In this document: in pieces, positions 1 through 64,000 of the stretch
Layout: the number at the start of each line of letters is the position of its first letter
Position numbering within the stretch: the first letter of the stretch is position 1
NCBI GenBank assembly: GCA_020148145.1
Contig: JAHCRE010000011.1
Coordinates: 3,360 to 67,359, forward strand
Source: Patescibacteria group bacterium
GTDB lineage: Bacteria; Patescibacteriota; Minisyncoccia; Minisyncoccales; JAHCRE01
Reading direction: 5' to 3'
Length of the DNA stretch: 64,000 nt
Program-made: the position numbers and the translations under genes
Notes under the pieces: generated by a model
What the model was told of the DNA's origin: nothing
Database searches by the model: none
What the model saw: only the letters and a program-made list of their open reading frames with translations

Positions 1-2
1 AT

Positions 3-188
3 ATGGAAATAGACGGCATACCAGCTTTGAGGGTTTATACTCCTAAATCACCCATGGCTTGGTCTCAAGAAGATATTTACTTTATAAAGAATGATAAAGT
101 CTTTCAGATTAGCATGTTAAACGTGGACAACAAAGATAATAGGGCACTGTACGATAAAATACTTTTTACCTTCAGTATCTCAGAGTAA
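3..188 (+). CDS. hypothetical protein, 3' part (may start upstream of window)
   Basis: ORF open from window edge to TAA 186-188; no recognisable motif. Confidence 0.3.
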   Translation: MEIDGIPALRVYTPKSPMAWSQEDIYFIKNDKVFQISMLNVDNKDNRALYDKILFTFSISE

Positions 189-230
189 TTAATTTCACTA
201 AACAGGTTCTAACATCGTCCGTCCCTCGGA

Positions 231-294
231 GCCGCCGCCCCGAGAGCGAAGCCGTGAACCGAATTTATTCTGGTTCTGCGGTTTTTCTCGGGGG
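231..294 (+). repeat. GC-rich hairpin repeat, family R2, copy a
   Basis: GCCGCCGCCCCGAGAGCGAAGCCGTGAACCGAATT..ATTCTGGTTCTGCGGTTTTTCTCGGGG; outer stem CCCCGAGA/TCTCGGGG; second copy at 1017-1114. Confidence 0.7.
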
Positions 295-319
295 TTATTT
301 TATGGTATAATAGAACAAT

Positions 320-577
320 ATGGAAGAAGAAAAACAAATTTCACCACAGCCTCAAAAGAAAAATAAATGGGCATTGGCCTCTTTAATTTGTGGAGTTTTG
401 AGTATTTTTTCCATGTTTGGAATTTTTGGTATTTTTCCCTTCCTCGCTATCGCATTCGGAACTATGGGACTTATTAAAAAAGAAAATAAAACTTTTTCAA
501 TCATTGGAATCACTCTTGGAATTTTAGCACTCATTTTTAAATCCTTTCTCTTTTTCTTAAGTTGGCTTTGGAAGTGA
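320..577 (+). CDS. small membrane protein, DUF4190-like
   Basis: 85 aa, two hydrophobic segments (ALASLICGVLSIF.., SIIGITLGILALIF) in DUF4190-like arrangement; family call from memory. Confidence 0.55.
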   Translation: MEEEKQISPQPQKKNKWALASLICGVLSIFSMFGIFGIFPFLAIAFGTMGLIKKENKTFSIIGITLGILALIFKSFLFFLSWLWK

Positions 578-608
578 AGGTTTAGAGGTTCGAGTCCTTT
601 CTGGGGAG
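578..608 (+). other. tRNA 3'-half-like fragment (T-arm plus acceptor 3' strand) with no 5' half
   Basis: AGAGG-TTCGAGT-CCTTT then CTGGGGA-G; no complementary acceptor strand, D-arm or anticodon arm upstream. Confidence 0.4.
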
Positions 609-655
609 CTTTAATCCCGAGAGTTTTTCTCGGGAGGGGTTTGTTCTTCCAGGAC

Positions 656-685
656 TTGACAAATTTAAAATCAATATGGTATAAT
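656..685 (+). promoter_or_regulatory. consensus sigma70-type promoter TTGACA-N18-(TGG)TATAAT
   Basis: CTTGACAAATTTAAAATCAATATGGTATAAT; near-identical to the promoter at 47607-47636 (-). Confidence 0.6.
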
Positions 686-726
686 TGAGACATAAATAAG
701 GAGGGGCTGAATAGGAGGCGAGAAGA

Positions 727-936
727 ATGAATATCCACGCTAAAAAGGGTGACAAGGTCATTTACAAGCATCCAAATAGTGGTTACAAACACCACCAAGA
801 GACAGCAAGGAAACACTTAGTGCTAAATCAGGTATACACCGTTGAGAGAACTGAAGTAGGTGATTGGCATACAGATGTATATCTACAAGAAGTTCCTGGG
901 ATTGCATTCAATAGTGCTCATTTCGAAGATACGTAA
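727..936 (+). CDS. hypothetical small protein (69 aa)
   Basis: strong SD (AAGGAGG..AGGAGG) upstream of ATG, consensus promoter upstream. Confidence 0.6.
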   Translation: MNIHAKKGDKVIYKHPNSGYKHHQETARKHLVLNQVYTVERTEVGDWHTDVYLQEVPGIAFNSAHFEDT

Positions 937-1016
937 AAAACCAGAAATAGCATCTATATAGTCTACATGTATGTTGTCTCAAACTCTCTAACTACGGTTG
1001 GAGAGCTTTTTTATTT

Positions 1017-1114
1017 CCGCCCGCCCCGAGAGCGAAGCCGTGAACCGAATTCTTGCCCCGTAGTGAACTCCGTTCTACTACTGGGGTATTCTGGTTCTGC
1101 GGTTTTTCTCGGGG
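1017..1114 (+). repeat. GC-rich hairpin repeat, family R2, copy b, with a nested hairpin insertion (1056-1086)
   Basis: same arms as 231-294, interrupted by CCCCGTAGTGAAC-TCC-GTTCTACTACTGGGG (CCCAGTAG hairpin family). Confidence 0.7.
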
Positions 1115-1172
1115 TTTTGGTTTTGGGATATTTTTGCTAAAATAATAATATAGTATTTTATTAGGAAAAATT

Positions 1173-1769
1173 ATGGAAGAAGTAATTCCCAAAGAAGAAT
1201 TTAATAAATTGATGAAAATTGAAGGAGAGGTAAAAGGGTCTGCAATTAAGGAGGCCATAAGATTTATTTTCAAAGAAAAAGGGGGAGAGGGAATAAAGAA
1301 ATTAGAGGACACGATAATAAAGCTCGGTTATCCAAAATACAGAGAGATAAAAACAATGGATTTTTATCCTATAGGGATAGCCGCTATTACCCAGATAGTC
1401 ATTAAGAGGCTTTTTAATTTCGACGACAAAAAGCTTCAGGAAATGGGAAAATTTGAGGCCAAATTTTCTTTAATCATCAGACTTTTAACAAAGTATTTAT
1501 TTTCACTTGAGAAGGCAGTTAAGCAAGTCCCAGAAATGTGGGAAAAATACTATACGGTCGGAGATCTTAAAGTGGCTGAATATGATGAAGAGAAAAAATA
1601 TTTAATTTTAAGACTAGAAAATTTCCGTGTCCACCCACTTTTCTGTCAAGTCTTAAAAGGGTATTTTTCCAGCATACTTCAAATGATAGTTAGGGATGAA
1701 ATAACCTGTAAGGAAACAAAGTGTATTTTTCGCGGTGATGAATATGATGAATTTTTACTAAAGTGGTAA
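1173..1769 (+). CDS. hypothetical protein (198 aa), possible V4R/DUF2378-like ligand-binding fold
   Basis: long ORF; C-terminal C..ETKC..GDEY pattern; family guess weak. Confidence 0.55.
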   Translation: MEEVIPKEEFNKLMKIEGEVKGSAIKEAIRFIFKEKGGEGIKKLEDTIIKLGYPKYREIKTMDFYPIGIAAITQIVIKRLFNFDDKKLQEMGKFEAKFSLIIRLLTKYLFSLEKAVKQVPEMWEKYYTVGDLKVAEYDEEKKYLILRLENFRVHPLFCQVLKGYFSSILQMIVRDEITCKETKCIFRGDEYDEFLLKW

Positions 1770-1908
1770 GCAGTAGCATAGGGTTTTATTAAAAAAATTT
1801 GTGAATTTCTTGGTTGACAAACCTTAGATAAAAAAAGAGAATAAAATAAGAACTTTGATTATACTCAAGGTCGAATCGAATAAATAATTTTAATTAAATA
1901 AAATTAAA

Positions 1909-2136
1909 ATGATAGAAACTATTTTTTGGATAATTTTAATTGTCGTAGTAATAGGTCTGATTTGGTATTTTCTTCGGCAAAAAGGAGCACCAGCACCAAC
2001 CGAGGAACCTGAGGAAAAACCGGAAGTTCCATCATCAGAGATTCCTTTGGAGGTTCCTCCCTCAGCAACTCCCCCTGAAATTCCACCATCAGAGACTCCA
2101 CCTGAAGTTCCACCATCGGAAACACCAACCATTTAA
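1909..2136 (+). CDS. small membrane-anchored Pro/Glu-rich repeat protein
   Basis: N-terminal TM (IFWIILIVVVIGLIWYF), then PPSE(T/I)PPE(V/I) repeats; AAGGTCGAA box 40 nt upstream. Confidence 0.5.
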   Translation: MIETIFWIILIVVVIGLIWYFLRQKGAPAPTEEPEEKPEVPSSEIPLEVPPSATPPEIPPSETPPEVPPSETPTI

Positions 2137-2169
2137 TTTTTAAATACGATATAAATATGAAATGTTTTG

Positions 2170-2200
2170 CCCGGTAGGACAACTTGGTTGTACTACTGGG
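2170..2200 (+). terminator. hairpin of the CCCAGTAG..ACTACTGGG family (likely terminator)
   Basis: CCCGGTAGGACAAC-TTG-GTTGTACTACTGGG then TTT; related hairpins at 1056-1086 and 53158-53236. Confidence 0.45.
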
Positions 2201-2249
2201 TTTAGTTGTTAGATATTGACAGAAATTTTGAGTTTGTTATACTCAAAAT

Positions 2250-2355
2250 TAGAGATATTTAAACCACCGAGGAGGGATTAGGAGGAAAGAAATTCAGATA
2301 ATGAATCAAATTCAGCCAAAACCGACTTGGAGGGAGGAAAGGAGGTGGTTTTTTT
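2250..2355 (+). ncRNA. candidate small RNA (or 34-aa ORF) between a promoter and a terminator-like stem
   Basis: TTGACA 2216-2221/TATACT 2238-2243; AAACCACC..GGTGGTTTTTTT closing stem around two purine-rich GGAGG-like tracts. Confidence 0.3.
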
Positions 2356-2735
2356 CGTTGGTACAGTTAAAAAACTGTGTTTTTTTATTGAAGGTTTTTT
2401 ATTGAGGGAAGCTACCTCTGGACACCAAGTTAGATGAGATGAGTTATCTCATTTCCTCCCTAACTTTGGTGTCCGGAGATAATTTCTTTTAATGTTTAAG
2501 ATAGAATGGCCTGTGGAAAACTTTTACTTGACCTACCTTTTGACTTAATTATACAATAATTAAATTGAATAATTTGCTTAGAGGAGGAGCTAAGTAAAAA
2601 ATCAGTGTCCTACCCATCAAAGTTAGGAAATAAAAATTTTATACCTCAAACAAAAACTTCTCAAGAAGGGGAAGTTTTTATTTTTTTATAAATAAAGGTC
2701 AACCAAAAATTAACAATTATAGATTTGTTAAAAAA

Positions 2736-3983
2736 ATGAAAAAAATAATCTTAGCAATAATTTCAGCAACACTATTATTTACTATTCAGTCAACCTTAGC
2801 TACACCTACAAACTTAGTTGTCAATGGAGATTTTGAAACACCAGAAGTCACCAATTCTAGTAAATGGCAGGTTTTTTCCTCAGACGCTGTTCCAGGCTGG
2901 ACAGTAGAATGGGCAGCAGAATATTCAGGAGCACCAGACCCTGCCAATCTTGAGCTGCATGAGGGTGTTCTTATGTCTGCATATGACGGCGATCAGTCTG
3001 TAGAGATGGACACTGATTGGAGTTCAGCCAATGGAGAGCCAGCTTCAGTTAAAATTTATCAGGATATTGAAACATGCGTAGGCGGTGAATACACTTTAAG
3101 TTATGCCTGGTCTCCGCGTCCCAGACACAATAATAATGCAATGGAAGTTTACTGGAATGGAAGTTTAGTTGGAAGTCATTCAGGATCAACTTCTGGTTGG
3201 AACTTAGAGACAATAACCGGTTTAACTGCCTCTGGAGCTACAACCCGAATCGAATTTATTGAAACAGGTAATCCTGATTCTTTGGGAATGTTTTTAGATG
3301 CAGTAAGCGTTGAGCAGACCAAGGATTGTCTTTTAAGGGAAGCAGAAATTACTTCGCCAGCAGCAGGAGATACTATAGTTGGTTCAGTTGATTTCACAGC
3401 TTACTTAATTGATGATGACCAAGATCCTGTCCAGTGGGCTGTTAGAAAAGGAACTTGCGCTATGGGACAAGGCACGGTTTTAGGAAATGTTGATGGACAT
3501 AATGACCCCTATACTTGGACATATGATTCAGGTACCCACACTCATACTTTCTTAGCCACAGCTGATACTTGTGCCTGGGAGCCAGGAGATTATTGTTTTG
3601 TTTTTAATCCCAAAGAAGATAGCGGCGAAAGTGATATCCGCTTAACCCGTGAGTTTATAGTTGCTTCCTGCGATGAAGACGGTGATGGTATTGATAATAA
3701 TGAAGATATGTGTTTAGGAACAGGGGCAGATGTTCCCGAGGAAGAATTAGGAACTAATAGATGGATATGGGATGGGACTGACTGGATAACAAACAAACCA
3801 AAAGGAAAAGGCAAAGGACTTGATAGAGATTTTACTATTGAACAAACTAATGGATGTAGCTGTTTTCAGATACTTTATTGGCTTAATGAAAATTATCTTG
3901 CGGAATATGGTGAAATGAATGGTCATTGGAAATTTGGTTGCAGTAAGAGCGTTATAGAAGATTTTATTTCTCTTACTGACTAA
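2736..3983 (+). CDS. secreted protein: DUF642/choice-of-anchor-C-like N-domain plus Cys/Asp-rich C-terminal region
   Basis: signal peptide; NLVVNGDFE..GW..LDAVSV domain shared with the 5086 protein; CDEDGDGIDNNEDMC calcium-binding-like motif. Confidence 0.75.
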   Translation: MKKIILAIISATLLFTIQSTLATPTNLVVNGDFETPEVTNSSKWQVFSSDAVPGWTVEWAAEYSGAPDPANLELHEGVLMSAYDGDQSVEMDTDWSSANGEPASVKIYQDIETCVGGEYTLSYAWSPRPRHNNNAMEVYWNGSLVGSHSGSTSGWNLETITGLTASGATTRIEFIETGNPDSLGMFLDAVSVEQTKDCLLREAEITSPAAGDTIVGSVDFTAYLIDDDQDPVQWAVRKGTCAMGQGTVLGNVDGHNDPYTWTYDSGTHTHTFLATADTCAWEPGDYCFVFNPKEDSGESDIRLTREFIVASCDEDGDGIDNNEDMCLGTGADVPEEELGTNRWIWDGTDWITNKPKGKGKGLDRDFTIEQTNGCSCFQILYWLNENYLAEYGEMNGHWKFGCSKSVIEDFISLTD

Positions 3984-4036
3984 GTAATACAAAAATAAAA
4001 AGGTCGAACAAAATTATTTTAAAATTTTGAAAAAGA

Positions 4037-5011
4037 GTGAAAAAAATATTTTTAGTAACAATCATAGTAACTCTGTTATCTGTAGCAAGTATTGCAATGG
4101 CAGGTATTCCTGATGGAGCAGCTGGTCCCTGGGCAGATGAAATGGTGAGCTTTAATCAAGGAAACAGAGCTAATGGTACGCCAGTTGTGCCCGAAAGAAG
4201 CGACCCTACTCAAGCTCTTGGTCCAGCAGAAGGTACTGATACAATCAATTTTGTTTCTCTTGGTTTTGGTGGAATATTAATCTTGAAATTTGATAACTGC
4301 ATTTTAAACGGCGAAGGTGACGACATAGACATTGTTGAGACAAGTTATGGCAGTCCAAGTTGTGGCGCTTATCCAGAAACAGTTAGGATTTATGCTTCTC
4401 AAGATAATAGTACTTGGGAGGATTTGGGAACGAGCTGTTTAGATGGAGCTTGTGACTTGGGGTCATTGCCCTGGGCTCAATATATAAAGTTAGTTGATGA
4501 AAGTAATACTAGTGATTTTGGCGGGACAGCTGATGGTTTTGATGTTGATGGAGTAAAAGCAATTCATACCGCTGAAGAATGTCCAGAAGAACCTTGTTGT
4601 GGAGGAAAACAGATTAATGTAGGTAATCGTGCCTTTGTCATAAATGATGTAACAGCTGTTGGAAAGACCGGTGGAAATAAAATCATTAATATTGCCAGTA
4701 AAGGTGGCTCAAATGGTGGCAACAACACCATTAGGACCGGTGATGCCCAATCTGTCGCTGTTACTACTACTGTAGTTAATTCTAATTTAAGAGAACCTTG
4801 TTGTAGAGGAAAGCAAATTAATGTAGGTAATCGTGCTTTTGTAATGAACGATGTAACAGCTGTTTCAAAGACTGGCGGAAATAGAATTATTGACGTAGCC
4901 ACAAAAGGTGGTTCAAGCACTGGCCATAATTCAATCACTACTGGTTGGGTCTATTCCGGATCTTCAGCAATGACTGTTGTTAACAGCAATAAAAGAGGAA
5001 TTGTCCGCTAA
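4037..5011 (+). CDS. secreted protein: N-terminal beta-sandwich-like domain plus two CC-initiated Asn/Gly-rich repeat modules
   Basis: GTG start, signal peptide; modules CCGGKQINVGNRAFVINDVTAVGKTGGN..TGDAQSVAV..VVNSN from ~4595 and ~4799. Confidence 0.75.
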   Translation: MKKIFLVTIIVTLLSVASIAMAGIPDGAAGPWADEMVSFNQGNRANGTPVVPERSDPTQALGPAEGTDTINFVSLGFGGILILKFDNCILNGEGDDIDIVETSYGSPSCGAYPETVRIYASQDNSTWEDLGTSCLDGACDLGSLPWAQYIKLVDESNTSDFGGTADGFDVDGVKAIHTAEECPEEPCCGGKQINVGNRAFVINDVTAVGKTGGNKIINIASKGGSNGGNNTIRTGDAQSVAVTTTVVNSNLREPCCRGKQINVGNRAFVMNDVTAVSKTGGNRIIDVATKGGSSTGHNSITTGWVYSGSSAMTVVNSNKRGIVR

Positions 5012-5085
5012 ATAATACAAGGCTCAGGCATTTAGAGCCAAGAAAAGGTCGGCTAAAAATTTAAAAATTTTTAGAAATTAATCAA

Positions 5086-6147
5086 ATGAGAAAAATAATT
5101 GCAATAACAGTTTTGACAGTTTTAACTCTTACTGCTTTTCCAGTAAAAGCTAATGGAAACTTAGTTGTCAATGGTGGCTTCGAAGAGCCAGTAGTTACTG
5201 ATTCAGCCCAGTGGGATATTTTCCCTGACGGTACAACTGGTTTAGGTTGGACTGTTGAGTGGAGAGGAGATATTCCAACCAGCTGGGGCGGCTACCCAAG
5301 ACCAGATCCTTCTTTGCAGGAGCTTCATGCCGGAGTAAATGGCTGGCTTCCTTACGAAAGAGACCAATATGCCGAGCTCGATACAGACTGGTATGGTCCA
5401 GGGCATCCTCAAAACAATGAACCGGCTTCTGTAAAAATTTATCAGAATCTTTCTACTGGATGCGGATGCCAATACGAGTTAACATTTTGGTTTTCACCTC
5501 GACCTGGAACACCCGAGAGCGACAACGTTCTTGAGGTTCAGTGGGGCGGTACGGTTTTAGGCACTATTTCTCGAGCAGGCAATAGCCAGACTGACTGGTC
5601 AGAACACACATATACAGTAACTGCCACAGGTTCTACTACAAGATTGCAGTTTACTGATTTAGGTACTGCTAACTCTCTTGGAACTTTCCTTGATGATGTA
5701 AGTGTTACAGAGATTTCTTGCCCAGAAGAACCATGTTGTGGAGGAAAACAAATCAATGTAGGAAATCATGCCTTTGTGATAAATGATGTAACAGTTGTTT
5801 CAAAGACTGGCGGAAATAGAATTATTAATATTGCCAGTAAAGGCGGCTCAAATGGTGGCAACAACACCATTAGGACCGGCGATGCCCAATCTGTCGCTGT
5901 TACTGATACGGTGGTTAATTCTAATTTAAGAGAAGGTTGTTGCGAAGGAAAGCAAATTAATGTAGGAAATCACGCCTTTGTAATGAACGATGTAACCGCT
6001 GTTTCAAAAACTGGTGGCAATAGAATTATTGATGTAGCCACAAAAGGTGGTACAAGTTATGGCAATAATTCAATCACTACCGGTTGGGTTTATTCTGGAG
6101 CCTCAGCAATGACTGTTGTTAACAGCAATATTATTAGAAGCTGGTAA
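5086..6147 (+). CDS. secreted protein: DUF642/choice-of-anchor-C-like domain plus two Asn/Gly-rich repeat modules
   Basis: signal peptide; N-domain paralogous to the 2736 protein; C-terminal ~400 nt near-identical to 4590-5000. Confidence 0.75.
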   Translation: MRKIIAITVLTVLTLTAFPVKANGNLVVNGGFEEPVVTDSAQWDIFPDGTTGLGWTVEWRGDIPTSWGGYPRPDPSLQELHAGVNGWLPYERDQYAELDTDWYGPGHPQNNEPASVKIYQNLSTGCGCQYELTFWFSPRPGTPESDNVLEVQWGGTVLGTISRAGNSQTDWSEHTYTVTATGSTTRLQFTDLGTANSLGTFLDDVSVTEISCPEEPCCGGKQINVGNHAFVINDVTVVSKTGGNRIINIASKGGSNGGNNTIRTGDAQSVAVTDTVVNSNLREGCCEGKQINVGNHAFVMNDVTAVSKTGGNRIIDVATKGGTSYGNNSITTGWVYSGASAMTVVNSNIIRSW

Positions 6148-6157
6148 GAATTAATAG

Positions 6158-6315
6158 AGCTCAGATCCGCGCCCCCTATAGAAACTAGTGCTTAGGGGGC
6201 GGGACTTGGGCTCTGCCTTGAGCCATGCCCCGATCCTTTAGGATTCGGGGCGAAACCCCGGGTTCTTCGGAATTCGGAGCAAGGTTCAGGTATTTAAAGA
6301 ACCCAAGCCCGCCTA
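6158..6315. repeat. GC-rich multi-hairpin element in an intergenic region
   Basis: CGCCCCC..GGGGGCG, GCCCCGATCCTTTAGGATTCGGGGC, long-range GGCGGGACTTGGG/CCCAAGCCCGCC; strong contrast with AT-rich flanks. Confidence 0.6.
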
Positions 6316-6386
6316 AATTTTTCCCAAAATTTTGGTGGGCAAGAAAGGTCGAAGGGAAAAAATGAATTAAATAACATACAAGTAAA

Positions 6387-6869
6387 ATGAGAAAGATATT
6401 TGTTGGTTTAGCAGTTCTAGCTTTAGCCTTGATGGCAGTTGCTCCAGCTTTTGCTCGTGGGCCCAAACAGGTTGCTGTAGATAATTGCGCTTTTGTAATA
6501 AATGATGTAACAGCTGTTGGAAAGACTGGTGGAAACAAAATTATAAATATTGCCAGTAAAGGTGGCGATAACGATGGTAACAATACCATTAGGACCGGTG
6601 AAGTCGAGTCTGTTGCTTATGCTGAGACTATGGCTAATTCTAATTTACAAGAAGGTTGCTGCATGAGAAAGCAGATTAATGTAAATAATCATGCTTTTGT
6701 AATGAATGATGTAACAGCTGTTGGAAAAACTGGTGGGAACAAAATTGTTGATGTAGCCACAAAAGGTGGTGCAAGTGGTGGCAACAATTCAATTACTACT
6801 GGTTGGGTTTTGTCTGGAGCTACAGCAATTACTGTTGTTAACAGCAATATTACTAGAGGTGTAGAGTAG
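6387..6869 (+). CDS. secreted minimal protein: signal peptide plus two Asn/Gly-rich repeat modules only
   Basis: 160 aa; same module as the C-termini of the 4037 and 5086 proteins. Confidence 0.75.
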   Translation: MRKIFVGLAVLALALMAVAPAFARGPKQVAVDNCAFVINDVTAVGKTGGNKIINIASKGGDNDGNNTIRTGEVESVAYAETMANSNLQEGCCMRKQINVNNHAFVMNDVTAVGKTGGNKIVDVATKGGASGGNNSITTGWVLSGATAITVVNSNITRGVE

Positions 6870-7012
6870 TAGGACCATAGATATAAGATTGATTGTTAAG
6901 AATAAGGAAGAGGGTTCCTTGCCTCTTCCTCTGGATAAGCTCTTATAAAACCTTATAAAAGATTGATATGAGGGCTTATACAAGGGAAGACTACGACCCA
7001 CCCACCCTAAAT

Positions 7013-7576
7013 ATGAAAAAAAATCTTACAATTATCATTTTGGCTTTAATAATTATTCCTTTATCTGTTCAAGCTTTTTCCTTTGAAGAACTTTTTAACG
7101 AACTAGGAGAACTATTCTCCGATGAAGAATGGTTTTCTGAAGAATGGGTTTCTAATGAAAATGGCGATAGTCAAGTGATAAATAGGATTAATGTTTCAAC
7201 CAATACTGGCGATACAGTAATAAATGGTGAAGTAAAAGAAGGTGAGACAAAGAGTAAAGTCTATGTAAAAAATATTATTAACGGAACAGAAATAGATCCA
7301 ATTGAGATTGAATCTGAGGCAAACGAAGTTAAAGTGGAAAGCGAAATTAAAGTAGAGGATGACAAAGCCATTGTTCAAAGAGAAATCCAGATTGATTCTG
7401 AAACCGAGACAGAAACTTATGAGGTAGATTTGGAAGATGCTGATTCTTGTCTTTCTGAAATGGAAGCTTGTGAAGGGAATTTAGGAGAGACTGAAGAGAG
7501 TGTAACCGGCAGCTGGTGGGGCAACTTCGTTGATAATCTAAAATCTTTTTTCTGGAATATTTTTAGTATTTTTTAA
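7013..7576 (+). CDS. secreted acidic protein (start moved to MKKNLTIIILA)
   Basis: signal peptide begins at in-frame ATG 7013; Glu/Asp-rich. Confidence 0.6.
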   Translation: MKKNLTIIILALIIIPLSVQAFSFEELFNELGELFSDEEWFSEEWVSNENGDSQVINRINVSTNTGDTVINGEVKEGETKSKVYVKNIINGTEIDPIEIESEANEVKVESEIKVEDDKAIVQREIQIDSETETETYEVDLEDADSCLSEMEACEGNLGETEESVTGSWWGNFVDNLKSFFWNIFSIF

Positions 7577-7581
7577 AGAAT

Positions 7582-10500
7582 ATGAAAAAAATAAATAAAT
7601 CAAAAATTATTATCTTAATTTCTTTACTAATTACAGGATTAGTGGTTTTTGCTTTCTCTGCTTTTTCAGTTTTAGCTGAAGAAGGGGAAGGTGAAAATGG
7701 TGGTATCCAAATTGAAACAGCTGAACCTTATTGTGGCGATGGTAATGTAGATGAAAGTGAAGAGTGTGACGACGGCGCAAACAACGGCCTTGAATGCCTC
7801 CCTGAATATGGCTCAACTTGTAATTATTGTTCAACAGATTGTCAAACCGTTGAACTTCAGGGTCCCTATTGCGGAGATGGCAATTTAGACGATGGTGAAG
7901 AATGTGACGATGGAAATAATGAAGACGGAGATGATTGTTCAGCTAATTGCCTAACTGAAGAAGTTAGTGAACCAATATGTGGAGATGGAGTTATAGAAGG
8001 AGATGAAGAATGTGACGAAGGAGAAAATAATGGAACAGAGTGCACTCCTGAATATGGTTCAACCTGTAATTATTGTTCAACAGATTGTGGAATCGTCGAG
8101 CTTACAGGCGCTTACTGTGGCGATGGTAATTTAGACGAAGCTGAAGAATGCGATGACGCTAACAATGAAGATGGAGATGGTTGTTCAGCTAATTGTACAA
8201 TTGAAGAAGTTGCGGGCGAAGAAGGCACTGGCGAGGGAGAAAATGAACCACTATGTACCGACGTTGATGAAGACGGTTACGCAGTCGAAGGTGAAGATTG
8301 CGGAGCCATAGATTGTGATGATACTAACCCAGATGTTAATCCAGGTGCTACTGAAACTAGCGACAATCAAATTGATGACAATTGTGACGGCGAAATAGAC
8401 GAAGAAGAGCAAGGAGATTCAACTGACGAAGGAGACGAGGGAGACGAAGTAGACGAAGGAAACGAAGAATGCGAGGAAGAGATAGAGGAGATTATAGAAG
8501 ATTTCGAAGAAGAAAACTGCCAAGAAGAAGATTGTGCGATAGAGCTTGTCGAAAATAATGAGGCAGAAGTAGAAAATGAGATTGTAAATGCAGGGTCAAG
8601 CGGCAGTAATGAGGTTGAAAGTCCTGGCGATGCCATAATCGACACTGGAGATGTAAATTTGGTCGTTGGTTTAGTTAATACTGTAAATTCTAACGTTATT
8701 GGCTTTGATTTTGCTCAATTCTTATTCAACATTTTTTCGCAATTACAAGGAAATATTGATCTATCAGAGGAAATCGGAGAATCTTCTGAAGAAGGTTGTT
8801 CTCCAGATATGGATTGCATGAATATCGTTAGTGATAACGAGGGCTCTATTGAGAACGAAGTTTTAATTGATGCTTCAACTGGTAACAATTCAGCTAGCAG
8901 TAACAGCGGAGATGCGATTATTAACACAGGAGATGCTAATGTTGTTACCAATGTCTTTAATTTTCTCAACAGCAATATTATTGGTTCAAACTGGACCCAG
9001 ATTATTATAAATGTCTTTGATAATTGGATTGGTGATTTAATTTTCCCTGGAAAAGAGGCAATGCAAGATTTTTTAGGACAAGGATCATCGGTCTGCGGAG
9101 GAGATTGCGGAGGAACCAATATAGTTAGTTCGAATGAAGGCCAAATCGAAAACGAAGTTACTGTAGTTGCAGATACCGGTCAAAACACAATCACAAGAGG
9201 CTCTGGTATAATCAATACCGGTCATGCCAATGCCCAAGCCAATGTTTTTAACGTAGCTAATTCTAATATAAATGGTGGAAGCTGGTTCCTTTTAGGAATC
9301 AATGTTTTTGGCAACTGGAAGGGGAATGTATTTAGTTTACCTCCCGGCTTTGGAAATAATGTAAGCTCTAATGGTGTTAAACTTTATAATCTTGGACCCG
9401 AAGATCTCGATAATCCATCAGAGAATAGTTCTTTGAATATCGTTAACGATAATACAGGGACCATTAAAAATAGTGTTCTAGTCAATGTTTCAACTGGTGG
9501 AAACACGGCCAATTCCAATGAAGGCTCAGCTGTGATAAACACTGGAAATGCTAATGTTCTAACTAATCTCACCAATATTTTAAATTCAAATATTACTGGA
9601 GCCAATTGGCTTTTGGGGATGATTAATGTTTTTGGTAACTGGCAAGGGGATTTAGCTTTTGGCCGACCTGACCTTTGGATAGGAATTAGTGCAGAAGCTC
9701 CGAGTAATATGCCAAAAACTGGTGAGCAAATTACATACACCTTGACTTATATTAATAATGGAAATGCTGATGCCACCAATGTTACTATGACTGACGATTA
9801 CAATGAAGAGCATCTTGACGTTAATAATTCTGGTTCAGGTACGGTTATAGATAATCCGGGGGAAGTGTACTGGAACATTGGCACAGTCCCACCAGGTGGT
9901 TCAGGTTCAGTTTCATATACTACGACAGTCAATGGAAATATGCCCCGTGGAACAGGCCTTTATATTACTAACACCGCCCAAATTGACTGTTTTGAAGATG
10001 ATGCAAATTATGCAGATAATATTGATGAGATTTCAATCGGAATAGCTAAAATTTATGAAAATTCTCCCTGTGGCATGTGGCCCTGCCCATCAACACCTGC
10101 TCGACCAAACTTAGAAATTACCAAAACTAATAATGTTGATGATTTTGTTTATGCTGGAAGCGAGGTTGATTATCAGATAGTACTTTACAATGACAGTAGC
10201 GGCCCGGCCTATGATGTAGTTATTGAAGATGTTATAATTATTGACCAAGATTCTTTTGAAGTATTTAATACTCAAAGTTGGGATTTAGGGAAAGTTTTTC
10301 CTTATGAAGAAATAATCATTGACTATACAGTAGCTATTGGCTCTGAAGTCCCGGTTGGTTTTTATAAAAATACTGCTAAAGCTACGGGTACAGACAGCAA
10401 AGAAAATCCTGTTTGGACTTCTGAAGTCTCTACTGTAATTGAGGTAAGGGTAGAAGAAGCCCCTCCTCAGGAAGGAGCTGGAGAGGAATTAGAAGAAGAG

Positions 10501-10923
10501 GAAATAGTAGAAGAGGAAATTTCTCTTGAGGAGATAGAAAATGAACTAAATGGAATAGAGGATAAGATAGAGAAAATAAGGGAAGAAATAGAGAGAAGGA
10601 TAAAAGAAGCTCCCCCTGAGGTTTCGCCTGAGCCCGAAAGCACTCCAATTCATTTCCCAGAAATATTGATACCAGAAGTTTTAGCTCAAGAAGAAGAGCC
10701 CGGCCCATTAGAAGAACCCAAAGAGCCAAAAATTGAGAAAAATGGACTAGAAAAGCTTTTAGAAAAACTTCTGGGTGCAATCAGTAGAATGTCACCTGAA
10801 GATATTCCAATTGGTATTGGCCTCCTTACCCTTTCAATAATTATTTTATTCTTTTTAATGCGAGAACGAAAAAATAAAAAAGGGAAGAGAAAAAAGGGAA
10901 GAAAAAAAGTAAGTAAAACCTAA
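7582..10923 (+). CDS. giant mosaic surface protein (1113 aa)
   Basis: signal peptide; 4x CGDGxxDxxEECDDGxN..C cysteine-rich repeats; CxDxDxDG..DCDD motif; 4x N.G.I.N.V..TG.N..TGDAN..NSNI modules; 2x DUF11-like repeats; acidic coiled coil; C-terminal TM plus K/R tail. Confidence 0.8.
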   Translation: MKKINKSKIIILISLLITGLVVFAFSAFSVLAEEGEGENGGIQIETAEPYCGDGNVDESEECDDGANNGLECLPEYGSTCNYCSTDCQTVELQGPYCGDGNLDDGEECDDGNNEDGDDCSANCLTEEVSEPICGDGVIEGDEECDEGENNGTECTPEYGSTCNYCSTDCGIVELTGAYCGDGNLDEAEECDDANNEDGDGCSANCTIEEVAGEEGTGEGENEPLCTDVDEDGYAVEGEDCGAIDCDDTNPDVNPGATETSDNQIDDNCDGEIDEEEQGDSTDEGDEGDEVDEGNEECEEEIEEIIEDFEEENCQEEDCAIELVENNEAEVENEIVNAGSSGSNEVESPGDAIIDTGDVNLVVGLVNTVNSNVIGFDFAQFLFNIFSQLQGNIDLSEEIGESSEEGCSPDMDCMNIVSDNEGSIENEVLIDASTGNNSASSNSGDAIINTGDANVVTNVFNFLNSNIIGSNWTQIIINVFDNWIGDLIFPGKEAMQDFLGQGSSVCGGDCGGTNIVSSNEGQIENEVTVVADTGQNTITRGSGIINTGHANAQANVFNVANSNINGGSWFLLGINVFGNWKGNVFSLPPGFGNNVSSNGVKLYNLGPEDLDNPSENSSLNIVNDNTGTIKNSVLVNVSTGGNTANSNEGSAVINTGNANVLTNLTNILNSNITGANWLLGMINVFGNWQGDLAFGRPDLWIGISAEAPSNMPKTGEQITYTLTYINNGNADATNVTMTDDYNEEHLDVNNSGSGTVIDNPGEVYWNIGTVPPGGSGSVSYTTTVNGNMPRGTGLYITNTAQIDCFEDDANYADNIDEISIGIAKIYENSPCGMWPCPSTPARPNLEITKTNNVDDFVYAGSEVDYQIVLYNDSSGPAYDVVIEDVIIIDQDSFEVFNTQSWDLGKVFPYEEIIIDYTVAIGSEVPVGFYKNTAKATGTDSKENPVWTSEVSTVIEVRVEEAPPQEGAGEELEEEEIVEEEISLEEIENELNGIEDKIEKIREEIERRIKEAPPEVSPEPESTPIHFPEILIPEVLAQEEEPGPLEEPKEPKIEKNGLEKLLEKLLGAISRMSPEDIPIGIGLLTLSIIILFFLMRERKNKKGKRKKGRKKVSKT

Positions 10924-10950
10924 AACATTTTATCAATTAAGAAATTAAAA

Positions 10951-10982
10951 ACGGCAAGAGAATATCTTCTCGCCGTTTTTTC
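10951..10982 (+). terminator. rho-independent terminator
   Basis: ACGGCAAGAG-AATAT-CTTCTCGCCGT followed by a T-run. Confidence 0.6.
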
Positions 10983-11163
10983 TTGACTAATTTTCAAGAA
11001 ATTGTATCATAATTAAGATGGCCTCAAATTCACTTCTAACCATTAAGAATACTGTTATAGAAAAAGGTGAGTTTTTAATTTAAAAATTCCGCGAGAAGCG
11101 GAATTTTTTGTTCTTAACAATCAAAGGTCGATTTGTCATCGAAAACTAAATTTTATTAAAAAT

Positions 11164-11763
11164 ATGAAGAAAAAGTCAAATGTGGAAAAATTAGCCAACT
11201 TTTTATTAGAATTAAGGGTTTTCAAGTACGCTCCTCGAGCCTCTATTTCTTATTTAAAAGGACCGATAAAAGAAAATGTAGCCGAGCATTGTTTTTTTAC
11301 TACTATGATTGGGTGGGTGTTAGCGAGACTCGAAAAAGCCAATGAAAATAAAGTTATAAAAATGTGCCTTATCCATGATTTAGCCGAAACAAGAGGAGGG
11401 GAGAGAAGTCTCATTAATAAATTTTATAGCCAACCCTTGAATGAGCCAAAAATGATTCAAGAAATATGCCAGGATTGTAGTTTGGAGGATTTTCAATTTA
11501 CTAAGCTTTTTCGAGAATTTTTTGAAGAGAAGACTAAAGAGGCAAAAGTGGCTAAAGACGCTGATATTTTATCCCAAATGATGTGGGAAAAAGAATGCTT
11601 AGATTTAGGAAATCAAAAGGCAAAAAAATGGGTTGATTTCTCTTTAAGCAGGTTAAAAACAAAAAGTGGCAAGAAATTGGGAAGAAAACTCAAAACAGTA
11701 GATAGCGATGAGTGGTGGATGGAAATATTTAAAAAATACATTTTAAAAACAAAATTCCTCTAA
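11164..11763 (+). CDS. HD-domain phosphohydrolase (YfbR-like 5'-nucleotidase family)
   Basis: ENVAEHCF..., LIHDLAETRGGE (H..HD..D pattern). Confidence 0.65.
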   Translation: MKKKSNVEKLANFLLELRVFKYAPRASISYLKGPIKENVAEHCFFTTMIGWVLARLEKANENKVIKMCLIHDLAETRGGERSLINKFYSQPLNEPKMIQEICQDCSLEDFQFTKLFREFFEEKTKEAKVAKDADILSQMMWEKECLDLGNQKAKKWVDFSLSRLKTKSGKKLGRKLKTVDSDEWWMEIFKKYILKTKFL

Positions 11764-11801
11764 ATTGATGGGTGAAGGTAAATTAAATATAAAACTTCCA
11801 A

Positions 11802-11897
11802 AGAGCCCCGCGCCGAAGGCGCGGGCTCTCTTGTTTTTGGGAAGATTGAGTTATAATATAAAATAGTGGTTTGGCCCCGCCCGAGGCGGGCGGGGGA
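11802..11897 (+). repeat. ~95-bp direct repeat, copy 1 (GC hairpin terminator + TATAAT segment + GC hairpin)
   Basis: AGAGCCCCGCGCCGAAGGCGCGGGCTCT..GGGAAGATTGAGTTATAATATAAAATAGTGG..GGCCCCGCCCGAGGCGGGC; copy 2 at 12313-12405. Confidence 0.8.
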
Positions 11898-12037
11898 GAG
11901 AAAAAGTTAAAAAATTGTGTTCAATTCAAATTTTTGGGCAAACTATCTCAAAGATGCAAAACTTGACAGTGATATCTATAAGTTTATTATAAAAATAGAG
12001 AGCACTAAAGTCTAAAATCTAAAATAATTTATAAATT

Positions 12038-12289
12038 ATGCTTACAGAAGAAGATGTCCAAAAAATTATTGAGGCTAATCGGGAAGTTTTCCCTACCAAG
12101 GAAGATTTTGAGAATTTCAAGCAGGAGTTAAGGGAAGGCTTTTCTGATTTACAAACCTCTGTAGATGCTTACGCAAAGAAAGCTGATGACTATTTCAAAG
12201 AAATGGTAGCATTATCACATAAAGTTAACCGTCATGAGAGGTGGATTCAACAAATCGCCGAAAAACTTGGAATAAAGTTAGAATATTAA
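12038..12289 (+). CDS. hypothetical coiled-coil protein (83 aa)
   Basis: ORF flanked by the 95-bp direct repeats. Confidence 0.5.
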   Translation: MLTEEDVQKIIEANREVFPTKEDFENFKQELREGFSDLQTSVDAYAKKADDYFKEMVALSHKVNRHERWIQQIAEKLGIKLEY

Positions 12290-12312
12290 ATTAAATCAAA
12301 TTACCTTTTTTA

Positions 12313-12405
12313 AGAGCCAGCCGAAGGCGCGGGCTCTTTTGTTTTTGGGAAGATTAAGTTATAATATAAAATAGTGGCTTGGCCCCGCCCGAGGCGGGGC
12401 AGGGG
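12313..12405 (+). repeat. ~95-bp direct repeat, copy 2
   Basis: near-identical to 11802-11897. Confidence 0.8.
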
Positions 12406-12467
12406 ATAGAACAGGTCGAACTACCCTCGTTTTCTATGTAACCTTTTTAATTAAAAATTAAAATTTT

Positions 12468-13040
12468 ATGTCGGATGAAAGTTTAGAAAACAAAAAAATT
12501 CTTATTGGAATAAGTGGCGGTATTGCTATGTATAAAATCTGTAGCCTAGTCCGGTTACTTGTAAGAAATAGGGTTCAGGTAAAAGTAGTTATGACGGAAA
12601 ATGCAACGAAATTTATTTCTCCCTTAGTGTTTCAATCTTTGACACAATCTCCTGTATATGTTTCGATGTTTAACCCTATAAGGTTGGGTTTTAATGACTT
12701 AAAACATATAAAATTAGCCAAATGGTTAGATATATTTATATTAGCTCCTGCGACAGCTAACACGATTGGTAAAATAACCAATGGTATTGCAGATAATCTT
12801 TTAACAACAGTTATTTCAGCTTTGCCCGAAAAGATACCTTTAATTGTTATTCCAGCCATGAATGTAAATATGTGGAAAAACGTTTTTGTTCAAGAAAATA
12901 TTAAGAAACTAAGAAAAAGAAACAATTGTTATATCGTTGGACCCATAAAAGGAAGGTTGGCGAGCGGCGAGATAGGAGAAGGAAGAATGGTAGAAATAGA
13001 GGAAATTTTCAAAATTACGAAAAAGCTCCTTTTAAAATAA
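12468..13040 (+). CDS. coaC: phosphopantothenoylcysteine decarboxylase (flavoprotein half of Dfp)
   Basis: ILIGISGGIAMYK.., LAPATANTIGKITNGIADNLLT. Confidence 0.8.
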   Translation: MSDESLENKKILIGISGGIAMYKICSLVRLLVRNRVQVKVVMTENATKFISPLVFQSLTQSPVYVSMFNPIRLGFNDLKHIKLAKWLDIFILAPATANTIGKITNGIADNLLTTVISALPEKIPLIVIPAMNVNMWKNVFVQENIKKLRKRNNCYIVGPIKGRLASGEIGEGRMVEIEEIFKITKKLLLK

Positions 13041-13141
13041 AAAATCTACTTTAAAAGGAAGATATTAAATTTGAATTTAGTTACTAGGGAATAAAGGTTC
13101 TAGTTCTATTTTTACACAAAGAGCTTTAAACTAATCACATT

Positions 13142-13798
13142 ATGCGCCAATTGAAAAACAAAAAAATCCTTATTACCGCTGGGCCGGTATGGGTTCCCAT
13201 AGATAAAATAAGGGTTATTACTAATATTTTTAAGGGTGCTTTAGGTTTGCTAATAGCAAAGGGGGCAATAAAAAGAGGGGCAAGGGTAACTCTTTTATTA
13301 GGGCCTGGATCTCTATGTTTTCCCGAGCGATGTCCTAAAAATTTAAAAGTAATCCGATTTAAATTCTTTACTGAGCTTTATAGATTAATGAGGGATGAAA
13401 TATCTTCTCGAAAATACGATGTTGTGATCCATTCGGCAGCTGTGGCTGATTATATGCCGATAAAATATTATAAAGGTAAGATAAAATCTAGAGAGAATCT
13501 TGTAATAAAGCTAAGACCAACAGAAAAAATAGTAGATCAAATTAAAAAATGGTGCCCAGAAGTGTTTTTAGTAAAATTTAAACTCGAAGTCAACTTAAAT
13601 AAAAAAGAGCTTATCAAACGAGCCTATAAAAGTATGATGGCTTCAAATGCTGATTTAATGGTAGCCAATGATTTTAAAGATATTAGTAAGAAAGACCATA
13701 AGGCTTTTATTATTGATATTAATAAGAATATTATTCCTTGTAATCAAAAAAAAGGAATTGCAAAAAAGCTTTTAAATGTTATCTTCAACAAGATATGA
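13142..13798 (+). CDS. coaB: phosphopantothenate-cysteine ligase
   Basis: ILITAGPVWVPIDKIRVITN.., VIHSAAVADY; adjacent to coaC as a separate gene. Confidence 0.75.
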   Translation: MRQLKNKKILITAGPVWVPIDKIRVITNIFKGALGLLIAKGAIKRGARVTLLLGPGSLCFPERCPKNLKVIRFKFFTELYRLMRDEISSRKYDVVIHSAAVADYMPIKYYKGKIKSRENLVIKLRPTEKIVDQIKKWCPEVFLVKFKLEVNLNKKELIKRAYKSMMASNADLMVANDFKDISKKDHKAFIIDINKNIIPCNQKKGIAKKLLNVIFNKI

Positions 13799-13889
13799 GC
13801 TCTTTCTTCTGACCCGTGCTGATTCATTGGAGCCCTGAAGATATTTCAGAAAAGGTCAAAAAAAAGAGATTATCTAAAAAAGATAATAT

Positions 13890-14693
13890 ATGAATGAGGA
13901 TATTAAATGTTTTCTTAAAGAGACAGAATTTTGTGATTTTGCCCATCCAGATATTCAAGAGATAGCTTATAAGATCACAGATAGCTACACCAATAATAGG
14001 GATAAAGCTGTCAGTTTGTTTTATTGGGTGAGAGACAATATTTTATACCGGGTCGGGAACTGGCAAAAAAAAGCTTCAGAGACTTTAGTAGAGAAAGAAG
14101 GCGCCTGTACTAACAAGGCTAATCTTTTAGTTGCTTTATTACGCGCCAATAATATTCCTGCTGGTTATGGAATAATGAAAGTTGATGGTCAGAGATACTT
14201 TGGTCCTATTGCTATACCAATGTTGAGAAAATTTATAGGTAAAATCTCCACCCATATCTATGTATCGGTTTATCTAAATAATAAATGGATTAAGTGCGAT
14301 CCCTCTGACGATAAAGAGCTTTGTGAAAGTACTTATTATTTTAACCCTCCAAGTAAATTAGTAGAATGGGATGGGATTCAGAATGCGATGTTAAATGTAG
14401 ATGAAAAACATATTTTAAAGGATAGTTGTCCAATAGCCAATATTGACCCCTGGATGCACAAAAGACCCAGACATGCTCGAGGTATTCCTTTAGAAGTAGC
14501 TAATATTTTCATTAGATTTGCCAGAAAGAATAAACAAAAAGTTACTAATACTAAGGATTTAGAAGTTTTATTTAAAAAATGGTTAAGGGTAAATTGTCCC
14601 TTATATTTTTATTCATTTTCTATAATTTCTTGGTATAAAATTTTTAAGTCAAATTCTAAACGGTCTTGTAATGATACTATCGAAAATAATTAG
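13890..14693 (+). CDS. transglutaminase-like domain protein
   Basis: EGACTNKANLLVALLRANNIPAGYG .. THIYVSVY .. CDPSD (Cys-His-Asp core). Confidence 0.7.
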   Translation: MNEDIKCFLKETEFCDFAHPDIQEIAYKITDSYTNNRDKAVSLFYWVRDNILYRVGNWQKKASETLVEKEGACTNKANLLVALLRANNIPAGYGIMKVDGQRYFGPIAIPMLRKFIGKISTHIYVSVYLNNKWIKCDPSDDKELCESTYYFNPPSKLVEWDGIQNAMLNVDEKHILKDSCPIANIDPWMHKRPRHARGIPLEVANIFIRFARKNKQKVTNTKDLEVLFKKWLRVNCPLYFYSFSIISWYKIFKSNSKRSCNDTIENN

Positions 14694-14724
14694 TTCTAAT
14701 TTAAAATAATTTATATTTTTATCA

Positions 14725-16326
14725 ATGTTATACTTTTATGCCATAGGAGTTTTAATAGCTGGAGCTGTAAACACGTTTTTTGGGTGTATGGTTTATTTTA
14801 GAAATAAGAAGGCTTTACCTAATATTCTTTATGGGTTTTTATCTTTAGCTTTTGCTGTTTGGTGTTATGCTTGGGTCGCGATGATGTTATTAGTTAACGA
14901 AAATGTAGGCCTTGCTTACTTCCTTGCTCGTTTACTTAATCTCGGTGCTATCTTTATCCCAATTTTTTATTTTCATTGGGTATTGTCTGTTCTGGGAATT
15001 ACTAAAGAAAAGAAAAAAATTATTATATTGGGGTATGTGGTAACATTTGTATTTACTATCTTTAGCTGGACCTCGTTATATATTAAAGGCGTGCATCCTA
15101 TCTTGTTTTTTCCATATTGGCCTACCGCAGGTTCTTTATATAAGTGGTATTTAATATTTGGATATTTTACTTTTGTGTTTTATGGGTTATACCTTTTATT
15201 AAAATATTTTATTAAAACTACTGGAGATAGAAAAAACCAGATAAAATATGTCATTTTAGGGTCATTAATGGGGTTTGGCGCAGGTGCAGTAAATTTTCCT
15301 TTAATGTATGGCGTTAATCCATTTGGTTATTTTAGTATATTAGGAATATTTATATTTTTAGCTATCTTCATACCATTCCCAATACCTCTTAGTTATGCTG
15401 TGATTAAATATCATCTTATGGACATTAGAGTTATTTTAACCGAACTCTTGGTTGGAGTAATTGCTCTGATCCTATTAGTCCAGGCTTTTGCCGCCGAAAC
15501 TCTCGGGTTGAAGATTTTTGGATTTGTCCTCTTGGGTTTATTTGGTGTTGTGGGTTACTTTTTAATCAAGAGTATTTTAAGGGAAATTGAATTGAGAGCA
15601 CAACTGGAGGTGGCAAATGTTGAGCTTGAGAGATTAGATAAGGCGAGAGCAGAGTTTATTTCTATTGCTTCCCATCAGTTGAGAACTCCTTTAACAGCTA
15701 TCAAAGGTTATATTTCAATGGTTCTTGAGAAAGCCTATGGAAAAATTCCAGGGAAAATTGAAAAGCCTTTAAAAAATGTCTATGAATCAAATAAGAGATT
15801 AACAAGGCTAGTTAATGACTTATTAAGCGTTTCCAGGATTGAATCTGGGAGACTGGAAATGAAATTTGAGAAAGTTTCTTTAGAAGATATAATTTCAAGT
15901 ATAGTTGGAGAATTAAAGACTAAGGCAAAAGAGAAAAAACTTTATTTGAAATGGGAAAAACCAAAAATATCTTTGCCAAAAATTTCAATAGATAGAGATA
16001 AAATCAGGCAGGTTATTCTGAATGTAATTGACAATGCCATTAAGTATACTGAAAAAGGAGGAATAAAAATAAATCTCAAGAGCCAAAACTCAAATCTCAG
16101 GATTACTGTAGAAGATACTGGAGTAGGGTTAACAAAGGAAGAGTCAGAGCTCCTTTTTGAAAGTTTTGTTAGGGGAAAGGCAGGGGTTCAGTTCTGGACA
16201 GGAGGGGCAGGCCTTGGTCTTTATATATCCAAGAAATTTGTTGAAATGCACAAGGGAAAGGTTTGGGTAGAAAGCGAGGGTAAAGGAAAAGGAAGTACAT
16301 TTTATATTGAATTGCCGGTAAGATAG
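14725..16326 (+). CDS. membrane sensor histidine kinase
   Basis: multi-TM N-terminus; H-box FISIASHQLRTPLTAIKGY; N, G1, G2 boxes (NAIKYT, DTGVG, GGAGLGL). Confidence 0.85.
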   Translation: MLYFYAIGVLIAGAVNTFFGCMVYFRNKKALPNILYGFLSLAFAVWCYAWVAMMLLVNENVGLAYFLARLLNLGAIFIPIFYFHWVLSVLGITKEKKKIIILGYVVTFVFTIFSWTSLYIKGVHPILFFPYWPTAGSLYKWYLIFGYFTFVFYGLYLLLKYFIKTTGDRKNQIKYVILGSLMGFGAGAVNFPLMYGVNPFGYFSILGIFIFLAIFIPFPIPLSYAVIKYHLMDIRVILTELLVGVIALILLVQAFAAETLGLKIFGFVLLGLFGVVGYFLIKSILREIELRAQLEVANVELERLDKARAEFISIASHQLRTPLTAIKGYISMVLEKAYGKIPGKIEKPLKNVYESNKRLTRLVNDLLSVSRIESGRLEMKFEKVSLEDIISSIVGELKTKAKEKKLYLKWEKPKISLPKISIDRDKIRQVILNVIDNAIKYTEKGGIKINLKSQNSNLRITVEDTGVGLTKEESELLFESFVRGKAGVQFWTGGAGLGLYISKKFVEMHKGKVWVESEGKGKGSTFYIELPVR

Positions 16327-16399
16327 TTTCTATTTAATAAATTTTAAAAATGGTCAAAATAAAATATAATTAATAAAATATAATTAATAATAAATTAAT

Positions 16400-16765
16400 A
16401 TGAAAAAAATACTTTTAATTGAAGACGAAAAAATTTTAGCCGATATGTACAAAGATAAATTTACTCAGTCAGGCTATAAAATAAGCATTGCTTTTGATGC
16501 CAGGGAAGGTATGAAATTAGCTAAAAAAGAAAAGCCAGATTTAATAATTTTAGACATTTTACTACCCAAGGAAAATGGAGTTTTCTTTCTCGAAAAACTA
16601 AAAGGTGACCCTGAAGTTTCTTCTATTCCAGTTGTTGCCTTTTCGAATTATGATGACCCAGGAACAAAAAAAGAAGCCCTGAGACTTGGGGTTAAAGCCT
16701 ATTTTATCAAAACCAATTTCACCCCTCAGGAATTTGTCGAAAAAATAAAAGAGTATCTCATGTAA
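16400..16765 (+). CDS. single-domain response regulator (receiver only)
   Basis: ILLIEDE.., DLIILDILLP, KAYFIK; 121 aa, no output domain. Confidence 0.85.
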   Translation: MKKILLIEDEKILADMYKDKFTQSGYKISIAFDAREGMKLAKKEKPDLIILDILLPKENGVFFLEKLKGDPEVSSIPVVAFSNYDDPGTKKEALRLGVKAYFIKTNFTPQEFVEKIKEYLM

Positions 16766-16792
16766 ACATCCAAACATATAAACAAAATTAAG

Positions 16793-18145
16793 ATGCGAAG
16801 AATTTTCAACATAGAGACGGTAAAGTATATTGGGAAGGAAGTGAAAATTTGTGGATGGGTCCAGAAGAGAAGAGACCATGGAGGCATAGTTTTTTTAGAT
16901 TTAAGAGATAAATCAGGAATTTTGCAGGTAGTTTGCTCTCCAAAGTTGGTTAAAGATGTAAAAGATGAATATGTCTTAGCAGTAGAGGGAAAAGTAAAAA
17001 AAAGACCAATTAAGATGATAAATCCTAAATTGGAAACTGGGAAAATAGAAGTTTCGGCCTCAAAAATTGAAATTTTAGCTGAGGCAGCCCCCACTCCTTT
17101 TGACTTAAAAGATCAAGAATTAACTGTAAGCTTACCAACCCTTTTGGATTATCGACCCCTAACCTTGCGTCATCCAAAAATTAAAGCCATTTTCAAGATT
17201 CGAGAAGAAATTATTGAAAGTTTTAGAAAAAATATGAAAGCTCTGGGCTTTTTTGAATTTCAGGCCCCAACTATTGTTCCGGTTGCTACTGAAGGAGGGG
17301 CTGAGGTTTTTCATATCGATTACTTTAATTATGATGCCTATCTTGCTCAAAGCCCTCAGCTTTATAAACAGATTTTAGTTGGGGTTTTAGAGCGAGTTTT
17401 TACTGTTACCGGAGTCTACCGGGCTGAGCCCAGTATTACTACCCGCCATCTTTGTGAATACACCAGTTTAGATATAGAAATGGGCTTTATTGATTCCTGG
17501 GAAGAGTTAATGGATGCCTGCCAGGTTTTAATTTACAATATTTTTTCCGACCTTAAGAAAAACTGCAAAAAAGAGTTTGAGATTTTTGGTCAAAACATTC
17601 CCAAATTAAATCCAAAAATCCCTCGCCTAAAATTGCGAGAGGCTCAAAAAATTATTTTTAAAAGAACCAAAAGAGATAACCGAAAAGAACCAGATTTAGA
17701 ACCAGAAGACGAAAGGGAAATTTGCCGCTGGGCAAAAGAAAAAAAGAACTCTGAATTAGTTTTTATTACCCATTTCCCAGTTGAAAAACGACCATTTTAT
17801 ACCTATCCTGACCCTAAAAATCCAAAATATACTTTAAGTTTCGACCTCCTTTATAGAGGATTAGAAATAGTTACCGGTGGCCAGAGAATTCACCAATATA
17901 AAAAACTCTTAAAAAATATAAGAAAATTTGGCTTAAAAATAAAAGATTTTAAATATTATTTGCAGGCCTTCAAATATGGAATGCCACCTGAAGGAGGTTT
18001 TGCCCTAGGGGTTGAAAGAATAACAAAACAAGTTTTAGGATTAAGAAATGTCCGGGAAGCCAGTTTCTTCCCTCGGGACATGGGAAGAATTGACCAAAAA
18101 CTCTCTACCTTACAACCAAGGAGGAAAAAGAAAAAAAAGAAATGA
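16793..18145 (+). CDS. aspS: aspartate-tRNA ligase, archaeal/eukaryal type
   Basis: OB-fold N-terminus (GWVQKRRDHGGIVFLDLRD), QSPQLYKQ, YRAEPSITTRHLCEYTSLD, GGFALGVER; poly-Lys C-tail. Confidence 0.85.
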   Translation: MRRIFNIETVKYIGKEVKICGWVQKRRDHGGIVFLDLRDKSGILQVVCSPKLVKDVKDEYVLAVEGKVKKRPIKMINPKLETGKIEVSASKIEILAEAAPTPFDLKDQELTVSLPTLLDYRPLTLRHPKIKAIFKIREEIIESFRKNMKALGFFEFQAPTIVPVATEGGAEVFHIDYFNYDAYLAQSPQLYKQILVGVLERVFTVTGVYRAEPSITTRHLCEYTSLDIEMGFIDSWEELMDACQVLIYNIFSDLKKNCKKEFEIFGQNIPKLNPKIPRLKLREAQKIIFKRTKRDNRKEPDLEPEDEREICRWAKEKKNSELVFITHFPVEKRPFYTYPDPKNPKYTLSFDLLYRGLEIVTGGQRIHQYKKLLKNIRKFGLKIKDFKYYLQAFKYGMPPEGGFALGVERITKQVLGLRNVREASFFPRDMGRIDQKLSTLQPRRKKKKKK

Positions 18146-19098
18146 GGAAAAATCTAAAATATTTTTTAATTGCTTTTTTGATTAGTCTTCCTTTTTTTTG
18201 GGAAATAAATCTTTTAGAAAAAAGCTTAGAAGATTTTTTCTTTTGGCATGAAATTTCAAAAAATCCCCAAATATTAACTGCAAAAATAAATCTATCTGAA
18301 ATCAAAAGAAATTCAAAATCTTTTGAAATTAAAGAGGGGGAAGTTGAGGAATTCCAGGCCCAGGCAGAATCAGTAATTTCTACCTGGATTGGGCCAGATA
18401 ATCAAAAAGAAATTCTTTTTAAAAAAGAAATTGAAAAAAGATTACCAATTGCCAGCCTAACCAAATTAATGACTGCCAATGTTGTTTTAGAATACTATGA
18501 TCTTTCCCAGGCTGTTAAAATCTCCAAAGAGACAGTTTTCCAAGAAGAGGAATTTGGAAAATTGAAAGTGGGAGAAATTCTTACGGTAAAAGATCTTCTT
18601 TATCTTTTACTAATAGAATCGAGTAATGATGCGGCTTATGCCTTATCTGAGGTAATTGGCCAACCTGCCTTTGTTGAATTAATGAATTTGGAGGCAGAAA
18701 ATTTACTTTTAAAAAATACTCATTTTTCAGATTCCATTGGCCTCGATCCCAACAACTATTCAACCGCTACAGATTTAGTGAAATTTACTCAGTTTTTACT
18801 CCAAAAACCTTTAATCTGGGAAATTCTGGCTCTCCCTGAATTCAATCTTTACTCTCCAGAGAACATTTTCCACCATAAACTTTTAAATACTAACGAATTT
18901 TTAAGAGAGTGGGGAAATGACCTGGAAATAGTTGGGGGCAAAACTGGCTATACCCCTGAAGCCAAAGATTGCTTCCTGTTAGTTTTAAAAGTTCCAGAAA
19001 AAGAAGAGTTCTTAATAAATGTGATTTTGGGGTCAGAAAATAGATTTGAAGAAATGAAAAAACTGGTTGATTGGATAATCACAAACTACAAACTATAA
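18142..19098 (+). CDS. D-alanyl-D-alanine carboxypeptidase (peptidase S11/PBP5-like)
   Basis: SLTK, SSND, KTGYT motifs; ATGA overlap with aspS stop. Confidence 0.8.
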   Translation: MRKNLKYFLIAFLISLPFFWEINLLEKSLEDFFFWHEISKNPQILTAKINLSEIKRNSKSFEIKEGEVEEFQAQAESVISTWIGPDNQKEILFKKEIEKRLPIASLTKLMTANVVLEYYDLSQAVKISKETVFQEEEFGKLKVGEILTVKDLLYLLLIESSNDAAYALSEVIGQPAFVELMNLEAENLLLKNTHFSDSIGLDPNNYSTATDLVKFTQFLLQKPLIWEILALPEFNLYSPENIFHHKLLNTNEFLREWGNDLEIVGGKTGYTPEAKDCFLLVLKVPEKEEFLINVILGSENRFEEMKKLVDWIITNYKL

Positions 19099-19114
19099 AC
19101 TACAAACTGAAATT

Positions 19115-20176
19115 ATGCCGGAATTAGCTATTAATGTTATTAAAATTTTTACTCTGGGAGCAGCTGGATTTATTTTAGCATTTTTACTTACACCGATTTT
19201 AACCCATTTTTTATATAAATATAAACTTTGGCGAAAATCAGTAAGGGAAAGGGCCATTGATAGGGGAGAGGTACCCTTTTTTAAAAAATTTCATGGAAAA
19301 GAAGAAATTAGTATTCCGAGATTTGGAGGCTTACTTATCTGGGTAACAACTCTGATTTTAATTTTTTTATTTTTCATAATCTCAAAATTTACTGACATTT
19401 GGTGGCTTAAAAAACTAAATTTTTTAAGCCGAGGACAAACTTGGTTGCCTCTATTTACCTTAGTTGCAGCTTCTCTGTTAGGGCTGGTTGATGATATTTT
19501 ACAGGTTTTTGGCAAAGGGAAATATGTTGGTGGGGGATTGAGCCTTAAAACCCGCCTTATTTTGGTTTTCTTAATTGGTCTGATTGGTGCCTGGTGGTTT
19601 TATTCAAAACTTGACTGGACAACTCTGCATATTCCGGGAATAGGGGATTTTAAAATTGGAATCTGGTACATACCTTTTTTCATTTTGGTGATGATGGCAA
19701 CTTATTCAGGAGGAGTAATTGATGGGCTAGATGGTTTAGCCGGTGGAATTTTTGCCACGATTTTTGGAGCCTACTCAGCAATTGCCCTATTTTTAGGCCA
19801 GATTGATTTAGCTGCCTTCTCGGCTGTAATTTTGGGAACAATCTTGGCTTTTTTGTGGTTTAATATTCCGCCGGCCAGATTTTATATGGGAGAAACAGGA
19901 ATTTTAGGACTTTGTGCCACTTTAACCGTTATTGCCTTTTTAACTGATTCAGTGTTGGTTTTGCCAATAATTGGATTTTTATTAGTCATTGAATCGGGAT
20001 CAGTAATTTTACAGCTCCTTTCCAAGAAATTTCGCAAGAAAAAACTATTTTTAGCTGCCCCAATCCATCATCACTTTGAAGCCAAAGACTGGCCCCACTA
20101 CAAAGTCACAATGCGATTTTGGGTTATCGGAATTGTAATGGCAATTATAGGAATAGCTATCAGATTGCTTGGATAA
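19115..20176 (+). CDS. mraY: phospho-N-acetylmuramoyl-pentapeptide transferase
   Basis: 10-TM pattern, DDILQ.., DGLDGLAGG, PIHHHFE. Confidence 0.9.
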   Translation: MPELAINVIKIFTLGAAGFILAFLLTPILTHFLYKYKLWRKSVRERAIDRGEVPFFKKFHGKEEISIPRFGGLLIWVTTLILIFLFFIISKFTDIWWLKKLNFLSRGQTWLPLFTLVAASLLGLVDDILQVFGKGKYVGGGLSLKTRLILVFLIGLIGAWWFYSKLDWTTLHIPGIGDFKIGIWYIPFFILVMMATYSGGVIDGLDGLAGGIFATIFGAYSAIALFLGQIDLAAFSAVILGTILAFLWFNIPPARFYMGETGILGLCATLTVIAFLTDSVLVLPIIGFLLVIESGSVILQLLSKKFRKKKLFLAAPIHHHFEAKDWPHYKVTMRFWVIGIVMAIIGIAIRLLG

Positions 20177-20201
20177 TATGTAAAACCGTCACAAAAGAAA
20201 A

Positions 20202-20400
20202 ATAACCCAAAATCGGAGAGGGGCGATAGGGGAACTGGGTGTTCCCCCGAGGTGGAAGTATTGAAACCGCAAGGTTTCAAGGAGCGGAGCGAAGCCCCAA
20301 AGGGGGCGCTCGAGCGAAGCGCGAGAGAGCGGAGCGACGATTTTGGGTAATTGCCATTGTAATGGCAATTATAGGAATAGCTATTAGACTTTTGGGCTGA
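20202..20400 (+). repeat. GC-rich structured element (family GCE-1) plus diverged duplicate of the mraY 3' end
   Basis: 20202-20215 is the reverse complement of mraY 20114-20127; GC core 20216-20337; 20338-20400 repeats mraY 20114-20176 (52/63 nt identical). Confidence 0.8.
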
Positions 20401-20418
20401 GCTTGAACCGTAGTATAT

Positions 20419-20436
20419 TTTCTACGATCGTAGAAA
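20419..20436. promoter_or_regulatory. perfect 18-bp palindrome TTTCTACGATCGTAGAAA (candidate operator)
   Basis: ends 8 bp upstream of the -35 of the 20445 promoter; further copies at 47114-47133 and 63901-63920. Confidence 0.6.
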
Positions 20437-20444
20437 TCGCACTA

Positions 20445-20472
20445 TTGACAAAGTTTTTAAATTTGCTATAAT
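20445..20472 (+). promoter_or_regulatory. consensus promoter TTGACA-N16-(TGC)TATAAT
   Basis: CTATTGACAAAG..ATTTGCTATAAT; same architecture as 28637, 30546, 31352, 40082 and 42162(-). Confidence 0.6.
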
Positions 20473-20499
20473 CGAAATAGTAAAAATGGGGGAAATGGA

Positions 20500-20748
20500 A
20501 TGGAACTTAAAGTAGGAACGTTGGTGGTGAACAGATATCACAAAACTTTCGGAATTGTCGTAGAAGAAAAAGGAGGAGGAGAGTGGGTGCTACGATGCTG
20601 TTCTCCTCTTGGAACTGATGTTCGGGATGTTCTTAGTAAGGCTCAATTAAAGCCGCTCTTGGATATTCCAGAATCGGAGCGAGAGCTTCCTATTAAAGAA
20701 ATTCTTGAAAAATATCAATGGGGCATACTTGCTAGGGCGTTTTGCTAG
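20500..20748 (+). CDS. small protein, CCSPxG family, paralog 1
   Basis: 82 aa; W-V-L-R-CCSPLG and L-D-I-PESE motifs shared with the 31412 protein; SD-like GGGGGAAA. Confidence 0.6.
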   Translation: MELKVGTLVVNRYHKTFGIVVEEKGGGEWVLRCCSPLGTDVRDVLSKAQLKPLLDIPESERELPIKEILEKYQWGILARAFC

Positions 20749-20821
20749 AACATTTACTTAAATTGAAAATTCTTCAAAAATCCTTAAAAACATCGAAACC
20801 ACCACCTTAAATTCCCAAAAA

Positions 20822-20856
20822 GGGGTTATCCAAAATAAGGATTGACCCCGTTTTTT
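20822..20856 (+). terminator. conserved terminator GGGGTTATCC..GGATTGACCCC + T-run
   Basis: same hairpin after the paralogs at 31788-31820 and (inverted) 41786-41826. Confidence 0.7.
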
Positions 20857-20888
20857 ATTTTAAGAAAATTTTGTTAAAATATTATAAG

Positions 20889-22319
20889 ATGCCAAAGAAA
20901 TATCTTATTTTAAGAAAAAAATATCCAAGATTTGTTTTTAATAAGTATTCTTGGAGAATCTTGAATAAAAACTTATACATCTCTTTTGATTTTAAAATTA
21001 CACCTGATATCTCCTTTAAACCGAAAATAATCATAGAAAATGTTGATAAAAATAGAATTAAAAAAATAGGAGATGGGGTATTGAACAATTTAATCTTTAA
21101 TTTAGGTTTAATTGAAACCTTGAGTTATTGGAAAGCAACCTGTTCACCTGAAATTAAAATTTTAGCTGGCCCTTTAGATAAAAAACAAATTAAATGGTGG
21201 AAAGATTTAATCTTAAACGGCATGGGCCAGTTTTTTTATGAAAACAAAATTAATTTTCGAAAACCAAACTTCCTCAAAATAACAAATTTACAGAGGACGG
21301 GCCTCTGGAAGCTTTGTCACGGAGAGTTAAGAAATCGGGTTTTGGTTCCAATTGGGGGAGGGAAAGATTCAATTGTTACTTTGGAAATTTTGAAAAAGGC
21401 GAGAAAAAATATTACCTGTTTTTCTCTTAATCCAACAAAGGCCTCAAGAAAGATAATGAGAATCGCCGGCTGTAAAAAGCCAATTATTGTTCGAAGAGAA
21501 ATTGATAAAAAGTTATTTGAATTGAATCGCCAAGGATTTTTAAATGGTCATACCCCTTTTTCTGCCTATTTAGCCTTTTTAAGCGTTCTTTGTGCAGTGA
21601 TTTTCGATCAAAAACATATTGCTTTTTCAAATGAGAGAAGTTCAAACGAAGGGAATTTAAGATATTTAGGGAAAGTAATTAACCATCAGTATTCAAAAAG
21701 TTTCAATTTTGAGAGAAAATTTCGAGATTATTCAAAAAAATACTTAGCCAAAAATGTTGAATACTTTAGTTTTTTAAGACCACTTTACGAAATTCAAATT
21801 TCTAAATTATTCAGCAAATATCCTAAATATTTCTCTTCTTTTATGAGTTGTAATGAAGCTTTTAAAACTTATTCCGGGACAAAAAAACCTTTAAAGGGGT
21901 GGTGCAAAAAATGCCCAAAATGCCTATTTATTTTTACAAGTTTATATCCATTTTTAGGAAAATACCGATTGGTTAAAATTTTTGGAGAGAATATCTTTGA
22001 AAAAATTTCTTTTTTGCCAACAATGTTAGAATTAACAGACTTAAGAAAATTCAAGCCTTTTGAATGTGTTGGAACAAAAAAAGAAAGCCTGGTTGCCTTT
22101 TATTTGAGTTGGAAGAAAAATAGGGTAGGGAAGAGGTTTTTTCTTTTAAAATATTTTGAAAAAAATATCTTACCAAGACATCTAAACCTTAAAAGAGAAT
22201 CAAAAAAAATAATGAATTCCTGGTCAAATCAACACAATTTACCAAAAGAATTCGAAAAAATATTAAAAAACCCCGAAATTATGGGTTATTTCTTGACAAA
22301 TTTTGATGATTTGCTATAA
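20889..22319 (+). CDS. PP-loop-like ATP pyrophosphatase family protein in the cell-wall cluster (possible MurL-type epimerase)
   Basis: VPIGGGKDSIVTLE (SGGxDS-like), C-terminal CKKCPKC; located between mraY and murD; start moved to ATG 20889. Confidence 0.6.
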   Translation: MPKKYLILRKKYPRFVFNKYSWRILNKNLYISFDFKITPDISFKPKIIIENVDKNRIKKIGDGVLNNLIFNLGLIETLSYWKATCSPEIKILAGPLDKKQIKWWKDLILNGMGQFFYENKINFRKPNFLKITNLQRTGLWKLCHGELRNRVLVPIGGGKDSIVTLEILKKARKNITCFSLNPTKASRKIMRIAGCKKPIIVRREIDKKLFELNRQGFLNGHTPFSAYLAFLSVLCAVIFDQKHIAFSNERSSNEGNLRYLGKVINHQYSKSFNFERKFRDYSKKYLAKNVEYFSFLRPLYEIQISKLFSKYPKYFSSFMSCNEAFKTYSGTKKPLKGWCKKCPKCLFIFTSLYPFLGKYRLVKIFGENIFEKISFLPTMLELTDLRKFKPFECVGTKKESLVAFYLSWKKNRVGKRFFLLKYFEKNILPRHLNLKRESKKIMNSWSNQHNLPKEFEKILKNPEIMGYFLTNFDDLL

Positions 22320-22352
22320 TATAGATATAAATAAAACGGCGGAGGTGTAACA

Positions 22353-22490
22353 ATGAAAAGTAGTATAGTGGTCATTGACAAGAAAATGAAGGAACTATTG
22401 AGAAATAGCACCCATAGAGTGAATGGGGGAACAGTAGCTCCAATAAGAAACAAAAAAGAAAGAGACGGCCTAAGAAACTTTGGACGCTGA
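22353..22490 (+). CDS. possible small basic protein (45 aa), below the ORF-track cutoff
   Basis: SD GGAGGTG 6 nt upstream of ATG; long hairpin terminator at 22520-22575. Confidence 0.35.
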   Translation: MKSSIVVIDKKMKELLRNSTHRVNGGTVAPIRNKKERDGLRNFGR

Positions 22491-22642
22491 TCTTTCTAAG
22501 GTTGTCTCCTATCTCCTTTAGTCTCTAGTGGAAATCCTATTTTTTTTCAGGGATATCCTACTAGAGACTTTTTTTATATTTTTAAAATAGTGTTTATTTT
22601 CACTAAAATTTATGGTATTTTATAATTAGATAGGGGATAAAA

Positions 22643-24013
22643 ATGATTTTGAATGAATTAAAAAACAAAAGAGTATTGATTTTAGGCTTTGGAAGAGAGG
22701 GGATAGATAATTTTAGATTTTTGAGGAAATTGTTTCCAAAGAAAGTTTTTGGGGTAGGGGACAGGTTAAAATTAAGCGAATTAAGTAATCGAGCAAAGAA
22801 AGTGATTAAGCCGGATAAAAAGGTTAAACTTCATTTAGGCAAAAATTATCTAAAATCTCTTAAGAATTATGATCTTATAATTAAATCACCGGGAATTCCA
22901 CCAAAAGAAATATTGTCCTTTTTAAAAAAGGGACAAAAAATTACCTCTCAGACTGAAATTTTCTTTGAAAATTGCCCAGGAAAAATCATAGGAATTACCG
23001 GAACAAAGGGGAAAAGCACAACTGCCTCTTTGATTTATCAAATATTAAAAAAAGGGGTCGCCTCAAAGAAGCGAACCTCGCCCCTCGGGCGGGGGCTAAA
23101 AGTTCATTTAGTTGGAAACATTGGAAAGCCGGTCTTGCAACTCTTATTTTCAGCTACCAAAAAGGATGTTTATGTTTACGAATTATCCAGCCATCAATTG
23201 TTAAATCTTAAAAAAAGCCCAGGTTTTGCCGTATTTTTAAATTTATATCCTGAGCATTTAGATTATTACAAGGATTTTAAAGAATATATTTCAGCTAAAG
23301 CCAATGTAACTCGCTATCAGACAAAAAAAGATTATTTAATTTTTAATTCGCGAGACAAAATTGTCAGAGAAATTGCTAAAAAGTCAAAGGCTAAAAAAGT
23401 TCCAATCAATACGAAAAGTATTGAAAAAATTATTAAAATCAAAGATATTCCTTTGAAAGGCAAATTCAATCTCCAAAATGTGGCAGCAACAATTGAAATC
23501 GGAAAGATTTTTGGAATTTCATCAAGAGATATTGCTTTGGCAATTAAGAAATTCAAACCCCTGCCTCACAGATTAGAATTTATTGGCAAATTTAAAGATA
23601 TAAAATTTTATAACGATTCTCTGTCAACAATTCCTGAGACTACAATTTTGGCAATGGAGGCTTTGGGGGAAAATATTCAAACAATTATCCTTGGAGGGTT
23701 TGAGAGAAATCAGGATTTTAAGAAGTTAGTAAAGAAAATTCTAAATAGTAAAATCAAAACTGTAATATCTTTTCCAACTACCGGAGAGAGAATATGGAAT
23801 AACATCCTTCAACAGAAAAAAGGTAGACTAGCACCTAAATATTTCTTAGTCAACAATATGAGAGAAACAGTAAAATTAGCCTATCAATACACGAGCGGGG
23901 GAAAAATCTGCCTTTTATCTTGTGCCTCCCCGAGTTTTGGTATTTTTCGAGATTATAAAGAAAGAGGTAATTTATTCAAGAAATATGTAAAGAAATATGC
24001 CAAGAAACCCTAG
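22643..24013 (+). CDS. murD: UDP-N-acetylmuramoylalanine-glutamate ligase
   Basis: GITGTKGKST, Mur ligase central and C-terminal domain patterns. Confidence 0.9.
   Translation: MILNELKNKRVLILGFGREGIDNFRFLRKLFPKKVFGVGDRLKLSELSNRAKKVIKPDKKVKLHLGKNYLKSLKNYDLIIKSPGIPPKEILSFLKKGQKITSQTEIFFENCPGKIIGITGTKGKSTTASLIYQILKKGVASKKRTSPLGRGLKVHLVGNIGKPVLQLLFSATKKDVYVYELSSHQLLNLKKSPGFAVFLNLYPEHLDYYKDFKEYISAKANVTRYQTKKDYLIFNSRDKIVREIAKKSKAKKVPINTKSIEKIIKIKDIPLKGKFNLQNVAATIEIGKIFGISSRDIALAIKKFKPLPHRLEFIGKFKDIKFYNDSLSTIPETTILAMEALGENIQTIILGGFERNQDFKKLVKKILNSKIKTVISFPTTGERIWNNILQQKKGRLAPKYFLVNNMRETVKLAYQYTSGGKICLLSCASPSFGIFRDYKERGNLFKKYVKKYAKKP
23054..23096 (+). repeat. GC-rich segment inside the murD reading frame, in frame (~14 extra residues)
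   Basis: GGGGTCGCCTCAAAGAAGCGAACCTCGCCCCTCGGGCGGGGGC encodes VASKKRTSPLGRGL just before the conserved GNIG motif. Confidence 0.5.
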
Positions 24014-25106
24014 TCATTTAGATTATGCTTTAGTTGGGATAACAGTTTCGCTCTTAGTGTTAGGGGTCTTGATAATATCCAGTGTCTCAGCCTCTGTCTC
24101 TCAAGAAAGATTTGGTCAAACTCTTTATTATCTAAAACACCAGGTTCTTCTTGGAATTTTACCGGGGGTAATTTTAGCAATTGTTTTTTTGAAAATTCCT
24201 CTAAATTTTTTAAAAAAAAGGGTTCCGGTTTTGTTTTTAATTAATCTTGGGGTTTTGGGGATGGTTTTTTTACCTAAAATTGGAGTTTCTCTTGGGGGAG
24301 CAGCTAGATGGATAAATTTAGGACCTATTTCTCTACAACCAACAGAGTTTTTAAAACTTACTTTTATACTTTATTTAGCCAGCTGGTTAAGTAGTAAAAC
24401 TGAGAAAGTAACTTTAACTAAAAAATCAAAAAAGTTTAGCCAAACTCTGGTCGCCTTTTTAATAGTAATGGGATTAACGAGTTTACTTTTAATCCGTCAA
24501 CCAGATATTAGCACTTTGGGAGTAATTGTTTTGGTAGGAATACTAATTTATTTTTTAGCTGGTACGCCTCTTTGGCATAGCATTTTAATGATTTTGGTTA
24601 TGATAGCTGGCTTATTGGTTTTAATAAAAATTGCTCCTTATCGAGCAGAGAGGCTTTCAGTTTTTTTTAACCCCGAAATTGACCCGATGGGAATGGGTTA
24701 TCAAATAAAACAAGCCTTAATTACCGTAGGGTCAGGAGGAATAACAGGTCTTGGATTAGGAATGTCTAAAGCAGGCTTTTTGCCTCGCTCAATGTCAGAT
24801 TCAATTTTTGCCATTTTTGCCGAAGAGACAGGATTTATAGGAAGTTTAATTCTAATTTCCCTTTTTTTGATTTTTTTCTGGCGAGGGTTTAAAATTGCAA
24901 AAGAGGCTCAAGATAAATTTTCTCAATTAGCTGCTTTAGGAATTAGCTCCTGGATTATCATTCAAGCCTTTGTTAATATTGGATCAATGGTAGGTATTCT
25001 GCCCTTAACTGGCATTCCTTTACCATTTATTAGTTACGGTGGATCACATTTAATTTCAGAACTCATCGGAGTAGGAGTACTATTAAATATATCAAAACAT
25101 TTATGA
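23997..25106 (+). CDS. ftsW: SEDS-family peptidoglycan polymerase FtsW/RodA
   Basis: 10-TM pattern, LQPTEFLK, GIPLPFISYGGS. Confidence 0.85.
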   Translation: MPRNPSHLDYALVGITVSLLVLGVLIISSVSASVSQERFGQTLYYLKHQVLLGILPGVILAIVFLKIPLNFLKKRVPVLFLINLGVLGMVFLPKIGVSLGGAARWINLGPISLQPTEFLKLTFILYLASWLSSKTEKVTLTKKSKKFSQTLVAFLIVMGLTSLLLIRQPDISTLGVIVLVGILIYFLAGTPLWHSILMILVMIAGLLVLIKIAPYRAERLSVFFNPEIDPMGMGYQIKQALITVGSGGITGLGLGMSKAGFLPRSMSDSIFAIFAEETGFIGSLILISLFLIFFWRGFKIAKEAQDKFSQLAALGISSWIIIQAFVNIGSMVGILPLTGIPLPFISYGGSHLISELIGVGVLLNISKHL

Positions 25107-26227
25107 AAATACTTTTCACTGGTGGAGGCACCGGTGGTCATGTTTTTCCAATAATTGCAATTTGTAGAGAACTAAGAAGAATTTATCCAAAGAAAGATCT
25201 CCAACTCTTTTATACGGGTCCAAAAGATGAATTTGGGGCAATTTTACTTTCCCATGAAGGAATAAAAGTTAAAACAATTTTGGCTGGGAAAATTAGAAGA
25301 TACTTAGGAATAAAAAGTTTCTTTTTAAACTTTATTGATCTTTTCTTCAAAACTCCAATAGGAATTATTCAGGCATTTTTCTCCAACTTCTTTTTAAACC
25401 CTGACTTAATATTTAGCAAAGGGGGGTTTGGTTCAATTCCGGTAGTAATTTCTGGCACGATTTTGCAAATTCCAATTTTTTTACATGAATCAGATATTTC
25501 ACCGGGCCTAGCTAATAGATCTTTAAGTAGATTTGCTCTAGAAATCTTTATCTCTTTTCCTAGAACCGAATATTTTTCTCCAAAAAGAATGATTTTGGTT
25601 GGCAATCCAATTAGAAAAGAAATTTTGGAAGGAGAAAAAGAGAAAGCAAAAGAGATTTTTAGATTAAGTTATGATCGACCTATAATTTTAATTTTGGGGG
25701 GTTCCCAGGGGGCTCAAAGAATCAACGATGTCATACTTTTGATTTTGCCAGAAATCCTTAAAAATTTTGAGTTAATTCATCAGTGTGGAGAGCGAAATTT
25801 TAAAGCGGTGGAAGCCCAGGTAAATGCTATAATTTCTGAGAGATCAAGAAAATACTATAATCTTTTCCCATTTTTGAAAGAGGAAGAATTAAAACAGGCT
25901 TACAAAGTTTCTGATTTAATTGTTAGTCGGGCAGGGTCAGGAAGTATTTTTGAGATTGCAGCTTTAGGTAAACCAAGCATTTTAATTCCCCTTTCTGAAG
26001 CTGCCCAGAATCATCAGTTAAAAAATGCCTATTGCTTCGCTCAAAATAAGGCCTGCCTTGTAATGGAGGAGATAAATTTCACTCCCCATTTTTTCTTAGA
26101 AAGAATAAAATATCTATTTTCTCATCCCCAGGAAATGGAGATTATGAAAAGCCGAGCCAAAGAGTTTTCTAAACCCCGAGCAGCTAGAATAATTGCTGAA
26201 TATATTTCAGAATATTTAAGCCAATAA
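25103..26227 (+). CDS. murG: undecaprenyldiphospho-muramoylpentapeptide beta-N-acetylglucosaminyltransferase
   Basis: GGGTGGHVFP, GGSQGA, RAGSGSIFE. Confidence 0.9.
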   Translation: MKILFTGGGTGGHVFPIIAICRELRRIYPKKDLQLFYTGPKDEFGAILLSHEGIKVKTILAGKIRRYLGIKSFFLNFIDLFFKTPIGIIQAFFSNFFLNPDLIFSKGGFGSIPVVISGTILQIPIFLHESDISPGLANRSLSRFALEIFISFPRTEYFSPKRMILVGNPIRKEILEGEKEKAKEIFRLSYDRPIILILGGSQGAQRINDVILLILPEILKNFELIHQCGERNFKAVEAQVNAIISERSRKYYNLFPFLKEEELKQAYKVSDLIVSRAGSGSIFEIAALGKPSILIPLSEAAQNHQLKNAYCFAQNKACLVMEEINFTPHFFLERIKYLFSHPQEMEIMKSRAKEFSKPRAARIIAEYISEYLSQ

Positions 26228-26252
26228 AAATTTTGATAGACTAAAATAGAAA

Positions 26253-27869
26253 ATGGAAACCTCTGATTTTAAATTTATTAAACCGGGAGAAATTCGAACA
26301 AGAATAGCTCCTGCCCCTACTGGTTTTCTACATATTGGTACAGCCAGAACTGCTCTTTTTAATTATCTCTTTGCTAAAAAAAACCAGGGCGTTTTTATTT
26401 TAAGAATTGAGGACACTGACATTGAAAGATGCAAAACCGAATATGAAAAAGATATTATGGAGAGTTTAAAATGGCTAGGAATTGAGTGGGATGAAGGACC
26501 AACAGAAAATAAAAAATATATTAGGGATTATGGACCCTATAGACAAAGTGAAAGATCAGAGATTTACAGAAAATACCTGGAAAAATTATTAGATGAGGGT
26601 ATGGCTTATCGTTGTTTTTGTTCAAAAGAGGAGTTAGAAGCCCAGAGGCAGTATCAAATGTCAATTGGTGAACCTCCGCGCTATTCTGGAAAATGCTCCC
26701 AGCTTTCTTCAGAGGAAATAAAAAAATATTTAGCTGAGAGGAAAAAATCGGTCATTAGATTCAAGATGCCCTCAAAAAAGGTAGTTTTTGAAGATATGAT
26801 CAGGGGACGTGTAGAATTTGATTCTGGCCTAATTGGAAATATTGTCATTGCCAAAGACCTTTTTACTCCTCTTTATAATTTTGCCTGTGTCATTGATGAT
26901 TTTGAAATGAAGGTATCTCATGTAATAAGAGGGGAAGACCATCTTCCTAACACTCCCAAGCAAATTCTAATCCAAAAGGCCTTGGGCTTCCCTCAGCCCA
27001 AGTATGCTCATTTACCTTTGATTTTAGGCCCAGACAGGACTAAATTAAGTAAAAGACATGGTGCAGTTGCTATCGCAGAATTTAAAAAAGCCGGCTATTT
27101 ACCCGAGGCTTTAATTAATTTTATGGCCTTTTTGGGGTGGAATCCCGGAGGGAAAAGAGAAATTTATTCCCCGGCTTCTCTAATAAAAGAGTTTTCAATG
27201 GAAAGGGTCCAAAAAGGAGGGGCAGTTTTTAATACTAAGAGGTTAGATTTTTTAAATGGATTCTATATTCGCCAAAGATCGATTGAGAAACTAACTGAGC
27301 TTTGTCTACCTTATCTAATTGAAGCAAGATTGATTGAGGAGTTAGAACAAAGTCCTGGCGATAGAAAAATATTAGGGTTTTTTAAAACTAAGGGAAAAAA
27401 GTTTAAAATTAAAGAAACAGGAGAGATTATAGATTTAGATTATTTAAAAAAAATTGTTTCAATATATCAAGAAAGATTAAAAAAATTATCTGAAATTTCA
27501 GAATTAACTGATTTTTTCTTTAAAGAAAAATTGGGATATGATAAGAATCTTTTGAAATGGACGCTACCCTTCCGTCATCCTCTGACAGAGCAAACTCCTG
27601 AGATGATAAATAAAGAAGTCAGAGTTTGTCTTGATAGATTAAGAAAGATATTGTCTAAAATAAGAGGGGGGAATTGGAATAAAGAAAATTTAGAAAGGTT
27701 TTTAATGCCAGAAGCCGTGAAAATAGGGGATAAGGGAAAGATTTTATGGCCTTTTAGGGTTGCCTTGACTGGCAAAGAAGCTTCGGCCGGACCTTTTGAA
27801 ATTGCTGAGATTTTGGGGAGGGAGAAAGTCTTAAAAAGAATAAAAGAGGCCAGAGAATTAGTAAAATAA
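26253..27869 (+). CDS. gltX: glutamate-tRNA ligase
   Basis: RIAPAPTGFLHIGTART (HIGH), KLSKRHG (KMSKS). Confidence 0.9.
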   Translation: METSDFKFIKPGEIRTRIAPAPTGFLHIGTARTALFNYLFAKKNQGVFILRIEDTDIERCKTEYEKDIMESLKWLGIEWDEGPTENKKYIRDYGPYRQSERSEIYRKYLEKLLDEGMAYRCFCSKEELEAQRQYQMSIGEPPRYSGKCSQLSSEEIKKYLAERKKSVIRFKMPSKKVVFEDMIRGRVEFDSGLIGNIVIAKDLFTPLYNFACVIDDFEMKVSHVIRGEDHLPNTPKQILIQKALGFPQPKYAHLPLILGPDRTKLSKRHGAVAIAEFKKAGYLPEALINFMAFLGWNPGGKREIYSPASLIKEFSMERVQKGGAVFNTKRLDFLNGFYIRQRSIEKLTELCLPYLIEARLIEELEQSPGDRKILGFFKTKGKKFKIKETGEIIDLDYLKKIVSIYQERLKKLSEISELTDFFFKEKLGYDKNLLKWTLPFRHPLTEQTPEMINKEVRVCLDRLRKILSKIRGGNWNKENLERFLMPEAVKIGDKGKILWPFRVALTGKEASAGPFEIAEILGREKVLKRIKEARELVK

Positions 27870-28143
27870 CCAGAAAATTGGTGAAATAAAAAAGGCCAGT
27901 TCTTTTAACAGAATCTGGCTTTACAAAAAAGTTTATTGGGCTTCTGGTTCTTCTAAGATCTCTAAGCCTTCCTAGTTGCTCTAAGTCCCTTAAGACTCCC
28001 TGAGTCTTCTTGGTTCTTCTAAGATCTCTAAGCCTTCCTATGTTTTCTAAGATCTCTAAGACTCCTTGAGTCTTCTTGGTTCTTCTAATATATCTAAGTC
28101 TTCCTATATTTTCTAAAGTCTCTAAAACCCCTTTTCCTGTCAC
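27754..28143 (-). CDS. doubtful ORF translating the 66-bp repeats as 22-aa repeats (GVLExLENIGRLRxxRRTKKTQ)
   Basis: GGAGG 8 nt upstream of GTG 28143, but the 3' third is antisense to the gltX end. Confidence 0.3.
   Translation of the reverse strand: MTGKGVLETLENIGRLRYIRRTKKTQGVLEILENIGRLRDLRRTKKTQGVLRDLEQLGRLRDLRRTRSPINFFVKPDSVKRTGLFYFTNFLVILLILWPLLFFLRLSPSPKSQQFQKVRPKLLCQSRQP
27944..28143. repeat. 3 x 66-bp tandem repeat
   Basis: units 27944-28010, 28011-28076, 28077-28143; each carries several (T)CTAAG motifs. Confidence 0.85.
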
Positions 28144-28180
28144 TTTTTTCACCTCCAAAGAGCTATTTATTTAGCAGACT

Positions 28181-28525
28181 ATGTCCGCTAAACATAATCT
28201 ATTATATAAAATTGTAATAATCTTGTCAATGGCTAGTTTAATTTTGCCTATTTTCTCATTGGCCAGGGAAACTGAGGACGTAAAAGTTGTAGTAACGCAT
28301 GAAAAACCAATAGGGGAAAGGCTTGATGATTTACTTCAGGGTTTAAAGCAGGGTTTAATAGGGGCTTGGCAGGAAGCTTTGGGAATCTGGAAAAAAATGT
28401 TAGATGGGGTGAAAAATCTCTGGGAGCAAAAAATCTGGTCCTTTTTCTTTAGAAAAATAGAAGAAGGAATACAAAAAATTGGAAACGTTATTTTAGAAAA
28501 ATTCAGAGCATTATTAAATAGATAA
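28181..28525 (+). CDS. hypothetical signal-anchored protein (114 aa)
   Basis: N-terminal hydrophobic segment; no known motif. Confidence 0.55.
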   Translation: MSAKHNLLYKIVIILSMASLILPIFSLARETEDVKVVVTHEKPIGERLDDLLQGLKQGLIGAWQEALGIWKKMLDGVKNLWEQKIWSFFFRKIEEGIQKIGNVILEKFRALLNR

Positions 28526-28540
28526 TACTAGGATAGAATA

Positions 28541-28618
28541 ATATTGTGCGACATTTAATTAGCGGGCATAACCGTTAGGCCTGCCTGCCGCGGGCAGGGT
28601 AGGGGACTAACGGTTTTT
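28541..28618 (+). terminator. conserved 3' module: ATATTGTGCGACATTTA motif plus AACCGTTAG..CTAACGGTTTTT hairpin (GC insertion in the loop)
   Basis: same module at 42184-42244 (-); related module with the motif inverted at 40011-40070. Confidence 0.65.
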
Positions 28619-28636
28619 GTTTGCCTCGGCTTGCTA

Positions 28637-28664
28637 TTGACAAATTTTGTATATTTGCTATAAT
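28637..28664 (+). promoter_or_regulatory. consensus promoter TTGACA-N16-(TGC)TATAAT driving cassette array 1
   Basis: GCTATTGACAAATTTTGTATATTTGCTATAAT. Confidence 0.65.
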
Positions 28665-28680
28665 TAAAATATAAAGTGAA

Positions 28681-28776
28681 ATAGTTCTTTAAAATAAAAT
28701 ATGGGGAAGGGAAGAATTTCATCTCCCGCAGAGAGGAAATCAAAAACTGGTTTTTTGCCTGCGGGAGAGTGAAAAA
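28681..28776 (+). promoter_or_regulatory. structured 5' leader A (ATAGTTCTTTAAAA, G-box, hairpin, SD)
   Basis: GGGGAAGGGAAGAA 28703-28716; stem CTCCCGCAG 28723-28731 / CTGCGGGAG 28759-28767. Confidence 0.6.
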
Positions 28777-28989
28777 ATGAAGAGAAAAATGTGGGAGAAA
28801 ATACTGAGATACTTCGCTGTGGGAGGAGTCTTTGTAATTATCATACTAGCAAGCGCGGGGGTGATAGTGTTTCTAATAGCATTCTCAGGCCTTGGTCTAG
28901 CGTCTCTACCGTTAGTAGCATGCTTTATCTGTATATTTGCATTCTTCCTACAGGAAAAAGGGATAAAAGCGATACTCGAGTTATTGTGA
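28777..28989 (+). CDS. small 2-TM membrane protein (70 aa), cassette 1
   Basis: two long hydrophobic segments; follows leader A. Confidence 0.6.
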   Translation: MKRKMWEKILRYFAVGGVFVIIILASAGVIVFLIAFSGLGLASLPLVACFICIFAFFLQEKGIKAILELL

Positions 28990-28993
28990 GCAA

Positions 28994-29060
28994 TTCTCCT
29001 TTCCCCTCTTTTTTCGAGCCCGCAAATAGTTGTGGATTCGAAAAAGGAGTTAGTTCTTTA
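28994..29060 (+). repeat. cassette junction J1: C-box plus CTCTTTTTTCGAGC..GAAAAAAGGAG hairpin
   Basis: TTCTCCTTTCCCCTCTTTTTTCGAGCCCGCAAATAGTTGTGGATTCGAAAAAAGGAGTTAGTTC; copies at 29654, 47151(-) and 46381(-). Confidence 0.75.
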
Positions 29061-29148
29061 AAATCAAATATGGGGAAGGGAGAGAATTTATCTCTCGCAG
29101 AGAGGGAGTTAATAAAAATAGCTTCTTGCCTGCGGGAGATGAAAAGAG
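29061..29148 (+). promoter_or_regulatory. structured leader B
   Basis: GGGGAAGGGAGAGA 29072-29085; stem TCTCTCGCAG 29091-29100 / CTGCGGGAGA 29130-29139. Confidence 0.55.
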
Positions 29149-29190
29149 TTGCGGAGGAAAACGGTTGGGAGAAGTAATTTTCTCGGATTC

Positions 29191-29640
29191 ATGATTCGCG
29201 ATAAACGGGAAAGGAAAGTAAGAAGTAAACATTATAGGAAAGGGAAGATAATACTCCTCGGAATACAAGTGGGTATCATTATTATCATCGGGGGTTCCTT
29301 GCTTGATTTAGCGATTATCAGAATTATAAGTGGATTATGGTTTTTAACATTTTTAACACTAACTGCTTTTGTTTTTTTACTATTTTCAAACTGGTTAATT
29401 TATAGTTTGCTGGCCCCTATGCCTTATATTGGCAGGAGTTTCAAAGAATGGCACGCGACAGAGCATAAACTCATATACCTGCTAGAAAATGGTGAAAGAT
29501 TGACATTAGAAAATCTAAGAGCAGCACCATCGCGTAATCGTAGATGCGCAAGCAGAAACATGTGGCTAAAGGAACCTTCGGACGATAAACTAGAAGAAGC
29601 CTTTAGGGTAGGCCGTGAATATCTCAATCTGTTTACTTGA
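29191..29640 (+). CDS. membrane protein with DUF1385-like motifs, cassette 2 (alternative TTG start 29149)
   Basis: 3 TM segments, then WHATEHKLI..LTLENL..RRCAS, resembling the GAEHK/RCGT motifs of DUF1385 (from memory). Confidence 0.55.
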   Translation: MIRDKRERKVRSKHYRKGKIILLGIQVGIIIIIGGSLLDLAIIRIISGLWFLTFLTLTAFVFLLFSNWLIYSLLAPMPYIGRSFKEWHATEHKLIYLLENGERLTLENLRAAPSRNRRCASRNMWLKEPSDDKLEEAFRVGREYLNLFT

Positions 29641-29653
29641 CGAATTTAAAAAA

Positions 29654-29720
29654 TCTCCACTTTCCCTCTTTTTTCGAGCTCATAAACCTTGTGGGCTGAA
29701 AAAAGGAATTGTTCTTTTAA
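29654..29720 (+). repeat. cassette junction J2
   Basis: TCTCCACTTTCCCTCTTTTTTCGAGCTCATAAACCTTGTGGGCTGAAAAAAGGAATTGTTC. Confidence 0.75.
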
Positions 29721-29726
29721 AAATAT

Positions 29727-29810
29727 AAAAAAGGGGAAGTTCACGTAGGTGAATTGTCTATCAAAATTTGGTAAATAGCTCACCTACGTGAAAGGAGGTG
29801 AAAATCAAGT
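29727..29810 (+). promoter_or_regulatory. structured leader C (subtype 2)
   Basis: perfect 13-bp stem TTCACGTAGGTGA 29740-29752 / TCACCTACGTGAA 29780-29792; conserved loop AATTGTCTATCAA..GGTAAATAGCTC; SD AGGAGGTG. Confidence 0.65.
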
Positions 29811-30455
29811 ATGAGTGCAAGTGTAACAAGTAAGAAAAGTGAGACAAGTGAAACGAGAGAAGAAGAACAAGTGAGGCAAGTGAGAAAGGCGTTTGAGAAA
29901 ATGCTCGCAAGTTTTATGTTCGAAGTTAAAAAGAAAGATAAGGTTGATGATATAAGGAAGATGATAAAAACTTTCATTGAGGCTGGAATTCTCCAAGAAC
30001 GAGCAGAACGAGCGCAAATATCCTTTGACATTCGAAAAGGAATCGCTTCTGTCAGTCTTCTTTCCTACGAGAAATATTTTACTAAGCTGTGGAAAGATAC
30101 GTTAGAAAAAATGTCTAAATGGTTCGAGGCCACAATAAAGAGAGAAGCAAAGGCTTTGGGGTTCAATTTTAATTGGCGAGAAGTCGATGGATTCTTTCTT
30201 GACATTCGTACGTCTGACGAAAAAGAAGATCACGAATATGCGAGAGCAACATTATACCGTCCTGAGGCATTTAAGGAAGCACAAAAGATAATGCACTATA
30301 CCCACACGAAGCTAAATGAGTTAGGATTTTCTGCGCAAATCATCAAGGTCGTTACTCCTGGAAAAGTTTACACCATCGATGCATTAAAATACATTGTCCG
30401 AAACATCACTGCCGTCGCTTACTTAAGAACGGGAGTCGAAATTCGTTCCCTCTAA
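29811..30455 (+). CDS. hypothetical protein (214 aa), cassette 3
   Basis: strong SD; no known motif. Confidence 0.65.
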   Translation: MSASVTSKKSETSETREEEQVRQVRKAFEKMLASFMFEVKKKDKVDDIRKMIKTFIEAGILQERAERAQISFDIRKGIASVSLLSYEKYFTKLWKDTLEKMSKWFEATIKREAKALGFNFNWREVDGFFLDIRTSDEKEDHEYARATLYRPEAFKEAQKIMHYTHTKLNELGFSAQIIKVVTPGKVYTIDALKYIVRNITAVAYLRTGVEIRSL

Positions 30456-30506
30456 TACAGAATCTTTAGATTTCTCCTACTTCCCCTTTTTCTTTCTATT
30501 CAAAAA

Positions 30507-30527
30507 GCCCGTTGCTGGGCAGTTTTT
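30507..30527 (+). terminator. rho-independent terminator ending array 1
   Basis: GCCCGTTGCTGGGC + TTTTT. Confidence 0.6.
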
Positions 30528-30545
30528 ATTTTGCTCGGTACGCTA

Positions 30546-30575
30546 TTGACAAAGAAAAATTTAGTGTGCTATAAT
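30546..30575 (+). promoter_or_regulatory. consensus promoter TTGACA-N18-(TGC)TATAAT
   Basis: CGCTATTGACAAAG..GTGTGCTATAAT. Confidence 0.6.
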
Positions 30576-30604
30576 ATAAACACAAATTAAGGAGGGATAG
30601 ATGA

Positions 30605-30958
30605 ATGCTGTTTGTTTGGGTAAGGATAACGCTTCAAGAAGTATCTAAACATGTAGCGGTGATAAAGGAGCTCATTGACAATCTACCAGGAATAGTAGCA
30701 GAAGCATTGAGCGTACCAGGTACTGATGGGGAATTGACTTCAGATGAGATAGAAGTAAAATTCGAAACCTTTGGGCCGTTCGATGTTCATAGCAAAGACA
30801 TAGAAATCATAATCTTGGCTAACGATTACCCGGAAAGAAAGAAAAATCTTGACGAAAGACAAACGCTTATCAAAGAAGGGGTGAAAAGAATCCTGTATTC
30901 CGGCATTACCGGTTTCGTCTGGGTACTTCCGTTGCCAGGTTCTTTCGGAGAATTCTAG
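30605..30958 (+). CDS. hypothetical protein (117 aa)
   Basis: SD AAGGAGGG; no confident family. Confidence 0.55.
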   Translation: MLFVWVRITLQEVSKHVAVIKELIDNLPGIVAEALSVPGTDGELTSDEIEVKFETFGPFDVHSKDIEIIILANDYPERKKNLDERQTLIKEGVKRILYSGITGFVWVLPLPGSFGEF

Positions 30959-30967
30959 CCAAAATCG

Positions 30968-31252
30968 GTGATGGAAATGAGAGTCAGCCTCAAGGTTGTA
31001 AATATTGAAGATGGGCTAGAGAAAGCTAGAGTTGCCAAGATTCACCTTTTCAAAGAAGGGGACAATGATGAAAAGTTCGCTGAAGCCGAAAGAATAGTCA
31101 GGGAAATCTTTGGTGATATACGAGAAGGGGTAGAATTTGTAGCCAAGGGTGAGAAGACTACTGAGATTCATATCCGTCCGAACGCTCGTTTCCTTGAGAA
31201 ATTCAGAGAAGCAAACCGAAGAATCAGAGAGATTTTCTTTCATAAAGCGTAG
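30968..31252 (+). CDS. hypothetical protein (94 aa)
   Basis: co-directional, 9 nt after the previous stop; followed by a GGGGCTTTCC..GGATTGACCCC terminator. Confidence 0.5.
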   Translation: MMEMRVSLKVVNIEDGLEKARVAKIHLFKEGDNDEKFAEAERIVREIFGDIREGVEFVAKGEKTTEIHIRPNARFLEKFREANRRIREIFFHKA

Positions 31253-31351
31253 AAGTATAAAAAACTACGAATTTCCATTAAGGGGCTTTCCAAAAAGGAT
31301 TGACCCCATTTTTTATTCTTAGGGTAAGGAACTGGCGGTTTTTTGATAATA

Positions 31352-31381
31352 TTGACAAAGGGAAAATTAATATATTATAAT
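31352..31381 (+). promoter_or_regulatory. consensus promoter TTGACA-N18-TATAAT
   Basis: ATATTGACAAAGGGAAAATTAATATATTATAAT. Confidence 0.6.
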
Positions 31382-31411
31382 GAAATATCAACTGAATATG
31401 GAGGGAAAGAA

Positions 31412-31762
31412 ATGGAAATTAAAGAGAATGTACTTGTGGCGGTTAGTTCTCCAAAGCATACTTTAGGAAAAGTAGTGAGCAGAGAGGAAAAAGAAGGTGT
31501 CTGGATAGTTGACTGTTGTTCCCCTGTCGGACTTATTAAGGTCTCCGAGAACTTTCTGATACCGATTATTGAACTCCCTGAATCAGATCAAAAACTTAAC
31601 CCTGAAGAGCTTGCCCGAAAATGTAGCCCCAGTATTTTAGCCTATCTCTTTGTCGAAAGACAAACAACCTGGGGTTCCATCGGTTCACTGCATAAGGATC
31701 TCGAAAAGCTTTACGACTCTGTAAGAAAAATACAAGAAGGACTTAAACAAGCAGTAAAATAA
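31412..31762 (+). CDS. small protein, CCSPxG family, paralog 2 (start moved downstream of the promoter)
   Basis: WIVDCCSPVG, ELPESDQKL; SD GGAGGGAAAG; the track start 31343 lies upstream of the -35. Confidence 0.6.
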   Translation: MEIKENVLVAVSSPKHTLGKVVSREEKEGVWIVDCCSPVGLIKVSENFLIPIIELPESDQKLNPEELARKCSPSILAYLFVERQTTWGSIGSLHKDLEKLYDSVRKIQEGLKQAVK

Positions 31763-31912
31763 CCAACCGTCCTGAAATTTCCAGCAAGGGGTTATCCAAA
31801 AAGGATTGACCCCGTTTTTTATTTTAACTCCCTCCAAACAGGTTCTAACATTGTCTTGCAACATGTGTTGTTAGGCCGAGCGTCTCACAAGACATATTAA
31901 GCGACATTTCTT

Positions 31913-32003
31913 TTGATTTTTTGATTTTTTAATCAAATTTTTGACTACTTTTATCTTAAATCGAAGCGCTTCACTTTGAAAAAAATCAAATTTAATCAAA
32001 TTT
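31913..32003. repeat. iteron-like short repeats (TTGATTTTT / AATCAAATTT)
   Basis: TTGATTTTTTGATTTTTT, then AATCAAATTT at 31931, 31984 and 31994 in the opposite orientation. Confidence 0.55.
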
Positions 32004-32069
32004 TTTCAAAAAGTCGATTGCATACCCTGGGATGCAAGGGGTAATATTTATCAACATTTTATTTTGATC

Positions 32070-32118
32070 TTGACAAAAATTGACAAAATTTGACAGGGAG
32101 TAATTTAAAACTTAAAAT
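32070..32118 (+). promoter_or_regulatory. three TTGACA boxes phased at 10 bp, the last with TAAAAT at 17-nt spacing
   Basis: TTGACA at 32070, 32080 and 32090; TAAAAT 32113-32118; 8 nt upstream of the xis-like ATG. Confidence 0.55.
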
Positions 32119-32126
32119 AAAACAAC

Positions 32127-32306
32127 ATGGATCATCTTTTAACCATTAAAGAGGTTGCTAAATATCTCAAGGTCAGCGAGAGGTCTATTTTGCGTTATAT
32201 TGAATCTGGTCGACTTAGAGCTTCTAAGATCGGCCAATGGCGTATCAAGAAAGGGGATTTAGAAAAATTTTTAAAAGAAAACTCAAATGTCAAAAAGAAA
32301 ATTTAA
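32127..32306 (+). CDS. excisionase-family helix-turn-helix DNA-binding protein (59 aa, below the track cutoff)
   Basis: LLTIKEVAKYLKVSERSILRYIESGRLRASKIGQWRIKKGDLEKFL; overlaps the MTase start by 20 nt. Confidence 0.7.
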   Translation: MDHLLTIKEVAKYLKVSERSILRYIESGRLRASKIGQWRIKKGDLEKFLKENSNVKKKI

Positions 32307-33447
32307 AAAAAGAGATGGCTGGGATTTTACAGAGGTACCTTTAAGAATCAGACAGGGTGGGGTTCATTTCTTTCATCACTATACAGCTAAATTTATACCT
32401 CAAATTCCAGAAAAATTTATTAAAATGTACTCCCAAAAACGAAATAATATCGTGGTCGATCCGTTTATGGGCTGTGGGACTACTTTGGTAGTTGCTAAAT
32501 TGATTGGTTGTCATTCCTACGGTGTAGATACCAATCCTTTAGCAGTTAAAATTACTAAAGTAAAAACAATGGTCGTTAACAAAAAAATTGTAGAGGAAAT
32601 AGATGATTTCATTCATTGGATTTCATCTCGTAAAGAATATAGAAAAACAAATAATACAAAATCTCTTTCCAAGACAGATTTTCGACAAGGGGAGAAAGGC
32701 ACATTTCTATTTGAAGGCAGTAAAGAGTGGTTTAGAAATGACGTAGCGGGCAAGATTAAAAACATATTAAATCGAACAAAAGTTTACGACGAACATGTAC
32801 GGGACTTTATAAAAGTCGGGGTTTCGGATTTATTAAAAGGTATGAGTAATGCCCGTATGGATATCAATGTTCCCACGCTTCCATCTCGCCCGATTTACAT
32901 AGATAAAAAGCATTATTATAGAAGGGTAAACAATCGGACAAGATACATTCCGGTTTATTCAAGAGTATTATCGCAAGTTTTAAGAATGAAAAAAGCAATT
33001 TTAGAGTTTAACAAGAACATAAATCATAATTTAATTTGTAAACCTAAGCTGGGCGATGCTAGAGAGTTAAGTAAACACGTAAAGTCGTGTAATCTTGTTA
33101 TAACTTCTCCACCATACTGGTCAGCTCAAAATTATCAGAAACTTCACATGCTCTCATTTAAGTTATTTGGTCTGAACATAGATGAGGAAGATGAAATTGG
33201 AAGGAATGGTCATGACCATTATCAAAAGGACATGGTAAAAGTTCAAGAAGAAATCGCAAAAATTCTTAAAGGATACTATGGTCTTGTTATAGGTAAAGAT
33301 AAGCGGAATCGAGAACATTTGAAGCTCGTAGAATCGGCTAAAAGAGTTGGTTTTAAATTAGTTGATAGGTTTGTTAGACGCTTAAGCAACCAAACATTTT
33401 TTTCTAAACAAATTAAAAATGAGTTTATTTATGTTTTTAAAGTTTAA
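32287..33447 (+). CDS. DNA amino-methyltransferase (N4-C or N6-A), motif I before motif IV
   Basis: VVDPFMGCGTTLVVA (FxGxG) near the N-terminus, ~200-aa insert, then VITSPPYW. Confidence 0.8.
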   Translation: MSKRKFKKRDGWDFTEVPLRIRQGGVHFFHHYTAKFIPQIPEKFIKMYSQKRNNIVVDPFMGCGTTLVVAKLIGCHSYGVDTNPLAVKITKVKTMVVNKKIVEEIDDFIHWISSRKEYRKTNNTKSLSKTDFRQGEKGTFLFEGSKEWFRNDVAGKIKNILNRTKVYDEHVRDFIKVGVSDLLKGMSNARMDINVPTLPSRPIYIDKKHYYRRVNNRTRYIPVYSRVLSQVLRMKKAILEFNKNINHNLICKPKLGDARELSKHVKSCNLVITSPPYWSAQNYQKLHMLSFKLFGLNIDEEDEIGRNGHDHYQKDMVKVQEEIAKILKGYYGLVIGKDKRNREHLKLVESAKRVGFKLVDRFVRRLSNQTFFSKQIKNEFIYVFKV

Positions 33448-33459
33448 ATTTTGATTATT

Positions 33460-34959
33460 ATGAAAACTTTTGATTTTAGCAAATCAGTAATTCAGGAGGT
33501 TATAGATGAATTCGATCGAGCAGAAAAATACATAAAAATAGCTATGTTTCAAATCCACAATGATTTAGTTATTGATAAATTATTCAAAAAAATTAAGGAG
33601 GGGTTAATAGTAGAAATAATAACATTACCTTATGATAGTATTCACGAGAACGTAAGAGAACATGTAACAGAGAGACTAGAAAAGCTTAAATCTAGAGGGG
33701 GTAATATTCTATTCTGTAAATGGAATGTTGGAGACCCTGAAAGAACCACGACAGCAGTGGGAAGGTGGTATTTATTTCATGGAAAGTTCATCGTAACGGA
33801 TAAGGCAGCGATTAGTCTTTCTGCAAATTTTATCCAAACTCCTGAGCTAGACGCAATCCTAATTTTCAGAAATGAGCAAGATAAGATTCAAGAATTTAAT
33901 AATAAATTCGAGGAACTAAAAGAGTTATTCATAATTGAAAATAATGGTTATGAAGGGAATATTAGACAAAAAATATCGGAGACAAAGCACCCAAGAGCTA
34001 AAGAAGTTTTTGCACTTCCAAGGGGAATAAGCGAAGTATATAAAAAAACATGGATACAACATTATCCATCTGAATTATGTCCTAAGGATGTAAATATAGA
34101 AGAAAAACTATATATAACTCCATTTGATTGTAGGGGAAGAAATTTTCTTATGAAGATTATTGATGAGGCCGAAAAATTCGTTTATATTTCCTCTGAAAGT
34201 TTCACTGATAAAGAATTTCCTAATTTCTTAAAAAAAATTAGATTCAAAAATATAGAGATAAAGTTATTAACTGAATTTGGAAGCATGGATTTTTCTGATA
34301 GAATACAAATTTTTATGAAAGAATTATTAGCAGCGGGCGTACAAATGAATACAACAAGAGAAGATTTACATGCCAAACTAGTAATTACAGATAAATTAAT
34401 CGCTATAACCTCAATAAATCTTAATAGAATAAATTTAGGATTTAAGAAAACCGGAGATTTTTGGAGAGAGAACACAGAGACAATACTAATATGTAGAGGT
34501 CACAACATAATAAGGAAAGCAAGACAGAAATATAACGCAATTTTTAATGCATCGGAAAAAATTATTGATAAAATGGCTGAGAGAAATTCATCAGTTGCTG
34601 GGAGACTATTTAGGGATGTGTTCAAAATTAGATCGGGTTCAGATGCTAAGCTATTTTTAGCTAAACTGAAATTGAATGTAGATATTAACAAAGAGAAATT
34701 TTTATTAGATGTTTTAAAACTAACCATTAAGCTAGCTAATAATTTTAATGTGAGAATAATTTCAAAAAAAGAAGTATTGATGGCTTTAATATTAAATTAT
34801 CTAAGTGAGAGGAAGCATGATTTCAATGAATTATCCGAGAAATTAGATCCAATTATAGAGCGAGCAGAAATAGAACCCGTCTTAGACATTCTTGTTTCAC
34901 GTAATCTAATTGTAAAGCAAGGAGAATTTTACAAGATAAACGTTGATGCAATTTTCTAA
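33460..34959 (+). CDS. PLD-family (two HKD motifs) nuclease, likely the restriction partner, with a C-terminal winged-helix-like region
   Basis: HGKFIVTD and HAKLVITD motifs; 3 nt after the MTase stop (TTG 33451 or ATG 33460). Confidence 0.7.
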   Translation: MKTFDFSKSVIQEVIDEFDRAEKYIKIAMFQIHNDLVIDKLFKKIKEGLIVEIITLPYDSIHENVREHVTERLEKLKSRGGNILFCKWNVGDPERTTTAVGRWYLFHGKFIVTDKAAISLSANFIQTPELDAILIFRNEQDKIQEFNNKFEELKELFIIENNGYEGNIRQKISETKHPRAKEVFALPRGISEVYKKTWIQHYPSELCPKDVNIEEKLYITPFDCRGRNFLMKIIDEAEKFVYISSESFTDKEFPNFLKKIRFKNIEIKLLTEFGSMDFSDRIQIFMKELLAAGVQMNTTREDLHAKLVITDKLIAITSINLNRINLGFKKTGDFWRENTETILICRGHNIIRKARQKYNAIFNASEKIIDKMAERNSSVAGRLFRDVFKIRSGSDAKLFLAKLKLNVDINKEKFLLDVLKLTIKLANNFNVRIISKKEVLMALILNYLSERKHDFNELSEKLDPIIERAEIEPVLDILVSRNLIVKQGEFYKINVDAIF

Positions 34960-34967
34960 GGCAAAAA

Positions 34968-34991
34968 AGCCCATCGCTGGGCTGTTTTTTT
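34968..34991 (+). terminator. rho-independent terminator after the R-M pair
   Basis: AGCCCATCGCTGGGCT + TTTTTTT. Confidence 0.65.
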
Positions 34992-35045
34992 ATCCAGTTT
35001 GACACTTATTAAAAAGCCAGCTACTTTGAAAGTGGGAGATTACTT

Positions 35046-35528
35046 ATGAAAGAAAAAAATAAATTAAAAAAGATAAAATATAAAATTAAAACAGCTCTCG
35101 ATCAATTATACAAAACTGATTATTTTCTATTCGAAAAAGATTTGTGTGAAAGATGTATAAATCATAAATTTGCAATATATTTGGAACAACAAAGTTTTGG
35201 TAAAGGATACTTTATCGACTGTGAATATAATAAATCCCATCTTAATCAAAGAACTAGCCCAAAAAGAGTCTCTAGTGAGAAAGGAAACTATATCGACATC
35301 ATTATCACCAAAAGAGACGGTAATTATAGGAACGATTTTATTTGTTTTGAGGTTAAGAAATGGAAGAATTATAGAAAGAAAAATAAGGATATAGAAAAAT
35401 TACAAATTTTAACCAAAGGAATACGATTTGGCTATGATTATGGTTTTTATGTCATTTTAGGAAGGACAAGAGATGAAACAAAAGTTGAAATATATAAAGG
35501 AGGAAAACTTTTAAAACACACTTTCTAG
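35046..35528 (+). CDS. PD-(D/E)xK nuclease-fold-like protein (160 aa)
   Basis: YIDIIITKRD ... FICFEVKKW (D..ExK pattern); SD GGGAG. Confidence 0.45.
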   Translation: MKEKNKLKKIKYKIKTALDQLYKTDYFLFEKDLCERCINHKFAIYLEQQSFGKGYFIDCEYNKSHLNQRTSPKRVSSEKGNYIDIIITKRDGNYRNDFICFEVKKWKNYRKKNKDIEKLQILTKGIRFGYDYGFYVILGRTRDETKVEIYKGGKLLKHTF

Positions 35529-35639
35529 GATGATTTAAATGGTGTTGGAACATCCTTAAGTGTCGGGCAAGGTATTTATGCGAGGTTTAGCAAAAACATA
35601 AAAGGTCGAAGAATTAATTGAGAAATAACAAAAAATATT

Positions 35640-37190
35640 ATGGCGAAAAGATTTAACAAAACTGACAAAGTTGTAATAGAACCAAAAGAAGAATTTGCTT
35701 ATGGATATATCATCAAAGCTTTAGCAGGAGGACTATACCCAAACAAGTTTCATGTTATTAGAGAATATATTCAGAATGCTTTTGATGCAGTAGTTAATTG
35801 GAAAGATACTCATAATGGCTCAAATGTTATTGTAAAAATAACAGTTAAAAAGCCCTCTATATTTATATTTGACAACGGAACAGGCATGAATAGGGTTACG
35901 CTTAACGAGTACAGGAAAGTAGGATATTCAAGGAAAAAAATAGGCGAGGCTGTTGGATTTAGGGGCATAGGGAAACTAGCCGGTATTTCAGTGGCCAGAA
36001 AATTAATAGTTACAACAAGTCCTTATGGCGTTAAAGAAAAATACGCTCTGGAATTTGATGCCGAGAGAATGCTTAAAGAGATCGATGATTTAAAAAAACG
36101 TAAGCAGAACATACCCCTCAATACACTGATAGAAAAATATACGAACATAAGCTCCGATGTCGAAAAGGCAGACAAGCATTATACATTTATAGAGCTTCAT
36201 GGAATAAAGCAGGATTCGAAGATTCTTTTTGATAAAAATAAGCTAAAAGACTACATTTCGAAAAATACACCCGTTCCTTTTGATCCAAACTTTGTTTACG
36301 GAAAAGAAATCGAAGATGGAATTAAGAAATTAGTTGATGACTATAACTGCGTAAATATTTTTGTAGACGGTGATAATATCTATAAGCCTTACATTCCGAA
36401 CCTAAACAATCCTAGACACATCGTAGTCTGGGAAAAAAACAAAACAAAAATATTAGGATACTGCTGGTATTGCGAAAACAAAAAAAGGGGGCAGATAAAG
36501 CCTATTGACAAAGCAGGTTTGGTTTATAGATACAAAAATTTTGCAGTTGGAGACCATGATTTGCCTAGGCGAACATTGTGGGATACTTCTACCCATCTAG
36601 CTTTTTACTTTATAGGGGAGATTTACATTTGTGATAAGAATATGTTACCAACTGCACAAAGAGATGATTTTGAGCAGACATCAGCTCGTAGTAGATTTTA
36701 TAATGAAGGTGTCCAGATTTCAAAGGAAATTAACAGAATAGCTAGGGCAAGTTCTGGAATAAGAAGGGCGTTGCATTATGTCGATGTTGGAAAGAACCTA
36801 ATTTCAGAAGTTAAACAGGACCTTCAGAAGCAGGAGCATTATTTAAAAGACCTCGGTGCGGAAAAAGTCGCACAGATTTACAATGTCATAAAAGGCATAA
36901 AAGAAAGAAAAAAGAATATTCCTAAAAAAAATAAGAAGAATAGAATTCTGGCAGACAAAGTCGTTAAGCAAGGGGAATTGTTGCTTAAGAAATTTGGAGG
37001 TGTCAAAAGATTAAGTAGGGAGTATGATATAACAAGAAAAATCAATCTCAATGCTCAGGCTAAAGATGTATATTCTGTGGCTATCAGAACTCTGAAAGAT
37101 TTTTTTATTGGTAACCAGCAAGAACTAGAAAAGGCGATAAGGCTTTTTCAGAAAAACTTGACGACCTTTTTCTCAAAAAAGAACAAATGA
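35640..37190 (+). CDS. GHKL (Bergerat-fold) ATPase, MORC/paraMORC-like, unknown C-terminal half
   Basis: REYIQNAFDA (N box), FDNGTGM (G1), GFRGIGKLAG (G2); AAGGTCGAA box 36 nt upstream. Confidence 0.75.
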   Translation: MAKRFNKTDKVVIEPKEEFAYGYIIKALAGGLYPNKFHVIREYIQNAFDAVVNWKDTHNGSNVIVKITVKKPSIFIFDNGTGMNRVTLNEYRKVGYSRKKIGEAVGFRGIGKLAGISVARKLIVTTSPYGVKEKYALEFDAERMLKEIDDLKKRKQNIPLNTLIEKYTNISSDVEKADKHYTFIELHGIKQDSKILFDKNKLKDYISKNTPVPFDPNFVYGKEIEDGIKKLVDDYNCVNIFVDGDNIYKPYIPNLNNPRHIVVWEKNKTKILGYCWYCENKKRGQIKPIDKAGLVYRYKNFAVGDHDLPRRTLWDTSTHLAFYFIGEIYICDKNMLPTAQRDDFEQTSARSRFYNEGVQISKEINRIARASSGIRRALHYVDVGKNLISEVKQDLQKQEHYLKDLGAEKVAQIYNVIKGIKERKKNIPKKNKKNRILADKVVKQGELLLKKFGGVKRLSREYDITRKINLNAQAKDVYSVAIRTLKDFFIGNQQELEKAIRLFQKNLTTFFSKKNK

Positions 37191-38059
37191 AATTTATGAA
37201 ACATAGACAGTATGAATCTACCGAAAATAAAGATAGGGTTAGAAAAGAAGATAAGGAGTTGATAGAAAAAGAATTTAAGAAAAAGAAAGCTAAATTATCG
37301 TACCTCGGCATGCCTTCTGGAGAATTGAAAGATATTTTAGAATGGCGAGATTATTTAGACAGATGTACGGCAGTTGAAAATAATTTTGTTCAAAGACATG
37401 AGCTGGCATTAAATGTTGTTCGTTTTAATTTAAATGGTAAAATTGATATTCTTTTTGGAGATATAGACGATATTTTGATAAAGGGGAAAGATAAGTACGA
37501 TAATAAATTGATATTTCCTTATGATATTATATTTCTTGATTATTTCGGCGGCATTTTATATAGAGGACTTAGAAGAGTCAATGCTATAGCTTCTCTTATT
37601 TCTAAACAGAGAGGGAATTCTTTTTTGTTGTTCCTAACTTTTAATCTTAAGGAGAGCAGATATGCTAAGAATACAATCGTGGATACGCTTAGAAAGATTA
37701 AACAGGAGTTGTCAGTATTCTGCTGGGATGAAAAAACAAAAAAACAAATAGTAGAGATTACTAAGTGGTATGAGGATGCGGAAGAGATTTACAGACAGAA
37801 AATATTCGTACCATATTTTATTAAAACTAATGCTGAAAATGTAGGATTTGAAGTGTATGCTTACCCACCTGTCTTTTATGAAGGTTTTAGAAAGAATCCC
37901 ATGTTACATTTCGCTTTCAAGTTAGTACCTGAAGGAAAATTTCCCACAAAGGCAGTGAGCAAGCAGACAATAATTGATATAATAAATCTTGATCTAAAAG
38001 GAGTTTCCAGGGGGATGGTAAGTGTTTTAAAAAAGAGGTCGCCAAATTTAAAAATATAA
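37187..38059 (+). CDS. unknown protein with a Rossmann/SAM-MTase-like motif order
   Basis: LSYLGMPSG .. AVENN .. FGDIDD .. IIFLDYFGG; ATGA overlap with the GHKL stop; no DPPY/NPPY. Confidence 0.55.
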   Translation: MKFMKHRQYESTENKDRVRKEDKELIEKEFKKKKAKLSYLGMPSGELKDILEWRDYLDRCTAVENNFVQRHELALNVVRFNLNGKIDILFGDIDDILIKGKDKYDNKLIFPYDIIFLDYFGGILYRGLRRVNAIASLISKQRGNSFLLFLTFNLKESRYAKNTIVDTLRKIKQELSVFCWDEKTKKQIVEITKWYEDAEEIYRQKIFVPYFIKTNAENVGFEVYAYPPVFYEGFRKNPMLHFAFKLVPEGKFPTKAVSKQTIIDIINLDLKGVSRGMVSVLKKRSPNLKI

Positions 38060-38077
38060 TATATTACACTTTTAAAT

Positions 38078-39193
38078 ATGAACAAAAGAGGCAAAATGAA
38101 AGTCCTATTAGTCGAACCAAATTTCCCAATACCACCCAAAAGTAAGAACCACAGGGATTTTTTGCCTATCGGCTTATTGAAGCTAGCGAGTTATCATAGG
38201 GATAAAGGTGATAAAATAAAGCTTGTTAGGGGCGACCATTATTTTTTTGATTTTTATCCCAATCAAGTAAAAATAACTTCGCTTTTTACATATTGGTTTA
38301 ATTATGTATGGGAGAGTGTAAAGTTCTATAAAGAAAACTATCCGAAGGCCAAAGTAATAGTAGGCGGTATCTACGCGTCATTAATGCCAGAGCATTGCAG
38401 AAAATCAGGTTGCGATGAAGTATTTATTGGAGTGGATAACAAGGTTGAGAAATTCAAGCCTGCTTATGATCTTGTGGATGTGGATTATCAAATTGTCCAT
38501 GCTTCAAGAGGCTGTATTAGGAGGTGCAAATTCTGCGGAACTTGGAAAATCGAACCGAAATTTACTTATAAAAAGAGCATAAAAGATGAGGTATGCAGTA
38601 ATAGGATAATATTTTATGACAATAACCTTTTGGCTAATCCGCACATAAAGGAAATCCTTGAAGAATTGAAAAATGCCAAGCACAACGACAGGGTTGTGTA
38701 TTCGGAAAGCCAATGCGGTATTGACGGAAGGCTTCTGACTCCTGAAGTGGCTAAATTATTAAAACAAGCGAGATTCCTTAATCCAAGGATTGCTTGGGAT
38801 CACGGTTATGCACAAAGGCGTATGATAAAAAAACAGATTGATATGCTTGTTGATGCGGGCTATCCTGCAAAAGAAATTTATGTTTTTATGATTTATAACT
38901 TCGAACAGGATTATTATGAAATGCTGAAAAAGCTGAAGCAATGCAAGGGATGGGGTGTGCAGATAGCTGATTGTAGGTATAGGCCCCTGAATCAAATTTT
39001 TGACAATTACAATCCAAGAGAAAAGCAGACAGACAAGGATTATTTCATATATCCAAAATGGACAGATAGGCAGATAAAGCTCTTCAGGAAAAAAGTAAGG
39101 CAGCAGAATATTATGATAAGACATGGTTTTAGTCTTTATAGTAAAGAGCTGGAAAGATTGGGGGCAAAGAGAAGGATGAATAAGTCCCACTAA
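38078..39193 (+). CDS. B12-binding-domain radical SAM protein
   Basis: N-terminal KVLLVEPN..LPIGLLKLASY Rossmann-like region; ASRGCIRRCKFCGTW (CxxxCxxC). Confidence 0.75.
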   Translation: MNKRGKMKVLLVEPNFPIPPKSKNHRDFLPIGLLKLASYHRDKGDKIKLVRGDHYFFDFYPNQVKITSLFTYWFNYVWESVKFYKENYPKAKVIVGGIYASLMPEHCRKSGCDEVFIGVDNKVEKFKPAYDLVDVDYQIVHASRGCIRRCKFCGTWKIEPKFTYKKSIKDEVCSNRIIFYDNNLLANPHIKEILEELKNAKHNDRVVYSESQCGIDGRLLTPEVAKLLKQARFLNPRIAWDHGYAQRRMIKKQIDMLVDAGYPAKEIYVFMIYNFEQDYYEMLKKLKQCKGWGVQIADCRYRPLNQIFDNYNPREKQTDKDYFIYPKWTDRQIKLFRKKVRQQNIMIRHGFSLYSKELERLGAKRRMNKSH

Positions 39194-39305
39194 ATCTGCT
39201 ACCGAACCAATTAATTAACAATCCTCCTGCACTCTGGGGAGTTCCGGAGGACAAGAAATAACTCCTTAGAAAAAATTGAAGATTTCTTACGGGGCAGGGA
39301 ATTAA

Positions 39306-39572
39306 TTGAGAAATAAAACTATGGGCAAGTCAGGTAGAAAGATAAGGTCGACAGGAAATAATTTAAGAACATGCGAAGTATTAACCAAGGATGGTGTGTG
39401 GAGAGCTGGGTTTTTGTTTATCGATTCTTCTGATTATCTTGTTCTTGCTAATAATATTTATAACGACTCATTGATGGGTCCACTTAAACAAAGAAAAATC
39501 AGATGTATACATAAAGAAGCTGATTTTACAGTCTTTCCTCGTGAGAAAGTGTGTAATATAAAATTTTTCTAG
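39306..39572 (+). CDS. hypothetical protein (start uncertain: TTG 39306 or ATG 39321)
   Basis: ORF only. Confidence 0.4.
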   Translation: MRNKTMGKSGRKIRSTGNNLRTCEVLTKDGVWRAGFLFIDSSDYLVLANNIYNDSLMGPLKQRKIRCIHKEADFTVFPREKVCNIKFF

Positions 39573-39579
39573 CGGAGGT

Positions 39580-40011
39580 ATGATTATTTCATCCCCAACA
39601 CTTGAATATTTAATTATTGTTCCGGACAAAGCACGTTCTTTCCGATCTCGTTACGCTAAAACATATCGGGAAAAAGTACGCGAATGCGCCAAAGCTGTCA
39701 TCAAAAAAATGTTTTACAGTGACGATATCAATCTTAAGATGGACTATTTCTACAGAGGAAATCGAAACGTCGATATGGATAATGTTACCAAGAATGTAAT
39801 GGATGCATTGACGGGTTTAGTTTATCCAGATGACAAATTGGTCAAAGATCAGAGTTCTAGGGCGCATCGGATCGATAAGGTTACGAGTATAAAACGAGAA
39901 GTGTTCGATATATTCAAACCATTGCTTCATTACAAAGAATATCTAGCGATACGTATAAGCTCGAAGAGTTGCTTTCACAGGAAACAAGCTAGCAAAAGAA
40001 CGAACGATTAA
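39580..40011 (+). CDS. rusA: RusA-family Holliday junction resolvase
   Basis: NVDMDNVTKNVMDALTGLVYPDDKLV (D-DN-K..D.L.G..Y.DD). Confidence 0.7.
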   Translation: MIISSPTLEYLIIVPDKARSFRSRYAKTYREKVRECAKAVIKKMFYSDDINLKMDYFYRGNRNVDMDNVTKNVMDALTGLVYPDDKLVKDQSSRAHRIDKVTSIKREVFDIFKPLLHYKEYLAIRISSKSCFHRKQASKRTND

Positions 40012-40070
40012 TGTCGCACAATACACCTTGTAAGACAAAGAAAACCGTTAGGGTAGGGAAGTAGCGGTTT
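40011..40070 (+). terminator. ATGTCGCACAATA motif (inverted relative to 28541) plus AAACCGTTAGGGTAGGGAAGTAGCGGTTT hairpin
   Basis: motif overlaps the last base of the rusA stop codon; hairpin then T-run. Confidence 0.6.
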
Positions 40071-40081
40071 TATTTTTATTA

Positions 40082-40109
40082 TTGACAAAGTCTATATTTA
40101 GCATATAAT
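40082..40109 (+). promoter_or_regulatory. consensus promoter TTGACA-N16-TATAAT
   Basis: ATTGACAAAGTCTATATTTAGCATATAAT. Confidence 0.6.
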
Positions 40110-40138
40110 GTAGGTAGCACAAAATTGGAGGGAGATAG

Positions 40139-40576
40139 TTGGGTATAAAACAAGTTGAGGAAGCTAGTCTTGAAGGATACGAGGGACCAATTTTTCCTGA
40201 AGAGATCAAAGAACTAAACAAAATACTCAGGGCAGTAGTGCGAAAGCATCTCCGACAAAAGGACATAGATACATTGAAAGAAATCGAAAATGTAGAGAGA
40301 ATTTCTTATGCTATCGTTACCACAGACCGTTATCGTTGGAACTTCGCTTTATTTGCCAGAATGCGAAAGAGTGGAGAAGTTATTGTTGTTTTTCCACGAT
40401 TGACATCCTTTGTTTTAGATAGGTCTGTCGCCGTCTATGTTAAATCAAAAGCTTCAATTAGTGTTCAGGAAGTCAATGTGTTCCTTGAAAGGATTCAACT
40501 CAGATTTCACAGAGCCTGGAGAAGACAAACGAGAAAAGAACTTCAGGAAATCCTTGACCCAATATCTAAAGACTAA
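40139..40576 (+). CDS. hypothetical protein (145 aa, TTG start)
   Basis: SD GGAGGGAG; hairpin terminator 40578-40616. Confidence 0.55.
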   Translation: MGIKQVEEASLEGYEGPIFPEEIKELNKILRAVVRKHLRQKDIDTLKEIENVERISYAIVTTDRYRWNFALFARMRKSGEVIVVFPRLTSFVLDRSVAVYVKSKASISVQEVNVFLERIQLRFHRAWRRQTRKELQEILDPISKD

Positions 40577-40825
40577 AGGGAGGTAAAATCACAATATTTT
40601 TTCCTCCCGTTTTTTTATATATAAACTCTGTAGGGGAGTAGAGGCCTTCCACTTGACATAGCCTCTTCGGCTATTTATTATGAATATAGAGAGGGTCGCA
40701 CAATGTAGGTTAAGCGACACTTTATATCTGAAGAGAAGTACCGCTTAACCTGACGCAGATTTTGCGCACATTTAAGTAAATATCGCAAGAATCTGCTCTT
40801 TCTTATATTTTTATAAAAAATAATT

Positions 40826-41782
40826 ATGAAAAAATCAGACAAACCAATTATAAAACATATCCCCGACTTTTTGGATTATTGCGAAATAGAAAAAGGATTA
40901 TCAGAAAAAACTCAAGAGAATTATGATCGCTACCTCCGGAAGTTCGTTTTCTGGCTGAAAAGGACCAAAAAAGAGGCTCTTTTGCCCCACGAGCTAAGTG
41001 CTGATGATATTTGGCATTATAGACTCTATTTATCGAGATATAAGGATAATAAGGGCAAAATCCTTAAAAAAACCACCCAGAACTACTATTTAATCGCTCT
41101 GAGAGCCCTTTTAAGCTATTTTACAGCCAAAGATATAGTTTCACCTCCGGTGGATAAAATAAAGCTCCCAAAGGATGCTAGAAGGGCAAAAACCGTCAAA
41201 TTCCTTAAATTAGAGCAGGTTGAGAAGCTTTTAATGACCCCTAATACTAAAAACAAGATTGGTTTAAGAAACAGGGCTATTTTAGAGACATTATTCTCAA
41301 CCGGCCTAAGAATAGCTGAACTTGTGGCCCTTAATAAAGAACAATTCGCTAATATAAGAAATAAAAAGGATTTGGAGCTTTCAATTATAGGCAAAGGAGA
41401 TGTTCCCCGAACAGTATATTTTTCAGAGCGTGCCTTATCTTGGGTTAAAAAATATTTGGAGACTCGCAAGGATAAGGAAAAAGCCCTATTTATTCATTAT
41501 AGGGCTAGAAAAGACGTAGAATGCCGTTTAACAGCTCGTTCTATAGAAAGAATTGTTAAAAAATATGCAATCTTGGCTGGGGTGCCGATTTTTACTACTC
41601 CCCATACCATCCGCCATTCTTTTGCCACCGATCTCTTAGCGAAAGGCGTTGACTTAAGAACCATACAGGAATTCTTAGGCCACAAAAATATTGTTACCAC
41701 TCAGATATATACCCATGTGACAAGTAAGCGCTTAAGAGACATCCATCGCAAATTTCATAGTGGAAAAAAATTAAAAGAATAA
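40826..41782 (+). CDS. tyrosine recombinase, XerC/XerD family (island integrase or housekeeping Xer)
   Basis: NRAILETLFSTGLRIAELVAL, HTIRHSFATDLL, LGHKNIVTTQIYTHV (R..HxxR..Y). Confidence 0.85.
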   Translation: MKKSDKPIIKHIPDFLDYCEIEKGLSEKTQENYDRYLRKFVFWLKRTKKEALLPHELSADDIWHYRLYLSRYKDNKGKILKKTTQNYYLIALRALLSYFTAKDIVSPPVDKIKLPKDARRAKTVKFLKLEQVEKLLMTPNTKNKIGLRNRAILETLFSTGLRIAELVALNKEQFANIRNKKDLELSIIGKGDVPRTVYFSERALSWVKKYLETRKDKEKALFIHYRARKDVECRLTARSIERIVKKYAILAGVPIFTTPHTIRHSFATDLLAKGVDLRTIQEFLGHKNIVTTQIYTHVTSKRLRDIHRKFHSGKKLKE

Positions 41783-41831
41783 AAAAAACGGGGTTAATCC
41801 TCTCTATGGGCTAACCCCTTTTTGGGAATCT

Positions 41832-42110
41832 TTAAGGTACTGTCCTTAGCATCGCTAAACTGATAATTATATCAACAAGGTATTTCTCAACAATTCTTAC
41901 AGGTACTAGTCCTTGGTCTCTTTTAGGGATATCTGGTACGAGAGGTATCAGAGTTGTGCCAGATACAGCATTACGGACAGTAGCATGGCCACACCATCGT
42001 ATCGTCCACCGATCTTCGCCTTCGTGTACAAGAGTGACTGCGAACTTTTTATGAACCGTATCCACTGCTAACATATTCTCTTGAATTTCCATTTTCTCTT
42101 GAATCTCCAT
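41832..42110 (-). CDS. small protein, diverged member of the CCSPxG family (paralog 3)
   Basis: same length class, W-T-I-R-W-C and IPLVPDIP segments collinear with paralogs 1 and 2; same promoter and terminator types. Confidence 0.5.
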   Translation of the reverse strand: MEIQEKMEIQENMLAVDTVHKKFAVTLVHEGEDRWTIRWCGHATVRNAVSGTTLIPLVPDIPKRDQGLVPVRIVEKYLVDIIISLAMLRTVP

Positions 42111-42134
42111 TTAGTCCTCACCTTTCATATTTAG

Positions 42135-42162
42135 ATTATAGCAAATAATTTTCATTTGTCAA
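42135..42162 (-). promoter_or_regulatory. consensus promoter TTGACA-N16-TATAAT
   Basis: minus strand GCTATTGACAAATGAAAATTATTTGCTATAAT. Confidence 0.6.
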
Positions 42163-42183
42163 TAGCACGCCAAGTGAAATATA

Positions 42184-42244
42184 AAAAACCGTTAGTTCCC
42201 TACTCTAACGGTTTTTCACTACCTAATAAATGTCGCACAATATT
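42184..42244 (-). terminator. conserved 3' module (ATATTGTGCGACATTTA + AACCGTTAG..CTAACGGTTTTTT) downstream of the SOR gene
   Basis: minus strand reads ATATTGTGCGACATTTATTAGGTAGTGAAAAACCGTTAGAGTAGGGAACTAACGGTTTTTT. Confidence 0.65.
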
Positions 42245-42271
42245 ATCTAGAATCTGCCTCCTCCAACAATC

Positions 42272-42673
42272 TCAACTAATCTTCCATAACCCGTGAATAT
42301 TGCAATAAGCCCTTGCGCCGACAATTTCCTTTCTGGTATAAAATTCTACTTCTGGCTTATCACCTGGCTTTAAAAACTTCCTGCCTCTTTTGCCATCTGC
42401 AGGAATAATTTCTATCCATTCAATATAATGATTTTCTTCCATTGGATGTTCTACCTCCCCTACTTTTATCTTCACCCCGTCTTTTCCTTGACATATGTTT
42501 GCCGGTAATTCTTCAATTACTGGCACATGTTTTTCAAGACCCTCATCTTTGTTTTTTTCTTCTAACAATTCCATTGGCTGACCACAACAAACAAGCTGCC
42601 CAGCACCCGTATGTAAAACCTCAACAATGTTTCCGCAGATATTACATTTGTAGATTTGATTTTGTTCTGTCAT
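42272..42673 (-). CDS. dfx: desulfoferrodoxin (2Fe superoxide reductase)
   Basis: N-terminal CNICGN..CCG desulforedoxin motif; [26 protein letters not shown]. Confidence 0.85.
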
Positions 42674-42694
42674 ATTATTGCTTATTTTTTAACT

Positions 42695-43279
42695 TTAGTA
42701 TTCTTCGCATTTGATTTGATAAAAATTTCTCGCGTGGTCGCAAGAGGGACATCTCTCTGGTGGTTCTGTTCCAAAATGAACATAACCGCATTCACGGCAG
42801 ACCCACCAAACTTCTCTTTCTTTTTTGAATACAGTGCCAGCTTCCACTTCTTTTAAAAGTTTCTTATACCTTTCCTCGTGATGTTTTTCTGCTATAGCAA
42901 TCGCCATTAATCTTTTAGCAATTTCAGGAAAACCTTCTTTTTCTGCCACATCAGCAAATTCTGGATACATCTGAGTATACTCGTAGTTCTCGCCAGCAAT
43001 GGCAGATTTTAGATTATCAGCAGTATTGCCAAGTATTGTTGGAGCTACAGCTGTAACCTTAATCTCATCTAAACTTTCATTACTTTTCTTTTTCAGCTCA
43101 TTTATATGTTCAAAAAGTCTTTTAGCGTGTTCTTTTTCATTCTCTGCTGTAATAAGAAAAATTTCTGCAATCTGTTCAAAGCCTTCTTTTTTAGCCACTT
43201 TTGCATAAAAAGTATATCTATTTCTTGCCTGACTTTCGCCAATAAATGCTTTAGTTAGATTTTCGATTGTGTTCTTCAT
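42695..43279 (-). CDS. rbr: rubrerythrin (start moved to MKNTIENL)
   Basis: ExxH diiron helices ([18 protein letters not shown]) plus C-terminal CRECG..CPSC rubredoxin; AAGGTCG box 36 nt upstream of ATG 43279. Confidence 0.85.
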
Positions 43280-43432
43280 AATCTTTTTTATCTTTTTTAA
43301 TTTTAGTTTACGACCTTTCATTTCTATTCTACCAAAAAACCGCCTTCTTGGCGATTTTTTATTACCCAATCAAACGTCGCACAATATTAAAGGCTCTTGA
43401 CTAATAGAAGACCTAAATTCAATGAACCTAAT

Positions 43433-43978
43433 CTAAAATTTTGTTTTAGGTGCTTCCCTTTCTTCTACTTCTTCAATTTCAAAAAATTCAGTCTTTTTAA
43501 AGCCGAACAGCCTGGCTATTAAATTATAAGGAAACTGCTCTTGTCTAATATTGAAATCCCTGACATTGCCATTATAAAATCTTCGGGCTGCTTGAATTTT
43601 ATTTTCCGTATCAGTTAAATCTCCCTGAAGTTTTTTGAAGTTCTCGGAAGCTTTCAATTCTGGATAATTTTCAGCCACCGCAAACAAAGTTTTTATAGCT
43701 CCGGTTAATCCTTTTTCTGCCCCACCTGCTTCAGCAGGAGTTTTAGCAGTCAACGCCCTTGCTCTGGCCTCGGTTACTTGTTCAAAAACTTTTCTTTCAT
43801 GAGCTGCATATCCTTTAACCGTTTCTACTAAATTAGGAATAAGATTGTGTCTTCTTTTTAATTGAACATCAATATCAGCCCAAGCTGCTTTGGTTCTGTT
43901 TTTCAAACTAATCAAGCCATTATAAATGTAGATGGCTAAAACAACGATAGCAATGATAATCCAAATAGCAAAACACAT
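43433..43978 (-). CDS. lemA: LemA family protein
   Basis: N-terminal TM, RRHNLIPNLV, ARRFYNGNVRDFN. Confidence 0.85.
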   Translation of the reverse strand: MCFAIWIIIAIVVLAIYIYNGLISLKNRTKAAWADIDVQLKRRHNLIPNLVETVKGYAAHERKVFEQVTEARARALTAKTPAEAGGAEKGLTGAIKTLFAVAENYPELKASENFKKLQGDLTDTENKIQAARRFYNGNVRDFNIRQEQFPYNLIARLFGFKKTEFFEIEEVEEREAPKTKF

Positions 43979-44061
43979 AATTTTGAGTTAATAATATTAA
44001 GTTTTTACGATCGACCTTGCTTTAATTATATTAAAAATCATAATTTTCTTTATAGGTAAAT

Positions 44062-45888
44062 CTATCCAGCGCCCCCTCCCCCACCTCCACCACCACCGCC
44101 AGCAGCGCCTCCGACACCACCTACTCCTCCTGTACCTGCTCCTCCGCCAAAAGTTCGGGAAATAGAAGATGTAAAAGAAGAAATGCTTGAAGAAAAAGAA
44201 TTAAAAGATGCTGGAGCACCACCTTTACCACCCCCACCATATGCATAGACAACTGGCACATACCAATTTTGTTTTTGATAAGAAAAATCAGAAAATCTTT
44301 CTGCCCATTTCTTTTCTACACCAAGAATCAAAGCAAAAGGAAGATATTTGGAAAAAGTCTCTAATGTCTCGGCCCCAAGCCTAAACCTCTCAGCCGTTTG
44401 AAGATACTCTTTAAAACCCAGTAATTTCCATTTAGCTTCTAATCCTTTTTGAGTTAAGCTCGGCATATAGTGAGCGAAAATTAAGATAATCGTTGCTGAA
44501 ATAATCAAACTTAATCCAAGAATTGAAATCTGAGCAAAATATCTCACAAGCCCTGTGCCTAAAAGAAAAGACAATATAAGCCAGCCGAAAAAAATGACTA
44601 AAGCCAGAAGGAAAATCTTATTAGAAGTTTTTCCATATTTTTTTCTGACATTAAGGATATTGCCCATAAAATAACCTGTTTCTCCAACTTCTTGATGAAG
44701 TGACTTTTCTATTCCGGGAATCTTCTTATAAAATTTATTTTTCAAATCATCGCTAGAAACCACATTTTTATTTTTAAAAATGTCTCTTATTATTTTTTGT
44801 TCAAAAAGTAAAAGGTCGCTTTCGTCTTTTAACTTCTCGAGAGTGTATTCTCGTGTCTTGAAAATAGAGAAACCTTTTTCTTTTTCTCTAATTCTCAAAT
44901 AACCCCTGACAGCTAAATCAATAATTGTTGCTGTAATATCTTTCATGTGAACGGCCTGGTCAATCAATACTCCGAATACGGCAGGAGGTAAGTTTTCTGG
45001 AGGAGAGTATTGGGCTATAATAGTTTTGCCAATTTTAGGATCTTTACCCCTTTTTCTCCAAAGAATATACATTTTAACAAAAAAGGAAATTGGCAAAGCA
45101 AAAGCAATCAATAAGATTATCCAGTTAATTATCTGGTTGCGATAAAGAAAGGGTTTAGCAACTATTCCCTTGGGCCAAGTTACAACTATGGTCAAAAAAT
45201 TATGCGGCATTATATTATATCCCCAAAATCTAACCGTTTGACTACCAATGACTTGATAATTACTACTTTCGGTTTTACTCCCCAATGGCCCAATAAATAA
45301 TTTTTGCCCTATTTGTTCTCTTTCGATCCCCCTGGGTAAATGAACTACAACTTCGGCCTGCCTTACTTCAACTTCTCTGTCTTCAAAAATAGCATTCCAA
45401 TAAAGCTCATCCCATTTCTCATAAAAACCTAGGCCACCATGAACTTTATACTTTATTGTCCAAGACCTTAACTCGTTATCAAACACTTTCCTGGGAAAGT
45501 TCCATTGAACACTCAATCTGTTTCTTTTGTAGGAGATTTTATACTCATTTTTATCTAATTTTTTCCCTTGGCCATCAAAAACCTCAATATCGGAAATGTG
45601 GTCTAAGTCCTTCAGTTCAATATCACGATAAAAATAACCGAAATCGCCCTTCAGGTTGTAGGTCTGTTTTTCCGTAACATCAAAAGTGCTATCTTGATTA
45701 ATTTGGATATCTACCTCAATTGAGTGATAATAATAACTTTTATTTAAAGCAGCCTGGCAAAAATCATAACTTCCTACTTCTAAAAATAAGAGGGTAAAAA
45801 ATATTAAAAAGAATAATCCTAAACTAAACTTCTTTAATTTTCCATTTATTTTAAACATACCTTTCAATAAAAAATGTTTATACATCAA
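44062..45888 (-). CDS. DUF2207-type membrane protein with Gly-rich C-terminus
   Basis: usual LemA partner; extracellular N-domain, several TMs, terminal GGGGGAG tail. Confidence 0.75.
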   Translation of the reverse strand: MMYKHFLLKGMFKINGKLKKFSLGLFFLIFFTLLFLEVGSYDFCQAALNKSYYYHSIEVDIQINQDSTFDVTEKQTYNLKGDFGYFYRDIELKDLDHISDIEVFDGQGKKLDKNEYKISYKRNRLSVQWNFPRKVFDNELRSWTIKYKVHGGLGFYEKWDELYWNAIFEDREVEVRQAEVVVHLPRGIEREQIGQKLFIGPLGSKTESSNYQVIGSQTVRFWGYNIMPHNFLTIVVTWPKGIVAKPFLYRNQIINWIILLIAFALPISFFVKMYILWRKRGKDPKIGKTIIAQYSPPENLPPAVFGVLIDQAVHMKDITATIIDLAVRGYLRIREKEKGFSIFKTREYTLEKLKDESDLLLFEQKIIRDIFKNKNVVSSDDLKNKFYKKIPGIEKSLHQEVGETGYFMGNILNVRKKYGKTSNKIFLLALVIFFGWLILSFLLGTGLVRYFAQISILGLSLIISATIILIFAHYMPSLTQKGLEAKWKLLGFKEYLQTAERFRLGAETLETFSKYLPFALILGVEKKWAERFSDFSYQKQNWYVPVVYAYGGGGKGGAPASFNSFSSSISSFTSSISRTFGGGAGTGGVGGVGGAAGGGGGGGGGGAG

Positions 45889-45964
45889 ATTATATCACGA
45901 AAAAAGCCCGAGAACAACCCCCGGGAAAACACATCCTCTACTCTATTAAGTTTGTTAAATTTTT

Positions 45965-46180
45965 AGAAATAAAAAAAGGAGGCACATAGCGATGTGCCTT
46001 TAAGGATGACTAAGTATATTAAGGTGCTATATCCCCATTCAGAAAAAAAGGGGAAGAGAGCTTTCTTTGGGATGGTGTTCTCACCCACCAAGAGGCCCCA
46101 TGCGAAGAGTAGGCTCTCGGTAAACGCACGTGCAAACAGGGTTTCATACATGCAGAAAGGCCCAAAGAAAACCCTCTAAT
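45965..46180 (-). ncRNA. candidate structured RNA or decayed cassette ending in a strong terminator
   Basis: long-range TTCTTTGGG/CCCAAAGAA pairing, C-box CTCTCTTCCCC, terminator GGCACATCGCTATGTGCC + T-run (45971-45998); weak promoter TTGACA 46213-46208. Confidence 0.25.
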
Positions 46181-46300
46181 TTCTATCATTGCTTAAAATA
46201 ATACTTCTGTCAAGTCAATAAAATCCACATGAGGAGAATTAAAAATAAAAAAATGCCCGGTAATGGACTTTTTAAAATCTCTTTTTAAATTAGAAGTAGT

Positions 46301-46345
46301 GAGGGGAGAAGTGAACTATGCGTATCGCTCCTGCTTCTCCCCCCT
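46301..46345 (-). repeat. 'empty cassette': G-box and C-box back to back
   Basis: minus strand GGGGGGAGAAG-N23-CTTCTCCCCTC directly after junction J5. Confidence 0.5.
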
Positions 46346-46380
46346 TTGGGTCAAAGATTTGCCCTCATTATTATTGGGCT

Positions 46381-46472
46381 CACCTCCTTTTTCCAACCGA
46401 CAATGTGCTTCCTCGGCATATTCGCTAAAGAGGCGAAATTGCAAGCTAGAAAAAAGAGGGGAAGGAGAAATT
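46381..46472 (-). repeat. cassette junction J5
   Basis: minus strand AATTTCTCCTTCCCCTCTTTTTTCTAGC..GGTTGGAAAAAGGAGGTGAGC. Confidence 0.65.
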
Positions 46473-46476
46473 GTTA

Positions 46477-46977
46477 TTAATCAAAGTTTTGTAAAGTTCT
46501 TGGAATCATTTTTATTGGAATCGCTTTTATTGGAATCACTTTTACTTGGATTACTTCCAATGTTTTCTTTGCTGATGCTAATTCCTTTTCGATTAATGCC
46601 AACTCCTTTTCAGATTCATCAATCATCCCTCGCATTAATATTTCTGTGGCAATATACTGCCCAATGGTTATTTTCTTTATACCCTTTTTTTTCCACAATC
46701 TTACGATGGCTTTTGATAATCTTAATTTGGGTTTGTCAATATCTATTACTTCTCTTAGTGCCTGCCTTATTTCGCTTCCACTCAACTTTAGATGTTTCAT
46801 AATATCTCCAAAAGTATTGTGTTCAGCACATATTTGCCTCGCACAATTATCGATCTCTTCTTTTTTTACCCCGATAGCCTCATGGGATGTCTCTTTCTCG
46901 TGTCTTATTTTGTCCAAGATTATAATTATATTTTTTTTCTTTTCCAATTTTTTTCGCCTCTGCAGACAAGAGACCAA
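46477..46977 (-). CDS. hypothetical protein, array-2 cassette (start uncertain); C-terminal xIPIK repeats from a 15-bp tandem repeat (46500-46559)
   Basis: ORF after leader E; TTGGAATC(N)CTTTTA x ~4. Confidence 0.5.
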   Translation of the reverse strand: MVSCLQRRKKLEKKKNIIIILDKIRHEKETSHEAIGVKKEEIDNCARQICAEHNTFGDIMKHLKLSGSEIRQALREVIDIDKPKLRLSKAIVRLWKKKGIKKITIGQYIATEILMRGMIDESEKELALIEKELASAKKTLEVIQVKVIPIKAIPIKMIPRTLQNFD

Positions 46978-47045
46978 TGGTTCGATAAACTCACCACAAG
47001 TTTTTGATTTCCTCTCTGCAGAGGTGAATTTCTTCTCCTTCCCTT
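46950..47045 (-). promoter_or_regulatory. structured leader E (subtype 1)
   Basis: minus strand GGGAAGGAGAAG box, then CCTCTGCAG..CTGCAGAGG stem. Confidence 0.5.
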
Positions 47046-47113
47046 TTAATTTTGTTAAAGAGCTATTTAATAAAATTTAAGATTTTTTTCTGATAAATCT
47101 TGCCTGTCATACA

Positions 47114-47133
47114 TTTTCTACGATCGTAGAAAA
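47114..47133. promoter_or_regulatory. perfect 20-bp palindrome TTTTCTACGATCGTAGAAAA
   Basis: between junction J4 and leader E. Confidence 0.6.
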
Positions 47134-47150
47134 CACGGTCCATTTTATAG

Positions 47151-47212
47151 CTACTCCTTTTTCCAGACCGCAATTTTCATTACGAGCTCGAAAAAAGAGA
47201 GGGAGGAAGAGG
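47151..47212 (-). repeat. cassette junction J4
   Basis: minus strand CCTCTTCCTCCCTCTCTTTTTTCGAGCTCGTAATGAAAATTGCGGTCTGGAAAAAGGAGTAGC. Confidence 0.7.
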
Positions 47213-47286
47213 TTTATATCTCTTACGACGAGACAGACCAAGGTACTTCTTCATGAAAAACAAAGAGATGGATTATGACGGCAAGA

Positions 47287-47490
47287 TTAGACATTAGAAA
47301 GTGTTGCTTTAAGGATTAACATTTTTTTAACTTCCTCTGGTATGGGCTTCTGTACTAGGGCATCGCAGAAGGGACATTTGTATCGGTAGACTTTGATAGT
47401 GATTATACCAGCTTCGTTACTAAAAGAAACATGTTGCTTGAACTCCATTTCGCAGTTTTTGCACTTCCTATCAAGTTCTATGGAGGGCAT
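47287..47490 (-). CDS. small zinc-ribbon protein (67 aa), array-2 cassette
   Basis: CKNC ... CPFC pairs; follows leader D. Confidence 0.6.
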   Translation of the reverse strand: MPSIELDRKCKNCEMEFKQHVSFSNEAGIITIKVYRYKCPFCDALVQKPIPEEVKKMLILKATLSNV

Positions 47491-47600
47491 TTTTTATTCC
47501 TCTTTGGACGAGCGAGCTATCTACCACAATTGATAGACAATTCGCTCGCCTAAAATCCTTCCTTCCCCATAAATTTTATCAAAGAACTATCTCATTTTAC
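47491..47600 (-). promoter_or_regulatory. structured leader D (subtype 2)
   Basis: minus strand ATAGTTCTTTGATAAAATTTATGGGGAAGGAAGGA, stem GGCGAGCGA/TCGCTCGTC, loop ATTGTCTATCAA..GGTAGATAGCTC. Confidence 0.65.
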
Positions 47601-47606
47601 ATCTTA

Positions 47607-47636
47607 ATTATACCATATACGTTTTAAATTTGTCAA
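47607..47636 (-). promoter_or_regulatory. consensus promoter driving array 2
   Basis: minus strand CTTGACAAATTTAAAACGTATATGGTATAAT. Confidence 0.65.
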
Positions 47637-47707
47637 GCCCTGGACAACAAAAACCCGAGGAAACTCTCGGGCTGATATTTACTGGGTTTTCATTCTATTT
47701 TTTTTCC

Positions 47708-47863
47708 TTAAATTGAAGTAATAAAAGAAAATATAAGAAATGCAATTATAACTAAAATACAAAATTTCAAACCTTCGTTTTCAGTACGGGTCAAATATTC
47801 AATCAGACTAACTAAGAAAACAATTATGAATGCTGTAATGAGAGTTATATATAAAATATTCAT
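47708..47863 (-). CDS. possible 51-aa 2-TM membrane peptide (below the track cutoff)
   Basis: MNILYITLITAFIIVFLVSLIEY..ILVIIAFLIFSFITSI; bidirectional terminator at 47654-47671. Confidence 0.35.
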   Translation of the reverse strand: MNILYITLITAFIIVFLVSLIEYLTRTENEGLKFCILVIIAFLIFSFITSI

Positions 47864-47890
47864 TAAGATGCTTTTTTAATAATTATTTTT

Positions 47891-48046
47891 CTATTTTTTC
47901 CTTTTCAACTCTTCGATATCGTATTTTAAATCTCTAATCTCGTTCCTAAGGCCCTCGATAGTCTCTTTAAGGTTATAAAGTATATCTCGAATTCTTTCTA
48001 CCTCTCTTTTTATAGCATAAACTTCATTTCGAATTTCTTCTTTCAT
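47891..48046 (-). CDS. possible 51-aa coiled-coil peptide (below the track cutoff)
   Basis: MKEEIRNEVYAIKREVERIRDILYNLKETIEGLRNEIRDLKYDIEELKRKK. Confidence 0.35.
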   Translation of the reverse strand: MKEEIRNEVYAIKREVERIRDILYNLKETIEGLRNEIRDLKYDIEELKRKK

Positions 48047-48066
48047 ATTACTTTATAATATAATTT

Positions 48067-48789
48067 TTAACCTATAGCGTCTCCGCCAAATCTTCTTTTG
48101 CGTCGGGAAAATTCTTTCAGGACTTCATCTAAATCTTTTTTAGTAAAATCGGGCCAAAGTTTTTTTGAAAAATAGAGTTCTGAATAGGCTGCCTGCCAAA
48201 GTAAAAAATTAGATAATCTTTTTTCTCCTCCTGCTCGAATAACTAAATCGGGGGTTGGCAGACCGGTAGTTAAAAGAAAATTTTCAAATAAATTCTCAGT
48301 AATCTTTTTAGCTGGAACTTTTTCTTTAATGATTTTTTGAATTGCCTGTAAAATATCCCATCTTCCACCATAACTTACAGCTAGATTCAACCGGAGTTTT
48401 TTATTATTTCTGGTTAAGTTTTCAACTTGCTTTATTATTTTTTGCAAGGATTTTGGTAACCTTTCTTTCTGGCCAATTATCTTTATTTTTACTCCCTCTT
48501 TATGAAGTTTTCCTATATCTCCTTTATTTGATAAACCCTGCTCAAACAATCCCATCAAATAATTAACCTCTTTCTTTGACCTTTTCCAATTTTCGGTTGA
48601 AAAACCAAAGGCAGTTAAAATTTTCACTCCCCGGTCTCCACACCACCTGGCAAATTTCTTTAAATTTTTATAGCCCTGCTGATGTCCGGCCAAATTTGGC
48701 AATCCCTTTTTCCGAGCCCAGCGCCGATTACCATCGGGAAACAAAACTATGTGATAGGGAATTTTTTTAGATTTTTCCTTTTTTTTCAT
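48067..48789 (-). CDS. uppS: undecaprenyl-diphosphate synthase (start moved to MKKKEKSKK)
   Basis: HIVLFPDGNRRWA, RAGGEKRLSNFLLWQ; the track N-terminus runs into the repeat element. Confidence 0.85.
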   Translation of the reverse strand: MKKKEKSKKIPYHIVLFPDGNRRWARKKGLPNLAGHQQGYKNLKKFARWCGDRGVKILTAFGFSTENWKRSKKEVNYLMGLFEQGLSNKGDIGKLHKEGVKIKIIGQKERLPKSLQKIIKQVENLTRNNKKLRLNLAVSYGGRWDILQAIQKIIKEKVPAKKITENLFENFLLTTGLPTPDLVIRAGGEKRLSNFLLWQAAYSELYFSKKLWPDFTKKDLDEVLKEFSRRKRRFGGDAIG

Positions 48790-48802
48790 ATCCTGGAGAG
48801 CT

Positions 48803-48919
48803 CGAGAACCTTTTATAAAGGGTCTCGAATATATACGCGAGGCCACGGGTTATAAGGTCCCGGGACTCGCGTATCCTTTCATTTTTGGCGGTTGGACACC
48901 TTTTTGAAAAAGGGGTCCA
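48803..48919 (-). repeat. composite H1-H2-H3 hairpin element, copy e1
   Basis: H1 TGGACCCCTTTTTCAAAAAGGTGTCCA, H2 GCGAG-TCCCGGG..CCCGTGG-CCTCGC, H3 CGAGACCCTTTATAAAAGGTTCTCG (minus strand). Confidence 0.7.
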
Positions 48920-49080
48920 TTGAGCAAACTTGTCTCTTTTATAATAATTGGCTCTTTCTCTTTTTGCCTGGCTACAATGAAACCGATAGCAAAAGAAAGT
49001 AAAGAAATTAAAATTACTCCGATTAACAATATTATATCATCCTGGTGGTCTTTGACAAATTGTTTTATTCTTGCTAACAT
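48850..49080 (-). CDS. small membrane protein; C-terminus reads into repeat e1
   Basis: one TM (IILLIGVILISLLSFAIGFIV); last ~20 codons lie in H1/H2. Confidence 0.45.
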   Translation of the reverse strand: MLARIKQFVKDHQDDIILLIGVILISLLSFAIGFIVARQKEKEPIIIKETSLLNGPLFQKGVQPPKMKGYASPGTL

Positions 49081-49162
49081 GATTTAGGTTAGTAGCTTAT
49101 TAGAAAAAGAATAATGTAAATCTCTAAAAAGCTAAGAAGCTACAATCTAACAAGCTAAAGAT

Positions 49163-49435
49163 ATGGCGAAGACTAAAGCAAAAGGATCAACAAGATTAGG
49201 AAGGGATTCTCGACCAAAATATTTAGGTGTTAAGCTTTTTGAAGGTCAAAAGGTTAAATCAGGAATGATAATTATCCGTCAGCGAGGTACTAAATTCCTT
49301 CCTGGAAAAAATGTCAAAAAAGGAAGAGATGATACCCTTTATGCTCTAAGAGAAGGGGTTGTTCGCTTTGGAACAAAAAGAAAAAGAAACTTTGACCACT
49401 CCCAACGCCTAGTAAAAATTGTAAATGTAGAATAA
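49163..49435 (+). CDS. rpmA: 50S ribosomal protein L27
   Basis: [33 protein letters not shown]. Confidence 0.9.
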
Positions 49436-49471
49436 AAACTTAAAATTTTAATTTTTAAAAGCCGTAGAATT

Positions 49472-51100
49472 TTACGGTTTTTTCTTTTTTAAACAAGCTC
49501 TGACAAATTCTTTAAACAATGGGTGGGGTTTCAATGGTCTTGATTTGAATTCAGGATGAAATTGGGTTCCAACGAAAAAGGGGTGATTTTTCAATTCAAT
49601 AATCTCAACTAAATCTCTTTCCGGGTTAACACCTGCCATTATCATTCCTCCTCTTTCTAAAGCCCCTCTAAATTCGTTATTTAGTTCGTAGCGGTGACGA
49701 TGACGTTCTGAAATATAATTTTTTTTGCCATAAGCTTTCCAGCTCAAAGTATTCCTTTTTAACTTACATTTATATTCTCCTAATCTCATTGTCCCGCCAT
49801 ATTTTTTTTCTCTTAAAAGAGCTTTTTGTTCAGGCATAAAATCAATTACCCCCTGACAATTTTTACAAAATTCAGTAGAGTGAGCCCTCTTCCATCCTAA
49901 AACATTTCTGGCAAACTCAACCACTGCCAGTTGCATTCCCAGGCATAACCCTAAAAAGGGAATTTTTTGTTTTCGACAAAATTCAGTTGCCTTTATTTTC
50001 CCCTCCACTCCCCTACTCCCAAAACCTCCGGGAACAATTATACCGTCAAATTTTCTCAGTTCATTAACTGATTTCGGATTTTTTTCATAATTCTCAGCTG
50101 AAAGCCAGACTATCTCTGGTTTTCTTTTAAAAAACCAGGTGGCATGCTTTATTGCTTCAATTATCGAGATATAAGAATCCATTAAGGTAAAGCGACCAGT
50201 CTCAAAATATTTTCCAACCATACCAATTTTAACCAGCGATTTAGCGCCTTTTATTACTTTGACCAGCGCCCTCCAGTTTCTTAAACTACTCTTTCTTGAT
50301 CTTTGACCAAATTTTTTTAAAATTTGATTACCTAAATTTTCCTTTTCAAAATTAAGAGGTATTTCATAAATTACTCTAATATCGGGAGCAGAAATAACAT
50401 CCTCTTTAACTACATTACAAAAAATTGAAATCTTTCTTTTCCGCGGTTCATCCAAAGGAACCATAGACCTGGCCAAGATAATATCTGGTTGGATACCAGC
50501 TGTATTTAAGGTTCTCACTGCATGTTGGGTGGGCTTTGTTTTCATCTCCCCAATGATTTTTGGAATCGGTAAGTAACTAACCAAAATAAAAAGAACATCT
50601 TTAGGATGTCTCAACTTCATCATTCTGGCTGCCTCTAAAAAGAGCATATTTTGATACTCCCCTACTGTTCCTCCGATTTCAATTAAGACAAAATCGGCTT
50701 TTGTGTTTCTAGCTACCCGCAAGATCCTGGAGATCACCTCATTTGGAATATCAGGAACAACCTCAACGCAACGGCCACCGTATTCTAAATTTCTTTCCCG
50801 ATTTATCACTGCTTGATAAACTCGACCGGTGGTAATGTAATTATCAGTAGTTAAATCCTCATCTAAAAATCTTTCATAATTCCCCATATCTTGATCACAT
50901 TCTATTCCGTCCTTGGTGACAAAAACTTCCCCATGTTCAATAGGATTCATTGTTCCAGCATCAACATTGATATAGGGATCAATTTTAATGGCAGAAATCT
51001 TAAAATTCTTGCTCTGTAAAATTTTCCCAATTGAGGCAGTAGCCACTCCTTTACCAATACCAGACATGACCCCTCCGGCAACAAAAATATATTTTGGCAT
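49472..51100 (-). CDS. pyrG: CTP synthase
   Basis: YIFVAGGVMSGIGKG, GICLGMQLAVVEFARNV, FHPEF. Confidence 0.9.
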   Translation of the reverse strand: MPKYIFVAGGVMSGIGKGVATASIGKILQSKNFKISAIKIDPYINVDAGTMNPIEHGEVFVTKDGIECDQDMGNYERFLDEDLTTDNYITTGRVYQAVINRERNLEYGGRCVEVVPDIPNEVISRILRVARNTKADFVLIEIGGTVGEYQNMLFLEAARMMKLRHPKDVLFILVSYLPIPKIIGEMKTKPTQHAVRTLNTAGIQPDIILARSMVPLDEPRKRKISIFCNVVKEDVISAPDIRVIYEIPLNFEKENLGNQILKKFGQRSRKSSLRNWRALVKVIKGAKSLVKIGMVGKYFETGRFTLMDSYISIIEAIKHATWFFKRKPEIVWLSAENYEKNPKSVNELRKFDGIIVPGGFGSRGVEGKIKATEFCRKQKIPFLGLCLGMQLAVVEFARNVLGWKRAHSTEFCKNCQGVIDFMPEQKALLREKKYGGTMRLGEYKCKLKRNTLSWKAYGKKNYISERHRHRYELNNEFRGALERGGMIMAGVNPERDLVEIIELKNHPFFVGTQFHPEFKSRPLKPHPLFKEFVRACLKKKKP

Positions 51101-51109
51101 TTTGGAAAG

Positions 51110-51235
51110 TTCGAAAACCTTTTTTAAAAGGTTTTCGAATGTATGCCTTTGGCTACGGGTTATAAAATCCCGAGCCGAAGGTAACCTTTAATTTTTTGGA
51201 GCTTTTTACACCCTTTTTCTAAAAAAGGGGTCCAA
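51110..51235 (-). repeat. composite H1-H2-H3 hairpin element, copy e2
   Basis: 30-bp palindrome TTCGAAAACCTTTTTTAAAAGGTTTTCGAA (H3), GGCTCGGGATTTTATAACCCGTAGCC (H2), GGACCCCTTTTTTAGAAAAAGGGTG (H1). Confidence 0.7.
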
Positions 51236-51240
51236 ATGAT

Positions 51241-51687
51241 TTATTTTTCCTCGATAACTATTATTCTTATTTCCGCCTCTAAATTATGTTCAAAATGAAT
51301 TTTAACCGGGAACTCTCCCAATTCTTTAATTGGTTGCGGTAAATCAATCTGGCTCTTTTTAATTTTAAATCCTAATTCTTTTAATTTTTCTGAAATTTTT
51401 TGGACATTAATTGACTCAAAAAGCTGACCTTCTGGGCCAATTTTAACAGGAATTATAACCTCCCGGCCATCAATGGTAGAAACAAAATCTTGGATCTTCT
51501 TTAATTCTTCTTCGGCTTTTTTTAATTCAATCTCTTTTTGAGTTTTAAGCCATTTTAAGGCCTCTCTTGTTGCCTGCTTTACTAATCCTTTAGGAATCAA
51601 AAAGTTTCGGGCATAACCATCCTTTACTTCTTTAATTTCATACTTTTTGCCGAGATTTTCAATATTTTTAAGAAGAATTACCCGCAT
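51241..51687 (-). CDS. rplI: 50S ribosomal protein L9
   Basis: MRVILLKNIENLGKKYEIKEVKDGYARNFLIPKGL. Confidence 0.9.
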   Translation of the reverse strand: MRVILLKNIENLGKKYEIKEVKDGYARNFLIPKGLVKQATREALKWLKTQKEIELKKAEEELKKIQDFVSTIDGREVIIPVKIGPEGQLFESINVQKISEKLKELGFKIKKSQIDLPQPIKELGEFPVKIHFEHNLEAEIRIIVIEEK

Positions 51688-51701
51688 ATTAGATTATTTT
51701 A

Positions 51702-51914
51702 TTATAAATCTTTAATTATTTCAATCGCTTTATTTAGTTGTGGATCGCATCCGTCGCTCCGCTCTCTCTCGCTTCGCTCGAGCGCCCCCTTTGGGGCTTC
51801 GCTTCGCTCCTTAGAAACCCTCGGTTTCTAACGCTCGACCTTCGGCCTCCCTGTTTTCCTACACGGGAGGATACCCAATCCTCCCGACCCCTCCTGTGAG
51901 ATCGCGATCCACAA
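51702..51914 (-). repeat. GC-rich element (GCE-1) plus diverged duplicate of the S41-protease 3' end
   Basis: 51900-51914 is the exact reverse complement of 51951-51965; GC core 51749-51899; 51702-51748 repeats the last 15 codons of the protease gene. Confidence 0.8.
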
Positions 51915-53099
51915 TTATAATTGCTTAACTACTTCAATTGCTTTACCTAGTTGTGGATCGCGATCTTCCTCATAGTCCTCGAGAGTCATCTCCACTTCTA
52001 TATCGGGTTCAAGCCCCTGGTCAGTAATGAGCTCGCCTTTTGGGGTCAACCATTTGGCTACTGTAATTTTTAAAGAAGAGCCTCCTTTTAATTCTTCCAG
52101 TTCCTGGATAGAGCCTTTACCAAAAGAAGTTTCCCCAATTATTTTTATGCCTCGATTATCTCGTAGCGCACCAGCTAAAATTTCTGATCCCGAAGCCGAC
52201 CCCTGATTAATTAAGATAACGGTTGGATGGGGTAAAAGCCAGGAATTCCCTCCGGCTTTATATTCCTTTTTCTCTTTACCAACACCGAAATCTTCAATTA
52301 CCACTACATCTCCTCTTTCTAAAAACCAACCGGCAATATCCTGGGCCACCTCCAAATAGCCCCCGGGATTATTCCTTAAATCCAAAATTATCTTTTTTGC
52401 TGGACTATCTAAAATCTCAATAGCTGCCTTCTTAAAATCTAAACTTGCCTTTTCAGAAAACTGATAGATTTCTAAGTGGGCAATATCTCCTTCAATTAAT
52501 TCCCATTTTAAAGAAGGAATTTCAATTACTGCTCTCACAATTTTAATTTCCTTTGGTTCTTCCCAACCTTCCCGAAAAATTGTTAAGGTAACCTCAGTTC
52601 CCTCTGGGCCCCTAATGAGTGAAACTGCCTCATTAATTGTTAAATCAGCAGTTAAAATATCTTCAACTTTTAAAATTTTATCGCCCGATCTCAAACCAGC
52701 CTTTTGAGCCGGTGTTCCTTTCAATGGAGCGATTATTAAAAGTTGACCTTTTTTAATTCCGATTTCAGCCCCAATTCCTTCAAAAACCCCTTTGACTTCC
52801 TCAATAAATTTTTCTGTTTCTTCAGGATCCAAAAAAATAGTATAGGGATCATCTAGAGACCTTACCATTCCCGAAATTGCCCCATAAATCATTTGCTGAA
52901 TATCAAACTTCTGAGGCTCAGCAAATTTCTCTTCCAAAACTTCCCAGGCCTCCCAGAAAAGAGAAAAATCAAGTTCTTCGGGTGGACAAACTGGACAAAC
53001 CACCTGTAATTCTCCAAATAAAAAACCTAAGCCAAAACTCACTAAGATTCCGACCACTAAAAAAACAAAAATTATTCTTTTCTTACTAAAAATTGGCAT
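51915..53099 (-). CDS. C-terminal processing peptidase (S41) with PDZ domain
   Basis: PDZ (GTPAQKAGLRSGDKILKV), GSASGSEILAGAL, GKGSIQ. Confidence 0.85.
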   Translation of the reverse strand: MPIFSKKRIIFVFLVVGILVSFGLGFLFGELQVVCPVCPPEELDFSLFWEAWEVLEEKFAEPQKFDIQQMIYGAISGMVRSLDDPYTIFLDPEETEKFIEEVKGVFEGIGAEIGIKKGQLLIIAPLKGTPAQKAGLRSGDKILKVEDILTADLTINEAVSLIRGPEGTEVTLTIFREGWEEPKEIKIVRAVIEIPSLKWELIEGDIAHLEIYQFSEKASLDFKKAAIEILDSPAKKIILDLRNNPGGYLEVAQDIAGWFLERGDVVVIEDFGVGKEKKEYKAGGNSWLLPHPTVILINQGSASGSEILAGALRDNRGIKIIGETSFGKGSIQELEELKGGSSLKITVAKWLTPKGELITDQGLEPDIEVEMTLEDYEEDRDPQLGKAIEVVKQL

Positions 53100-53157
53100 A
53101 TTAGATTTTTATAGCAGAAATTAATTAGAAAGTCTAATCTCCATAAAATTATTGTAA

Positions 53158-53236
53158 ACCCAGTATGACAACTCTAACAAGGTTTTCTTTCAGAAAACCT
53201 TATATTTGCGGAGTAAGTCAGAGTTGCACTACTGGG
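53158..53236 (-). terminator. long hairpin of the CCCAGTAG family downstream of the 53320 gene
   Basis: CCCAGTATGACAACTCT..AGAGTTGCACTACTGGG with inner hairpin AAGGTTTTC..GAAAACCTT. Confidence 0.5.
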
Positions 53237-53319
53237 TAAATAAAAACTGAGCTAGTTTTAAGATAAGCTCAGTTGAGAAAAGTAGAAGACTGAGGAGTGC
53301 TGGAGTAAAATTTTGGATA

Positions 53320-54231
53320 TTATCTAAGGGAATTGATAATTTTCTCTGCAATTGCAATGGCTATTGCTTTCTGGGTTTCTTTAGTTTGCGCCCCTATGTG
53401 AGGGGTACAAACTACATTTGGTAATTTTACTAATTCTGAATTTTCGGGCGGTTCAACTTCGTAAACATCTAATGCCGCTCCTCTCAGTTTTCCGGATTTT
53501 AGCGCTTGTAAAAGAGCCTTTTCATCCACAACTGAACCTCTAGATGTGTTGATTAAGCAAGCTCCCTTTTTCATAAATTGAAACTCCTTTGTCCCAATCA
53601 TGTGAAAGGTTTGCTCGGTTAATGGAACATGTAGCGTGATTACATCGCTTCTTTGTAATGATTCTTTGAGTGGAACGAATTCTGCTTCAAGTTCTTTTAG
53701 TAACTCTGGGCTCGGCGGATTCCGTTTTGTAATAAGTATTTTCATTCTTAAAGCTTTCGCTATCTCAGCTACTCTCTTGCCAACGTTTCCCAAGCCTATT
53801 ATGCCAAGAGTTTTATCTTTCAGCTGCCAACCCATCAGTTCCTCCTTAATCCACTTTCCCTCCTTTATGGCCCGGTCAGCAGATGGGATATTTCGCGCTA
53901 ACGAAATCATCAATCCTATTGTTAGTTCGGCAGCGGCTTGGGCAATGGCTTCTGACGTATTTAAAACAATGATTCTTCTTTTTTTCGCAGCCTCCATATC
54001 AATGTTGTCTAAGCCTCCACCAGCCCGACCTATAACTTTTAGTTGCCATCCAGCTTTAATGATTTCCTTTGTAATTTTGGTCCGACTTCGCACGATTAGT
54101 GCATCGTAGCCTGAAACTACTTTTTTTAACTGCTCAGAGGAAATCGTAGGGTTTAGGTCAACTTCGAAACCTGCTTTTTGCAACCTTTCTATCCCTGCCT
54201 TATGAATTGGGTCACAGATAAGAACCTTCAA
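53320..54231 (-). CDS. D-isomer-specific 2-hydroxyacid dehydrogenase (PGDH-like), paralog of 56862-57764
   Basis: GIIGLGNVGKRVA (NAD), RGSVVDEKAL, TPHIGAQT; TTG start with AAGGTG SD. Confidence 0.8.
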   Translation of the reverse strand: MKVLICDPIHKAGIERLQKAGFEVDLNPTISSEQLKKVVSGYDALIVRSRTKITKEIIKAGWQLKVIGRAGGGLDNIDMEAAKKRRIIVLNTSEAIAQAAAELTIGLMISLARNIPSADRAIKEGKWIKEELMGWQLKDKTLGIIGLGNVGKRVAEIAKALRMKILITKRNPPSPELLKELEAEFVPLKESLQRSDVITLHVPLTEQTFHMIGTKEFQFMKKGACLINTSRGSVVDEKALLQALKSGKLRGAALDVYEVEPPENSELVKLPNVVCTPHIGAQTKETQKAIAIAIAEKIINSLR

Positions 54232-54406
54232 TATTTTTCACCTTCTTTAAAAAAGAACTATTTTGATTATAGCATTACTCAAAATTTTTTCAATATTTAG
54301 TTGGTTAGTTATTTCACGAGCTTAAAATAAAAAACGCCAGAAAATGGCGCTTTATTATAGAAAAAAAGGGGGGATTGAAGTGTTTTATCTTCGGGGGCTT
54401 GAATTT

Positions 54407-56482
54407 TTATGACGGCGGTGTCCATGGTGGGGCTACATAGCCAAACTGTTTTGCTATGACTACTACATCGAAGATGTCGATTATCTGGTCCTGTTTTAGG
54501 TCAGCTCTAGAGTTCCATTCTGGACGTGACTCGCCTGGTAGATAGTATGATCCGAAGGCCTTCGCCATGACGACTATATCGAAGATGTCCACAGATCCGT
54601 CCGAGTTTAAGTCCTCTGCAGGAAGGTCCTCTTTCCACATTGGATAGAAGTCGATGCCTGGATATAATGGGTCGTGGTCCCATCCTTGAACCCAGTCCCT
54701 CTCCCAGTGACGATCCAAAGGGTTGTCCAACGGAACGCTTGGACAATCCTCAATGTAGATTTCTTGAAGTTCAGAGTAGATTGCTTTTCTTATTTCTAGA
54801 TCCGTTTCCATTTCTCCCTTTTCGACCAGTTCGTCAACGACAGAATTGTTGTATCCTTGCAATACTGCGAAAGTTCCATAGCTGTACATAAACGGGGAGA
54901 TGAAGTTATGTGGATCTGTAGAGCCAGCGAACATATTAGTAAACCAAACCGGTAACTCCGTAAAGTCATTCGATACTTCCACAACATCGATGTGAAATTT
55001 CGGGTTTAGGCTCTCAATGTTCATCTCCAGAAATTGGCACGCCATCCCCATCTCTATGTTTCCCAGCTCGTAACAGATGGCCATTGTGAAGCCGTTGGCC
55101 CACAGTTGTCCACCCCAAGCACTTCTGAAGTGTTCTTCTGCTTTGGCAAAGTCAAGATAGTATCCGAATTGACTCAGACCCTGATCATAACCAAGTATCT
55201 CTGGTATTATGGGTGTAACTATCTGATACGCTTCTCTCATGCACACTTCTTCGATGAACATATCGTAGTCAAAGCTGTAGGCAAAGGCCTTCCTAACGTC
55301 AATGTCGCTAAAGAAATCCGGTGGAATTCCTGATTCATCTAATGTGCCTGGAGATAATCCTCCTGGTACACCCATGTATGGACTCGTCGTCGATATCTTG
55401 AAGTTGAAGAACATGGCATCAACAGAGAATGTAGGTAGAGGATAGACGCAACGTATCCCTGGTTGTCCAAAAAGTTCTTCGGCATACATCCTTGGAACAT
55501 CTATTATATCAAGGTCGCCAGCTAAGAACATTAGTTTTCTTGTGGACCATTCTGGGATTATCTCACCTTCAATCACATTGCAATAACCCCGAGAATCCTC
55601 AGCCGGCCACCCAGAATGATAGGCTTCGAATTTTTTCAATCTCCATCTTATTCCTGGTTCCCAGAAGTCTAATTCCCAGGGACCAGTTCCATTCATTTTA
55701 GGGTCGTCGGGCTCTTCTGGTTTTGGTTCTTCAGGCTTACTAAGGTTATAATCAAGGGGCGATTTCTTGTCCTTTAACAAGTTACCGTATTTTTTGACCC
55801 ATTCGGTTATTTTTTTTGGGTCAACTCCAAGCCCAGGGAACTCTCCGCTCTGTTTTAGTAACCAACTCTTAGGCATTATCGACGCGCTTCTGTGTTTCAA
55901 CAGACGATGAAACGTCTTTGTCAAAGTATACATCTTCTTCTTAAAGTGAAAAATGATGCGGTTCTCTTTAACTTTTATTGCTTCATTTATTAATTCTAAG
56001 ATTTTCTTCGCTTTTTCTTCATCTTTCAAATCATCAAGAGAGAGCTGTTTCTTATCAAAGAACTGTAAGAGCTGTTCCTTATCAATCAGAAGATCAAGAA
56101 GATTTGCTGCTGTATTATGACCTTCTATCGCCAGTCCCATTATCATTAACCTGGCTAAGGAGTGCTTTACGTCCTCTGCGGTCAGAGTTTCTTCGCCGTG
56201 AAATTTAACGTCTTTTTTTATTTCTACCATGGCCTTCTGATTATCTTTGGACCACTCGAGACCATCTTTTGTAATAAGTGCGTATTTTTTCTTTCTTTTA
56301 CTTAACAATGTTTCATAGACATTGGATACAAGGTCGCTTTCTTGTTTAAGGTCAAGGGCCGGATCACAGGTTTTAGGGTCGCTCCTGCCTACTTTTACTT
56401 TCTCCTTGTTTTTCTGCGCTTGAACTGAAACTTCGAATTGAAGACAGATCGAAAGCAGTAGCATCAAAGCCAAAGCCAACAT
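54407..56482 (-). CDS. family-5 ABC substrate-binding-like protein with C-terminal dockerin-type repeats
   Basis: SBP_bac_5-like length and pattern; DLNSDGSVDIFDIVVMAKAFG and DLKQDQIIDIFDVVVIAKQFG; visibly higher G+C than the surroundings. Confidence 0.7.
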   Translation of the reverse strand: MLALALMLLLSICLQFEVSVQAQKNKEKVKVGRSDPKTCDPALDLKQESDLVSNVYETLLSKRKKKYALITKDGLEWSKDNQKAMVEIKKDVKFHGEETLTAEDVKHSLARLMIMGLAIEGHNTAANLLDLLIDKEQLLQFFDKKQLSLDDLKDEEKAKKILELINEAIKVKENRIIFHFKKKMYTLTKTFHRLLKHRSASIMPKSWLLKQSGEFPGLGVDPKKITEWVKKYGNLLKDKKSPLDYNLSKPEEPKPEEPDDPKMNGTGPWELDFWEPGIRWRLKKFEAYHSGWPAEDSRGYCNVIEGEIIPEWSTRKLMFLAGDLDIIDVPRMYAEELFGQPGIRCVYPLPTFSVDAMFFNFKISTTSPYMGVPGGLSPGTLDESGIPPDFFSDIDVRKAFAYSFDYDMFIEEVCMREAYQIVTPIIPEILGYDQGLSQFGYYLDFAKAEEHFRSAWGGQLWANGFTMAICYELGNIEMGMACQFLEMNIESLNPKFHIDVVEVSNDFTELPVWFTNMFAGSTDPHNFISPFMYSYGTFAVLQGYNNSVVDELVEKGEMETDLEIRKAIYSELQEIYIEDCPSVPLDNPLDRHWERDWVQGWDHDPLYPGIDFYPMWKEDLPAEDLNSDGSVDIFDIVVMAKAFGSYYLPGESRPEWNSRADLKQDQIIDIFDVVVIAKQFGYVAPPWTPPS

Positions 56483-56629
56483 TATAGCTTTTTTGTTCGT
56501 TACTTTTTCCTCCTTTTCTATTTATTTTGTCAAATAGCCAATTACTTTCTTACCATTTTCAAGAAAAAAAGTCAATATTTTATCAATTCGAATTAGCAAA
56601 ACCTCGCTCAAAGCGAGGTTTTTAGCTTG

Positions 56630-56700
56630 TGCCCCCACCCCGACTTGAACGGAGATTTACTGCTTAAAAGGCAGTTACTCTACCATTGAGTTATGGGGGC
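56630..56700 (-). tRNA. tRNA-Lys (anticodon UUU)
   Basis: hand-folded cloverleaf: GCCCCCA/TGGGGGC acceptor, ACTC/GAGT D-stem, ACTGC-CTTTTAA-GCAGT, CTCCG-TTCAAGT-CGGGG; 71 nt, CCA not encoded. Confidence 0.85.
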
Positions 56701-56702
56701 TT

Positions 56703-56803
56703 AGTCGCTCCGCTCCCTCTCGCTCGCTTTACTTGCTCGAGCGCTCGCCTTCGGCTCGCTTCGCTTCGCTCCTGGACCCCTTTCTTCAAAAGAAAGGTGT
56801 CCA
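56703..56803 (-). repeat. GCE-1 3' module plus H1 hairpin, abutting the tRNA-Lys 5' end
   Basis: minus strand TGGACACCTTTCTTTTGAAGAAAGGGGTCCA-GGAGCGAAGCGAAGCGAGCC..GAGGGAGCGGAGCGAC-TAA-tRNA. Confidence 0.7.
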
Positions 56804-56861
56804 ACCTCCAAAGAAATATAAGGTAAAAATTATTTTAGATGAACTTGCTGTCATTCTCTTC

Positions 56862-57764
56862 CTAAGAGGACTTTTTTATTGCTTCGCTTATTATTCTTAC
56901 TACTTCCTCGCCTATTCTTTCTTGAGCTTCTTTAGTAGAAGCGCCAATATGCGGGGTAAAAGTTAAATTCGTTAGTTTAATTAATTCTGAAACTTTTAGT
57001 GGTTCAACCTCAAATACATCAAGACCTGCACCTGCAATTTCTTTGTTTTTTAAAGCGTCGATTAAAGCGTTTTCGTCGACAACACAACCTCTAGCTGCAT
57101 TTATTAGGATAGCAGTAGATTTCATCTTTGAAAATTCATTCTTACTAATCATATGTCTAGTCTCATCGGTTAAGGGCGTGTGAACAGAAACATAATCCGA
57201 TTTCCGCAAAAGTTCATCAAGAGTCACCATCTCTATCTGTTCCACTTTAGTATATGGGTCATATCCAATCACCCTCATACCCAGTCCTTTTCCAAGTTGT
57301 GCTAATTCTCTGCCAATTCTCCCTAATCCTATGATTCCTAATATTTTCCCGTATAACTCTTGCCCTTTTAGTTCTTTCTTTTCCCATTTTCCTTTTTTTA
57401 TCCCGGTAGTACCCCTGACAATATGTCTGGACAGAGCGAACATATGAGCTAAAGCTAATTCGGCAACAGAAATAGATGAGGCGGCAGGAGTGTTAAACAC
57501 CTTTATCCCTCTCTTTTTAGCATGAGCAACATCTATATTATCAAGGCCGACCCCACCCCTTATTATCAGTTTCATATTATCCATCTTGTCTATCATATTC
57601 TTTTGAACCTTTGTCGCACCCCTGACAACCATAAAATCATAACCTTCTACCTTATCTGTTAATTCCTCTTTTGGCAACGACGAAAAGTCAGAAACCTCCA
57701 AGCCTAATTTTTTTAATTTCTCTATAGCGCTCTTAATTATGGAATCTGCTATCAATACTTTCAT
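56862..57764 (-). CDS. serA: D-3-phosphoglycerate dehydrogenase-like (short form)
   Basis: GIIGLGRIGRELA, ARGCVVDENAL, TPHIGAST; directly downstream of the class-V aminotransferase. Confidence 0.75.
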   Translation of the reverse strand: MKVLIADSIIKSAIEKLKKLGLEVSDFSSLPKEELTDKVEGYDFMVVRGATKVQKNMIDKMDNMKLIIRGGVGLDNIDVAHAKKRGIKVFNTPAASSISVAELALAHMFALSRHIVRGTTGIKKGKWEKKELKGQELYGKILGIIGLGRIGRELAQLGKGLGMRVIGYDPYTKVEQIEMVTLDELLRKSDYVSVHTPLTDETRHMISKNEFSKMKSTAILINAARGCVVDENALIDALKNKEIAGAGLDVFEVEPLKVSELIKLTNLTFTPHIGASTKEAQERIGEEVVRIISEAIKKSS

Positions 57765-57766
57765 AT

Positions 57767-58912
57767 TTAATCTAAATTTTTTAGCATCTCTTTTGCTATC
57801 TTAACGCTCTGGCCTAATTTTATTGGATATCCTAAATCCTTCAAAGAAAATTCAAGGGCTGATATGGCGGTTATAATATCAAATCGTCCTACATATCCCA
57901 GGTGGGCTATACGGATAACCTTGCCCTTTAAATGTGCCTGTCCACCAGCAACCTGAACTCCATATTTTTTATCAAGGGTATCTTTTAAGGTAGCTCCGTC
58001 AATTCCTTGAGGAACCTTTATTACAGTTAGAGCAGACGCAGGATTCTTTGAAAAAAGTTCTAATCCTAAGGCCTTGACTGCTTCTCTGGTGGCCTCGGCA
58101 AGTTTTTGGTGCCTTAAAAGTACTTTGCCTATGCCTTCTTTTTTTATTCTTGAAAGCGATTTATCCAAGGCCCTTATAATAGATATTCCAGGAGTAAATT
58201 TTGTTGGAAGTTTCTTTTCAAATGCTTTTAAGTATTCCTTGAAGTCAAAATAATACTTTGGACATTTTGAACTACCTGCAAATTTCCAGGCCTTCTCTGA
58301 TATACTGACAAATGCAAGTCCGGGTGGAAGCATAAGACCTTTTTGAGAAGCCGATACACAGATGTCAACGCCCCAATTATCAGTTTGGATATCGCAAGCC
58401 CCGAGCCCAGATATTGCATCCACCACCAGGATGGTTCCTGGTCTATTACGAACAATTTCTCCATATTTCTCAATAGGAAATAATGTTCCGGTTGATGTTT
58501 CACAAAGGGTTGCAAAAACAACCTTTATATCCGGATATTTGTCAAGTAAATTTTTTACCTTCTCTGGTTTTACATAATCTCCCCACTCAACATCCAAACT
58601 TATTACTTCAATTCCAAATGCCTTGCATATTTCTACCCACCTCTCACCGAACTTACCACCCATTATACATAATGCCTTATCTCCAGGAGAAAGGGTGTTT
58701 ACGACCGCACCTTCCATAGCCCCTGTCCCAGATGAGAGAAAAGTAAGGATTATATTTTTAGTTTTAAATACGGTTTTCAAATCCTCGCTTATTCTCTCAA
58801 ATATCTCCAAAAACTCTTTTGTCCGGTGATGAATAATAGGCTGGGCTTCAGCAAGCCTAACATCATCTGGTATAGGGGTTGGTCCTGGAGTAAGAAGATA
58901 TCTTTTTTTCAT
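57767..58912 (-). CDS. class-V aminotransferase (serine-pyruvate / phosphoserine aminotransferase type)
   Basis: LLTPGPTPIP.., SASQKGLMLPPG (PLP-Lys motif). Confidence 0.8.
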   Translation of the reverse strand: MKKRYLLTPGPTPIPDDVRLAEAQPIIHHRTKEFLEIFERISEDLKTVFKTKNIILTFLSSGTGAMEGAVVNTLSPGDKALCIMGGKFGERWVEICKAFGIEVISLDVEWGDYVKPEKVKNLLDKYPDIKVVFATLCETSTGTLFPIEKYGEIVRNRPGTILVVDAISGLGACDIQTDNWGVDICVSASQKGLMLPPGLAFVSISEKAWKFAGSSKCPKYYFDFKEYLKAFEKKLPTKFTPGISIIRALDKSLSRIKKEGIGKVLLRHQKLAEATREAVKALGLELFSKNPASALTVIKVPQGIDGATLKDTLDKKYGVQVAGGQAHLKGKVIRIAHLGYVGRFDIITAISALEFSLKDLGYPIKLGQSVKIAKEMLKNLD

Positions 58913-58981
58913 ATATTAATTAAAATAAAAAAAATCAAATAATTGTTAAATCTTAAAAGGCATTAAGAGAAATAATTAAAA

Positions 58982-60100
58982 TTATATTCCTTCTTTTTTT
59001 AATTTTTCTAATAGTTCTTTTTGTTTCTTTGTTAATCTCCTTGGGGTCTTAACAAGCAACTCCACATAAAGGTTTCCTCTGCCATGACCTGAAAAACGAG
59101 GAATTCCTTTTTTTGAAATTCGCAAAATCTTTCCTGATTCAGCCCCCCGGGGAATTTTTAATAAAATTTTCTTTCTTTCTAAAGTTTCAATTTCGATTTC
59201 ATCTCCTAAAGCGACCTGAGAAAAAGAAATTGGAACTTTAATATAAAGATCATCACCCCTTCTTTTAAAAATTGGATGTTCTTTAATAGAAATCCTAACG
59301 TATAAATCCCCCGGTCTTCCTCCTCTTTTACCGGCATTACCCTTTCCCTCAACTTTTATTATCTGGCTTGAATCAACTCCAGCCGGAATAAAAAATTTAA
59401 TATCTCCTTCCCCTCTTATCCTTCCTTCTCCTTTACAAACATTACAAGGAGTCTCTGGTCTTTGACCTTCTCCTTTACATTCAGGACAAATAATAAATCT
59501 AGTAAAAGATCCAAAAAATGTTCTTTTGACTTGCTGAACTTGACCTGTTCCTCGACAAGAAAAACATTCCTTGATTTTAGTCCCTGGCTCTCCCCCTTTA
59601 CCCTGACAACGAGAGCATAAAATCATTTTAGTTAAAGAAATTTGTTTTTCCTGATTCTTTAAAGTTTCTTCTAAGGGAATTTCAAGAATAATTTTAATAT
59701 CCCTTCCTCTTTTTAAATCTTTTTTTCTTGTTGGAGCACCGAACCCAAAAATTTCCTCAACCATTTCGCTTAAATCTCCGAGGTCTCCAAAATCAAACCC
59801 CCAGCCAGAGGCTGGTCCGCCTTGGGCGGAAAAATCCCCCTTAGGTCTTCCCCAGGCCCAGGTAAAATCAAAACCTGGCCCAAATCCTTTTCCTTCGAAA
59901 ACTCGACCAAATCTGTCATACTGGGTTCTTTTTTCTCTATCTGAAAGAATCTGGTAGGCCTCATTTATTTCTTTGAAACGCTTCCCATCCCCTCCTTTAT
60001 CTGGATGATATTTATGAGCCAACTTATAATAGGCCTTCTTGATTTCTTCTGGCGAGGCTTTACGAGAAACACCCAAAATTTTGTAATAATCCTTTTGCAT
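58982..60100 (-). CDS. dnaJ: chaperone DnaJ
   Basis: J-domain YHPDK, G/F region, 4 x CxxCxGxG. Confidence 0.9.
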
Positions 60101-60112
60101 TTTAAAATGAGT

Positions 60113-62017
60113 TTATTTTTCTTTAAATTCTCCTTCCTCAGCTGTAGGTTCATCTTCTTTTGGTTTTTCTTTCGGTTTTTCAGGGCTGGCTTTTTTGTAC
60201 ATCTCAGCTCCAATTTTTTGAATTGCCTGAGATAATTCTTGGGTCTTATTTTTTATTTCCTCTATATTATCACCTTCTTTTACTCCTTTCAAATCTTTAA
60301 CTTTTTCCTCAACTTCCTTTTTTGTCTCTGAAGAAATTTTATCTCCGGCCTCTTTCAGGGTCCTTTCGGTGGTATAGATTAAATTATCAGCCAAGTTTTT
60401 AGCTTCGCTTAATTCTCGCTTTTTACGATCTTCTTTTGCATGTAATTCTGCTTCTTTTTTCATTTTCTCTATCTCTTCTTTTGATAAACCTATTGATCCC
60501 TCAATTCTAATCGACTGAGAGCGAGAGGTTCCCTTATCTTTGGCTGTAACAGTTAAAATTCCATTAGCATCAATATCAAATTTCACTTCAACTTGGGGAA
60601 TTCCTCTTGGAGCAGGCGGAATTCCATCTAAAATAAACCTTCCCAATGACCTATTATTAGTTGCCATTGACCTTTCCCCTTGCAAAACATTTACTTCAAC
60701 CGATGTCTGACTATCAGCTGCAGTTGAAAATATTTGAGTTTTTGCTGTAGGAATAGTGGTATTTTTGGAAATCATGGCTGTATTTATTCCACCCAAGGTC
60801 TCAATTCCAAGAGAAAGCGGTAAAACATCCAACAAAAGAACACTCTTTATTTCTCCTTCTGGCGCTCTTCCCTCTTCCTTTGCTCTCAAAATCTCTCCCT
60901 GAATAGCTGCTCCCATTGCCACTACTTCTTCAGGATTAATAGTTTTGTTAGGCTCTTTGCCAAAAAAATTCTTAACCGCCTCTCTAACAGCTGGAGTTAA
61001 AGTTGTACCTCCAACCAAAATAACTTCATCGATGTCGTCTTTACTTAATTTTGCCTCTTTTAAGGTTTTTTTCACTCTTTCAATTGATCTTTCAACCAAA
61101 TCTCGGGTCTGGTTCTCCAGCTGAGCCCTTTTCAATTTATAATACAAATGCTTTGGCCCCGAAGTATCTGAGGAAATAAATGGGAGGTTAATTTCTGTTT
61201 CTATTGCCGAAGATAATTCTATTTTCGCATTTTCGGCTGCCTCTTTTAATCTTTGTAAAGCCAAGGGGTCTTTTGATAAATCAATTCCTTGATCTTTTTT
61301 AAATTGCCCAACTATCCAGTCAATTATTCTCTGGTCAAAGTCATTTCCCCCTAAATGAGCCTCTCCGCCGGTAGCTAAAACTTCAACTGTATCTGGAGCC
61401 ACATTCAAAATTGTCACATCAAAAGTTCCTCCTCCAAAGTCATAAACAACAACTTTTTCTGGCTTTTTCTTTCCCAATCCATAAGTCAGAGCAGCTGCCG
61501 TAGGCTCATTAATAACTCTCAAAACTTTAAATCCGGCAATTTCTCCGGCTGTTTTAGTTGTTTTTCTTTGGGAGTCATCGAAATTTGCTGGACAAGTAAT
61601 AACAGCTGTTTCCACTTTCTCGCCTAATTTTTCTTCTGCATCTAATTTTATTTTTTGTAAAATCATTGAGGAAATTTCAATCGCTGTGTGCCATTTATCA
61701 CCCATTTTTATCTCAACCCCACCATCTGCCCTTGCTCTTGTCTCGTAGGGTAAGCGTTTTAGCTCTTTTTGAACTTCGGGGTCAGAGTGTCTTCTACCAA
61801 TAAACCTTTTTACTGCGAAAATAGTATTTTTGGGATTGGTAATTGCTTGCCTTTTGGCTAAAATCCCAACAAGCCTTTCTCCATTTTTTGCCAATGCCAC
61901 AATTGAGGGTATCAGAATTGAACCCTCTCTACTTTCTATACATTTTGGCTCACCTGCTAAGATGGTGGCCATCTTTGAAATTGAGGTCCCTAAATCAATA
62001 CCTAGTACTTTACTCAT
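60113..62017 (-). CDS. dnaK: chaperone DnaK (start moved to [11 protein letters not shown])
   Basis: [27 protein letters not shown]; the track N-terminal extension lies in the GC-rich element. Confidence 0.9.
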
Positions 62018-62023
62018 AGTTAG

Positions 62024-62253
62024 TTCGCGGCACGACTCGCTCACTTTGTTCGCTCGTCTAACACCGCTCTTTAAAAACCCTAGGACGGAAGTTTCCGCAG
62101 AGCTAAGAACTCTCGCGTCCCTTCGGTTTTTAATATTTTCCTATACGGGAGAGCCGGAAGGTTCTCCCAGACGGGGCTTTCCGACTCAACCCGCTTCGCA
62201 GGTTTCGCGGAGAAGCCTCGCGTCTTGGCCGACCCCCTTCCGATATGGGGGTG
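62024..62253 (-). repeat. ~230-bp GC-rich structured element (GCE-1-related) between the AAGGTCGAA box and the dnaK start
   Basis: shares TTTTCCTA(C/T)ACGGGAG..CTCCC with 51860-51890; many GC hairpins; boundaries approximate. Confidence 0.65.
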
Positions 62254-62278
62254 TTAAATTTTAATTCGACCTTTGAAA

Positions 62279-62974
62279 TTATTTATTAATCAAATCAACA
62301 GCGTAGTTAGTAGGTCTACAAATTCCCATATTTGCTGGAATATCAAACTTTTTTCCACTAGGTAACGAAGCCCGTTGAGATATCCTACCACTTGTTACCC
62401 CTATAACTTTTCCGCTATCCAGGGAAAATACTGGTGAACCACTTGAGCCTTTATTAATGTGAGTATCGATCATAAAGAAATGTAGCGAGCCATCTTTGCC
62501 ACGTCTCTTCACTGAACTAATAATACAGTGGTTTGTGTTCATTGTAATCCCAAATTTCATACCTAATAGTACTGTAGCCAAAGGATATCCTATAAAAACA
62601 ACCTCATCCCCTTCTTTAACTGATTCTGAATCACCGAATCCTTCAATTGTTTCAAAATTATTCTTATCGGAAATTATTTGCATTAAAGCTAAATCGTTCT
62701 CTTCGTCTTTGTCTAATAATTTCACTTTGTATCTGTCATAATGCGTTATCCCTTTTTCATCGGTTTTACCCGGCACTGAAACCTCCAGATAACGAAGTTC
62801 GTTTTCAGGAATGTTTTTATATACATGCCAACAAGTTAAAAATTTACCATCATGAGAAACTATAAAACCAGTCCCTCTAATACTTACTTTGCCTTGATTT
62901 TTCTCTCCAGGTATATAGAGGGCCACTAAAATAATTGGTTTTTTATTTTGTTCTATAATTTGACTGATTTTCAT
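62279..62974 (-). CDS. trypsin-like serine protease
   Basis: CWHV (His), NDLALM (Asp), KGSSGSPVF (Ser). Confidence 0.75.
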   Translation of the reverse strand: MKISQIIEQNKKPIILVALYIPGEKNQGKVSIRGTGFIVSHDGKFLTCWHVYKNIPENELRYLEVSVPGKTDEKGITHYDRYKVKLLDKDEENDLALMQIISDKNNFETIEGFGDSESVKEGDEVVFIGYPLATVLLGMKFGITMNTNHCIISSVKRRGKDGSLHFFMIDTHINKGSSGSPVFSLDSGKVIGVTSGRISQRASLPSGKKFDIPANMGICRPTNYAVDLINK

Positions 62975-62987
62975 ATTATTTACATTA

Positions 62988-63332
62988 TTATTGATTATTT
63001 TTTATATCTTCAGGGAAATTTTTTATTTTTTTTGTAATGGATGTTCCCTCAGTGAAAATAAAATAATTATACGTACGATATTCGACTTTTGATTCAGATC
63101 TCGATTCAGCTTTCGAAGTGGAATTTGATTGGGGGCTATCTTTTTTAAATAATCTTTTAAAGAAAGTTATTGTCCTTGGCTCTACAAGTATAACTAACAA
63201 AATACATAAACCTCCGACGAAAAGATAGGTATAACGATTCCATTCTGAAAATTTAAAATTATTAGTTATTACAACTTTTAGCAAAATCATCCCTATTATT
63301 AAAAATGCGATTATTCTTCCTATGATTTTCAT
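62988..63332 (-). CDS. small membrane protein
   Basis: two TM segments; abuts the grpE stop. Confidence 0.5.
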   Translation of the reverse strand: MKIIGRIIAFLIIGMILLKVVITNNFKFSEWNRYTYLFVGGLCILLVILVEPRTITFFKRLFKKDSPQSNSTSKAESRSESKVEYRTYNYFIFTEGTSITKKIKNFPEDIKNNQ

Positions 63333-63851
63333 TTATTTAACTATTTTTACCTTAGCTGGTCTCAAGACCTTGCCGTGTAACAAATAGCCTTTTTGAACTT
63401 CTTCAATGACAATTCCTGAATCTTTGTCTTTTATTTCAACTTCTTCAACTATTTCCTGGAAATTTGGGTCAAATTTTTGCCCAATTGTTTTTATTTCTTC
63501 TACTCCCTGACTTTTTAAAAAATCTTTAATTTGGGCCTTAATTTGCAATAATCCTTTTACATTCTCATCATTTTTTAAATTTGCCGGTATCTTTTTTTCA
63601 ACTATTTCAAAATTATCTAAAATTGACAGGATTTTTAAAATTAAATCTATATTGGTATATTTTAACATTTCTGAAACTCTCTCTATCTCTTCTTTTTTGT
63701 AATTCAAAAAGTCAGCCCTAGTTCTCTGCCAACTAGCTAAATATTCATTTTTTAATTTTTGACATTCTTTAAGCTGTTTTTTAAAATCTTCAATATTTAA
63801 CCTCTTTTTTTCTTTATTTTTAACGCCTAGTTTCTTCTTTTCCTCTTTCAT
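63333..63851 (-). CDS. grpE: nucleotide exchange factor GrpE
   Basis: RTRADFLNYKKE, FDPNFQEIV, LLHGKVLRPAKVKI. Confidence 0.85.
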   Translation of the reverse strand: MKEEKKKLGVKNKEKKRLNIEDFKKQLKECQKLKNEYLASWQRTRADFLNYKKEEIERVSEMLKYTNIDLILKILSILDNFEIVEKKIPANLKNDENVKGLLQIKAQIKDFLKSQGVEEIKTIGQKFDPNFQEIVEEVEIKDKDSGIVIEEVQKGYLLHGKVLRPAKVKIVK

Positions 63852-63900
63852 ATTCCGTAATTTATAATTCAGATAGAACTATAAAATTAATTGTAATACA

Positions 63901-63920
63901 TTTTCTACAATCGTAGAATT
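63901..63920. promoter_or_regulatory. imperfect copy of the TTTCTACGATCGTAGAAA palindrome upstream of grpE
   Basis: TTTTCTACAATCGTAGAATT, ~50 nt upstream of the grpE ATG. Confidence 0.5.
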
Positions 63921-64000
63921 TATACTACATTAATATTCTGCCAATATTTTCATTAATGAGTTAATCAAGCCAATGTTTTTCTGATAAGCCATTCTTTTTG

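What the first reader, a model, noticed from the sequence alone, without database searches (positions are those of the whole stretch)
31831..41790. ~10-kb integrative island flanked by inverted copies of a small-gene unit
The segment runs from a noncoding arm (iterons, phased TTGACA boxes) and a 59-aa excisionase-type HTH gene (32127-32306) to a Xer-family tyrosine recombinase (40826-41782). The cargo is an MTase, a PLD nuclease, a PD-(D/E)xK-like protein, the GHKL trio and RusA.

The left edge is sharp. The terminator flank CCCCGTTTTTTATTTTAA matches the copy at 20846-20863, and the two sequences diverge after 31830.

The island sits between two members of the CCSPxG small-protein family in inverted orientation (31412-31762 + and 41832-42110 -). 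Each has the same promoter type and the same GGGGTTA..ACCCC terminator. The right-hand terminator doubles as the integrase terminator.

I could not find convincing direct att repeats. The only shared sequence is a 10-mer, TTAAGCGACA, at 31897 and 40710, and that is chance-level.
Basis: partly seen in the sequence, partly recalled or inferred. Interest (0 to 1): 0.6.

Follow-up and report, generated by a model that had tools for sequence, protein, structure and literature searches.

The report
Defence island beside chromosome's dif site
An 8-kb block of anti-phage genes lies next to the replication terminus of a tiny uncultivated bacterium, has no integrase of its own, and is bracketed by look-alikes of the site that the host's chromosome-resolving recombinase (Xer) recognises, so it probably moves by borrowing that host enzyme.

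Summary

1. The recombinase (40826-41782) is not the island's integrase. It is a conserved, syntenic Xer (65-85% identity in 160 Patescibacteria loci, usually murG-gltX-xer><uppS-L27-pyrG). It sits at the GC-skew and gene-strand switch, which marks the terminus.

2. A 28-bp 11-6-11 site in its leader (40693-40720, GGGTCGCACAA TGTAGG TTAAGCGACAC) is conserved upstream of xer in 126 of 154 relatives. It is the likely dif.

3. The "chance" 10-mer TTAAGCGACA is the right arm of that site and of a second full site at the island's left edge (31880-31907). A third site (40011-40038) overlaps the RusA stop codon.

These are the only three such sites in 64 kb, and all score above shuffled controls. The island-proximal arms match the clade's dif-arm consensus 22/22, so an excised circle would carry a perfect dif mimic.

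No island gene has a homologue near xer in any of the 160 relatives. gltX-to-xer spacing is 1.9-3.5 kb in relatives against 14.6 kb here.

Best reading: a Xer-exploiting (IMEX- or pdif-module-like) defence island. Mobility itself is not shown.

The inverted small-gene units are paralogous cassettes, not island ends.

The parts
28544..28554 (-). Half-dif site. It has the consensus Xer arm ATGTCGCACAA followed by TATTAT and no second arm. It lies left of dif in (-) orientation, 18 bp after the stop of the conserved gene 28181-28525.
   Evidence: The orientation obeys the polarity rule seen in relatives.
31343..31827 (+). Small-gene cassette U3 (promoter, ORF 31412-31762, terminator). It is the left neighbour of the island, not part of it. 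Paralogues lie at 20443-20863, 30523-31321 and 41781-42185(-).
31880..31907 (+). Site L: GCGTCTCACAA GACATA TTAAGCGACAT. This dif-like 11-6-11 site marks the island's left boundary. The outer (left) arm is weak and the island-proximal (right) arm is 11/11 consensus.
   Evidence: 26.7 bits arms-only; null maximum 16.6; 25.0 bits; null maximum 18.1.
31908..32126 (+). Noncoding arm with AATCAAATTT x3, inverted TTTTGATTTT x2 and three TTGACA boxes at 10-bp phase. It is probably the operator/promoter region of the HTH-MTase-nuclease operon. A replication origin is not excluded.
32127..32306 (+). 59-aa HTH_17 / excisionase-family DNA-binding protein whose gene overlaps the MTase start.
   Evidence: (TIGR01764, 50.9 bits; MAD1 36 bits, below its cutoff of 80). 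An HTH_17 gene also precedes hsdM beside the same GHKL trio in L103.
32287..33447 (+). N6/N4 DNA methyltransferase (FxGxG and SPPY motifs).
   Evidence: Type II MTase, 1.7e-28.
33460..34959 (+). PLD-family nuclease with two HxK(x)4D motifs. It is the likely restriction partner of the MTase.
   Evidence: (PLDc_2, 4e-21).
35046..35528 (+). 160-aa protein related to PD-Lambda-3_A, with a D...EVK motif compatible with PD-(D/E)xK.
   Evidence: 7.1e-14; sequence. No Pfam hit.
35640..39193 (+). Three-gene unit: MORC-like GHKL ATPase (35640-37190), 290-aa unknown protein (37187-38059), and a B12-binding/radical-SAM-like protein with CxxxCxxC (38078-39193). This is a candidate defence module.
   Evidence: All three genes recur in L082 and L103; L083 has two shorter ORFs (215 and 139 aa) in the third position; L104 keeps only the first two. 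R-M genes adjoin in L083, L103 and L104, and a CBASS-like gene in L103.
39321..40011 (+). 83-aa ORF plus a RusA-family Holliday-junction resolvase (39580-40011). These are the last genes of the island.
   Evidence: A small ORF plus RusA pair recurs in L089 and L091.
40011..40038 (+). Site M: ATGTCGCACAA TACACC TTGTAAGACAA. This 11-6-11 site overlaps the RusA stop codon. The island-proximal arm is 11/11 consensus and the outer arm is weak.
   Evidence: (22.9 bits; null maximum 18.1). A similar arm+TATACC full site follows xer in L152.
40041..40611 (+). Terminator (40041-40071), perfect promoter (40082-40109), orphan 145-aa gene (40139-40576) and its terminator. This separate window-specific segment lies between M and the xer promoter.
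   Evidence: (only one distant homologue).
40632..40692 (+). Ancestral xer promoter region (GGGGAG box; TTGACA-17-TATTAT at 40653-40681). It is orthologous to that of relatives and lies to the left of dif.
40693..40720 (+). Site R, the candidate chromosomal dif: GGGTCGCACAA TGTAGG TTAAGCGACAC.
   Evidence: (42.7 bits).
40826..41782 (+). Host Xer-type tyrosine recombinase (XerD-like, R..K..HxxR..H..Y). It is not part of the island.
42230..42240 (+). Half-dif site (ATGTCGCACAA+TATTAT), right of dif in (+) orientation. In relatives it directly follows the xer stop. Here it is separated from xer by cassette U4 (41781-42185).
43374..43384 (+). Second half-dif site right of dif, in (+) orientation (ACGTCGCACAA+TATTAA).

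Best explanation
**Setting.** The window spans the replication terminus of a Patescibacteria (Nealsonbacteria/Paceibacterota-like) chromosome. The recombinase at 40826-41782 is the host's conserved Xer. Its 28-bp target, the chromosomal dif (40693-40720), lies in its own leader just downstream of its promoter. This forms a linked dif-xer module like those of XerS and XerH.

**The island.** An accessory island of about 8.1 kb (31908-40010) has been inserted 0.7 kb to the left of this module. It carries:
- an HTH-controlled MTase and PLD-nuclease restriction-modification pair;
- a PD-Lambda-3A-like protein;
- a GHKL/unknown/radical-SAM-like trio;
- RusA.

It encodes no recombinase. It is bracketed by two further Xer-type 11-6-11 sites, L and M. 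Their island-proximal arms are perfect copies of the clade's dif arms, and their outer arms are weak.

**Inferred mechanism.**
- The element once existed as a circle carrying a dif mimic (ATGTCGCACAA-N6-TTAAGCGACAT).
- Host Xer recombined this mimic with a weak pseudo-site near dif (GCGTCTCACAA-N6-TTGTAAGACAA), producing L and M.
- The three central regions differ (GACATA, TACACC, TGTAGG). Exchange would therefore probably stop at, or be biased towards, a Holliday junction.
- The element's own RusA, or replication, could resolve that junction. The same mismatch would keep the island from being excised during normal dif recombination.

**Shown.** The island is an insertion. The recombinase is host Xer. 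The dif-like site is conserved at the skew switch. L, M and R are the only such sites in the window.

**Inferred.** Xer binds these sites. The integration route. The role of RusA.
For: - **The recombinase is a host gene.** It has 297 relatives among species representatives in genome contigs and more than 471 in metagenome contigs. The best 160 are 65-85% identical. Synteny murG-gltX-xer><uppS-L27-pyrG holds in most of them.
- **Family placement.** The best family matches are XerD and XerC (219 and 218 bits). The closest solved structure is E. coli XerD (5e-38).
- **The site is conserved.** It lies 5-250 bp upstream of xer in most of the 69/77 genome loci and 57/77 metagenome loci that have it, and up to about 750 bp in three. 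The central TGTAGG is included.
- **Terminus position.** GC skew is positive to the left and negative to the right in 44/46 and 24/24 relatives. In the window the cumulative skew peaks at about 41.8 kb, with converging genes.
- **Only three sites.** A PWM built only from relatives finds R, L and M as the only 11-6-11 sites in 64 kb. They score 27.6, 25.0 and 22.9 bits against a null maximum of 18.1.
- **Arm pattern.** Inner arms match the consensus 22/22. Outer arms match 14/22, match each other 8/11, and share the rare GTCT where 98% of sites have GTCG.
- **Insertion.** No island gene is found in 160 related loci. gltX-start to xer-start is 1.9-3.5 kb in relatives against 14.6 kb here.
- **No recombinase in the island.** No island ORF hits a recombinase or transposase family.
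- **Modules in relatives.** Other accessory modules are bounded by secondary dif-like sites with strong inner arms. Examples are L003 (4127/5612) and L031 (2361/6025, around GHKL+Dcm+Vsr). There are 9 secondary sites in 6 loci against 0 expected per 1.2 Mb. Central-region classes recur.
- **Viral contigs.** AT-rich viral contigs carry consensus-arm sites with non-dif centres. One has a terminase, and none of the five AT-rich contigs carries a close xer homologue in the stretch held (L097 encodes a 26%-identical tyrosine recombinase).
- **Precedents.** LME-1/XerL (PMC9765430) and GGI and other IMEX (PMC5357621).
Against: - No circular junction, empty site or second copy of the island was found. 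The only other assembly of it (L085) is colinear with the window.
- The closest relatives are only 84-85% identical in Xer, so no same-species comparison exists.
- The island is not inside dif. The orthologous xer promoter remains on the dif side, so the classical IMEX route (crossover within the resident dif) is excluded. A weak secondary target has to be postulated instead.
- M's outer arm is weak. With the strict left/right PWM, M is within the noise (10.5-11.8 bits against a null maximum of 16.6).
- The shared-deviation pattern of the outer arms holds in 2 of 3 modules examined. It fails in L031.
- Single consensus arms also occur as polar half-sites that are clearly chromosomal features. 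L and M could therefore belong to the terminus architecture rather than to the island.
- The viral-contig count (6) is not clearly above the controls (3 and 0).
- HTH_17 precedes a methylase beside the same trio elsewhere, so it is more likely a regulator than an excisionase.
- Island GC is not distinctive.
Confidence: 0.55

Rival explanations
1. L, M and the half-sites are part of the chromosome's own terminus architecture. They would be Xer-binding sites used for SMC unloading, fork trapping or orientation, comparable to XerD-binding sites in Bacillus. The island arrived by another route, for example natural transformation with homologous recombination into a terminus-proximal hot spot, and simply lies between two such sites.
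For: - Consensus single arms are abundant, conserved and strictly polar around dif in relatives. Counts are left (-) 25 and (+) 0; right (+) 87 and (-) 2.
- They sit in intergenic positions just after stop codons, as M does.
- An M-like full site (arm+TATACC) occupies the usual post-xer half-site position in L152.
- No evidence of excision was found.
- Both sides of dif-xer vary among relatives without obvious sites in many cases.
Against: - M's strong arm is (+) on the left of dif, which breaks the otherwise near-perfect polarity rule.
- L and M fall exactly at the two ends of a block absent from all 160 relatives.
- The inner arms together rebuild a 22/22 dif mimic.
- In L003 and L031, accessory modules are likewise bracketed by sites with strong inner arms.
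Confidence: 0.3
2. The island is the integrated remnant of a small plasmid or phage-like replicon. Its Xer site originally served multimer resolution, like cer or psi. The iteron-rich arm beside L would be its former origin, and integration was an occasional Xer-mediated accident that has since become fixed.
For: - Iteron-like direct and inverted repeats lie immediately beside L.
- RusA is typical of phage and plasmid genomes.
- Phage-like contigs carry consensus-arm sites.
- Plasmid Xer sites are well known (PMC5357621, Figure 3 legend lists cer and psi).
Against: - No replication initiator, partition, capsid or terminase gene is present in the island.
- The repeats sit directly upstream of an HTH-regulated operon, so they can be read as operators.
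- GHKL-trio and RusA homologues elsewhere have no such sites nearby.
Confidence: 0.1
3. One reading: a self-contained integrative island of about 10 kb. Its own Xer-family integrase forms the right end, an excisionase forms the left end, and the whole lies between inverted copies of a small-gene unit.
For: - A tyrosine recombinase and an excisionase-family HTH occupy opposite ends of the segment.
- The small-gene units are truly paralogous and inverted.
Against: - The recombinase is conserved at 65-85% identity in 160 related loci, in conserved synteny, with none of the island genes beside it.
- It has its own conserved promoter and target site.
- The inverted orientation of the cassettes follows the strand switch at the terminus. 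A fourth and a fifth cassette lie elsewhere.
Confidence: 0.03

Closest known systems
LME-1 and the XerL/dif system of Legionella (PMC9765430)
   Same: A mobile element without its own integrase carries a dif mimic. After integration it is flanked by one intact and one altered dif-like site. The system uses a single recombinase, and the site lies at the GC-skew maximum. There too, the element is what revealed the host dif.
   Different: LME-1 integrates inside dif, whereas this island lies 0.7 kb from dif with the xer promoter left intact. In LME-1 the element's site is a shortened copy of dif, whereas here the element-side arms are the perfect ones and the chromosome-side arms are weak. XerL is unrelated to XerC/D motifs, whereas this enzyme is XerD-like and its site resembles classical dif.
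Gonococcal genetic island and other IMEX elements (CTX, TLC, EludIMEX-1; PMC5357621)
   Same: A genomic island with no integrase, bounded by dif and dif-like sites that have one good and one divergent arm. Stability is ascribed to the imperfect site.
   Different: Those elements use XerC and XerD and insert at dif itself. Mobility here is untested. The cargo here is defence genes, in a candidate-phyla-radiation bacterium.
pdif modules of Acinetobacter plasmids (PMC7399989)
   Same: Gene modules bracketed by pairs of Xer recognition sites. Different cargo is found between similar sites (window, L003, L031, L162), and the site classes recur.
   Different: Those modules are plasmid-borne, use XerC/XerD sites and carry resistance genes. 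No identical module has yet been seen here in two contexts.
XerS/difSL and XerH/difH single-recombinase modules (PMC5357621)
   Same: The dif site lies immediately next to the recombinase gene as one genetic module at the terminus, with nearly symmetric arms.
   Different: This protein is 318 aa and closest to XerD, XerC and XerA, not to the 350-360-aa XerS or XerH (XerS model 102 bits; XerH structure 8e-13). The site is a classical 11-6-11 of 28 bp. Whether the genome has only one Xer was not tested.
XerD-binding sites that unload SMC at the Bacillus subtilis terminus (Karaboja et al. 2021, cited in PMC12322038; site details from memory)
   Same: Sites resembling one half of dif cluster around the terminus, separate from dif itself.
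   Different: Here the sites are strictly polar about dif. They carry a conserved extra hexamer (TATTAA), and one sits directly after the xer stop codon. Their function is untested.

Membership tests
IMEX (integrative mobile element exploiting Xer) | No self-encoded integrase or transposase | tested here: met
   None of the ORFs between L and the xer promoter hits a recombinase or transposase family. The adjacent recombinase is the host's.
IMEX (integrative mobile element exploiting Xer) | Integrated at the host dif site | tested here: not met
   The island ends at 40010/40038, which is 0.65 kb left of dif. The orthologous xer promoter remains between island and dif. A single crossover inside R is therefore excluded.
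IMEX (integrative mobile element exploiting Xer) | Flanked by dif-like sites | tested here: met
   L scores 25.0-26.7 bits and M 22.9 bits, against null maxima of 16.6 and 18.1. They are the only sites besides dif in 64 kb.
IMEX (integrative mobile element exploiting Xer) | Integration and excision catalysed by host Xer | not testable with these tools
   This needs recombination assays or junction reads. The only other assembly is colinear.
Chromosomal dif/Xer dimer-resolution system | Tyrosine recombinase of the Xer family with catalytic R-K-HxxR-H-Y | tested here: met
   Full-length matches to the XerD, XerC and XerA models. E. coli XerD is the closest structure. The motifs LRIAEL, GKG, HTIRHSF, LGH and IYTHV are visible.
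Chromosomal dif/Xer dimer-resolution system | Equivalog-level match to XerC or XerD | tested here: not met
   Scores are 219 and 218 bits against cutoffs of 329.6 and 335. XerA scores 189.5 against 220. This is a distinct Xer lineage.
Chromosomal dif/Xer dimer-resolution system | Site of about 28 bp with 11-bp imperfect inverted arms and a 6-8 bp centre | tested here: met
   The site is 11-6-11 with arms 8-9/11 symmetric. It is 17-18/28 identical to E. coli dif as recalled from memory.
Chromosomal dif/Xer dimer-resolution system | Located at the replication terminus (GC-skew switch) and conserved across the clade | tested here: met
   The window's cumulative skew maximum is at about 41.8 kb. 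68 of 70 relatives switch sign at the site. The site is present in 126 of 154 loci that have upstream sequence.
Chromosomal dif/Xer dimer-resolution system | Resolves chromosome dimers, with FtsK dependence | not testable with these tools
   The XerD RQ-QQ patch described in PMC5357621 reads RD-RK here. Its significance is unknown.
Single-recombinase Xer system | Only one Xer paralogue in the genome | not tested
   No second Xer-like gene lies within 10 kb in the 80 genome-collection relatives or in the 64-kb window. Whole genomes could not be read. L092 and L154 do carry two adjacent paralogues.
pdif-type Xer modules | The same module found between Xer sites in different contexts | tested here: not met
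   No second copy of this island exists in 160 related loci, or near GHKL or RusA homologues. Only the site classes recur.
Integron | IntI-type integrase with attI and attC cassettes | tested here: not met
   The integron-integrase model scores 91 bits against a cutoff of 265, far below the Xer models. The genes carry their own promoters.
MADS defence system | MAD1 HTH and its partners at equivalog level | tested here: not met
   MAD1 scores 36 bits against a cutoff of 80. No other mad genes were hit.
Phage-type integrative island with its own integrase and excisionase | The integrase belongs to the island and is absent from empty sites | tested here: not met
   The recombinase is present in all 160 relatives without the island.

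The most novel reading that the evidence does not exclude
The terminus of these Patescibacteria may be organised by one Xer recombinase in two additional ways.

First, conserved half-dif sites (arm + TATTAA) are arranged in strictly opposite polarity on the two sides of dif, one of them directly after the xer stop codon. These could act as polar Xer-binding landmarks for SMC unloading, fork trapping or FtsK-like orientation.

Second, full secondary sites with recurrent central-region classes could define exchangeable gene cassettes around dif, including this defence island. That would be a chromosomal, Xer-driven cassette platform analogous to integrons or pdif modules.
Probability: 0.3. Interest if true: 0.75.

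Novelty: new member of a known kind. Interest (0 to 1): 0.5.

Why it matters
- **A terminus marker.** It gives a sequence-defined replication terminus (a dif-xer module) for a large group of uncultivated, reduced-genome bacteria. No dif/Xer system turned up for them in the literature search. That helps genome finishing and replichore analysis.
- **Gene flux.** It points to host-Xer hijacking as a route by which defence genes enter these tiny genomes, which carry few conventional mobile-element enzymes.
- **Testable predictions.** It gives exact junction sequences for the excised circle and the empty site.
- **Terminus organisation.** The polar half-sites, if they are Xer-bound, would be a new handle on how chromosomes are organised at the terminus in bacteria that lack Tus, RTP or MatP.

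Tried and rejected
- **Rfam scan of the whole window.** It found only tRNA-Lys, so the conserved site is not a known RNA. A leader hairpin pairing the right arm with a downstream complement exists only in a subclade. It cannot explain conservation where the site lies 5-7 bp from the start codon.
- **Second assembly of the island (L085).** It maps to window 32259-40870 at 100% identity. Its ends are not at the island borders, so it gives no sign of an empty site or a circle.
- **Search for closer relatives.** The best Xer identity is 84-85% in both the genome and the metagenome collections, so no same-species empty site is available.
- **Contexts of GHKL homologues (L082, L083) and RusA homologues (L086-L091).** No dif-like sites were found.
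- **The flank gene 40139-40576.** It is an orphan with a single 32%-identical homologue, so it cannot be used to find the unoccupied target.
- **Base composition.** Island GC is 0.328 against 0.333 for the left flank, which is not informative.
- **Viral-contig scan for consensus arms.** It gave 6 hits against 3 and 0 for the control patterns. This is suggestive only. Individual hits (L095, L098) are convincing by their extended matches.
- **Simple IMEX insertion into R.** Rejected because of the position of the promoter.
- **Integron and MADS membership.** Both were rejected on scores.

Full report
**1. What the window is**

Genes run on the + strand up to about 41.8 kb and on the - strand afterwards. 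Cumulative GC skew peaks at the same point. The flanks are housekeeping genes: mur genes, aminoacyl-tRNA synthetases, L27, L9, pyrG, dnaK, dnaJ and grpE.

The source is a 66-kb metagenome scaffold. Its relatives are Patescibacteria, labelled Nealsonbacteria, Paceibacterota, Staskawiczbacteria and Wildermuthbacteria. Converging genes together with a plus-to-minus skew switch are the signature of a replication terminus.

**2. Checking the observation**

- HTH_17/excisionase-family protein (TIGR01764, 50.9 bits);
- N6_N4 methyltransferase;
- a PLD nuclease with two HKD motifs;
- a 160-aa protein matching PD-Lambda-3_A (7e-14);
- a MORC-like GHKL ATPase, a 290-aa unknown protein, and a B12-binding/radical-SAM-like protein;
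- RusA;
- a 318-aa tyrosine recombinase.

The repeats in the noncoding arm are there. The repeated terminator flank is there. The small proteins at 20500, 31412 and 41832 are 31-35% identical and share promoter and terminator types. There are further such cassettes (30523-31321), so they are a dispersed paralogous family. Their inverted orientation follows the strand switch.

**3. The recombinase is the host's Xer**

- One scan of one-genome-per-species contigs found 297 relatives, the best 80 being 65-85% identical.
- A metagenome scan found more than 471 relatives, the best 80 being 72-84% identical.
- In most loci the neighbours are murG-gltX upstream and uppS-L27-pyrG downstream and convergent. 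In one subgroup the module is inverted relative to those arms.
- None of these 160 loci contains a homologue of any island gene.
- The protein matches the XerD, XerC and XerA models over its full length but below their equivalog cutoffs (219/329.6, 218/335, 189.5/220).
- Its nearest solved structure is E. coli XerD.

**4. A conserved dif-like site**

The sequence GGGTCGCACAA TGTAGG TTAAGCGACAC (40693-40720) is conserved upstream of xer. At 20/28 identity or better it is present in 69 of 77 genome loci and 57 of 77 metagenome loci.

- Conservation is confined to these 28 bp plus a promoter (TTGACA-17-TATTAT) that ends about 12 bp upstream.
- The arms are 8-9/11 symmetric.
- The layout is 11-6-11, and 17-18/28 positions match E. 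coli dif as I recall it.
- GC skew is positive to the left of the site and negative to the right of xer in 44/46 and 24/24 relatives.
- A dif site linked to its recombinase gene is described as a hallmark of the single-recombinase systems XerS and XerH (PMC5357621).

I therefore read this site as the chromosomal dif. Binding and dimer resolution remain untested.

**5. The dismissed 10-mer is an att-like arm**

I built a weight matrix from the relatives' sites only and scanned the window.
- With the strict left-arm/right-arm model, only R and L (31880-31907, GCGTCTCACAA GACATA TTAAGCGACAT) stand out. L scores 26.7 bits on its arms against a maximum of 16.6 in 100 shuffles.
- With a generic-arm model, which suits one recombinase binding both arms, exactly three sites exceed the null maximum of 18.1: R at 27.6, L at 25.0 and M at 22.9 bits.
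- M (40011-40038, ATGTCGCACAA TACACC TTGTAAGACAA) overlaps the RusA stop codon.
- L lies 52 bp after the neighbouring cassette's terminator.

L and M therefore bracket exactly the noncoding arm plus the ten genes from HTH to RusA.

**6. Where the insertion is**

The xer promoter and a GGGGAG box upstream of it (40632-40692) are orthologous to those of relatives and lie to the left of dif. A crossover inside the resident dif would have left this promoter at the far (left) end of the island, and it did not. Classical IMEX integration into R is thus excluded.

The window-specific DNA runs from about 28.56 kb to about 40.61 kb. gltX-start to xer-start is 14.6 kb here against 1.9-3.5 kb in about 45 relatives. 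The gene at 28181 is ancestral, with homologues after gltX in four loci. Within this variable stretch, the L-M block is the cleanly delimited unit. The orphan gene 40139-40576, with its own promoter, is a separate piece.

**7. The arm pattern suggests an attP x attB history**

In any insertion by site-specific recombination, the inner arms come from the element and the outer arms from the target.
- The inner arms (M-left and L-right) equal the clade consensus at 22/22 positions, better than the resident dif at 19/22.
- The outer arms match the consensus 14/22 and each other 8/11. Both carry GTCT where 98% of sites have GTCG.
- The same pattern of strong inner and weak outer arms with a shared deviation is seen around a module in L003. 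Strong inner arms, without a shared deviation, surround a GHKL+Dcm+Vsr module in L031.
- Secondary full sites occur in at least nine relatives (9 sites in 6 genome loci against 0 expected; an array of four in L162). Central regions recur: CATAGA, GGTRTA/TAYACC and GACATM.
- Five AT-rich viral contigs carry consensus-arm sites with other centres. One encodes a terminase, and none carries a close xer homologue in the stretch held (L097 encodes a 26%-identical tyrosine recombinase). The raw count (6) is not clearly above the controls (3 and 0).

**8. Mechanism proposed**

A circular element with a dif mimic is recombined by host Xer with a weak site near dif.

Because the central regions differ (GACATA, TACACC, TGTAGG), exchange of both strand pairs is unlikely. 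A Holliday junction would instead be resolved by replication or by a resolvase. The island's RusA is a candidate, which is my inference. Holliday-junction processing does matter for CTX integration (PMC3442271). The mismatched centres and weak outer arms would also stabilise the insert, as shown for LME-1's altered site (PMC9765430).

The HTH_17 protein is more likely an operon regulator than an excisionase. An HTH_17 gene also precedes hsdM next to the same GHKL trio in an unrelated defence island (L103).

**9. Cargo**

The GHKL/290-aa/radical-SAM-like genes recur together: all three in L082 and L103, the first two followed by two shorter ORFs in L083, and the first two only in L104. Restriction-modification genes adjoin in L083, L103 and L104, and a CBASS-like gene in L103. 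The GHKL protein has 1688 homologues across phyla. No PADLOC or NCBIfam model identifies the trio. It is a candidate defence system in its own right.

**10. What remains open**

No excision product, empty site or second copy was found. Consensus single arms also exist as conserved, strictly polar half-sites around dif. Counts are left (-) 25 and (+) 0; right (+) 87 and (-) 2. L and M could therefore be part of the terminus architecture, with the island lying between them by chance. I give that rival 0.3.

M's (+) orientation to the left of dif breaks the polarity rule, which favours an element origin.

**11. Verdict**

The finding is a real insertion whose interpretation needs correcting. It is a defence island that lacks an integrase, sits beside (not in) the dif-xer module at the terminus, and is bounded by Xer-type sites. 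It is an IMEX- or pdif-module-like element in a lineage where neither dif nor such elements had turned up in my literature search. Interest is moderate. The polar half-sites and the cassette-like secondary sites are the more novel lead.

Noticed in passing
window 28544-28554(-), 42230-42240(+), 43374-43384(+); relatives L002-L081 and L106-L185: A conserved half-dif motif TAAATGTCGCACAATATTAA (dif left arm + TATTAA, no second arm) is strictly polar about dif. In relatives, left of dif there are 25 (-) and 0 (+) copies. Right of dif there are 87 (+) and 2 (-). One copy usually lies 0-60 bp after the xer stop. In the window they sit between stop codons and terminator hairpins, and only within about 12 kb of dif.
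   Followed up: partly
L162 3475-6518; L180 2737; L152 4983; L003 4127/5612; L031 2361/6025; L004 17352; L013 14319; L026 47/6988; L041 520/4299: Secondary full Xer-type sites near dif in relatives, including an array of four in L162 with CATAA-N6-TTATG arms. Central-region classes recur across genomes (CATAGA, GGTRTA/TAYACC, GACATM). Some of these sites flank restriction-modification or metabolic gene modules.
   Followed up: partly
L095 1597-1620, L098 5653-5676, L099 14405-14428, L094 2661-2684, L097 2548-2571 (IMG/VR contigs): AT-rich viral contigs carry sites with consensus dif arms but other central regions. L098 encodes a large terminase. L095's site is nearly a perfect dif (TGTACG centre) with no xer nearby. 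L097 has the site 300 bp from its own 26%-identical tyrosine recombinase.
   Followed up: partly
L092 5617-8093; L154 7962 and 9485: Two contigs carry two adjacent paralogues of this Xer (75% and 63% identical to the window's protein in L092). Some members of the clade may therefore have a two-recombinase arrangement.
   Followed up: no
window 35640-39193; L082, L083, L103, L104: The GHKL ATPase, 290-aa protein and B12/radical-SAM-like protein recur as a unit across phyla. The unit lies beside R-M genes in L083, L103 and L104, and a CBASS-like gene lies nearby in L103. It is not covered by PADLOC or NCBIfam models, so it is a possible undescribed defence system.
   Followed up: partly
window 28673-28746, 29042-29115 and inverted 47552-47619: A 70-nt element (…TAGTTCTTTAAAATAAAATATGGGGAAGGGA…CTCCCGCAGAGAGG…) is repeated three times just downstream of consensus promoters. 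It may be a shared structured leader or a small RNA. There is no Rfam match.
   Followed up: no
window 20250-20339 and 51752-51841: A 90-nt inverted repeat (84% complementary) has one copy on each side of the terminus in intergenic positions. Each copy is co-oriented with local transcription. Its function is unknown.
   Followed up: no
window 48811-48886 and 51121-51196: 76-nt hairpin-rich elements, 72% alike, lie at the 5' ends of the uppS and pyrG transcription units on the - strand. They may be a shared cis-regulatory leader.
   Followed up: no
window 11812-11890 and 12320-12398: A 79-nt direct repeat (96% identical) containing a terminator hairpin and a promoter-like TATAAT flanks the small gene 12038-12289.
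   Followed up: no
window 40708-40752 and 40756-40770; L002, L006, L007, L075: In a subclade the xer leader can form a hairpin between the dif right arm (GGTTAAGCG) and a downstream complement (CGCTTAACC), with compensating changes in relatives. A second hairpin, GCGCAgattTTGCGC, follows. This may link dif occupancy to xer expression.
   Followed up: no
window 41781-42185: Small-gene cassette U4 sits between the xer stop and the half-site that directly follows xer in most relatives. The cassette itself therefore looks like an insertion at that junction.
   Followed up: no

Follow-up and report, generated by a model that had tools for sequence, protein, structure and literature searches.

Organization of array 2

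Array 2 lies on the minus strand of the window (the whole 64-kb stretch of DNA that was analysed) and carries two small open reading frames (ORFs); coordinates below refer to the minus strand unless stated otherwise. The features that a preliminary description had listed between 45965 and 47640 were all found on that strand, within a few bases of where they had been placed. Just upstream of the array promoter, the terminator scan detected an insulating terminator hairpin (CCCGAGAG...CTCGGG and a T-run; 47652..47673), which belongs to a conserved 'array head' of ~120 nt (47670-47553) that is 77-83% identical to the array heads in L017, L040, L043 and L077. The promoter itself (47607..47636) is of the consensus sigma-70 type, with TTGACA, an 18-nt spacer and an extended -10 element TG-n-TATAAT (12/12 consensus matches), and the pattern has zero matches in any shuffle of the window. 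It had been described as near-identical to the promoter at 656-685, and indeed only three spacer bases differ between the two.

The first boxA-like motif (AGTTCTTTGATAAAAT; 47573..47588) includes, at 47577-47587, the sequence GTTCTTTGATA, which has one mismatch to GYTCTTTAANA, the boxA (NusB/NusE) consensus (PMC5725501). It is followed by G-box 1 (GGGGAAGGAAGGA; 47556..47568), a purine-rich leader strand that is partly complementary to the pyrimidine trailer strand, C-box 1 (CCTCTTCCTCCCT; 47200..47212). Between the two boxes lie leader hairpin D (47506..47550; -26.8 kcal/mol, z = -4.55), a type-2 hairpin with the core GAATTGTCTATCA...GGTAGATAGCTC that is common to many loci and leaves the Shine-Dalgarno (SD) ribosome-binding sequence AGAGGA unpaired, and the ORF of cassette 1 (47287..47490). 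As had been proposed, this ORF encodes a 67-aa zinc-ribbon-like protein with the pattern CxxC...CxxC, for which only sub-threshold zinc-ribbon matches were obtained. The protein is an orphan without homologue in the fetched loci, its exact sequence is not on record, and the gene table of the source record has no gene at 47287..47490. C-box 1 lies directly upstream of junction hairpin J4 (CUCUUUUUUC-GAGC...GUCU-GGAAAAAGGAG; 47154..47199), and the junction previously placed at 47151-47212 resolves into these two elements. J4 matches covariance model R1 of the junction hairpin (JH) family with 62.8 bits (E = 8e-13), against 35.5 bits for its antisense reading, and folds with z = -4.2.

Between the cassettes is an operator-like element (47114..47142), composed of TGGACCGTG and a palindrome, TTTTCTACGATCGTAGAAAA (47114-47133), whose 20 bp are perfect, in line with the preliminary description. 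The element has three copies in the window against 0.02 expected, one of which, at 20420, is located 9 nt upstream of a consensus promoter, and it is kept in L030 and L059 in another reading frame and in either orientation. A 26-codon mini-ORF that runs over it (47063-47143) is probably not real. As RNA the palindrome has a z-score of -0.95 and is the exception to the strong folding of array 2 and the adjacent small RNA, whose elements fold far below the energy of shuffled sequence (z -4.2 to -5.0). A possible weak internal promoter (ATGACA, 17 nt, AAAAAT; 47082..47110; 9/12 matches) is found 17 nt upstream of the second boxA-like motif, the corresponding distance from the main promoter to the first motif being 18 nt.

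The second boxA-like motif (AGCTCTTTAACAAAAT; 47049..47064) contains GCTCTTTAACA at 47053-47063, a perfect match to the consensus. GYTCTTTAANA has five matches against 1.4 expected by chance, and boxA-like A/U-rich motifs are not rare at 36% GC. G-box 2 (GGGAAGGAGAA; 47033..47043) and C-box 2 (TTCTCCTTCCC; 46459..46469) are perfectly complementary over their 11 nt. That a perfect 11-bp inverted repeat flanks the second ORF was thereby confirmed, and the only two exact copies of the repeat in 64 kb are those at 47033-47043 on the minus strand and 46459-46469 on the plus strand. Leader hairpin E (46955..47026; -34.2 kcal/mol, z = -4.3) is of type 1; its 5' arm masks a GAGG SD in the 3' arm, and within its loop there is an insert of 22 nt (46977-46998). 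The ORF of cassette 2 had been read as 166 aa (from 46977). The ORF is present, and its most likely start is the TTG at 46947, since the gene caller of the source and the orthologue in L096 agree on it, which gives a protein of 156 aa (46477..46947). The L096 orthologue is 54% identical, relatives in L013 and L030 are 25-34% identical, L079 joins the family only via L030, and no protein family scored above threshold. The cassette ends with J5 (46384..46458; -34.6 kcal/mol, z = -4.7), a member of the JH family that matches the covariance model only partially because of a ~31-nt apical insert. In the L096 orthologue the equivalent is a canonical 44-nt hairpin without this insert.

Downstream of J5 follows a terminal module. 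In its first part (46345..46383), GGUGA lengthens the 3' arm of J5, which thereby becomes the near-full SD AAGGAGGUGA. A small hairpin (GCCC...GGGC) comes next, then a boxA-like sequence, UCUUUGACC; a 5-codon mini-ORF found here (46351-46368) is not conserved in L013. The module continues with a terminal G/C hairpin (46301..46344; -23.9 kcal/mol, z = -4.4), in which GGGGGGAGAAG and CUUCUCCCCUC enclose 22 nt. The preliminary description had recognized this hairpin, giving it a 23-nt spacer and the span 46301-46345; the boundaries are 46301-46344, with 11+22+11 nt. Its interpretation as a gene-free cassette site does not hold. The hairpin recurs in four other genomes (L013, L085, L086 and L021), and across the five genomes 4 of its 15 pairs show compensatory changes, a gene was never seen inside it and no junction hairpin comes after it. 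Compared with L085, the hairpin is 93% identical and 21 of the 22 loop positions are the same. An ordinary terminator at 46301-46344 was also considered and rejected because the U-run is missing after the hairpin, which is followed by ACUACUUCUAAUUUAAAAAG and was not picked up in the terminator scan. In L013 and L086, the terminal hairpin is distinct from a canonical terminator that is found 25-30 nt beyond it. Rather than a vacant slot, 46301-46344 is a conserved module found at the 3' end of such arrays. In array 2, a weak terminator-like hairpin (GUCC...GGGC and a U-run; 46241..46268) is the probable end of the array transcript.

Conservation of the RNA chassis and gain and loss of its modules

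The proposal that array 2 consists of tandem units sharing a single, recurrent grammar was borne out. Each unit consists of a boxA-like motif, the purine G-box after ~8 nt, an optional leader hairpin that hides the SD in its type-1 form, one small ORF, the pyrimidine C-box 4-40 nt past the stop codon and a JH of 44-75 nt. The grammar had been equated with that of array 1, with which array 2 shares the promoter and terminator head and nothing else: in region 1-3000 no junction hairpin scores, and the boxA and junction-arm patterns are without match. The true sibling of array 2, with the same grammar, is at 28638-30500 on the plus strand, and the window holds only four junction hairpins, all at cistron ends inside the two arrays. 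Searches with the junction-hairpin pattern gave nine matches in five Patescibacteria-type MAGs, 69 stretches in metagenomes (with full context in ~55) and a single match in viral contigs, which is probably due to chance. In 55/55 parsed units, the elements kept a strict order and orientation with respect to promoters and to start and stop codons. The boxA consensus was matched perfectly in 20/55 units and with at most one mismatch in 54/55, counts that are to be read with the fact that the parser itself selected for a boxA-like motif. The median distance from boxA to G-box was 8 nt (interquartile range 8-10).

The cargo of these units is diverse. Each of the 55 has one ORF of roughly 60-206 aa, three apparent ORFs of 21-37 aa being parser artefacts in unusually long units; they fall into 46 protein families, and ~90% are without a Pfam match. 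Where the nucleotides of the chassis are 75-85% identical, the cargo proteins are 25-54% identical. The same chassis surrounds dozens of unrelated small genes, is widespread in Patescibacteria and is far more conserved than its cargo. We found no previous description of these RNA modules. A comparison of the window with Rfam 15 returned tRNAs and one RNase P RNA only (within 45700-47900 the best E-value was 0.45, all hits being far under the gathering scores), and rRNA is absent from the window and from L001-L089.

Covariation supports the JH as a structure of the sense-strand RNA. In an alignment of 43 sequences with 20 pairs, 90% of the cells are paired and nine pairs change on both sides, values that were reached in 0/500 shuffles. 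There are ~110 G.U cells against ~30 C.A cells, the sense-strand model scores 20-27 bits above the antisense one, the wobble U4.G44 is invariant and a central mismatch is kept. The type-1 leader hairpin is likewise a sense-strand RNA structure backed by covariation, with compensatory changes in 12 of its 21 pairs. The pairing of G-box and C-box is of modest specificity. Duplexes between cognate boxes average -19.45 kcal/mol against -16.74 for non-cognate ones (permutation p <= 1e-4) and 12.6 against 11.7 Watson-Crick base pairs (p = 0.03), and the cognate partner has a median rank of ~11 of 55. Unusual boxes, as in L079, L013, L034, L030 and L010, still match their own partner. On the sense strand there are 20 G.U and 28 A.C mismatches, that is, no excess of G.U.

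Modular gain and loss of cassettes, as suggested in the preliminary description, is supported by the different cassette content of syntenic loci. The uppS locus of the window carries the 67-aa and 156-aa cassettes, that of L097 carries cassettes of 106, 200 and 298 aa, and those of L095 and L096 are free of cassettes; at the rplU-recR locus, differing sets are found in L030, L059 and L086 (flanked by rplU) and in L013 (flanked by recR). Chassis modules also come and go between relatives. Besides the junction-loop insert, two further modules are missing from the orthologous cassette of L096, namely the leader hairpin of 72 nt and the terminal G/C hairpin.

Proposed mechanism and alternative explanations

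Tentatively, and with slightly less than even confidence, we read array 2 as a short, strongly transcribed operon of two unrelated small genes, each placed in a standardised RNA chassis. As to how the chassis could work, the likeliest mechanism, although we would stop just short of giving it an even chance, combines antitermination as in rRNA operons with leader-trailer pairing, RNA processing and masking of the SD. The design of the array would then copy that of ribosomal RNA operons. The boxA would bring NusB/NusE and other Nus factors to RNA polymerase, so that transcription could proceed, without termination by Rho, across RNA that is highly structured and little translated, and the G-box would stay close to the polymerase until the C-box appears. 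A leader-trailer helix around the cistron could then form between the two boxes. RNase III is the most plausible candidate for cutting or binding this helix as well as the junction hairpin of ~20 bp and the long hairpins of the leaders; the outcome would be individual mRNAs with protected ends, and access to the SD would be controlled.

An unlikely alternative is that the chassis is a translational device only, in which the G-box is, or derives from, an SD that is masked by the C-box and by the 5' arm of type-1 leaders, the JH pairs its SD-like arm GGAAAAAGGAG with a pyrimidine arm, and boxA is a mere A/U-rich enhancer without Nus factors. Such a device would set or couple translation, for example through re-initiation by terminating ribosomes near the 5' end. 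In L096, where the orthologous cassette is without the leader hairpin, the G-box GGGAAGGTGA is a plain SD 5 nt upstream of the TTG start, which suggests that the G/C pair could be a device of the SD/anti-SD kind that does not involve Nus factors. A TTG start also comes directly after the G-box in L061. GGAG or GAGG is present in the 3' arm of every type-1 leader. In the JH, the 3' arm is extended to AAGGAGGTG after J5 and in L013, L021, L085 and L086, reaching in L086 the full complement of the 16S 3' end, and in L069 an ATG follows the extended arm after 6 nt. What a purely translational device leaves unexplained is the fixed distance of ~8 nt from a NusB/E-consensus motif to every G-box and the invariant U.G wobble and central mismatch of the JH, and in type-2 leaders the SD is free.

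That the modules are selfish repeats of the REP or MITE type, which spread and decay in intergenic DNA and produce the grammar as a by-product of tolerated insertions, seems to us quite improbable. Such repeats would account for the exact presence or absence of the 72-nt leader hairpin and of the ~31-nt junction-loop insert between orthologous cassettes, for the nearly palindromic JH, and for the 22-nt loop insert, which also occurs in L022 and L035, is inverted in L051 and sits in the junction-hairpin loop in L086, that is, in different hairpin types and both orientations. They would not account for the strict order and orientation of all parsed units or for the strong sense-strand covariation and wobble bias; no transposase is associated, and all junction hairpins of the window are confined to arrays. 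Moreover, the JH copies within the window differ and some resemble that of another genome (the GGATTCG variant is common to the window and CR_Bin_053), which argues against recent bursts. Even less probable is an integron-like system of DNA cassettes, a flavour of the earlier 'cassette site' wording, in which the JH would be the site of a tyrosine recombinase and 46301-46344 a vacant one. The ORFs, which are small, diverse and for the most part orphans, would fit it, as would the imperfect palindrome after each of them, conserved at its ends and variable in the middle, the differing content of syntenic loci and the XerC/D-like gene that, in the window as well as in L095 and L096, bounds the variable region on the downstream side of uppS. 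However, attC sites recombine as the folded bottom strand, and the JH folds best on the sense strand; its ends, CTCTTTTTTC and GAAAAAGGAG, have no core sites of the attC type (R''/L''/L'/R'). The only tyrosine recombinase in the window (40826-41782) is XerC/D-like (221 bits) and reaches 91 bits as an integron integrase, for which the cut-off is 265; its gene is more than 4 kb from array 2, and the window otherwise holds housekeeping genes. Each unit has a 5' RNA leader, the arrays have promoters of their own, and the loop of the supposed vacant site is conserved and the site never occupied. Finally, it is hardly credible that this is an ordinary two-gene operon in an AT-rich genome, in which purine and pyrimidine runs and hairpins look alike by chance. 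The promiscuous pairing of the boxes, with -16.7 kcal/mol still reached by non-cognate pairs, is in favour of such a reading, which is contradicted by JH model matches with E-values of 1e-11 to 1e-13, by the conservation of the composite across many genomes and by the covariation.

Comparison with known systems

The proposed rRNA-operon-like mechanism draws on the rrn operons of Escherichia coli, in which boxA in leader and spacer, boxC, Nus-factor antitermination and a leader-trailer RNase III helix have been described (PMC10250234, PMC5725501, PMC3177189). Like rrn, the array is driven by a very strong promoter, and a boxA that matches GYTCTTTAANA is found close to the 5' end of its transcript and again before each downstream unit. 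A box at a fixed short distance past boxA is complementary to sequence just after the enclosed gene, and long hairpins separate the units. Unlike rrn, its units enclose small protein-coding ORFs instead of rRNA, the helix has ~11-18 bp (short for RNase III) compared with 25-40 bp for the rrn leader-trailer helix, the distance from boxA to the box is ~8 nt and not 18-19 nt, there is no boxB, and the G-box resembles an SD and can act as one. On the side of the array, Nus-factor binding and RNase III cleavage are putative. That boxA can control protein-coding genes is known from suhB and a ParE-like toxin gene (Baniulyte et al. 2017, PMC5725501); in the gamma-proteobacteria, a published search gave 0-7 mRNA boxA sites per genome, at single genes, and the effect was proposed to act via an RNA loop between boxA and the polymerase (PMC5725501). 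The array has in common with this type of control a boxA in the 5' UTR of the mRNA, tens of nucleotides from the SD. It differs in that every cistron of multi-gene arrays has a boxA together with trailer boxes and junction hairpins, and in that the cargo consists of orphan small genes that are not translation-related.

With integron arrays, the arrays share tandem small, diverse ORFs of mostly unknown function that have one orientation, each followed by an imperfect palindrome, and a content that varies between relatives. In contrast to integrons, they have no IntI, attI or R''/R' core sites (GTTRRRY), their hairpin is favoured on the sense strand, and they are many, short (1-4 units) and dispersed, with their own promoters and an RNA leader for each unit. 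Intercistronic palindromes shape the fate of mRNAs in several systems, such as the REP/BIME stabilisers of E. coli, the RNase III sites that separate the early genes of phage T7 and the Correia elements of Neisseria. The arrays resemble these in having conserved hairpins at the cistron boundaries of polycistronic RNA, which are plausible processing or stabilising sites, but the composite has multiple parts in a fixed order, its sequence family is specific to Patescibacteria, and it has no transposase and is absent from Rfam. Palindromes of the REP/BIME type are recognised by numerous copies dispersed over a genome and by a RAYT-type transposase; the 64 kb of the window hold four junction hairpins. 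As in RNA thermometers and riboswitch platforms, the SD is paired in the type-1 leader, here with a 5' arm that resembles an anti-SD (UCACCUCC-type), and the pairing is backed by covariation; unlike in those systems, a single leader is used by unrelated genes, the inner stem and the loop of this leader are conserved (GGAAAUCAAAAA...GGUUUCC), and no ligand or temperature logic is evident.

It is conceivable, though rather doubtful, that Patescibacteria possess a new plug-and-play system for accessory genes, in which RNA modules (an rRNA-type boxA, an SD-like G-box, its complementary C-box and the JH), and not an integrase site, mark the boundaries of a cassette, and in which leader hairpins, loop inserts and terminal hairpins are swapped between cassettes. 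If so, all the orphan small proteins would be governed post-transcriptionally by a single common switch. RNase III or Nus factors could provide it, and it might be linked to life as an episymbiont.

A neighbouring small RNA gene

The ~200-nt segment next to the array, for which a structured RNA or a decayed cassette had been envisaged, is a conserved small RNA (45967..46184; z = -5.0) without Rfam family. A decayed cassette was rejected, as the segment has its own promoter and is present in relatives that lack array 2. The promoter (TTGACA, 17 nt, AATGAT; 46185..46213) lies outside the array, and its -35 element, CTTGACA, is kept in L095 and L096. Both the long-range pairing and the strong terminator that had been noted here were found, and the segment is indeed richer in GC, with 50% at 46045-46178 and 35.7% in the window as a whole. 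A 17-bp long-range helix (46161-46177 with 46055-46071) closes a variable domain, the 3' part has a small CCCC...GGGG hairpin and then a conserved unpaired stretch of ~35 nt, and the terminator spans 45967-45999 (a hairpin at 45980-45999 and a U-run). Homologues with the same architecture are located at 6574-6764 in L095 and 7202-7453 in L096, and the ~200-nt RNA is an independent, conserved small RNA gene.

Organization of array 2

Here, we have read the minus strand of the window directly between 45800 and 47800 and found every feature that the preliminary description, made from the sequence alone, had listed for array 2. Behind a terminator hairpin (47652-47673), the array starts at an extended -10 promoter (47607-47636) that matches the consensus at 12 of 12 positions and differs from the promoter at 656-685 in three spacer bases and nothing else; the pattern common to both promoters has zero occurrences in shuffled sequence. 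The first chassis unit consists of a boxA-like motif (47573-47588), a purine G-box (47556-47568), a long leader hairpin of type 2 (leader D, 47506-47550), a zinc-ribbon ORF of 67 aa with a CxxC...CxxC pattern (47287-47490), a pyrimidine C-box (47200-47212) and the junction hairpin J4 (47154-47199). After a perfect palindrome of 20 bp (47114-47133), the second unit comprises boxA 2 (47049-47064), G-box 2 (GGGAAGGAGAA, 47033-47043), a leader hairpin of type 1 (leader E, 46955-47026), an ORF ending at 46477, C-box 2 (TTCTCCTTCCC, 46459-46469), which is the exact complement of G-box 2, and the junction hairpin J5 (46384-46458). The 11-mer GGGAAGGAGAA and its complement are the sole exact copies within 64 kb. 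Then come a G/C hairpin (46301-46344), whose boxes are 22 nt apart and not 23 as first counted, and a GC-richer structured segment with a strong terminator at its end (45967-45999), all on the same strand. The boxA motifs of the array, AGUUCUUUGAUAA and AGCUCUUUAACAA, are candidate NusB-NusE sites, and the folding z-scores of its elements range from -4.2 to -5.0, the palindrome as RNA excepted.

The second ORF had been given as 166 aa. The ORF is there, and its product is likely to be 156 aa, starting from TTG 46947, a start on which the source's gene caller and the orthologue concur. The 67-aa ORF is absent from the gene table of the source record (L091; L-numbers denote sequence loci fetched for comparison) despite its full chassis and free Shine-Dalgarno sequence (SD), and annotation probably misses other small cassette genes like it. 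When population variants of the same genome were sought, no record was found for the exact 67-aa protein or for P0001, and the look-up of L27 returned the source contig and a short fragment of another assembly, nothing else.

Distribution of the chassis and its cargo

A search of one genome per species with the junction-hairpin pattern CTCTTTTTTCKAGC-N15-45-AAAAAGGA gave 9 matches in five Patescibacteria-type MAGs, among them one of Candidatus Paceibacterales and one of an uncultured bacterium (L010) in which the grammar is complete; the other 11 stretches seem to be chance matches. Metagenome contigs contributed 69 matching stretches, roughly 55 of them with full context. The frame thus sought occurs as short dispersed arrays across Patescibacteria. 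Among 2.9 million viral contigs there was one match, probably a chance one, and a phage origin of the elements was rejected on this single match and the sparse PHROGs matches to cassette proteins. In all true matches a pyrimidine box lies directly upstream of the junction hairpin. On its 3' side follows the next unit (boxA, G-box and leader), a terminator, a new promoter, or a terminal composite of GGAGGTG, a small hairpin and a G/C hairpin, as found after J5 and in relatives.

Parsing from boxA through the junction hairpin yielded 55 non-redundant units, each with one ORF of roughly 60-206 aa, whose stop codon is 4-40 nt upstream of the junction hairpin in most units; three units of unusual length with apparent ORFs of 21-37 aa were dismissed as artefacts of the parser. 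The ORFs represent 46 families, and Pfam matches were obtained for about 5 of 49, namely DUF1385 (twice), a low-molecular-weight phosphatase, an HTH protein and a cupin. In one locus (L085 2900-3400, plus strand), a promoter (TTCTTGACAAAAATTAAAAAATTTGCTATAAT) occurs in two identical copies, each with a structured non-coding stretch on its 3' side; the second such stretch leads into a zinc-ribbon cassette ending with a junction hairpin and a terminal hairpin.

Junction and leader hairpins

We show, from the comparison of aligned copies, that the junction and type-1 leader hairpins are coding-strand RNA structures under RNA-level selection. In an alignment of 43 copies, the junction hairpin has 20 bp with 90% of cells paired, and nine pairs have changed on both sides. 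None of 500 shuffles did as well, and the pairing breaks down when the register is shifted. The wobble U4.G44 is present in 43 of 43 copies. Since G.U cells (about 110) outnumber C.A cells (about 30), the opposite strand would fold much worse, and in a covariance model the sense strand leads the antisense strand by 20-27 bits. The type-1 leader (24 copies, including leader E) has 21 pairs, 12 of them with compensatory changes, and many wobbles on the sense strand. Every type-1 leader carries a GGAG or GAGG SD in its paired 3' arm, a few bases upstream of the start codon, and the SD is therefore buried. In type-2 leaders, among them leader D, the core GAAUUGUCUAUCA...GGUAGAUAGCUC is conserved and the SD stays unpaired. 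Rfam searches of the window and 13 loci at gathering and permissive thresholds returned nothing relevant.

A sequence of about 22 nt, TGTGGTGAGTTTATCGAACCAT, lies in the loop of a type-1 leader hairpin at 46977-46998 (minus strand). It recurs in type-1 leader loops of two further genomes (L022 around 8150; L035, minus strand), is inverted in a fourth (L051) and sits in a junction-hairpin loop of a fifth (L086 1290-1315). It may be a very small mobile insert or a transferable RNA module.

The terminal hairpin, the small RNA and the palindrome

The G/C hairpin at 46301-46344 had been taken for an empty cassette site. That it recurs in L013, L085, L086 and L021, after a junction hairpin and GGAGGTG, and never encloses a gene argues against this reading. 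Its stem changes in a compensatory manner from GAGAAG/CUUCUC in the window to GAGGAG/CUCCUC in L085, and at stem position 2 the window has G.U, L013 A-U and L086 G-C. Four of the 15 pairs in the alignment of five copies have compensatory changes. The loop, identical at 21 of 22 positions in L085 and similar in L086, varies in size from 22 to about 55 nt, with no gene inside any copy. No junction hairpin and no U-run follow it; an ordinary terminator was rejected because the U-run is missing. The closest orthologous cassette, in L096, is without this hairpin. Judging by these copies, some arrays end in a conserved RNA module, and 46301-46344 is one example of it; our guess is that it protects the 3' end or binds a protein.

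The segment of about 200 nt that follows (45967-46184, minus strand) had been proposed to be either a structured RNA or a decayed cassette. It has homologues in syntenic position in L095 (6574-6764) and L096 (7202-7453), two genomes without array 2, and all three copies have a -35 element CTTGACA; conservation away from the array and a promoter of its own speak against a decayed cassette. The proposal of a structured RNA is upheld by its folding and by a closing helix of 16-17 bp with compensatory differences among the three copies. This helix, of which the C-box-like run is a part, encloses a variable domain, about 50, 90 and 120 nt long in the three copies. The molecule is completed by a small CCCC...GGGG hairpin, a conserved unpaired stretch of about 35 nt (AUAGCACCUUAAYA.A.U.AGUCAUCMUUA) and a terminator. 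On this comparison the segment is a predicted independent small RNA gene. It has no match in Rfam; BLAST found no homologue in the first 90 loci, and the homologues came from the syntenic uppS loci. No convincing target complementary to the unpaired stretch was found in the window.

The window has three copies of the palindrome TTCTACGATCGTAGAA (20420-20435, 47116-47131 and 63903-63918), where 0.02 copies are expected by chance, and further copies are in L030 (2368-2383) and L059 (2187-2202 and around 655-675). The copy at 20420 is 9 nt upstream of a consensus promoter. In L059 one copy is just upstream of rplU and a second is between cassettes, and in L030 it is again between cassettes, in a reading frame unlike that of the window copy. 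Its placement and change of frame suggest that it acts as a DNA operator and not as part of a 26-codon mini-ORF, and it is probably a binding site for a dimeric regulator. This mini-ORF after J4 was discarded because elsewhere the palindrome is kept in a different frame and orientation, and a 5-codon mini-ORF after J5 because it has no start codon in L013. On the 3' side of the palindrome, array 2 reads ATGACA, 17 nt, AAAAAT, 17 nt and boxA 2. As the main promoter is a similar 18 nt from boxA 1, cassette 2 may be served by a weak, regulated promoter of its own. Just upstream of the palindrome and consensus promoter at 20420 is a markedly GC-rich non-coding stretch with repeats (20200-20350, plus strand; ...GAGCGGAGCGAAGCCCC...GAGCGAAGCGCGAGAGAGCGGAGCGACG...) that has no Rfam match.

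Turnover of cassettes between relatives

The proposal that cassettes are modular and are gained and lost is borne out by the differing content of two loci. Between rplU and recR, neither of which is in the window, L030 has an unannotated gene of about 70 aa, a 206-aa relative of the 156-aa protein, the palindrome and a 33-aa gene, L086 has one zinc-ribbon gene and the terminal composite, and L059 has three other genes and the palindrome. L013, assigned to this locus by its recR flank alone, as its upstream side is beyond the locus end, has a 113-aa relative, the terminal composite and a structured region of about 430 nt. This GC-rich, apparently structured region (around 6810-7280, minus strand) lies between the terminal module and recR and has its own consensus promoter and a boxA-like motif; it contains no long ORF and no Rfam match at E <= 0.05.

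At the syntenic locus ctpB-rplI-pyrG-rpmA-uppS, which continues with two genes of about 51 aa, the window has array 2 and then the small RNA after the two small genes. L095 (CR_Bin_053 type) has a 77-aa gene and then the small RNA, with neither an array nor a junction hairpin; L096 (CR_Bin_039) has an HD-domain gene, a 77-aa gene and then the small RNA, without an array on that strand; and L097 has an array with cassettes of 106, 200 and 298 aa. On the DUF2207 side, the upstream DNA of the two closest relatives (81-83% protein identity) is unrelated. A gene for an XerC/D-like tyrosine recombinase, scoring under the XerC and XerD equivalog cut-offs, bounds the far side of the variable region downstream of uppS in the window (40826-41782, plus strand), L095 (8851-9807) and L096 (7452-8408).

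To judge from the identities found, the chassis is conserved and its cargo changes fast: the 156-aa protein is 25-34% identical to its relatives in L013 and L030, with L079 belonging to the family via L030 alone, and the flanking chassis is 75-85% identical in nucleotides. A true orthologue of the 156-aa gene, with 54% amino-acid identity, forms a one-unit array in L096 (8540-9290, minus strand), immediately upstream of xerC/D. Compared with this cassette, its counterpart in the window (46280-47110) has a type-1 leader hairpin of 72 nt added exactly between the G-box and the TTG start, an apical insert of about 31 nt in the junction hairpin, and the terminal composite where L096 has a plain terminator. 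These differences suggest that modules are exchanged below the level of the cassette.

boxA and the pairing of G-box and C-box

The motif upstream of every G-box fits the NusB/NusE boxA consensus GYTCTTTAANA (PMC5725501), to which boxA 2 is a perfect match. Agreement is perfect in 20 of 55 units and within one mismatch in 54 of 55, counts that are partly circular because the parser selected for boxA-like motifs. The median distance from boxA to the G-box is 8 nt (interquartile range 8-10). In the rRNA operons of E. coli, boxA is followed by boxC, which is part of the 5' strand in the leader-trailer helix around 16S rRNA and overlaps an RNase III site (PMC10250234). The chassis units match this leader-trailer logic on a smaller scale, although their G/C helices have only about 11-18 bp. 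No rRNA was found in the window or in L001-L089 when the rRNA leaders of these organisms were sought.

The mean duplex energy of cognate G-box and C-box pairs is -19.45 kcal/mol, compared with -16.74 kcal/mol for non-cognate pairs (permutation p <= 1e-4), and Watson-Crick matches average 12.6 bp in cognate and 11.7 bp in non-cognate pairs (p = 0.03). As both boxes are of low complexity, this specificity is modest. Even atypical boxes pair with their own partners, as in L079 (AAAAAGAAGAGGG with CCCTCTTCTTTTT) and L030 (GGATGAAGG with CCTTCTTCATCC). The boxes have no sense-strand G.U bias (20 versus 28), and hence only their context argues for pairing as RNA.

Possible mechanism and significance

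The chassis has a set order and orientation of parts, an SD buried by type-1 leaders, a G-box complementary to its C-box, and a consensus boxA at a consistent spacing. We propose tentatively, at just short of an even chance, that these parts work in an rrn-like manner. The boxA would recruit Nus factors so that the polymerase reads through structured, weakly translated RNA, and the G-box would be held near the polymerase till its partner C-box emerges. The G/C leader-trailer helix, the junction hairpin of about 20 bp and the long leaders would then be substrates of a double-strand-specific RNase or binding protein, which could split the cistrons apart, shield their ends, and expose or hide the SD. 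The main competing explanation, a pure SD/anti-SD translational device in which Nus factors are not involved, draws on the observation that a G-box can itself be the SD, as is GGGAAGGTGA in L096, 5 nt upstream of TTG; we regard it as unlikely.

Two further explanations concern DNA. That the hairpins are selfish repeats seems to us quite improbable, and an integron-like DNA system more doubtful still. Neither agrees as well with the facts, as the elements are strictly placed relative to genes, have a sense-strand bias and are without attC features, and the window has no integron integrase, its sole recombinase being XerC/D-like.

Each part of the rrn-like arrangement is of a known kind, be it boxA, leader-trailer pairing, intercistronic hairpins or SD-masking leaders. 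For their combination into a standard frame around dozens of unrelated orphan genes, we found no account in Rfam or in full-text searches of the literature outside subscription journals. Patescibacteria (Candidate Phyla Radiation) have tiny genomes full of small proteins of unknown function, and to our knowledge almost nothing is known about their gene regulation. If a chassis with rRNA-type signals governs many orphan genes, the regulation of these genes becomes directly testable, and boxA/Nus biology would take in an entire class of accessory genes, besides rRNA and a few genes under autoregulation. The analysis adds a conserved small RNA and at least four conserved RNA motifs without a counterpart in Rfam (the junction hairpin, two leader types and the terminal hairpin), and the chassis offers a simple sequence signature to find and delimit real small genes missed by gene callers.

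Array 1, a sibling array and their surroundings

The statement that array 2 follows the grammar of array 1 holds for the head of promoter and terminator that they have in common; the rest of the grammar is without a match. The covariance model detected no junction hairpin in 1-3000, and the boxA and junction-arm patterns had no match in array 1. The true sibling of array 2 is a third array (28638-30500, plus strand) of three units with identical grammar. Its promoter TTGACA...TATAAT (28638-28665) precedes genes for a 70-aa membrane protein, a DUF1385-like membrane protein of about 150 aa and a 214-aa protein, with junction hairpins at 29006-29049 and 29666-29708 and a C-box and terminator at the array end. 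In CR_Bin_053 (L003), the syntenic position downstream of gltX also holds an array. The genes around the arrays are those of an ordinary chromosome (Hsp70, DnaJ, GrpE, GltX, CTP synthase, UppS, L27 and FtsW).

A GC-rich terminator-like element (CGCCCCGAGAGCGAAGCCGTGAACCGAAT...ATTCTGGTTCTGCGGTTTTTCTCGGGG) lies on both sides of the first gene of array 1 (225-300 and 1018-1125, plus strand), and its second copy is interrupted by an insert of about 37 nt. Directly upstream of the terminator/promoter head of array 1, 575-610 (plus strand) resembles the 3' half of a tRNA, with a GGTTCGAGTCC T-arm and an acceptor end. ARAGORN called no tRNA there, and a complete tRNA occupies the equivalent position in L017.

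Follow-up and report, generated by a model that had tools for sequence, protein, structure and literature searches.

Tyrosine-integrase islands located in the 3' ends of tRNA, tmRNA or protein genes bring a replacement gene end with them, and the resulting order of gene, element-borne end and displaced resident end is classic for islands that target tRNAs and gene ends. MITEs, REP/BIME sequences, Rickettsia palindromic elements and the GC clusters of yeast mitochondria are small non-coding repeats. Mobile elements that bear a guide include group I introns (IGS, P1/P10), group II introns (EBS/IBS), IS200/IS605 elements with an omega RNA or reRNA and TnpB, and IS110 with its bridge RNA; the ends of IS608 show pairing between guide and cleavage site, and the motif GCGAAGC forms very stable mini-hairpins in single-stranded DNA. 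To our knowledge, the RNase P substrates described so far do not carry a conserved leader of 150 nt. External-guide-sequence (EGS) complexes are said to serve as RNase P substrates, a subject treated by Forster and Altman in 1990, and a mobile ORF in the mitochondrial atp6 gene of Allomyces, the subject of work by Paquin, Laforest and Lang in 1994, reportedly brings a replacement gene end.

Here we analysed a 64-kb stretch of Patescibacteria DNA (the window), in which an S41 peptidase gene ends in an arrangement that an earlier note had described as a 15-nt inverted repeat and a GC-rich core with a second C-terminus, related to a copy at mraY. All of these are present, and their parts are listed in Table 1 under the names used below. 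The best explanation we can offer is that the feature is one copy of a new type of small mobile element that is non-autonomous and bears a guide; we put the chances of this reading, whose mechanism we infer, at about even.

Table 1. Parts of the S41 feature, its neighbours and the related copies in the window
Feature	Position	Strand	Remarks
S41 (C-terminal processing) peptidase gene	51915..53099	-	Intact via element-borne end; ORF; Pfam Peptidase_S41 and PDZ
A, coding segment GATCGCGATCCACAA	51965-51951	-	5' arm of hairpin and start of upstream duplicated gene-end copy
B', last 11 codons and TAA of expressed gene, LGKAIEVVKQL and stop (36 nt)	51950-51915	-	Travels with the element
G, guide-like arm TTGTGGATCGCGATC	51914-51900	-	Exact reverse complement of A, directly 3' of the stop
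TCACA linker (5 nt) and conserved GC-rich structured core, GGAGGGGTC...GGAGCGGAGCGAC	51753..51899	-	Alignments A1 and A2, nhmmer, covariation, fold z-score
GGAT (4 extra bases), A2 (GCGATCCACAA) and B2 (DPQLNKAIEIIKDL and stop)	51702..51752	-	Displaced resident S41 gene end
Promoter-like TTGAAA-17-TAAAAT within B2, just 5' of rplI	51696..51724	-	10/12 consensus positions; consensus match only
rplI (ribosomal protein L9), next gene downstream	51241..51687	-	Pfam Ribosomal_L9_N and Ribosomal_L9_C
Sister copy at mraY end	20114..20400	+	A 20114-20127; mraY stop 20176; G 20202-20215
Sister copy at mraY end, continued	core 20216-20338; second C-terminus 20338-20400	+	Repeats
Diverged copy before tRNA-Lys(UUU)	56704..56830	-	5' hairpin and 3' module ending GGAGCGGAGCGAC
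Leader-type relative directly 5' of dnaK ATG	~62038..62245	-	Has the 5' half of the core

The S41 protein of the window is 100% identical to a protein in a public collection (P0001). A repeat search extended the A and G arms to 19 nt at 95% complementarity with a 30-nt spacer; within A, 10 of 15 bases (GATCGCGATC) already form a palindrome, and G pairs with A2 at 11 of 15 positions. The core proper at S41 spans 142 nt (51894-51753, minus strand), with an nhmmer E-value of 6e-34 and a fold z-score of -4.8. A2 and the second C-terminus (51748-51702, minus strand) form a 48-nt direct repeat of 83% identity, in which A2 carries a 1-nt deletion, and this C-terminus stops 15 nt short of the rplI ATG (end 51702, ATG 51687), exactly where it had been placed before. 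Local GC content at the element is 0.50-0.52, against 0.357 window-wide. Allowing up to 3 mismatches, a 43-nt core pattern was found twice in the window and not at all in 100 shuffles, and by our own estimate a perfect 15-nt inverted repeat within 60 nt is expected only about 1e-3 to 1e-2 times per 64 kb; chance is an inadequate account of the S41 feature.

Four family members lie in the window: the S41 and mraY copies, which had been recognised earlier, and two more diverged ones at tRNA-Lys and dnaK, which had not been listed. At mraY the inverted repeat measures 14 nt at 100% and the direct repeat 51 nt at 90%; the 3' module there differs from that at S41 at 2 of 59 positions, one fewer than the 3 of 59 originally counted. 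The diverged copy, without guide or duplicate, lies 3 nt upstream of tRNA-Lys(UUU) (56629-56700, minus strand). Compared with the core, the dnaK leader relative has two inserted hairpins and a different 3' half, and an orthologous leader copy precedes dnaK in a related genome (L062, 464-590).

Related genomes carry the S41 site in both an empty and a filled state. In the close relatives L060 and L064 the stop is followed by 13-39 nt and then by rplI, whereas L062 and L063 carry an element at this position, with differing core subtypes and upstream C-termini; the S41 proteins of these empty and filled relatives are 84-95% identical. Two proteins that are 94.7% identical to each other (P0030 and P0019) both come from filled sites, two that are 85-87% identical to them (P0002 and P0003) come from empty ones, and the window protein (76%) is again from a filled site. 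Gain and loss of the element are independent of host phylogeny, and the S41 feature is an insertion. G is absent from the empty sites of L060 and L064, which rules out a hairpin that pre-existed at the target.

The block of B', G and core follows the S41 codons GATCGCGATCCACAA and precedes the resident gene end. The equivalent of B2 in L062 and L063 continues directly into the native intergenic sequence of the empty site in L060; the downstream copy, B2, is the resident S41 gene end. Between these two filled genomes, whose S41 proteins share 95% identity, B' is about 30% different, and G and the core subtype differ as well, whereas distal B2 and the intergenic sequence are identical. B' is a diverged, functional-looking homologue and not a fresh copy of the resident end. 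Because B' differs while B2 and the intergenic sequence are identical, the arms at established sites travel with the element and are not re-templated each time. The S41 gene stays intact because the block brings its own version of the last codons. In L062, the A:G pairing shows a compensatory change (CCGCAG/TTGCGG).

The element is a member of a recurrent Patescibacteria family of small, GC-rich, structured, non-coding sequences, present in about 25 low-GC contigs; one pattern scan gave 24 true copies, and nhmmer added diverged ones. A pattern scan of genome contigs produced 12 matches, 11 of which were chance matches in GC-rich genomes and only one of which was real (L005), and viral contigs scanned with two patterns held no real copies. 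Copy density reaches 3-5 per 10-14 kb in other contigs, with further copies in the leaders of dnaK, mreB or rpsN. Across the family the core is 113-175 nt long and ends 3' in the invariant sequence ...GGAGCGAC; several GCGAAGC motifs occur in the element.

In 15 copies, representing about 9 distinct targets, the core is preceded by 12-15 nt that are reverse-complementary to the stretch directly following the core, and this post-core stretch opens a direct duplicate of the gene end, 19-111 nt long. The duplicate begins at offset 0-1 past the core in 15/15 gene-end copies examined, and the non-coding block between the two gene-end copies spans about 165-225 nt. Wherever A and A2 differ, G fits A better than A2 (8/8 loci). 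The spans from A to G cluster in classes of about 34, 64 and 100 nt; identity between the two gene-end copies is near-perfect at the joint and decays distally, and in L048 the downstream copy has an in-frame TGA at its second codon. Guide and duplicate are absent from many members, namely the tRNA-adjacent and gene-leader copies, and in 3/4 tRNA-adjacent cases the core abuts tRNA position +1 exactly.

Several proposals of the earlier note can be judged against this wider set. That one core is combined with locus-specific arms at unrelated genes holds for all of these targets, in many assemblies. The question it raised, whether other copies also have a guide and a gene-end duplicate, is answered in the affirmative by the 15 copies above but not by the tRNA-adjacent and leader copies. 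The duplicate is confined neither to C-termini nor to the sense strand of the RNA: it is a C-terminus at S41 and mraY, but L030 has a duplicated N-terminus, from an RNase HI gene that runs on the opposite strand. An active, target-templated process, for which the note had argued, is favoured by the complementarity of arm and flank at nearly every gene-end copy, but the nature of B' and the travelling of the arms speak against re-templating each time at established sites.

Core hairpins covary in alignments A1 and A2, and the core forms a multi-hairpin junction with invariant single-stranded purine tracts. RNAalifold gave a poor consensus on the MAFFT alignment A1, in which variable hairpins were misaligned, and pair counts were taken on a hand-specified structure instead. 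Over 9 copies, the G:A2 helix was 85% paired, versus 38-52% when the partner was slid by 1-3 columns, and 11 of the 14 pairs of the arm/flank helix showed changes on both sides; minimum-free-energy folds had G:A2 closing the core in nearly all gene-end copies. At non-Watson-Crick positions G-U was not clearly more frequent than A-C, so that pairing at the RNA level and at the DNA level is indistinguishable. The two gene-end copies differ by 62 synonymous versus 33 non-synonymous codon differences, in a pool that includes non-independent orthologous loci, and both copies appear from this pattern to have evolved as coding sequence. Neutral decay of B2 after a simple duplication was rejected, since 65% of the differing codons were synonymous versus about 38% expected, again with non-independent orthologous loci pooled.

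Neither Rfam nor viral contigs nor the literature yielded a described mobile element or an RNA family with this design. At gathering thresholds, Rfam 15 recognised only tRNA-Lys in the whole window; with E up to 10, the intervals 51600-52050 and 61980-62300 gave chance-level matches to FsrA, MIR393 and sX12 (15-17 bits versus thresholds of 60-106). No Rfam family was matched, including group I and II introns, self-cleaving ribozymes, HEARO and omega RNAs, RNase P, tmRNA and riboswitches, and a literature search on the element turned up nothing but unrelated group I introns of Patescibacteria tRNAs. The 30 window ORFs scanned include no reverse transcriptase, transposase or nuclease, their sole recombinase being a XerC/D-like integrase (40826-41782), and no autonomous version of the element was found. 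A MITE was rejected because the arms differ at every target and complement the local flank, with duplicates of 19-111 nt, versus shared terminal inverted repeats and a fixed short duplication. A diversity-generating retroelement was likewise dismissed, the differences being of all types, mostly synonymous and not adenine-specific, and the scanned ORFs containing no reverse transcriptase. For a fold-back or template switch that would make G from A during synthesis, we found no scheme that yields the order A, B', reverse complement of A, core.

We propose that the element would spread as a non-autonomous unit, its target being chosen by base pairing of arm G and the joint being formed at the 5' edge of the paired stretch. 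Upon insertion, 19-111 nt of the target would be copied, by staggered breaks or by strand-displacement synthesis, and the only survivors would be insertions whose duplicate extends beyond the gene end, which would explain why copies are located at gene ends. An established unit of A, B', G and core may then move between related genomes, at the same site, by recombining through its two gene-homologous flanks; this would explain both the foreign-looking B' ends and the polymorphism of empty and filled sites. Several points count against this proposal: no enzyme partner was found among the scanned window ORFs, nor any autonomous version; many members have no arms; spread between genomes could be passive, by transformation and homologous recombination; the steep fall in identity along the two copies calls for a further mechanism such as gene conversion; and the three span classes are not predicted by random staggered breaks.

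The transcript is predicted to have two alternative folds, either an A:G hairpin over the last codons or a G:A2 helix that closes the multi-hairpin core. The core/A2 joint shares its geometry with RNase P sites: it falls where a helix of roughly 12-14 bp (11-15 bp across the copies) has its 5' edge, which is also the position of the exact tRNA +1 joints, although the linker after the guide strand reads NCA(N)A and not RCCA. This geometry, together with the match to tRNA +1, leads us to expect an RNA cut at the core/A2 joint, by RNase P or by the core itself, which would part the protease mRNA from the rplI mRNA. For a self-cleaving ribozyme the only hints are circumstantial: the 3' end is invariant, the closing helix varies and the junction is conserved. 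A bolder version, which we regard as doubtful, is that these elements form a new class, protein-less or mobilised in trans, in which a structured RNA with a programmable arm makes an RNase-P-type or ribozyme cut site at the 5' edge of a helix and joins there, the target being copied so that the gene keeps a complete end.

Since many members are armless, the core may in the first place be a functional RNA module and not a parasite. The element would then be a host module for intercistronic processing or stabilisation, or a leader (for example, a long one processed by RNase P), whose spread would be purely passive, through ectopic recombination, tandem duplication on the spot and transformation, with no guided insertion chemistry and with G selected afterwards to close the structure. 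Such a role, which we consider rather unlikely, would fit the density of copies in operon spacers and their mostly shared orientation with the genes, the leader-type relatives upstream of dnaK in two genomes and of mreB or rpsN in further ones, the exact joint at tRNA +1, the lack of an enzyme partner among the scanned window ORFs, and the compensatory change that preserves A:G pairing in L062. However, selection acting after random insertion would hardly yield perfect arms of 12-15 nt at about 9 unrelated targets, or a duplicate that always starts at offset 0-1 from the invariant core end; near-identical genomes fill the same site with different core subtypes while relatives are empty, and in L030 the element is antisense to the duplicated gene, so that no action within that mRNA is possible. 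The sharp, invariant 3' boundary followed by locus-specific sequence, the GCGAAGC motifs, and a pairing of 5' arm and 3' flank like that of IS608 ends would instead suit a miniature derivative of an IS200/IS605-type element (peel-and-paste, single-strand DNA), or an omega RNA or reRNA scaffold of a TnpB-like nuclease encoded elsewhere, with the scaffold at the right end and the homing guide after it. This origin is very unlikely: no tnpA or tnpB adjoins the copies inspected (L032, L037) or occurs among the scanned window ORFs, there is no conserved left end, no 4-5 nt target motif is conserved on the 5' side of the insertion point (no common motif precedes A), no omega-type RNA was matched in Rfam, and IS200/IS605 elements duplicate no target, whereas the duplicates here reach 19-111 nt.

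Removal of the block from the transcript, as in an intron, would allow the protease also to end with B2, with G acting as an internal guide sequence. B2 has an open frame and a consensus-like sequence, G pairs with A or A2 in alternative helices, and the core has a structured, RNA-like fold; nonetheless, we hold this to be highly improbable, and simple group-I-type splicing is disfavoured. Cuts at the 3' edge of A (the P1 edge) and after the core would put A2 directly behind A and break the frame, the window A2 moreover having its 1-nt deletion, and no equivalent of P3-P9 was detected in the core; group I and II models went unmatched even at E up to 10. The in-frame TGA of L048, the antisense element of L030, the complete protein already encoded by the unspliced mRNA, and the tRNA-adjacent and leader copies with no exon to join all argue in the same direction. 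An exceedingly unlikely account makes the copies attL/attR scars of integrase-mediated elements that targeted gene ends, brought a replacement end and have since lost their interiors. In its favour, the order is that of gene, element-borne end and displaced resident end, with B' joined to the gene, B2 running on into the native spacer and relatives empty, and identity peaks at the crossover. Against it, many genomes have the same core of about 150 nt exactly between the two copies, at about 9 genes unrelated to one another, for which independent deletions are not an adequate source; there is no adjacent integrase, protein-determined att specificity cannot account for many targets, and the locus-specific inverted arm has no att-site counterpart. 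An intact integrase-type integrative element was rejected because the block is non-coding and only about 165-225 nt long, with one core family at unrelated targets.

Patescibacteria genomes are tiny and have little spare sequence, yet the element occurs four times in 64 kb; it is located within the ends of essential genes. If it is the guide-bearing mobile element that we favour and the arm truly directs insertion, it would be a compact, retargetable, nucleic-acid-guided integration system that spares its host gene. Were it also to represent a new class, base-pairing-directed insertion would occur naturally in Patescibacteria, be retargeted by a change of 12-15 nt and be tolerated in essential genes (mraY, ftsZ-like, S41, rnhA). 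If the core is a host RNA module instead, it would rank with the most abundant structured RNAs that lack annotation in a major bacterial radiation and would mark sites of operon RNA processing. Under both readings, the element accounts for the 'orphan' pieces of gene ends and the unusual C-termini of such genomes, and it provides one well-defined candidate cleavage site.

As in integrative and homing elements, the gene is kept whole by an element-borne end that looks foreign, the resident end is left as a downstream orphan, and presence varies among relatives. Unlike those elements, the block here is about 200 nt and protein-less, one core serves many unrelated targets, the inverted arm is locus-specific, and an N-terminal end on the opposite strand can be duplicated too. 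With the small non-coding repeats it shares a short, structured, GC-rich sequence in an AT-rich compact genome, many copies that lie mostly in spacers, and a non-autonomous habit; it departs from them in arms that are specific to the locus and not to the element, in a duplication of 19-111 nt that is neither short nor fixed, in a multi-hairpin junction with invariant purine tracts in place of a simple palindrome, and in the restoration of the gene by duplication and not by in-frame insertion. Relative to RNase P substrates, the guide is in cis and upstream of the 'leader', and no RCCA follows the guide strand, but the core does end where a helix of roughly 12-14 bp starts, and in three members that helix is a tRNA acceptor stem with the joint at +1. 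Compared with the guide-bearing mobile elements, it has no Rfam match, no splice-compatible junctions and no associated reverse transcriptase, TnpB or recombinase; its guide is located 5' of the scaffold and outside it, forms base pairs with the 3' flank and accompanies a long target duplication; what it has in common with them is a structured, conserved scaffold joined to a short, variable, flank-complementary segment, with a sharp boundary between scaffold and target.

At the S41 site the peptidase gene ends in a hairpin-forming arm pair, followed by a GC-rich structured block (the core) and a second C-terminus before rplI. A protein identical to the window S41 peptidase is on record, and the window's source appears to be a Nealsonbacteria-like member of the Patescibacteria. 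A repeat search returned an inverted repeat of 19 nt with 95% complementarity and a direct repeat of 48 nt with 83% identity, and a 43-nt core pattern did not occur in any of 100 window shuffles. The sister copy at mraY has the same anatomy, with a perfect inverted repeat of 14 nt and a direct repeat of 51 nt at 90% identity. The earlier note's description of the S41 site, comprising an inverted arm, a core, a second C-terminus and a relative at mraY, was confirmed; its count of 3 differences between the two 59-nt 3' modules was corrected to 2.

Features of the S41 site, of the remaining window and of two further contigs (L033, L062). A and A2, starts of the upstream and downstream gene-end copies; G, guide-like arm; B' and B2, upstream and downstream gene ends
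Feature	Coordinates	Strand	Description
S41 peptidase ORF	53099..51915	minus	Pfam Peptidase_S41 + PDZ
A		minus	GATCGCGATCCACAA; S41 ORF end, before B'
B'		minus	36 nt including TAA stop; directly after A
G		minus	TTGTGGATCGCGATC; directly after B', exact reverse complement of A
Linker and core		minus	TCACA, then 142-nt GC-rich core; 3' end GGAGCGGAGCGAC
A2		minus	GCGATCCACAA; four extra bases between core and A2
B2		minus	second C-terminus after A2; end 15 nt upstream of rplI ATG
GCGAAGC units in core	51769-51809	minus	GGAGCGAAGCGAAGC and GAGCGAAGCGAG
Promoter-like TTGAAA-17-TAAAAT	51696-51724	minus	in B2, directly 5' of rplI
Additional genes between dnaJ and S41	53320-57764	minus	two paralogous 2-hydroxyacid dehydrogenases (53320-54231, 56862-57764), family-5 solute-binding protein, tRNA-Lys with core copy, aminotransferase
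Diverged core copy	56704-56830	minus	5' hairpin and 3' module ending GGAGCGGAGCGAC; 3 nt upstream of tRNA-Lys(UUU)
tRNA-Lys(UUU)	56629-56700	minus	
dnaK leader relative	~62038-62245	minus	extra inserted hairpins
dnaK leader relative, L062	464-590	plus	extra inserted hairpins
Duplicated hairpin unit, L033	4660-4900	plus	CCATTATGGTTTGG-TATTTT-CCAAACCATAATGG
GC-rich (0.64) stretch	6152-6290	plus	several hairpins; directly after ORF 5086-6147
Restriction-modification-like cluster	32287-39193	plus	N6/N4 DNA methylase, PLD-family nuclease-like protein, HATPase_c_3 protein
XerC/D-like tyrosine recombinase	40826-41782	plus	after the restriction-modification-like cluster
GC peak (0.72)	44042-44172	minus	C-terminal tail of DUF2207 membrane protein

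Four orthologous S41 loci were read. Two were empty, with neither G nor core: in L060 (protein P0002) the stop is followed by 39 nt and the rplI ATG, and in L064 (P0003) by 13 nt. Two were filled; L062 (P0030) reads TAG, TTGCGGATCGCGATC-TCACA-core-GGAGCGAC, then GATTGCGACCCTCAG...TTATAG, and L063 (P0019) carries a short core subtype with a different arm, GGATCACGATTC. The gene order dnaJ-(HAD)-S41-rplI is held by L060 and L062, and the window has additional genes between dnaJ and S41. P0019 and P0030 are 94.7% identical, yet the upstream S41 ends differ strongly (LEEAIKIIEKL* in L063 versus LDKAIEIIKQL* in L062), whereas the distal downstream copy and spacer of the two loci are identical, and the spacer after the L062 downstream copy matches that of the empty L060 site. 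Because downstream copy and spacer are shared in this way, the comparison of these sequences assigns B2 to the host, and the B'-G-core block is a unit gained, lost or swapped independently of it.

Upstream and downstream copies differed by 62 synonymous and 33 non-synonymous codons across 11 loci, not all of them independent; a pseudo-end in decay would give a very different ratio. Of the two window ends, B2 (DPQLNKAIEIIKDL) is the nearer to the family consensus DPQLDKAIEIIKNL, and the pattern fits two real ends that evolved in separate genomes and were later united. Expression of B2 is compatible with this pattern, although a TGA that lies in frame in the L048 downstream copy and a 1-nt deletion in the window A2 count against it. 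B2 may also serve as the rplI promoter, and the promoter-like element may be an additional constraint on it. Identity between copies is near-perfect at the joint and declines distally; gene conversion or co-conversion is the only explanation offered.

The arrangement recurred in 15 copies at about nine targets: S41, mraY, an FtsZ-like ...QWEIPAFLRR end, RNase HI, ends in ...EWAYACRLAEFAE and ...GGYKYHGRVKAL, and three others. In each, a duplicate (19-111 nt) of a segment located 40-114 nt 5' of the core begins 0-1 nt 3' of GGAGCGAC; the L062 and L063 duplicates were counted by direct reading of the loci. The start of the duplicated segment reappears, as its reverse complement, in the 12-15 nt at the core's 5' side. 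Across nine copies the G:A2 helix was 85% paired, versus 38-52% when the partner was slid, and both sides had changed at 11 of 14 pairs. Matched arm changes were also seen between orthologous sites (TTTATATCCTCC/GGAGGATATAAA versus ATTTGTAGCCTCC/GGTGGCTACAAAT; at S41, CCACAA/TTGTGG versus CCGCAG/TTGCGG). A and A2 are not identical at eight loci; G fits A better than A2 at all eight, which makes A-B'-G a coherent hairpin unit. That the duplication might be a C-terminal or sense-strand device is contradicted by L030, in which the duplicate covers the start codon and N-terminus of an RNase HI gene encoded on the other strand; the duplication is thus a DNA-level result of insertion, retained since the gene is preserved. 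The length covered by A through G took, in a small sample, one of three approximate values: 34 nt (L033, L041, L044), 64 nt (the S41 site) or 100 nt (mraY, L014, L030 and the L015 and L036 types), roughly multiples of 33. In L033 the duplicated unit is a terminator-like hairpin, whose second arm is all that the "guide" amounts to; the downstream copy is likewise a hairpin.

One gapped pattern, run against two large collections, recovered 24 true core copies, all in low-GC (0.32-0.43) contigs; the remaining matches, in GC-rich genomes, were due to chance. From 5' to 3', the core opens with a hairpin whose arms covary (for example GGGAGGA/TCCTCCC or GGGGAAC/GTTCCCC) and continues with GTRTAGGAAAA, a further hairpin that is not always present, a hairpin TTAGAAACC/GGTTTCTAA with variants, GGAGCGRAGCGAAGC and GCGCTCGAGC with a small hairpin between them, a stretch of variable sequence, and an invariant GAGAGRGAGCGGAGCGAC. 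Fold energies lay 4.8-5.3 standard deviations under those of shuffled sequences, and Rfam returned no family match to the core. GCGAAGC units are repeated within it; in single-stranded DNA this heptamer folds into a mini-hairpin of unusual stability, a hint that the element is perhaps active in that form. A profile search found further diverged relatives, two of them in the window, upstream of tRNA-Lys and dnaK. Three other copies, in L017, L023 and L057, adjoin position +1 of a tRNA exactly (two tRNA-Thr and one tRNA-Ile), and none of the four tRNA-adjacent copies has an arm or duplicate. Leader-type relatives, with the core 5' half and another 3' half, lie 5-25 nt upstream of the ATG of dnaK (window, L062) and, in other contigs, of mreB-like and rpsN-like genes; those of dnaK end in ...GTGCCGCGA or ...GAGGGCGAGCGAT. 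Copies in L032 and L037 occupy operon spacers, mostly in the orientation of the genes.

Together these data establish insertion, an element-borne replacement end, a locus-specific complementary arm, an exact 3' joint and polymorphism. We propose that the arm picks its target through pairing, in RNA or in DNA, and that the joint is made where the paired stretch has its 5' edge; the target would then be copied into the duplicate, by way of staggered breaks or of displacement synthesis that starts at the upstream 3' end, and only events whose copying passes the gene end would survive. The unit would spread to the identical site in relatives via its two homologous flanks. As RNA, the element may alternate between two folds, one with the core closed by G:A2 and one with the A:G hairpin, which ribosomes would open during translation. 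In its geometry the core/A2 joint matches an RNase P site, as do the tRNA +1 joints; cleavage at this joint, whether by RNase P or by the core, is therefore predicted.

No candidate enzyme was present among the 30 window ORFs scanned, in which the sole recombinase was the XerC/D-like integrase; neither this gene nor the restriction-modification-like cluster is linked to a core copy. The GC peak on the minus strand proved not to be a core copy, but a glycine-rich, low-complexity protein tail. The GC-rich stretch with several hairpins is unrelated to the core, had no Rfam match at gathering thresholds and may be another unannotated structured RNA.

The small element is real and widespread, and apparently of an undescribed kind; a literature search did not find such an element described. 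For DGRs, group I introns, MITEs, IS200/IS605 and integrase islands, at least one defining feature was lacking in each case. Where the earlier note had argued for an active, target-templated process, activity and target complementarity are supported, but at established sites re-templating with each insertion is not. Integrase-type and homing elements likewise bring a replacement gene end, whereas the block here is a non-coding stretch of about 200 nt with many targets. MITE/REP-like repeats are similar in size and abundance, but the inverted arms here are locus-specific and the duplications long. Guide-bearing introns and omega/bridge RNAs likewise join a scaffold to a variable complementary segment; the present element differs from them in having no model match, splice-compatible junction or partner gene.
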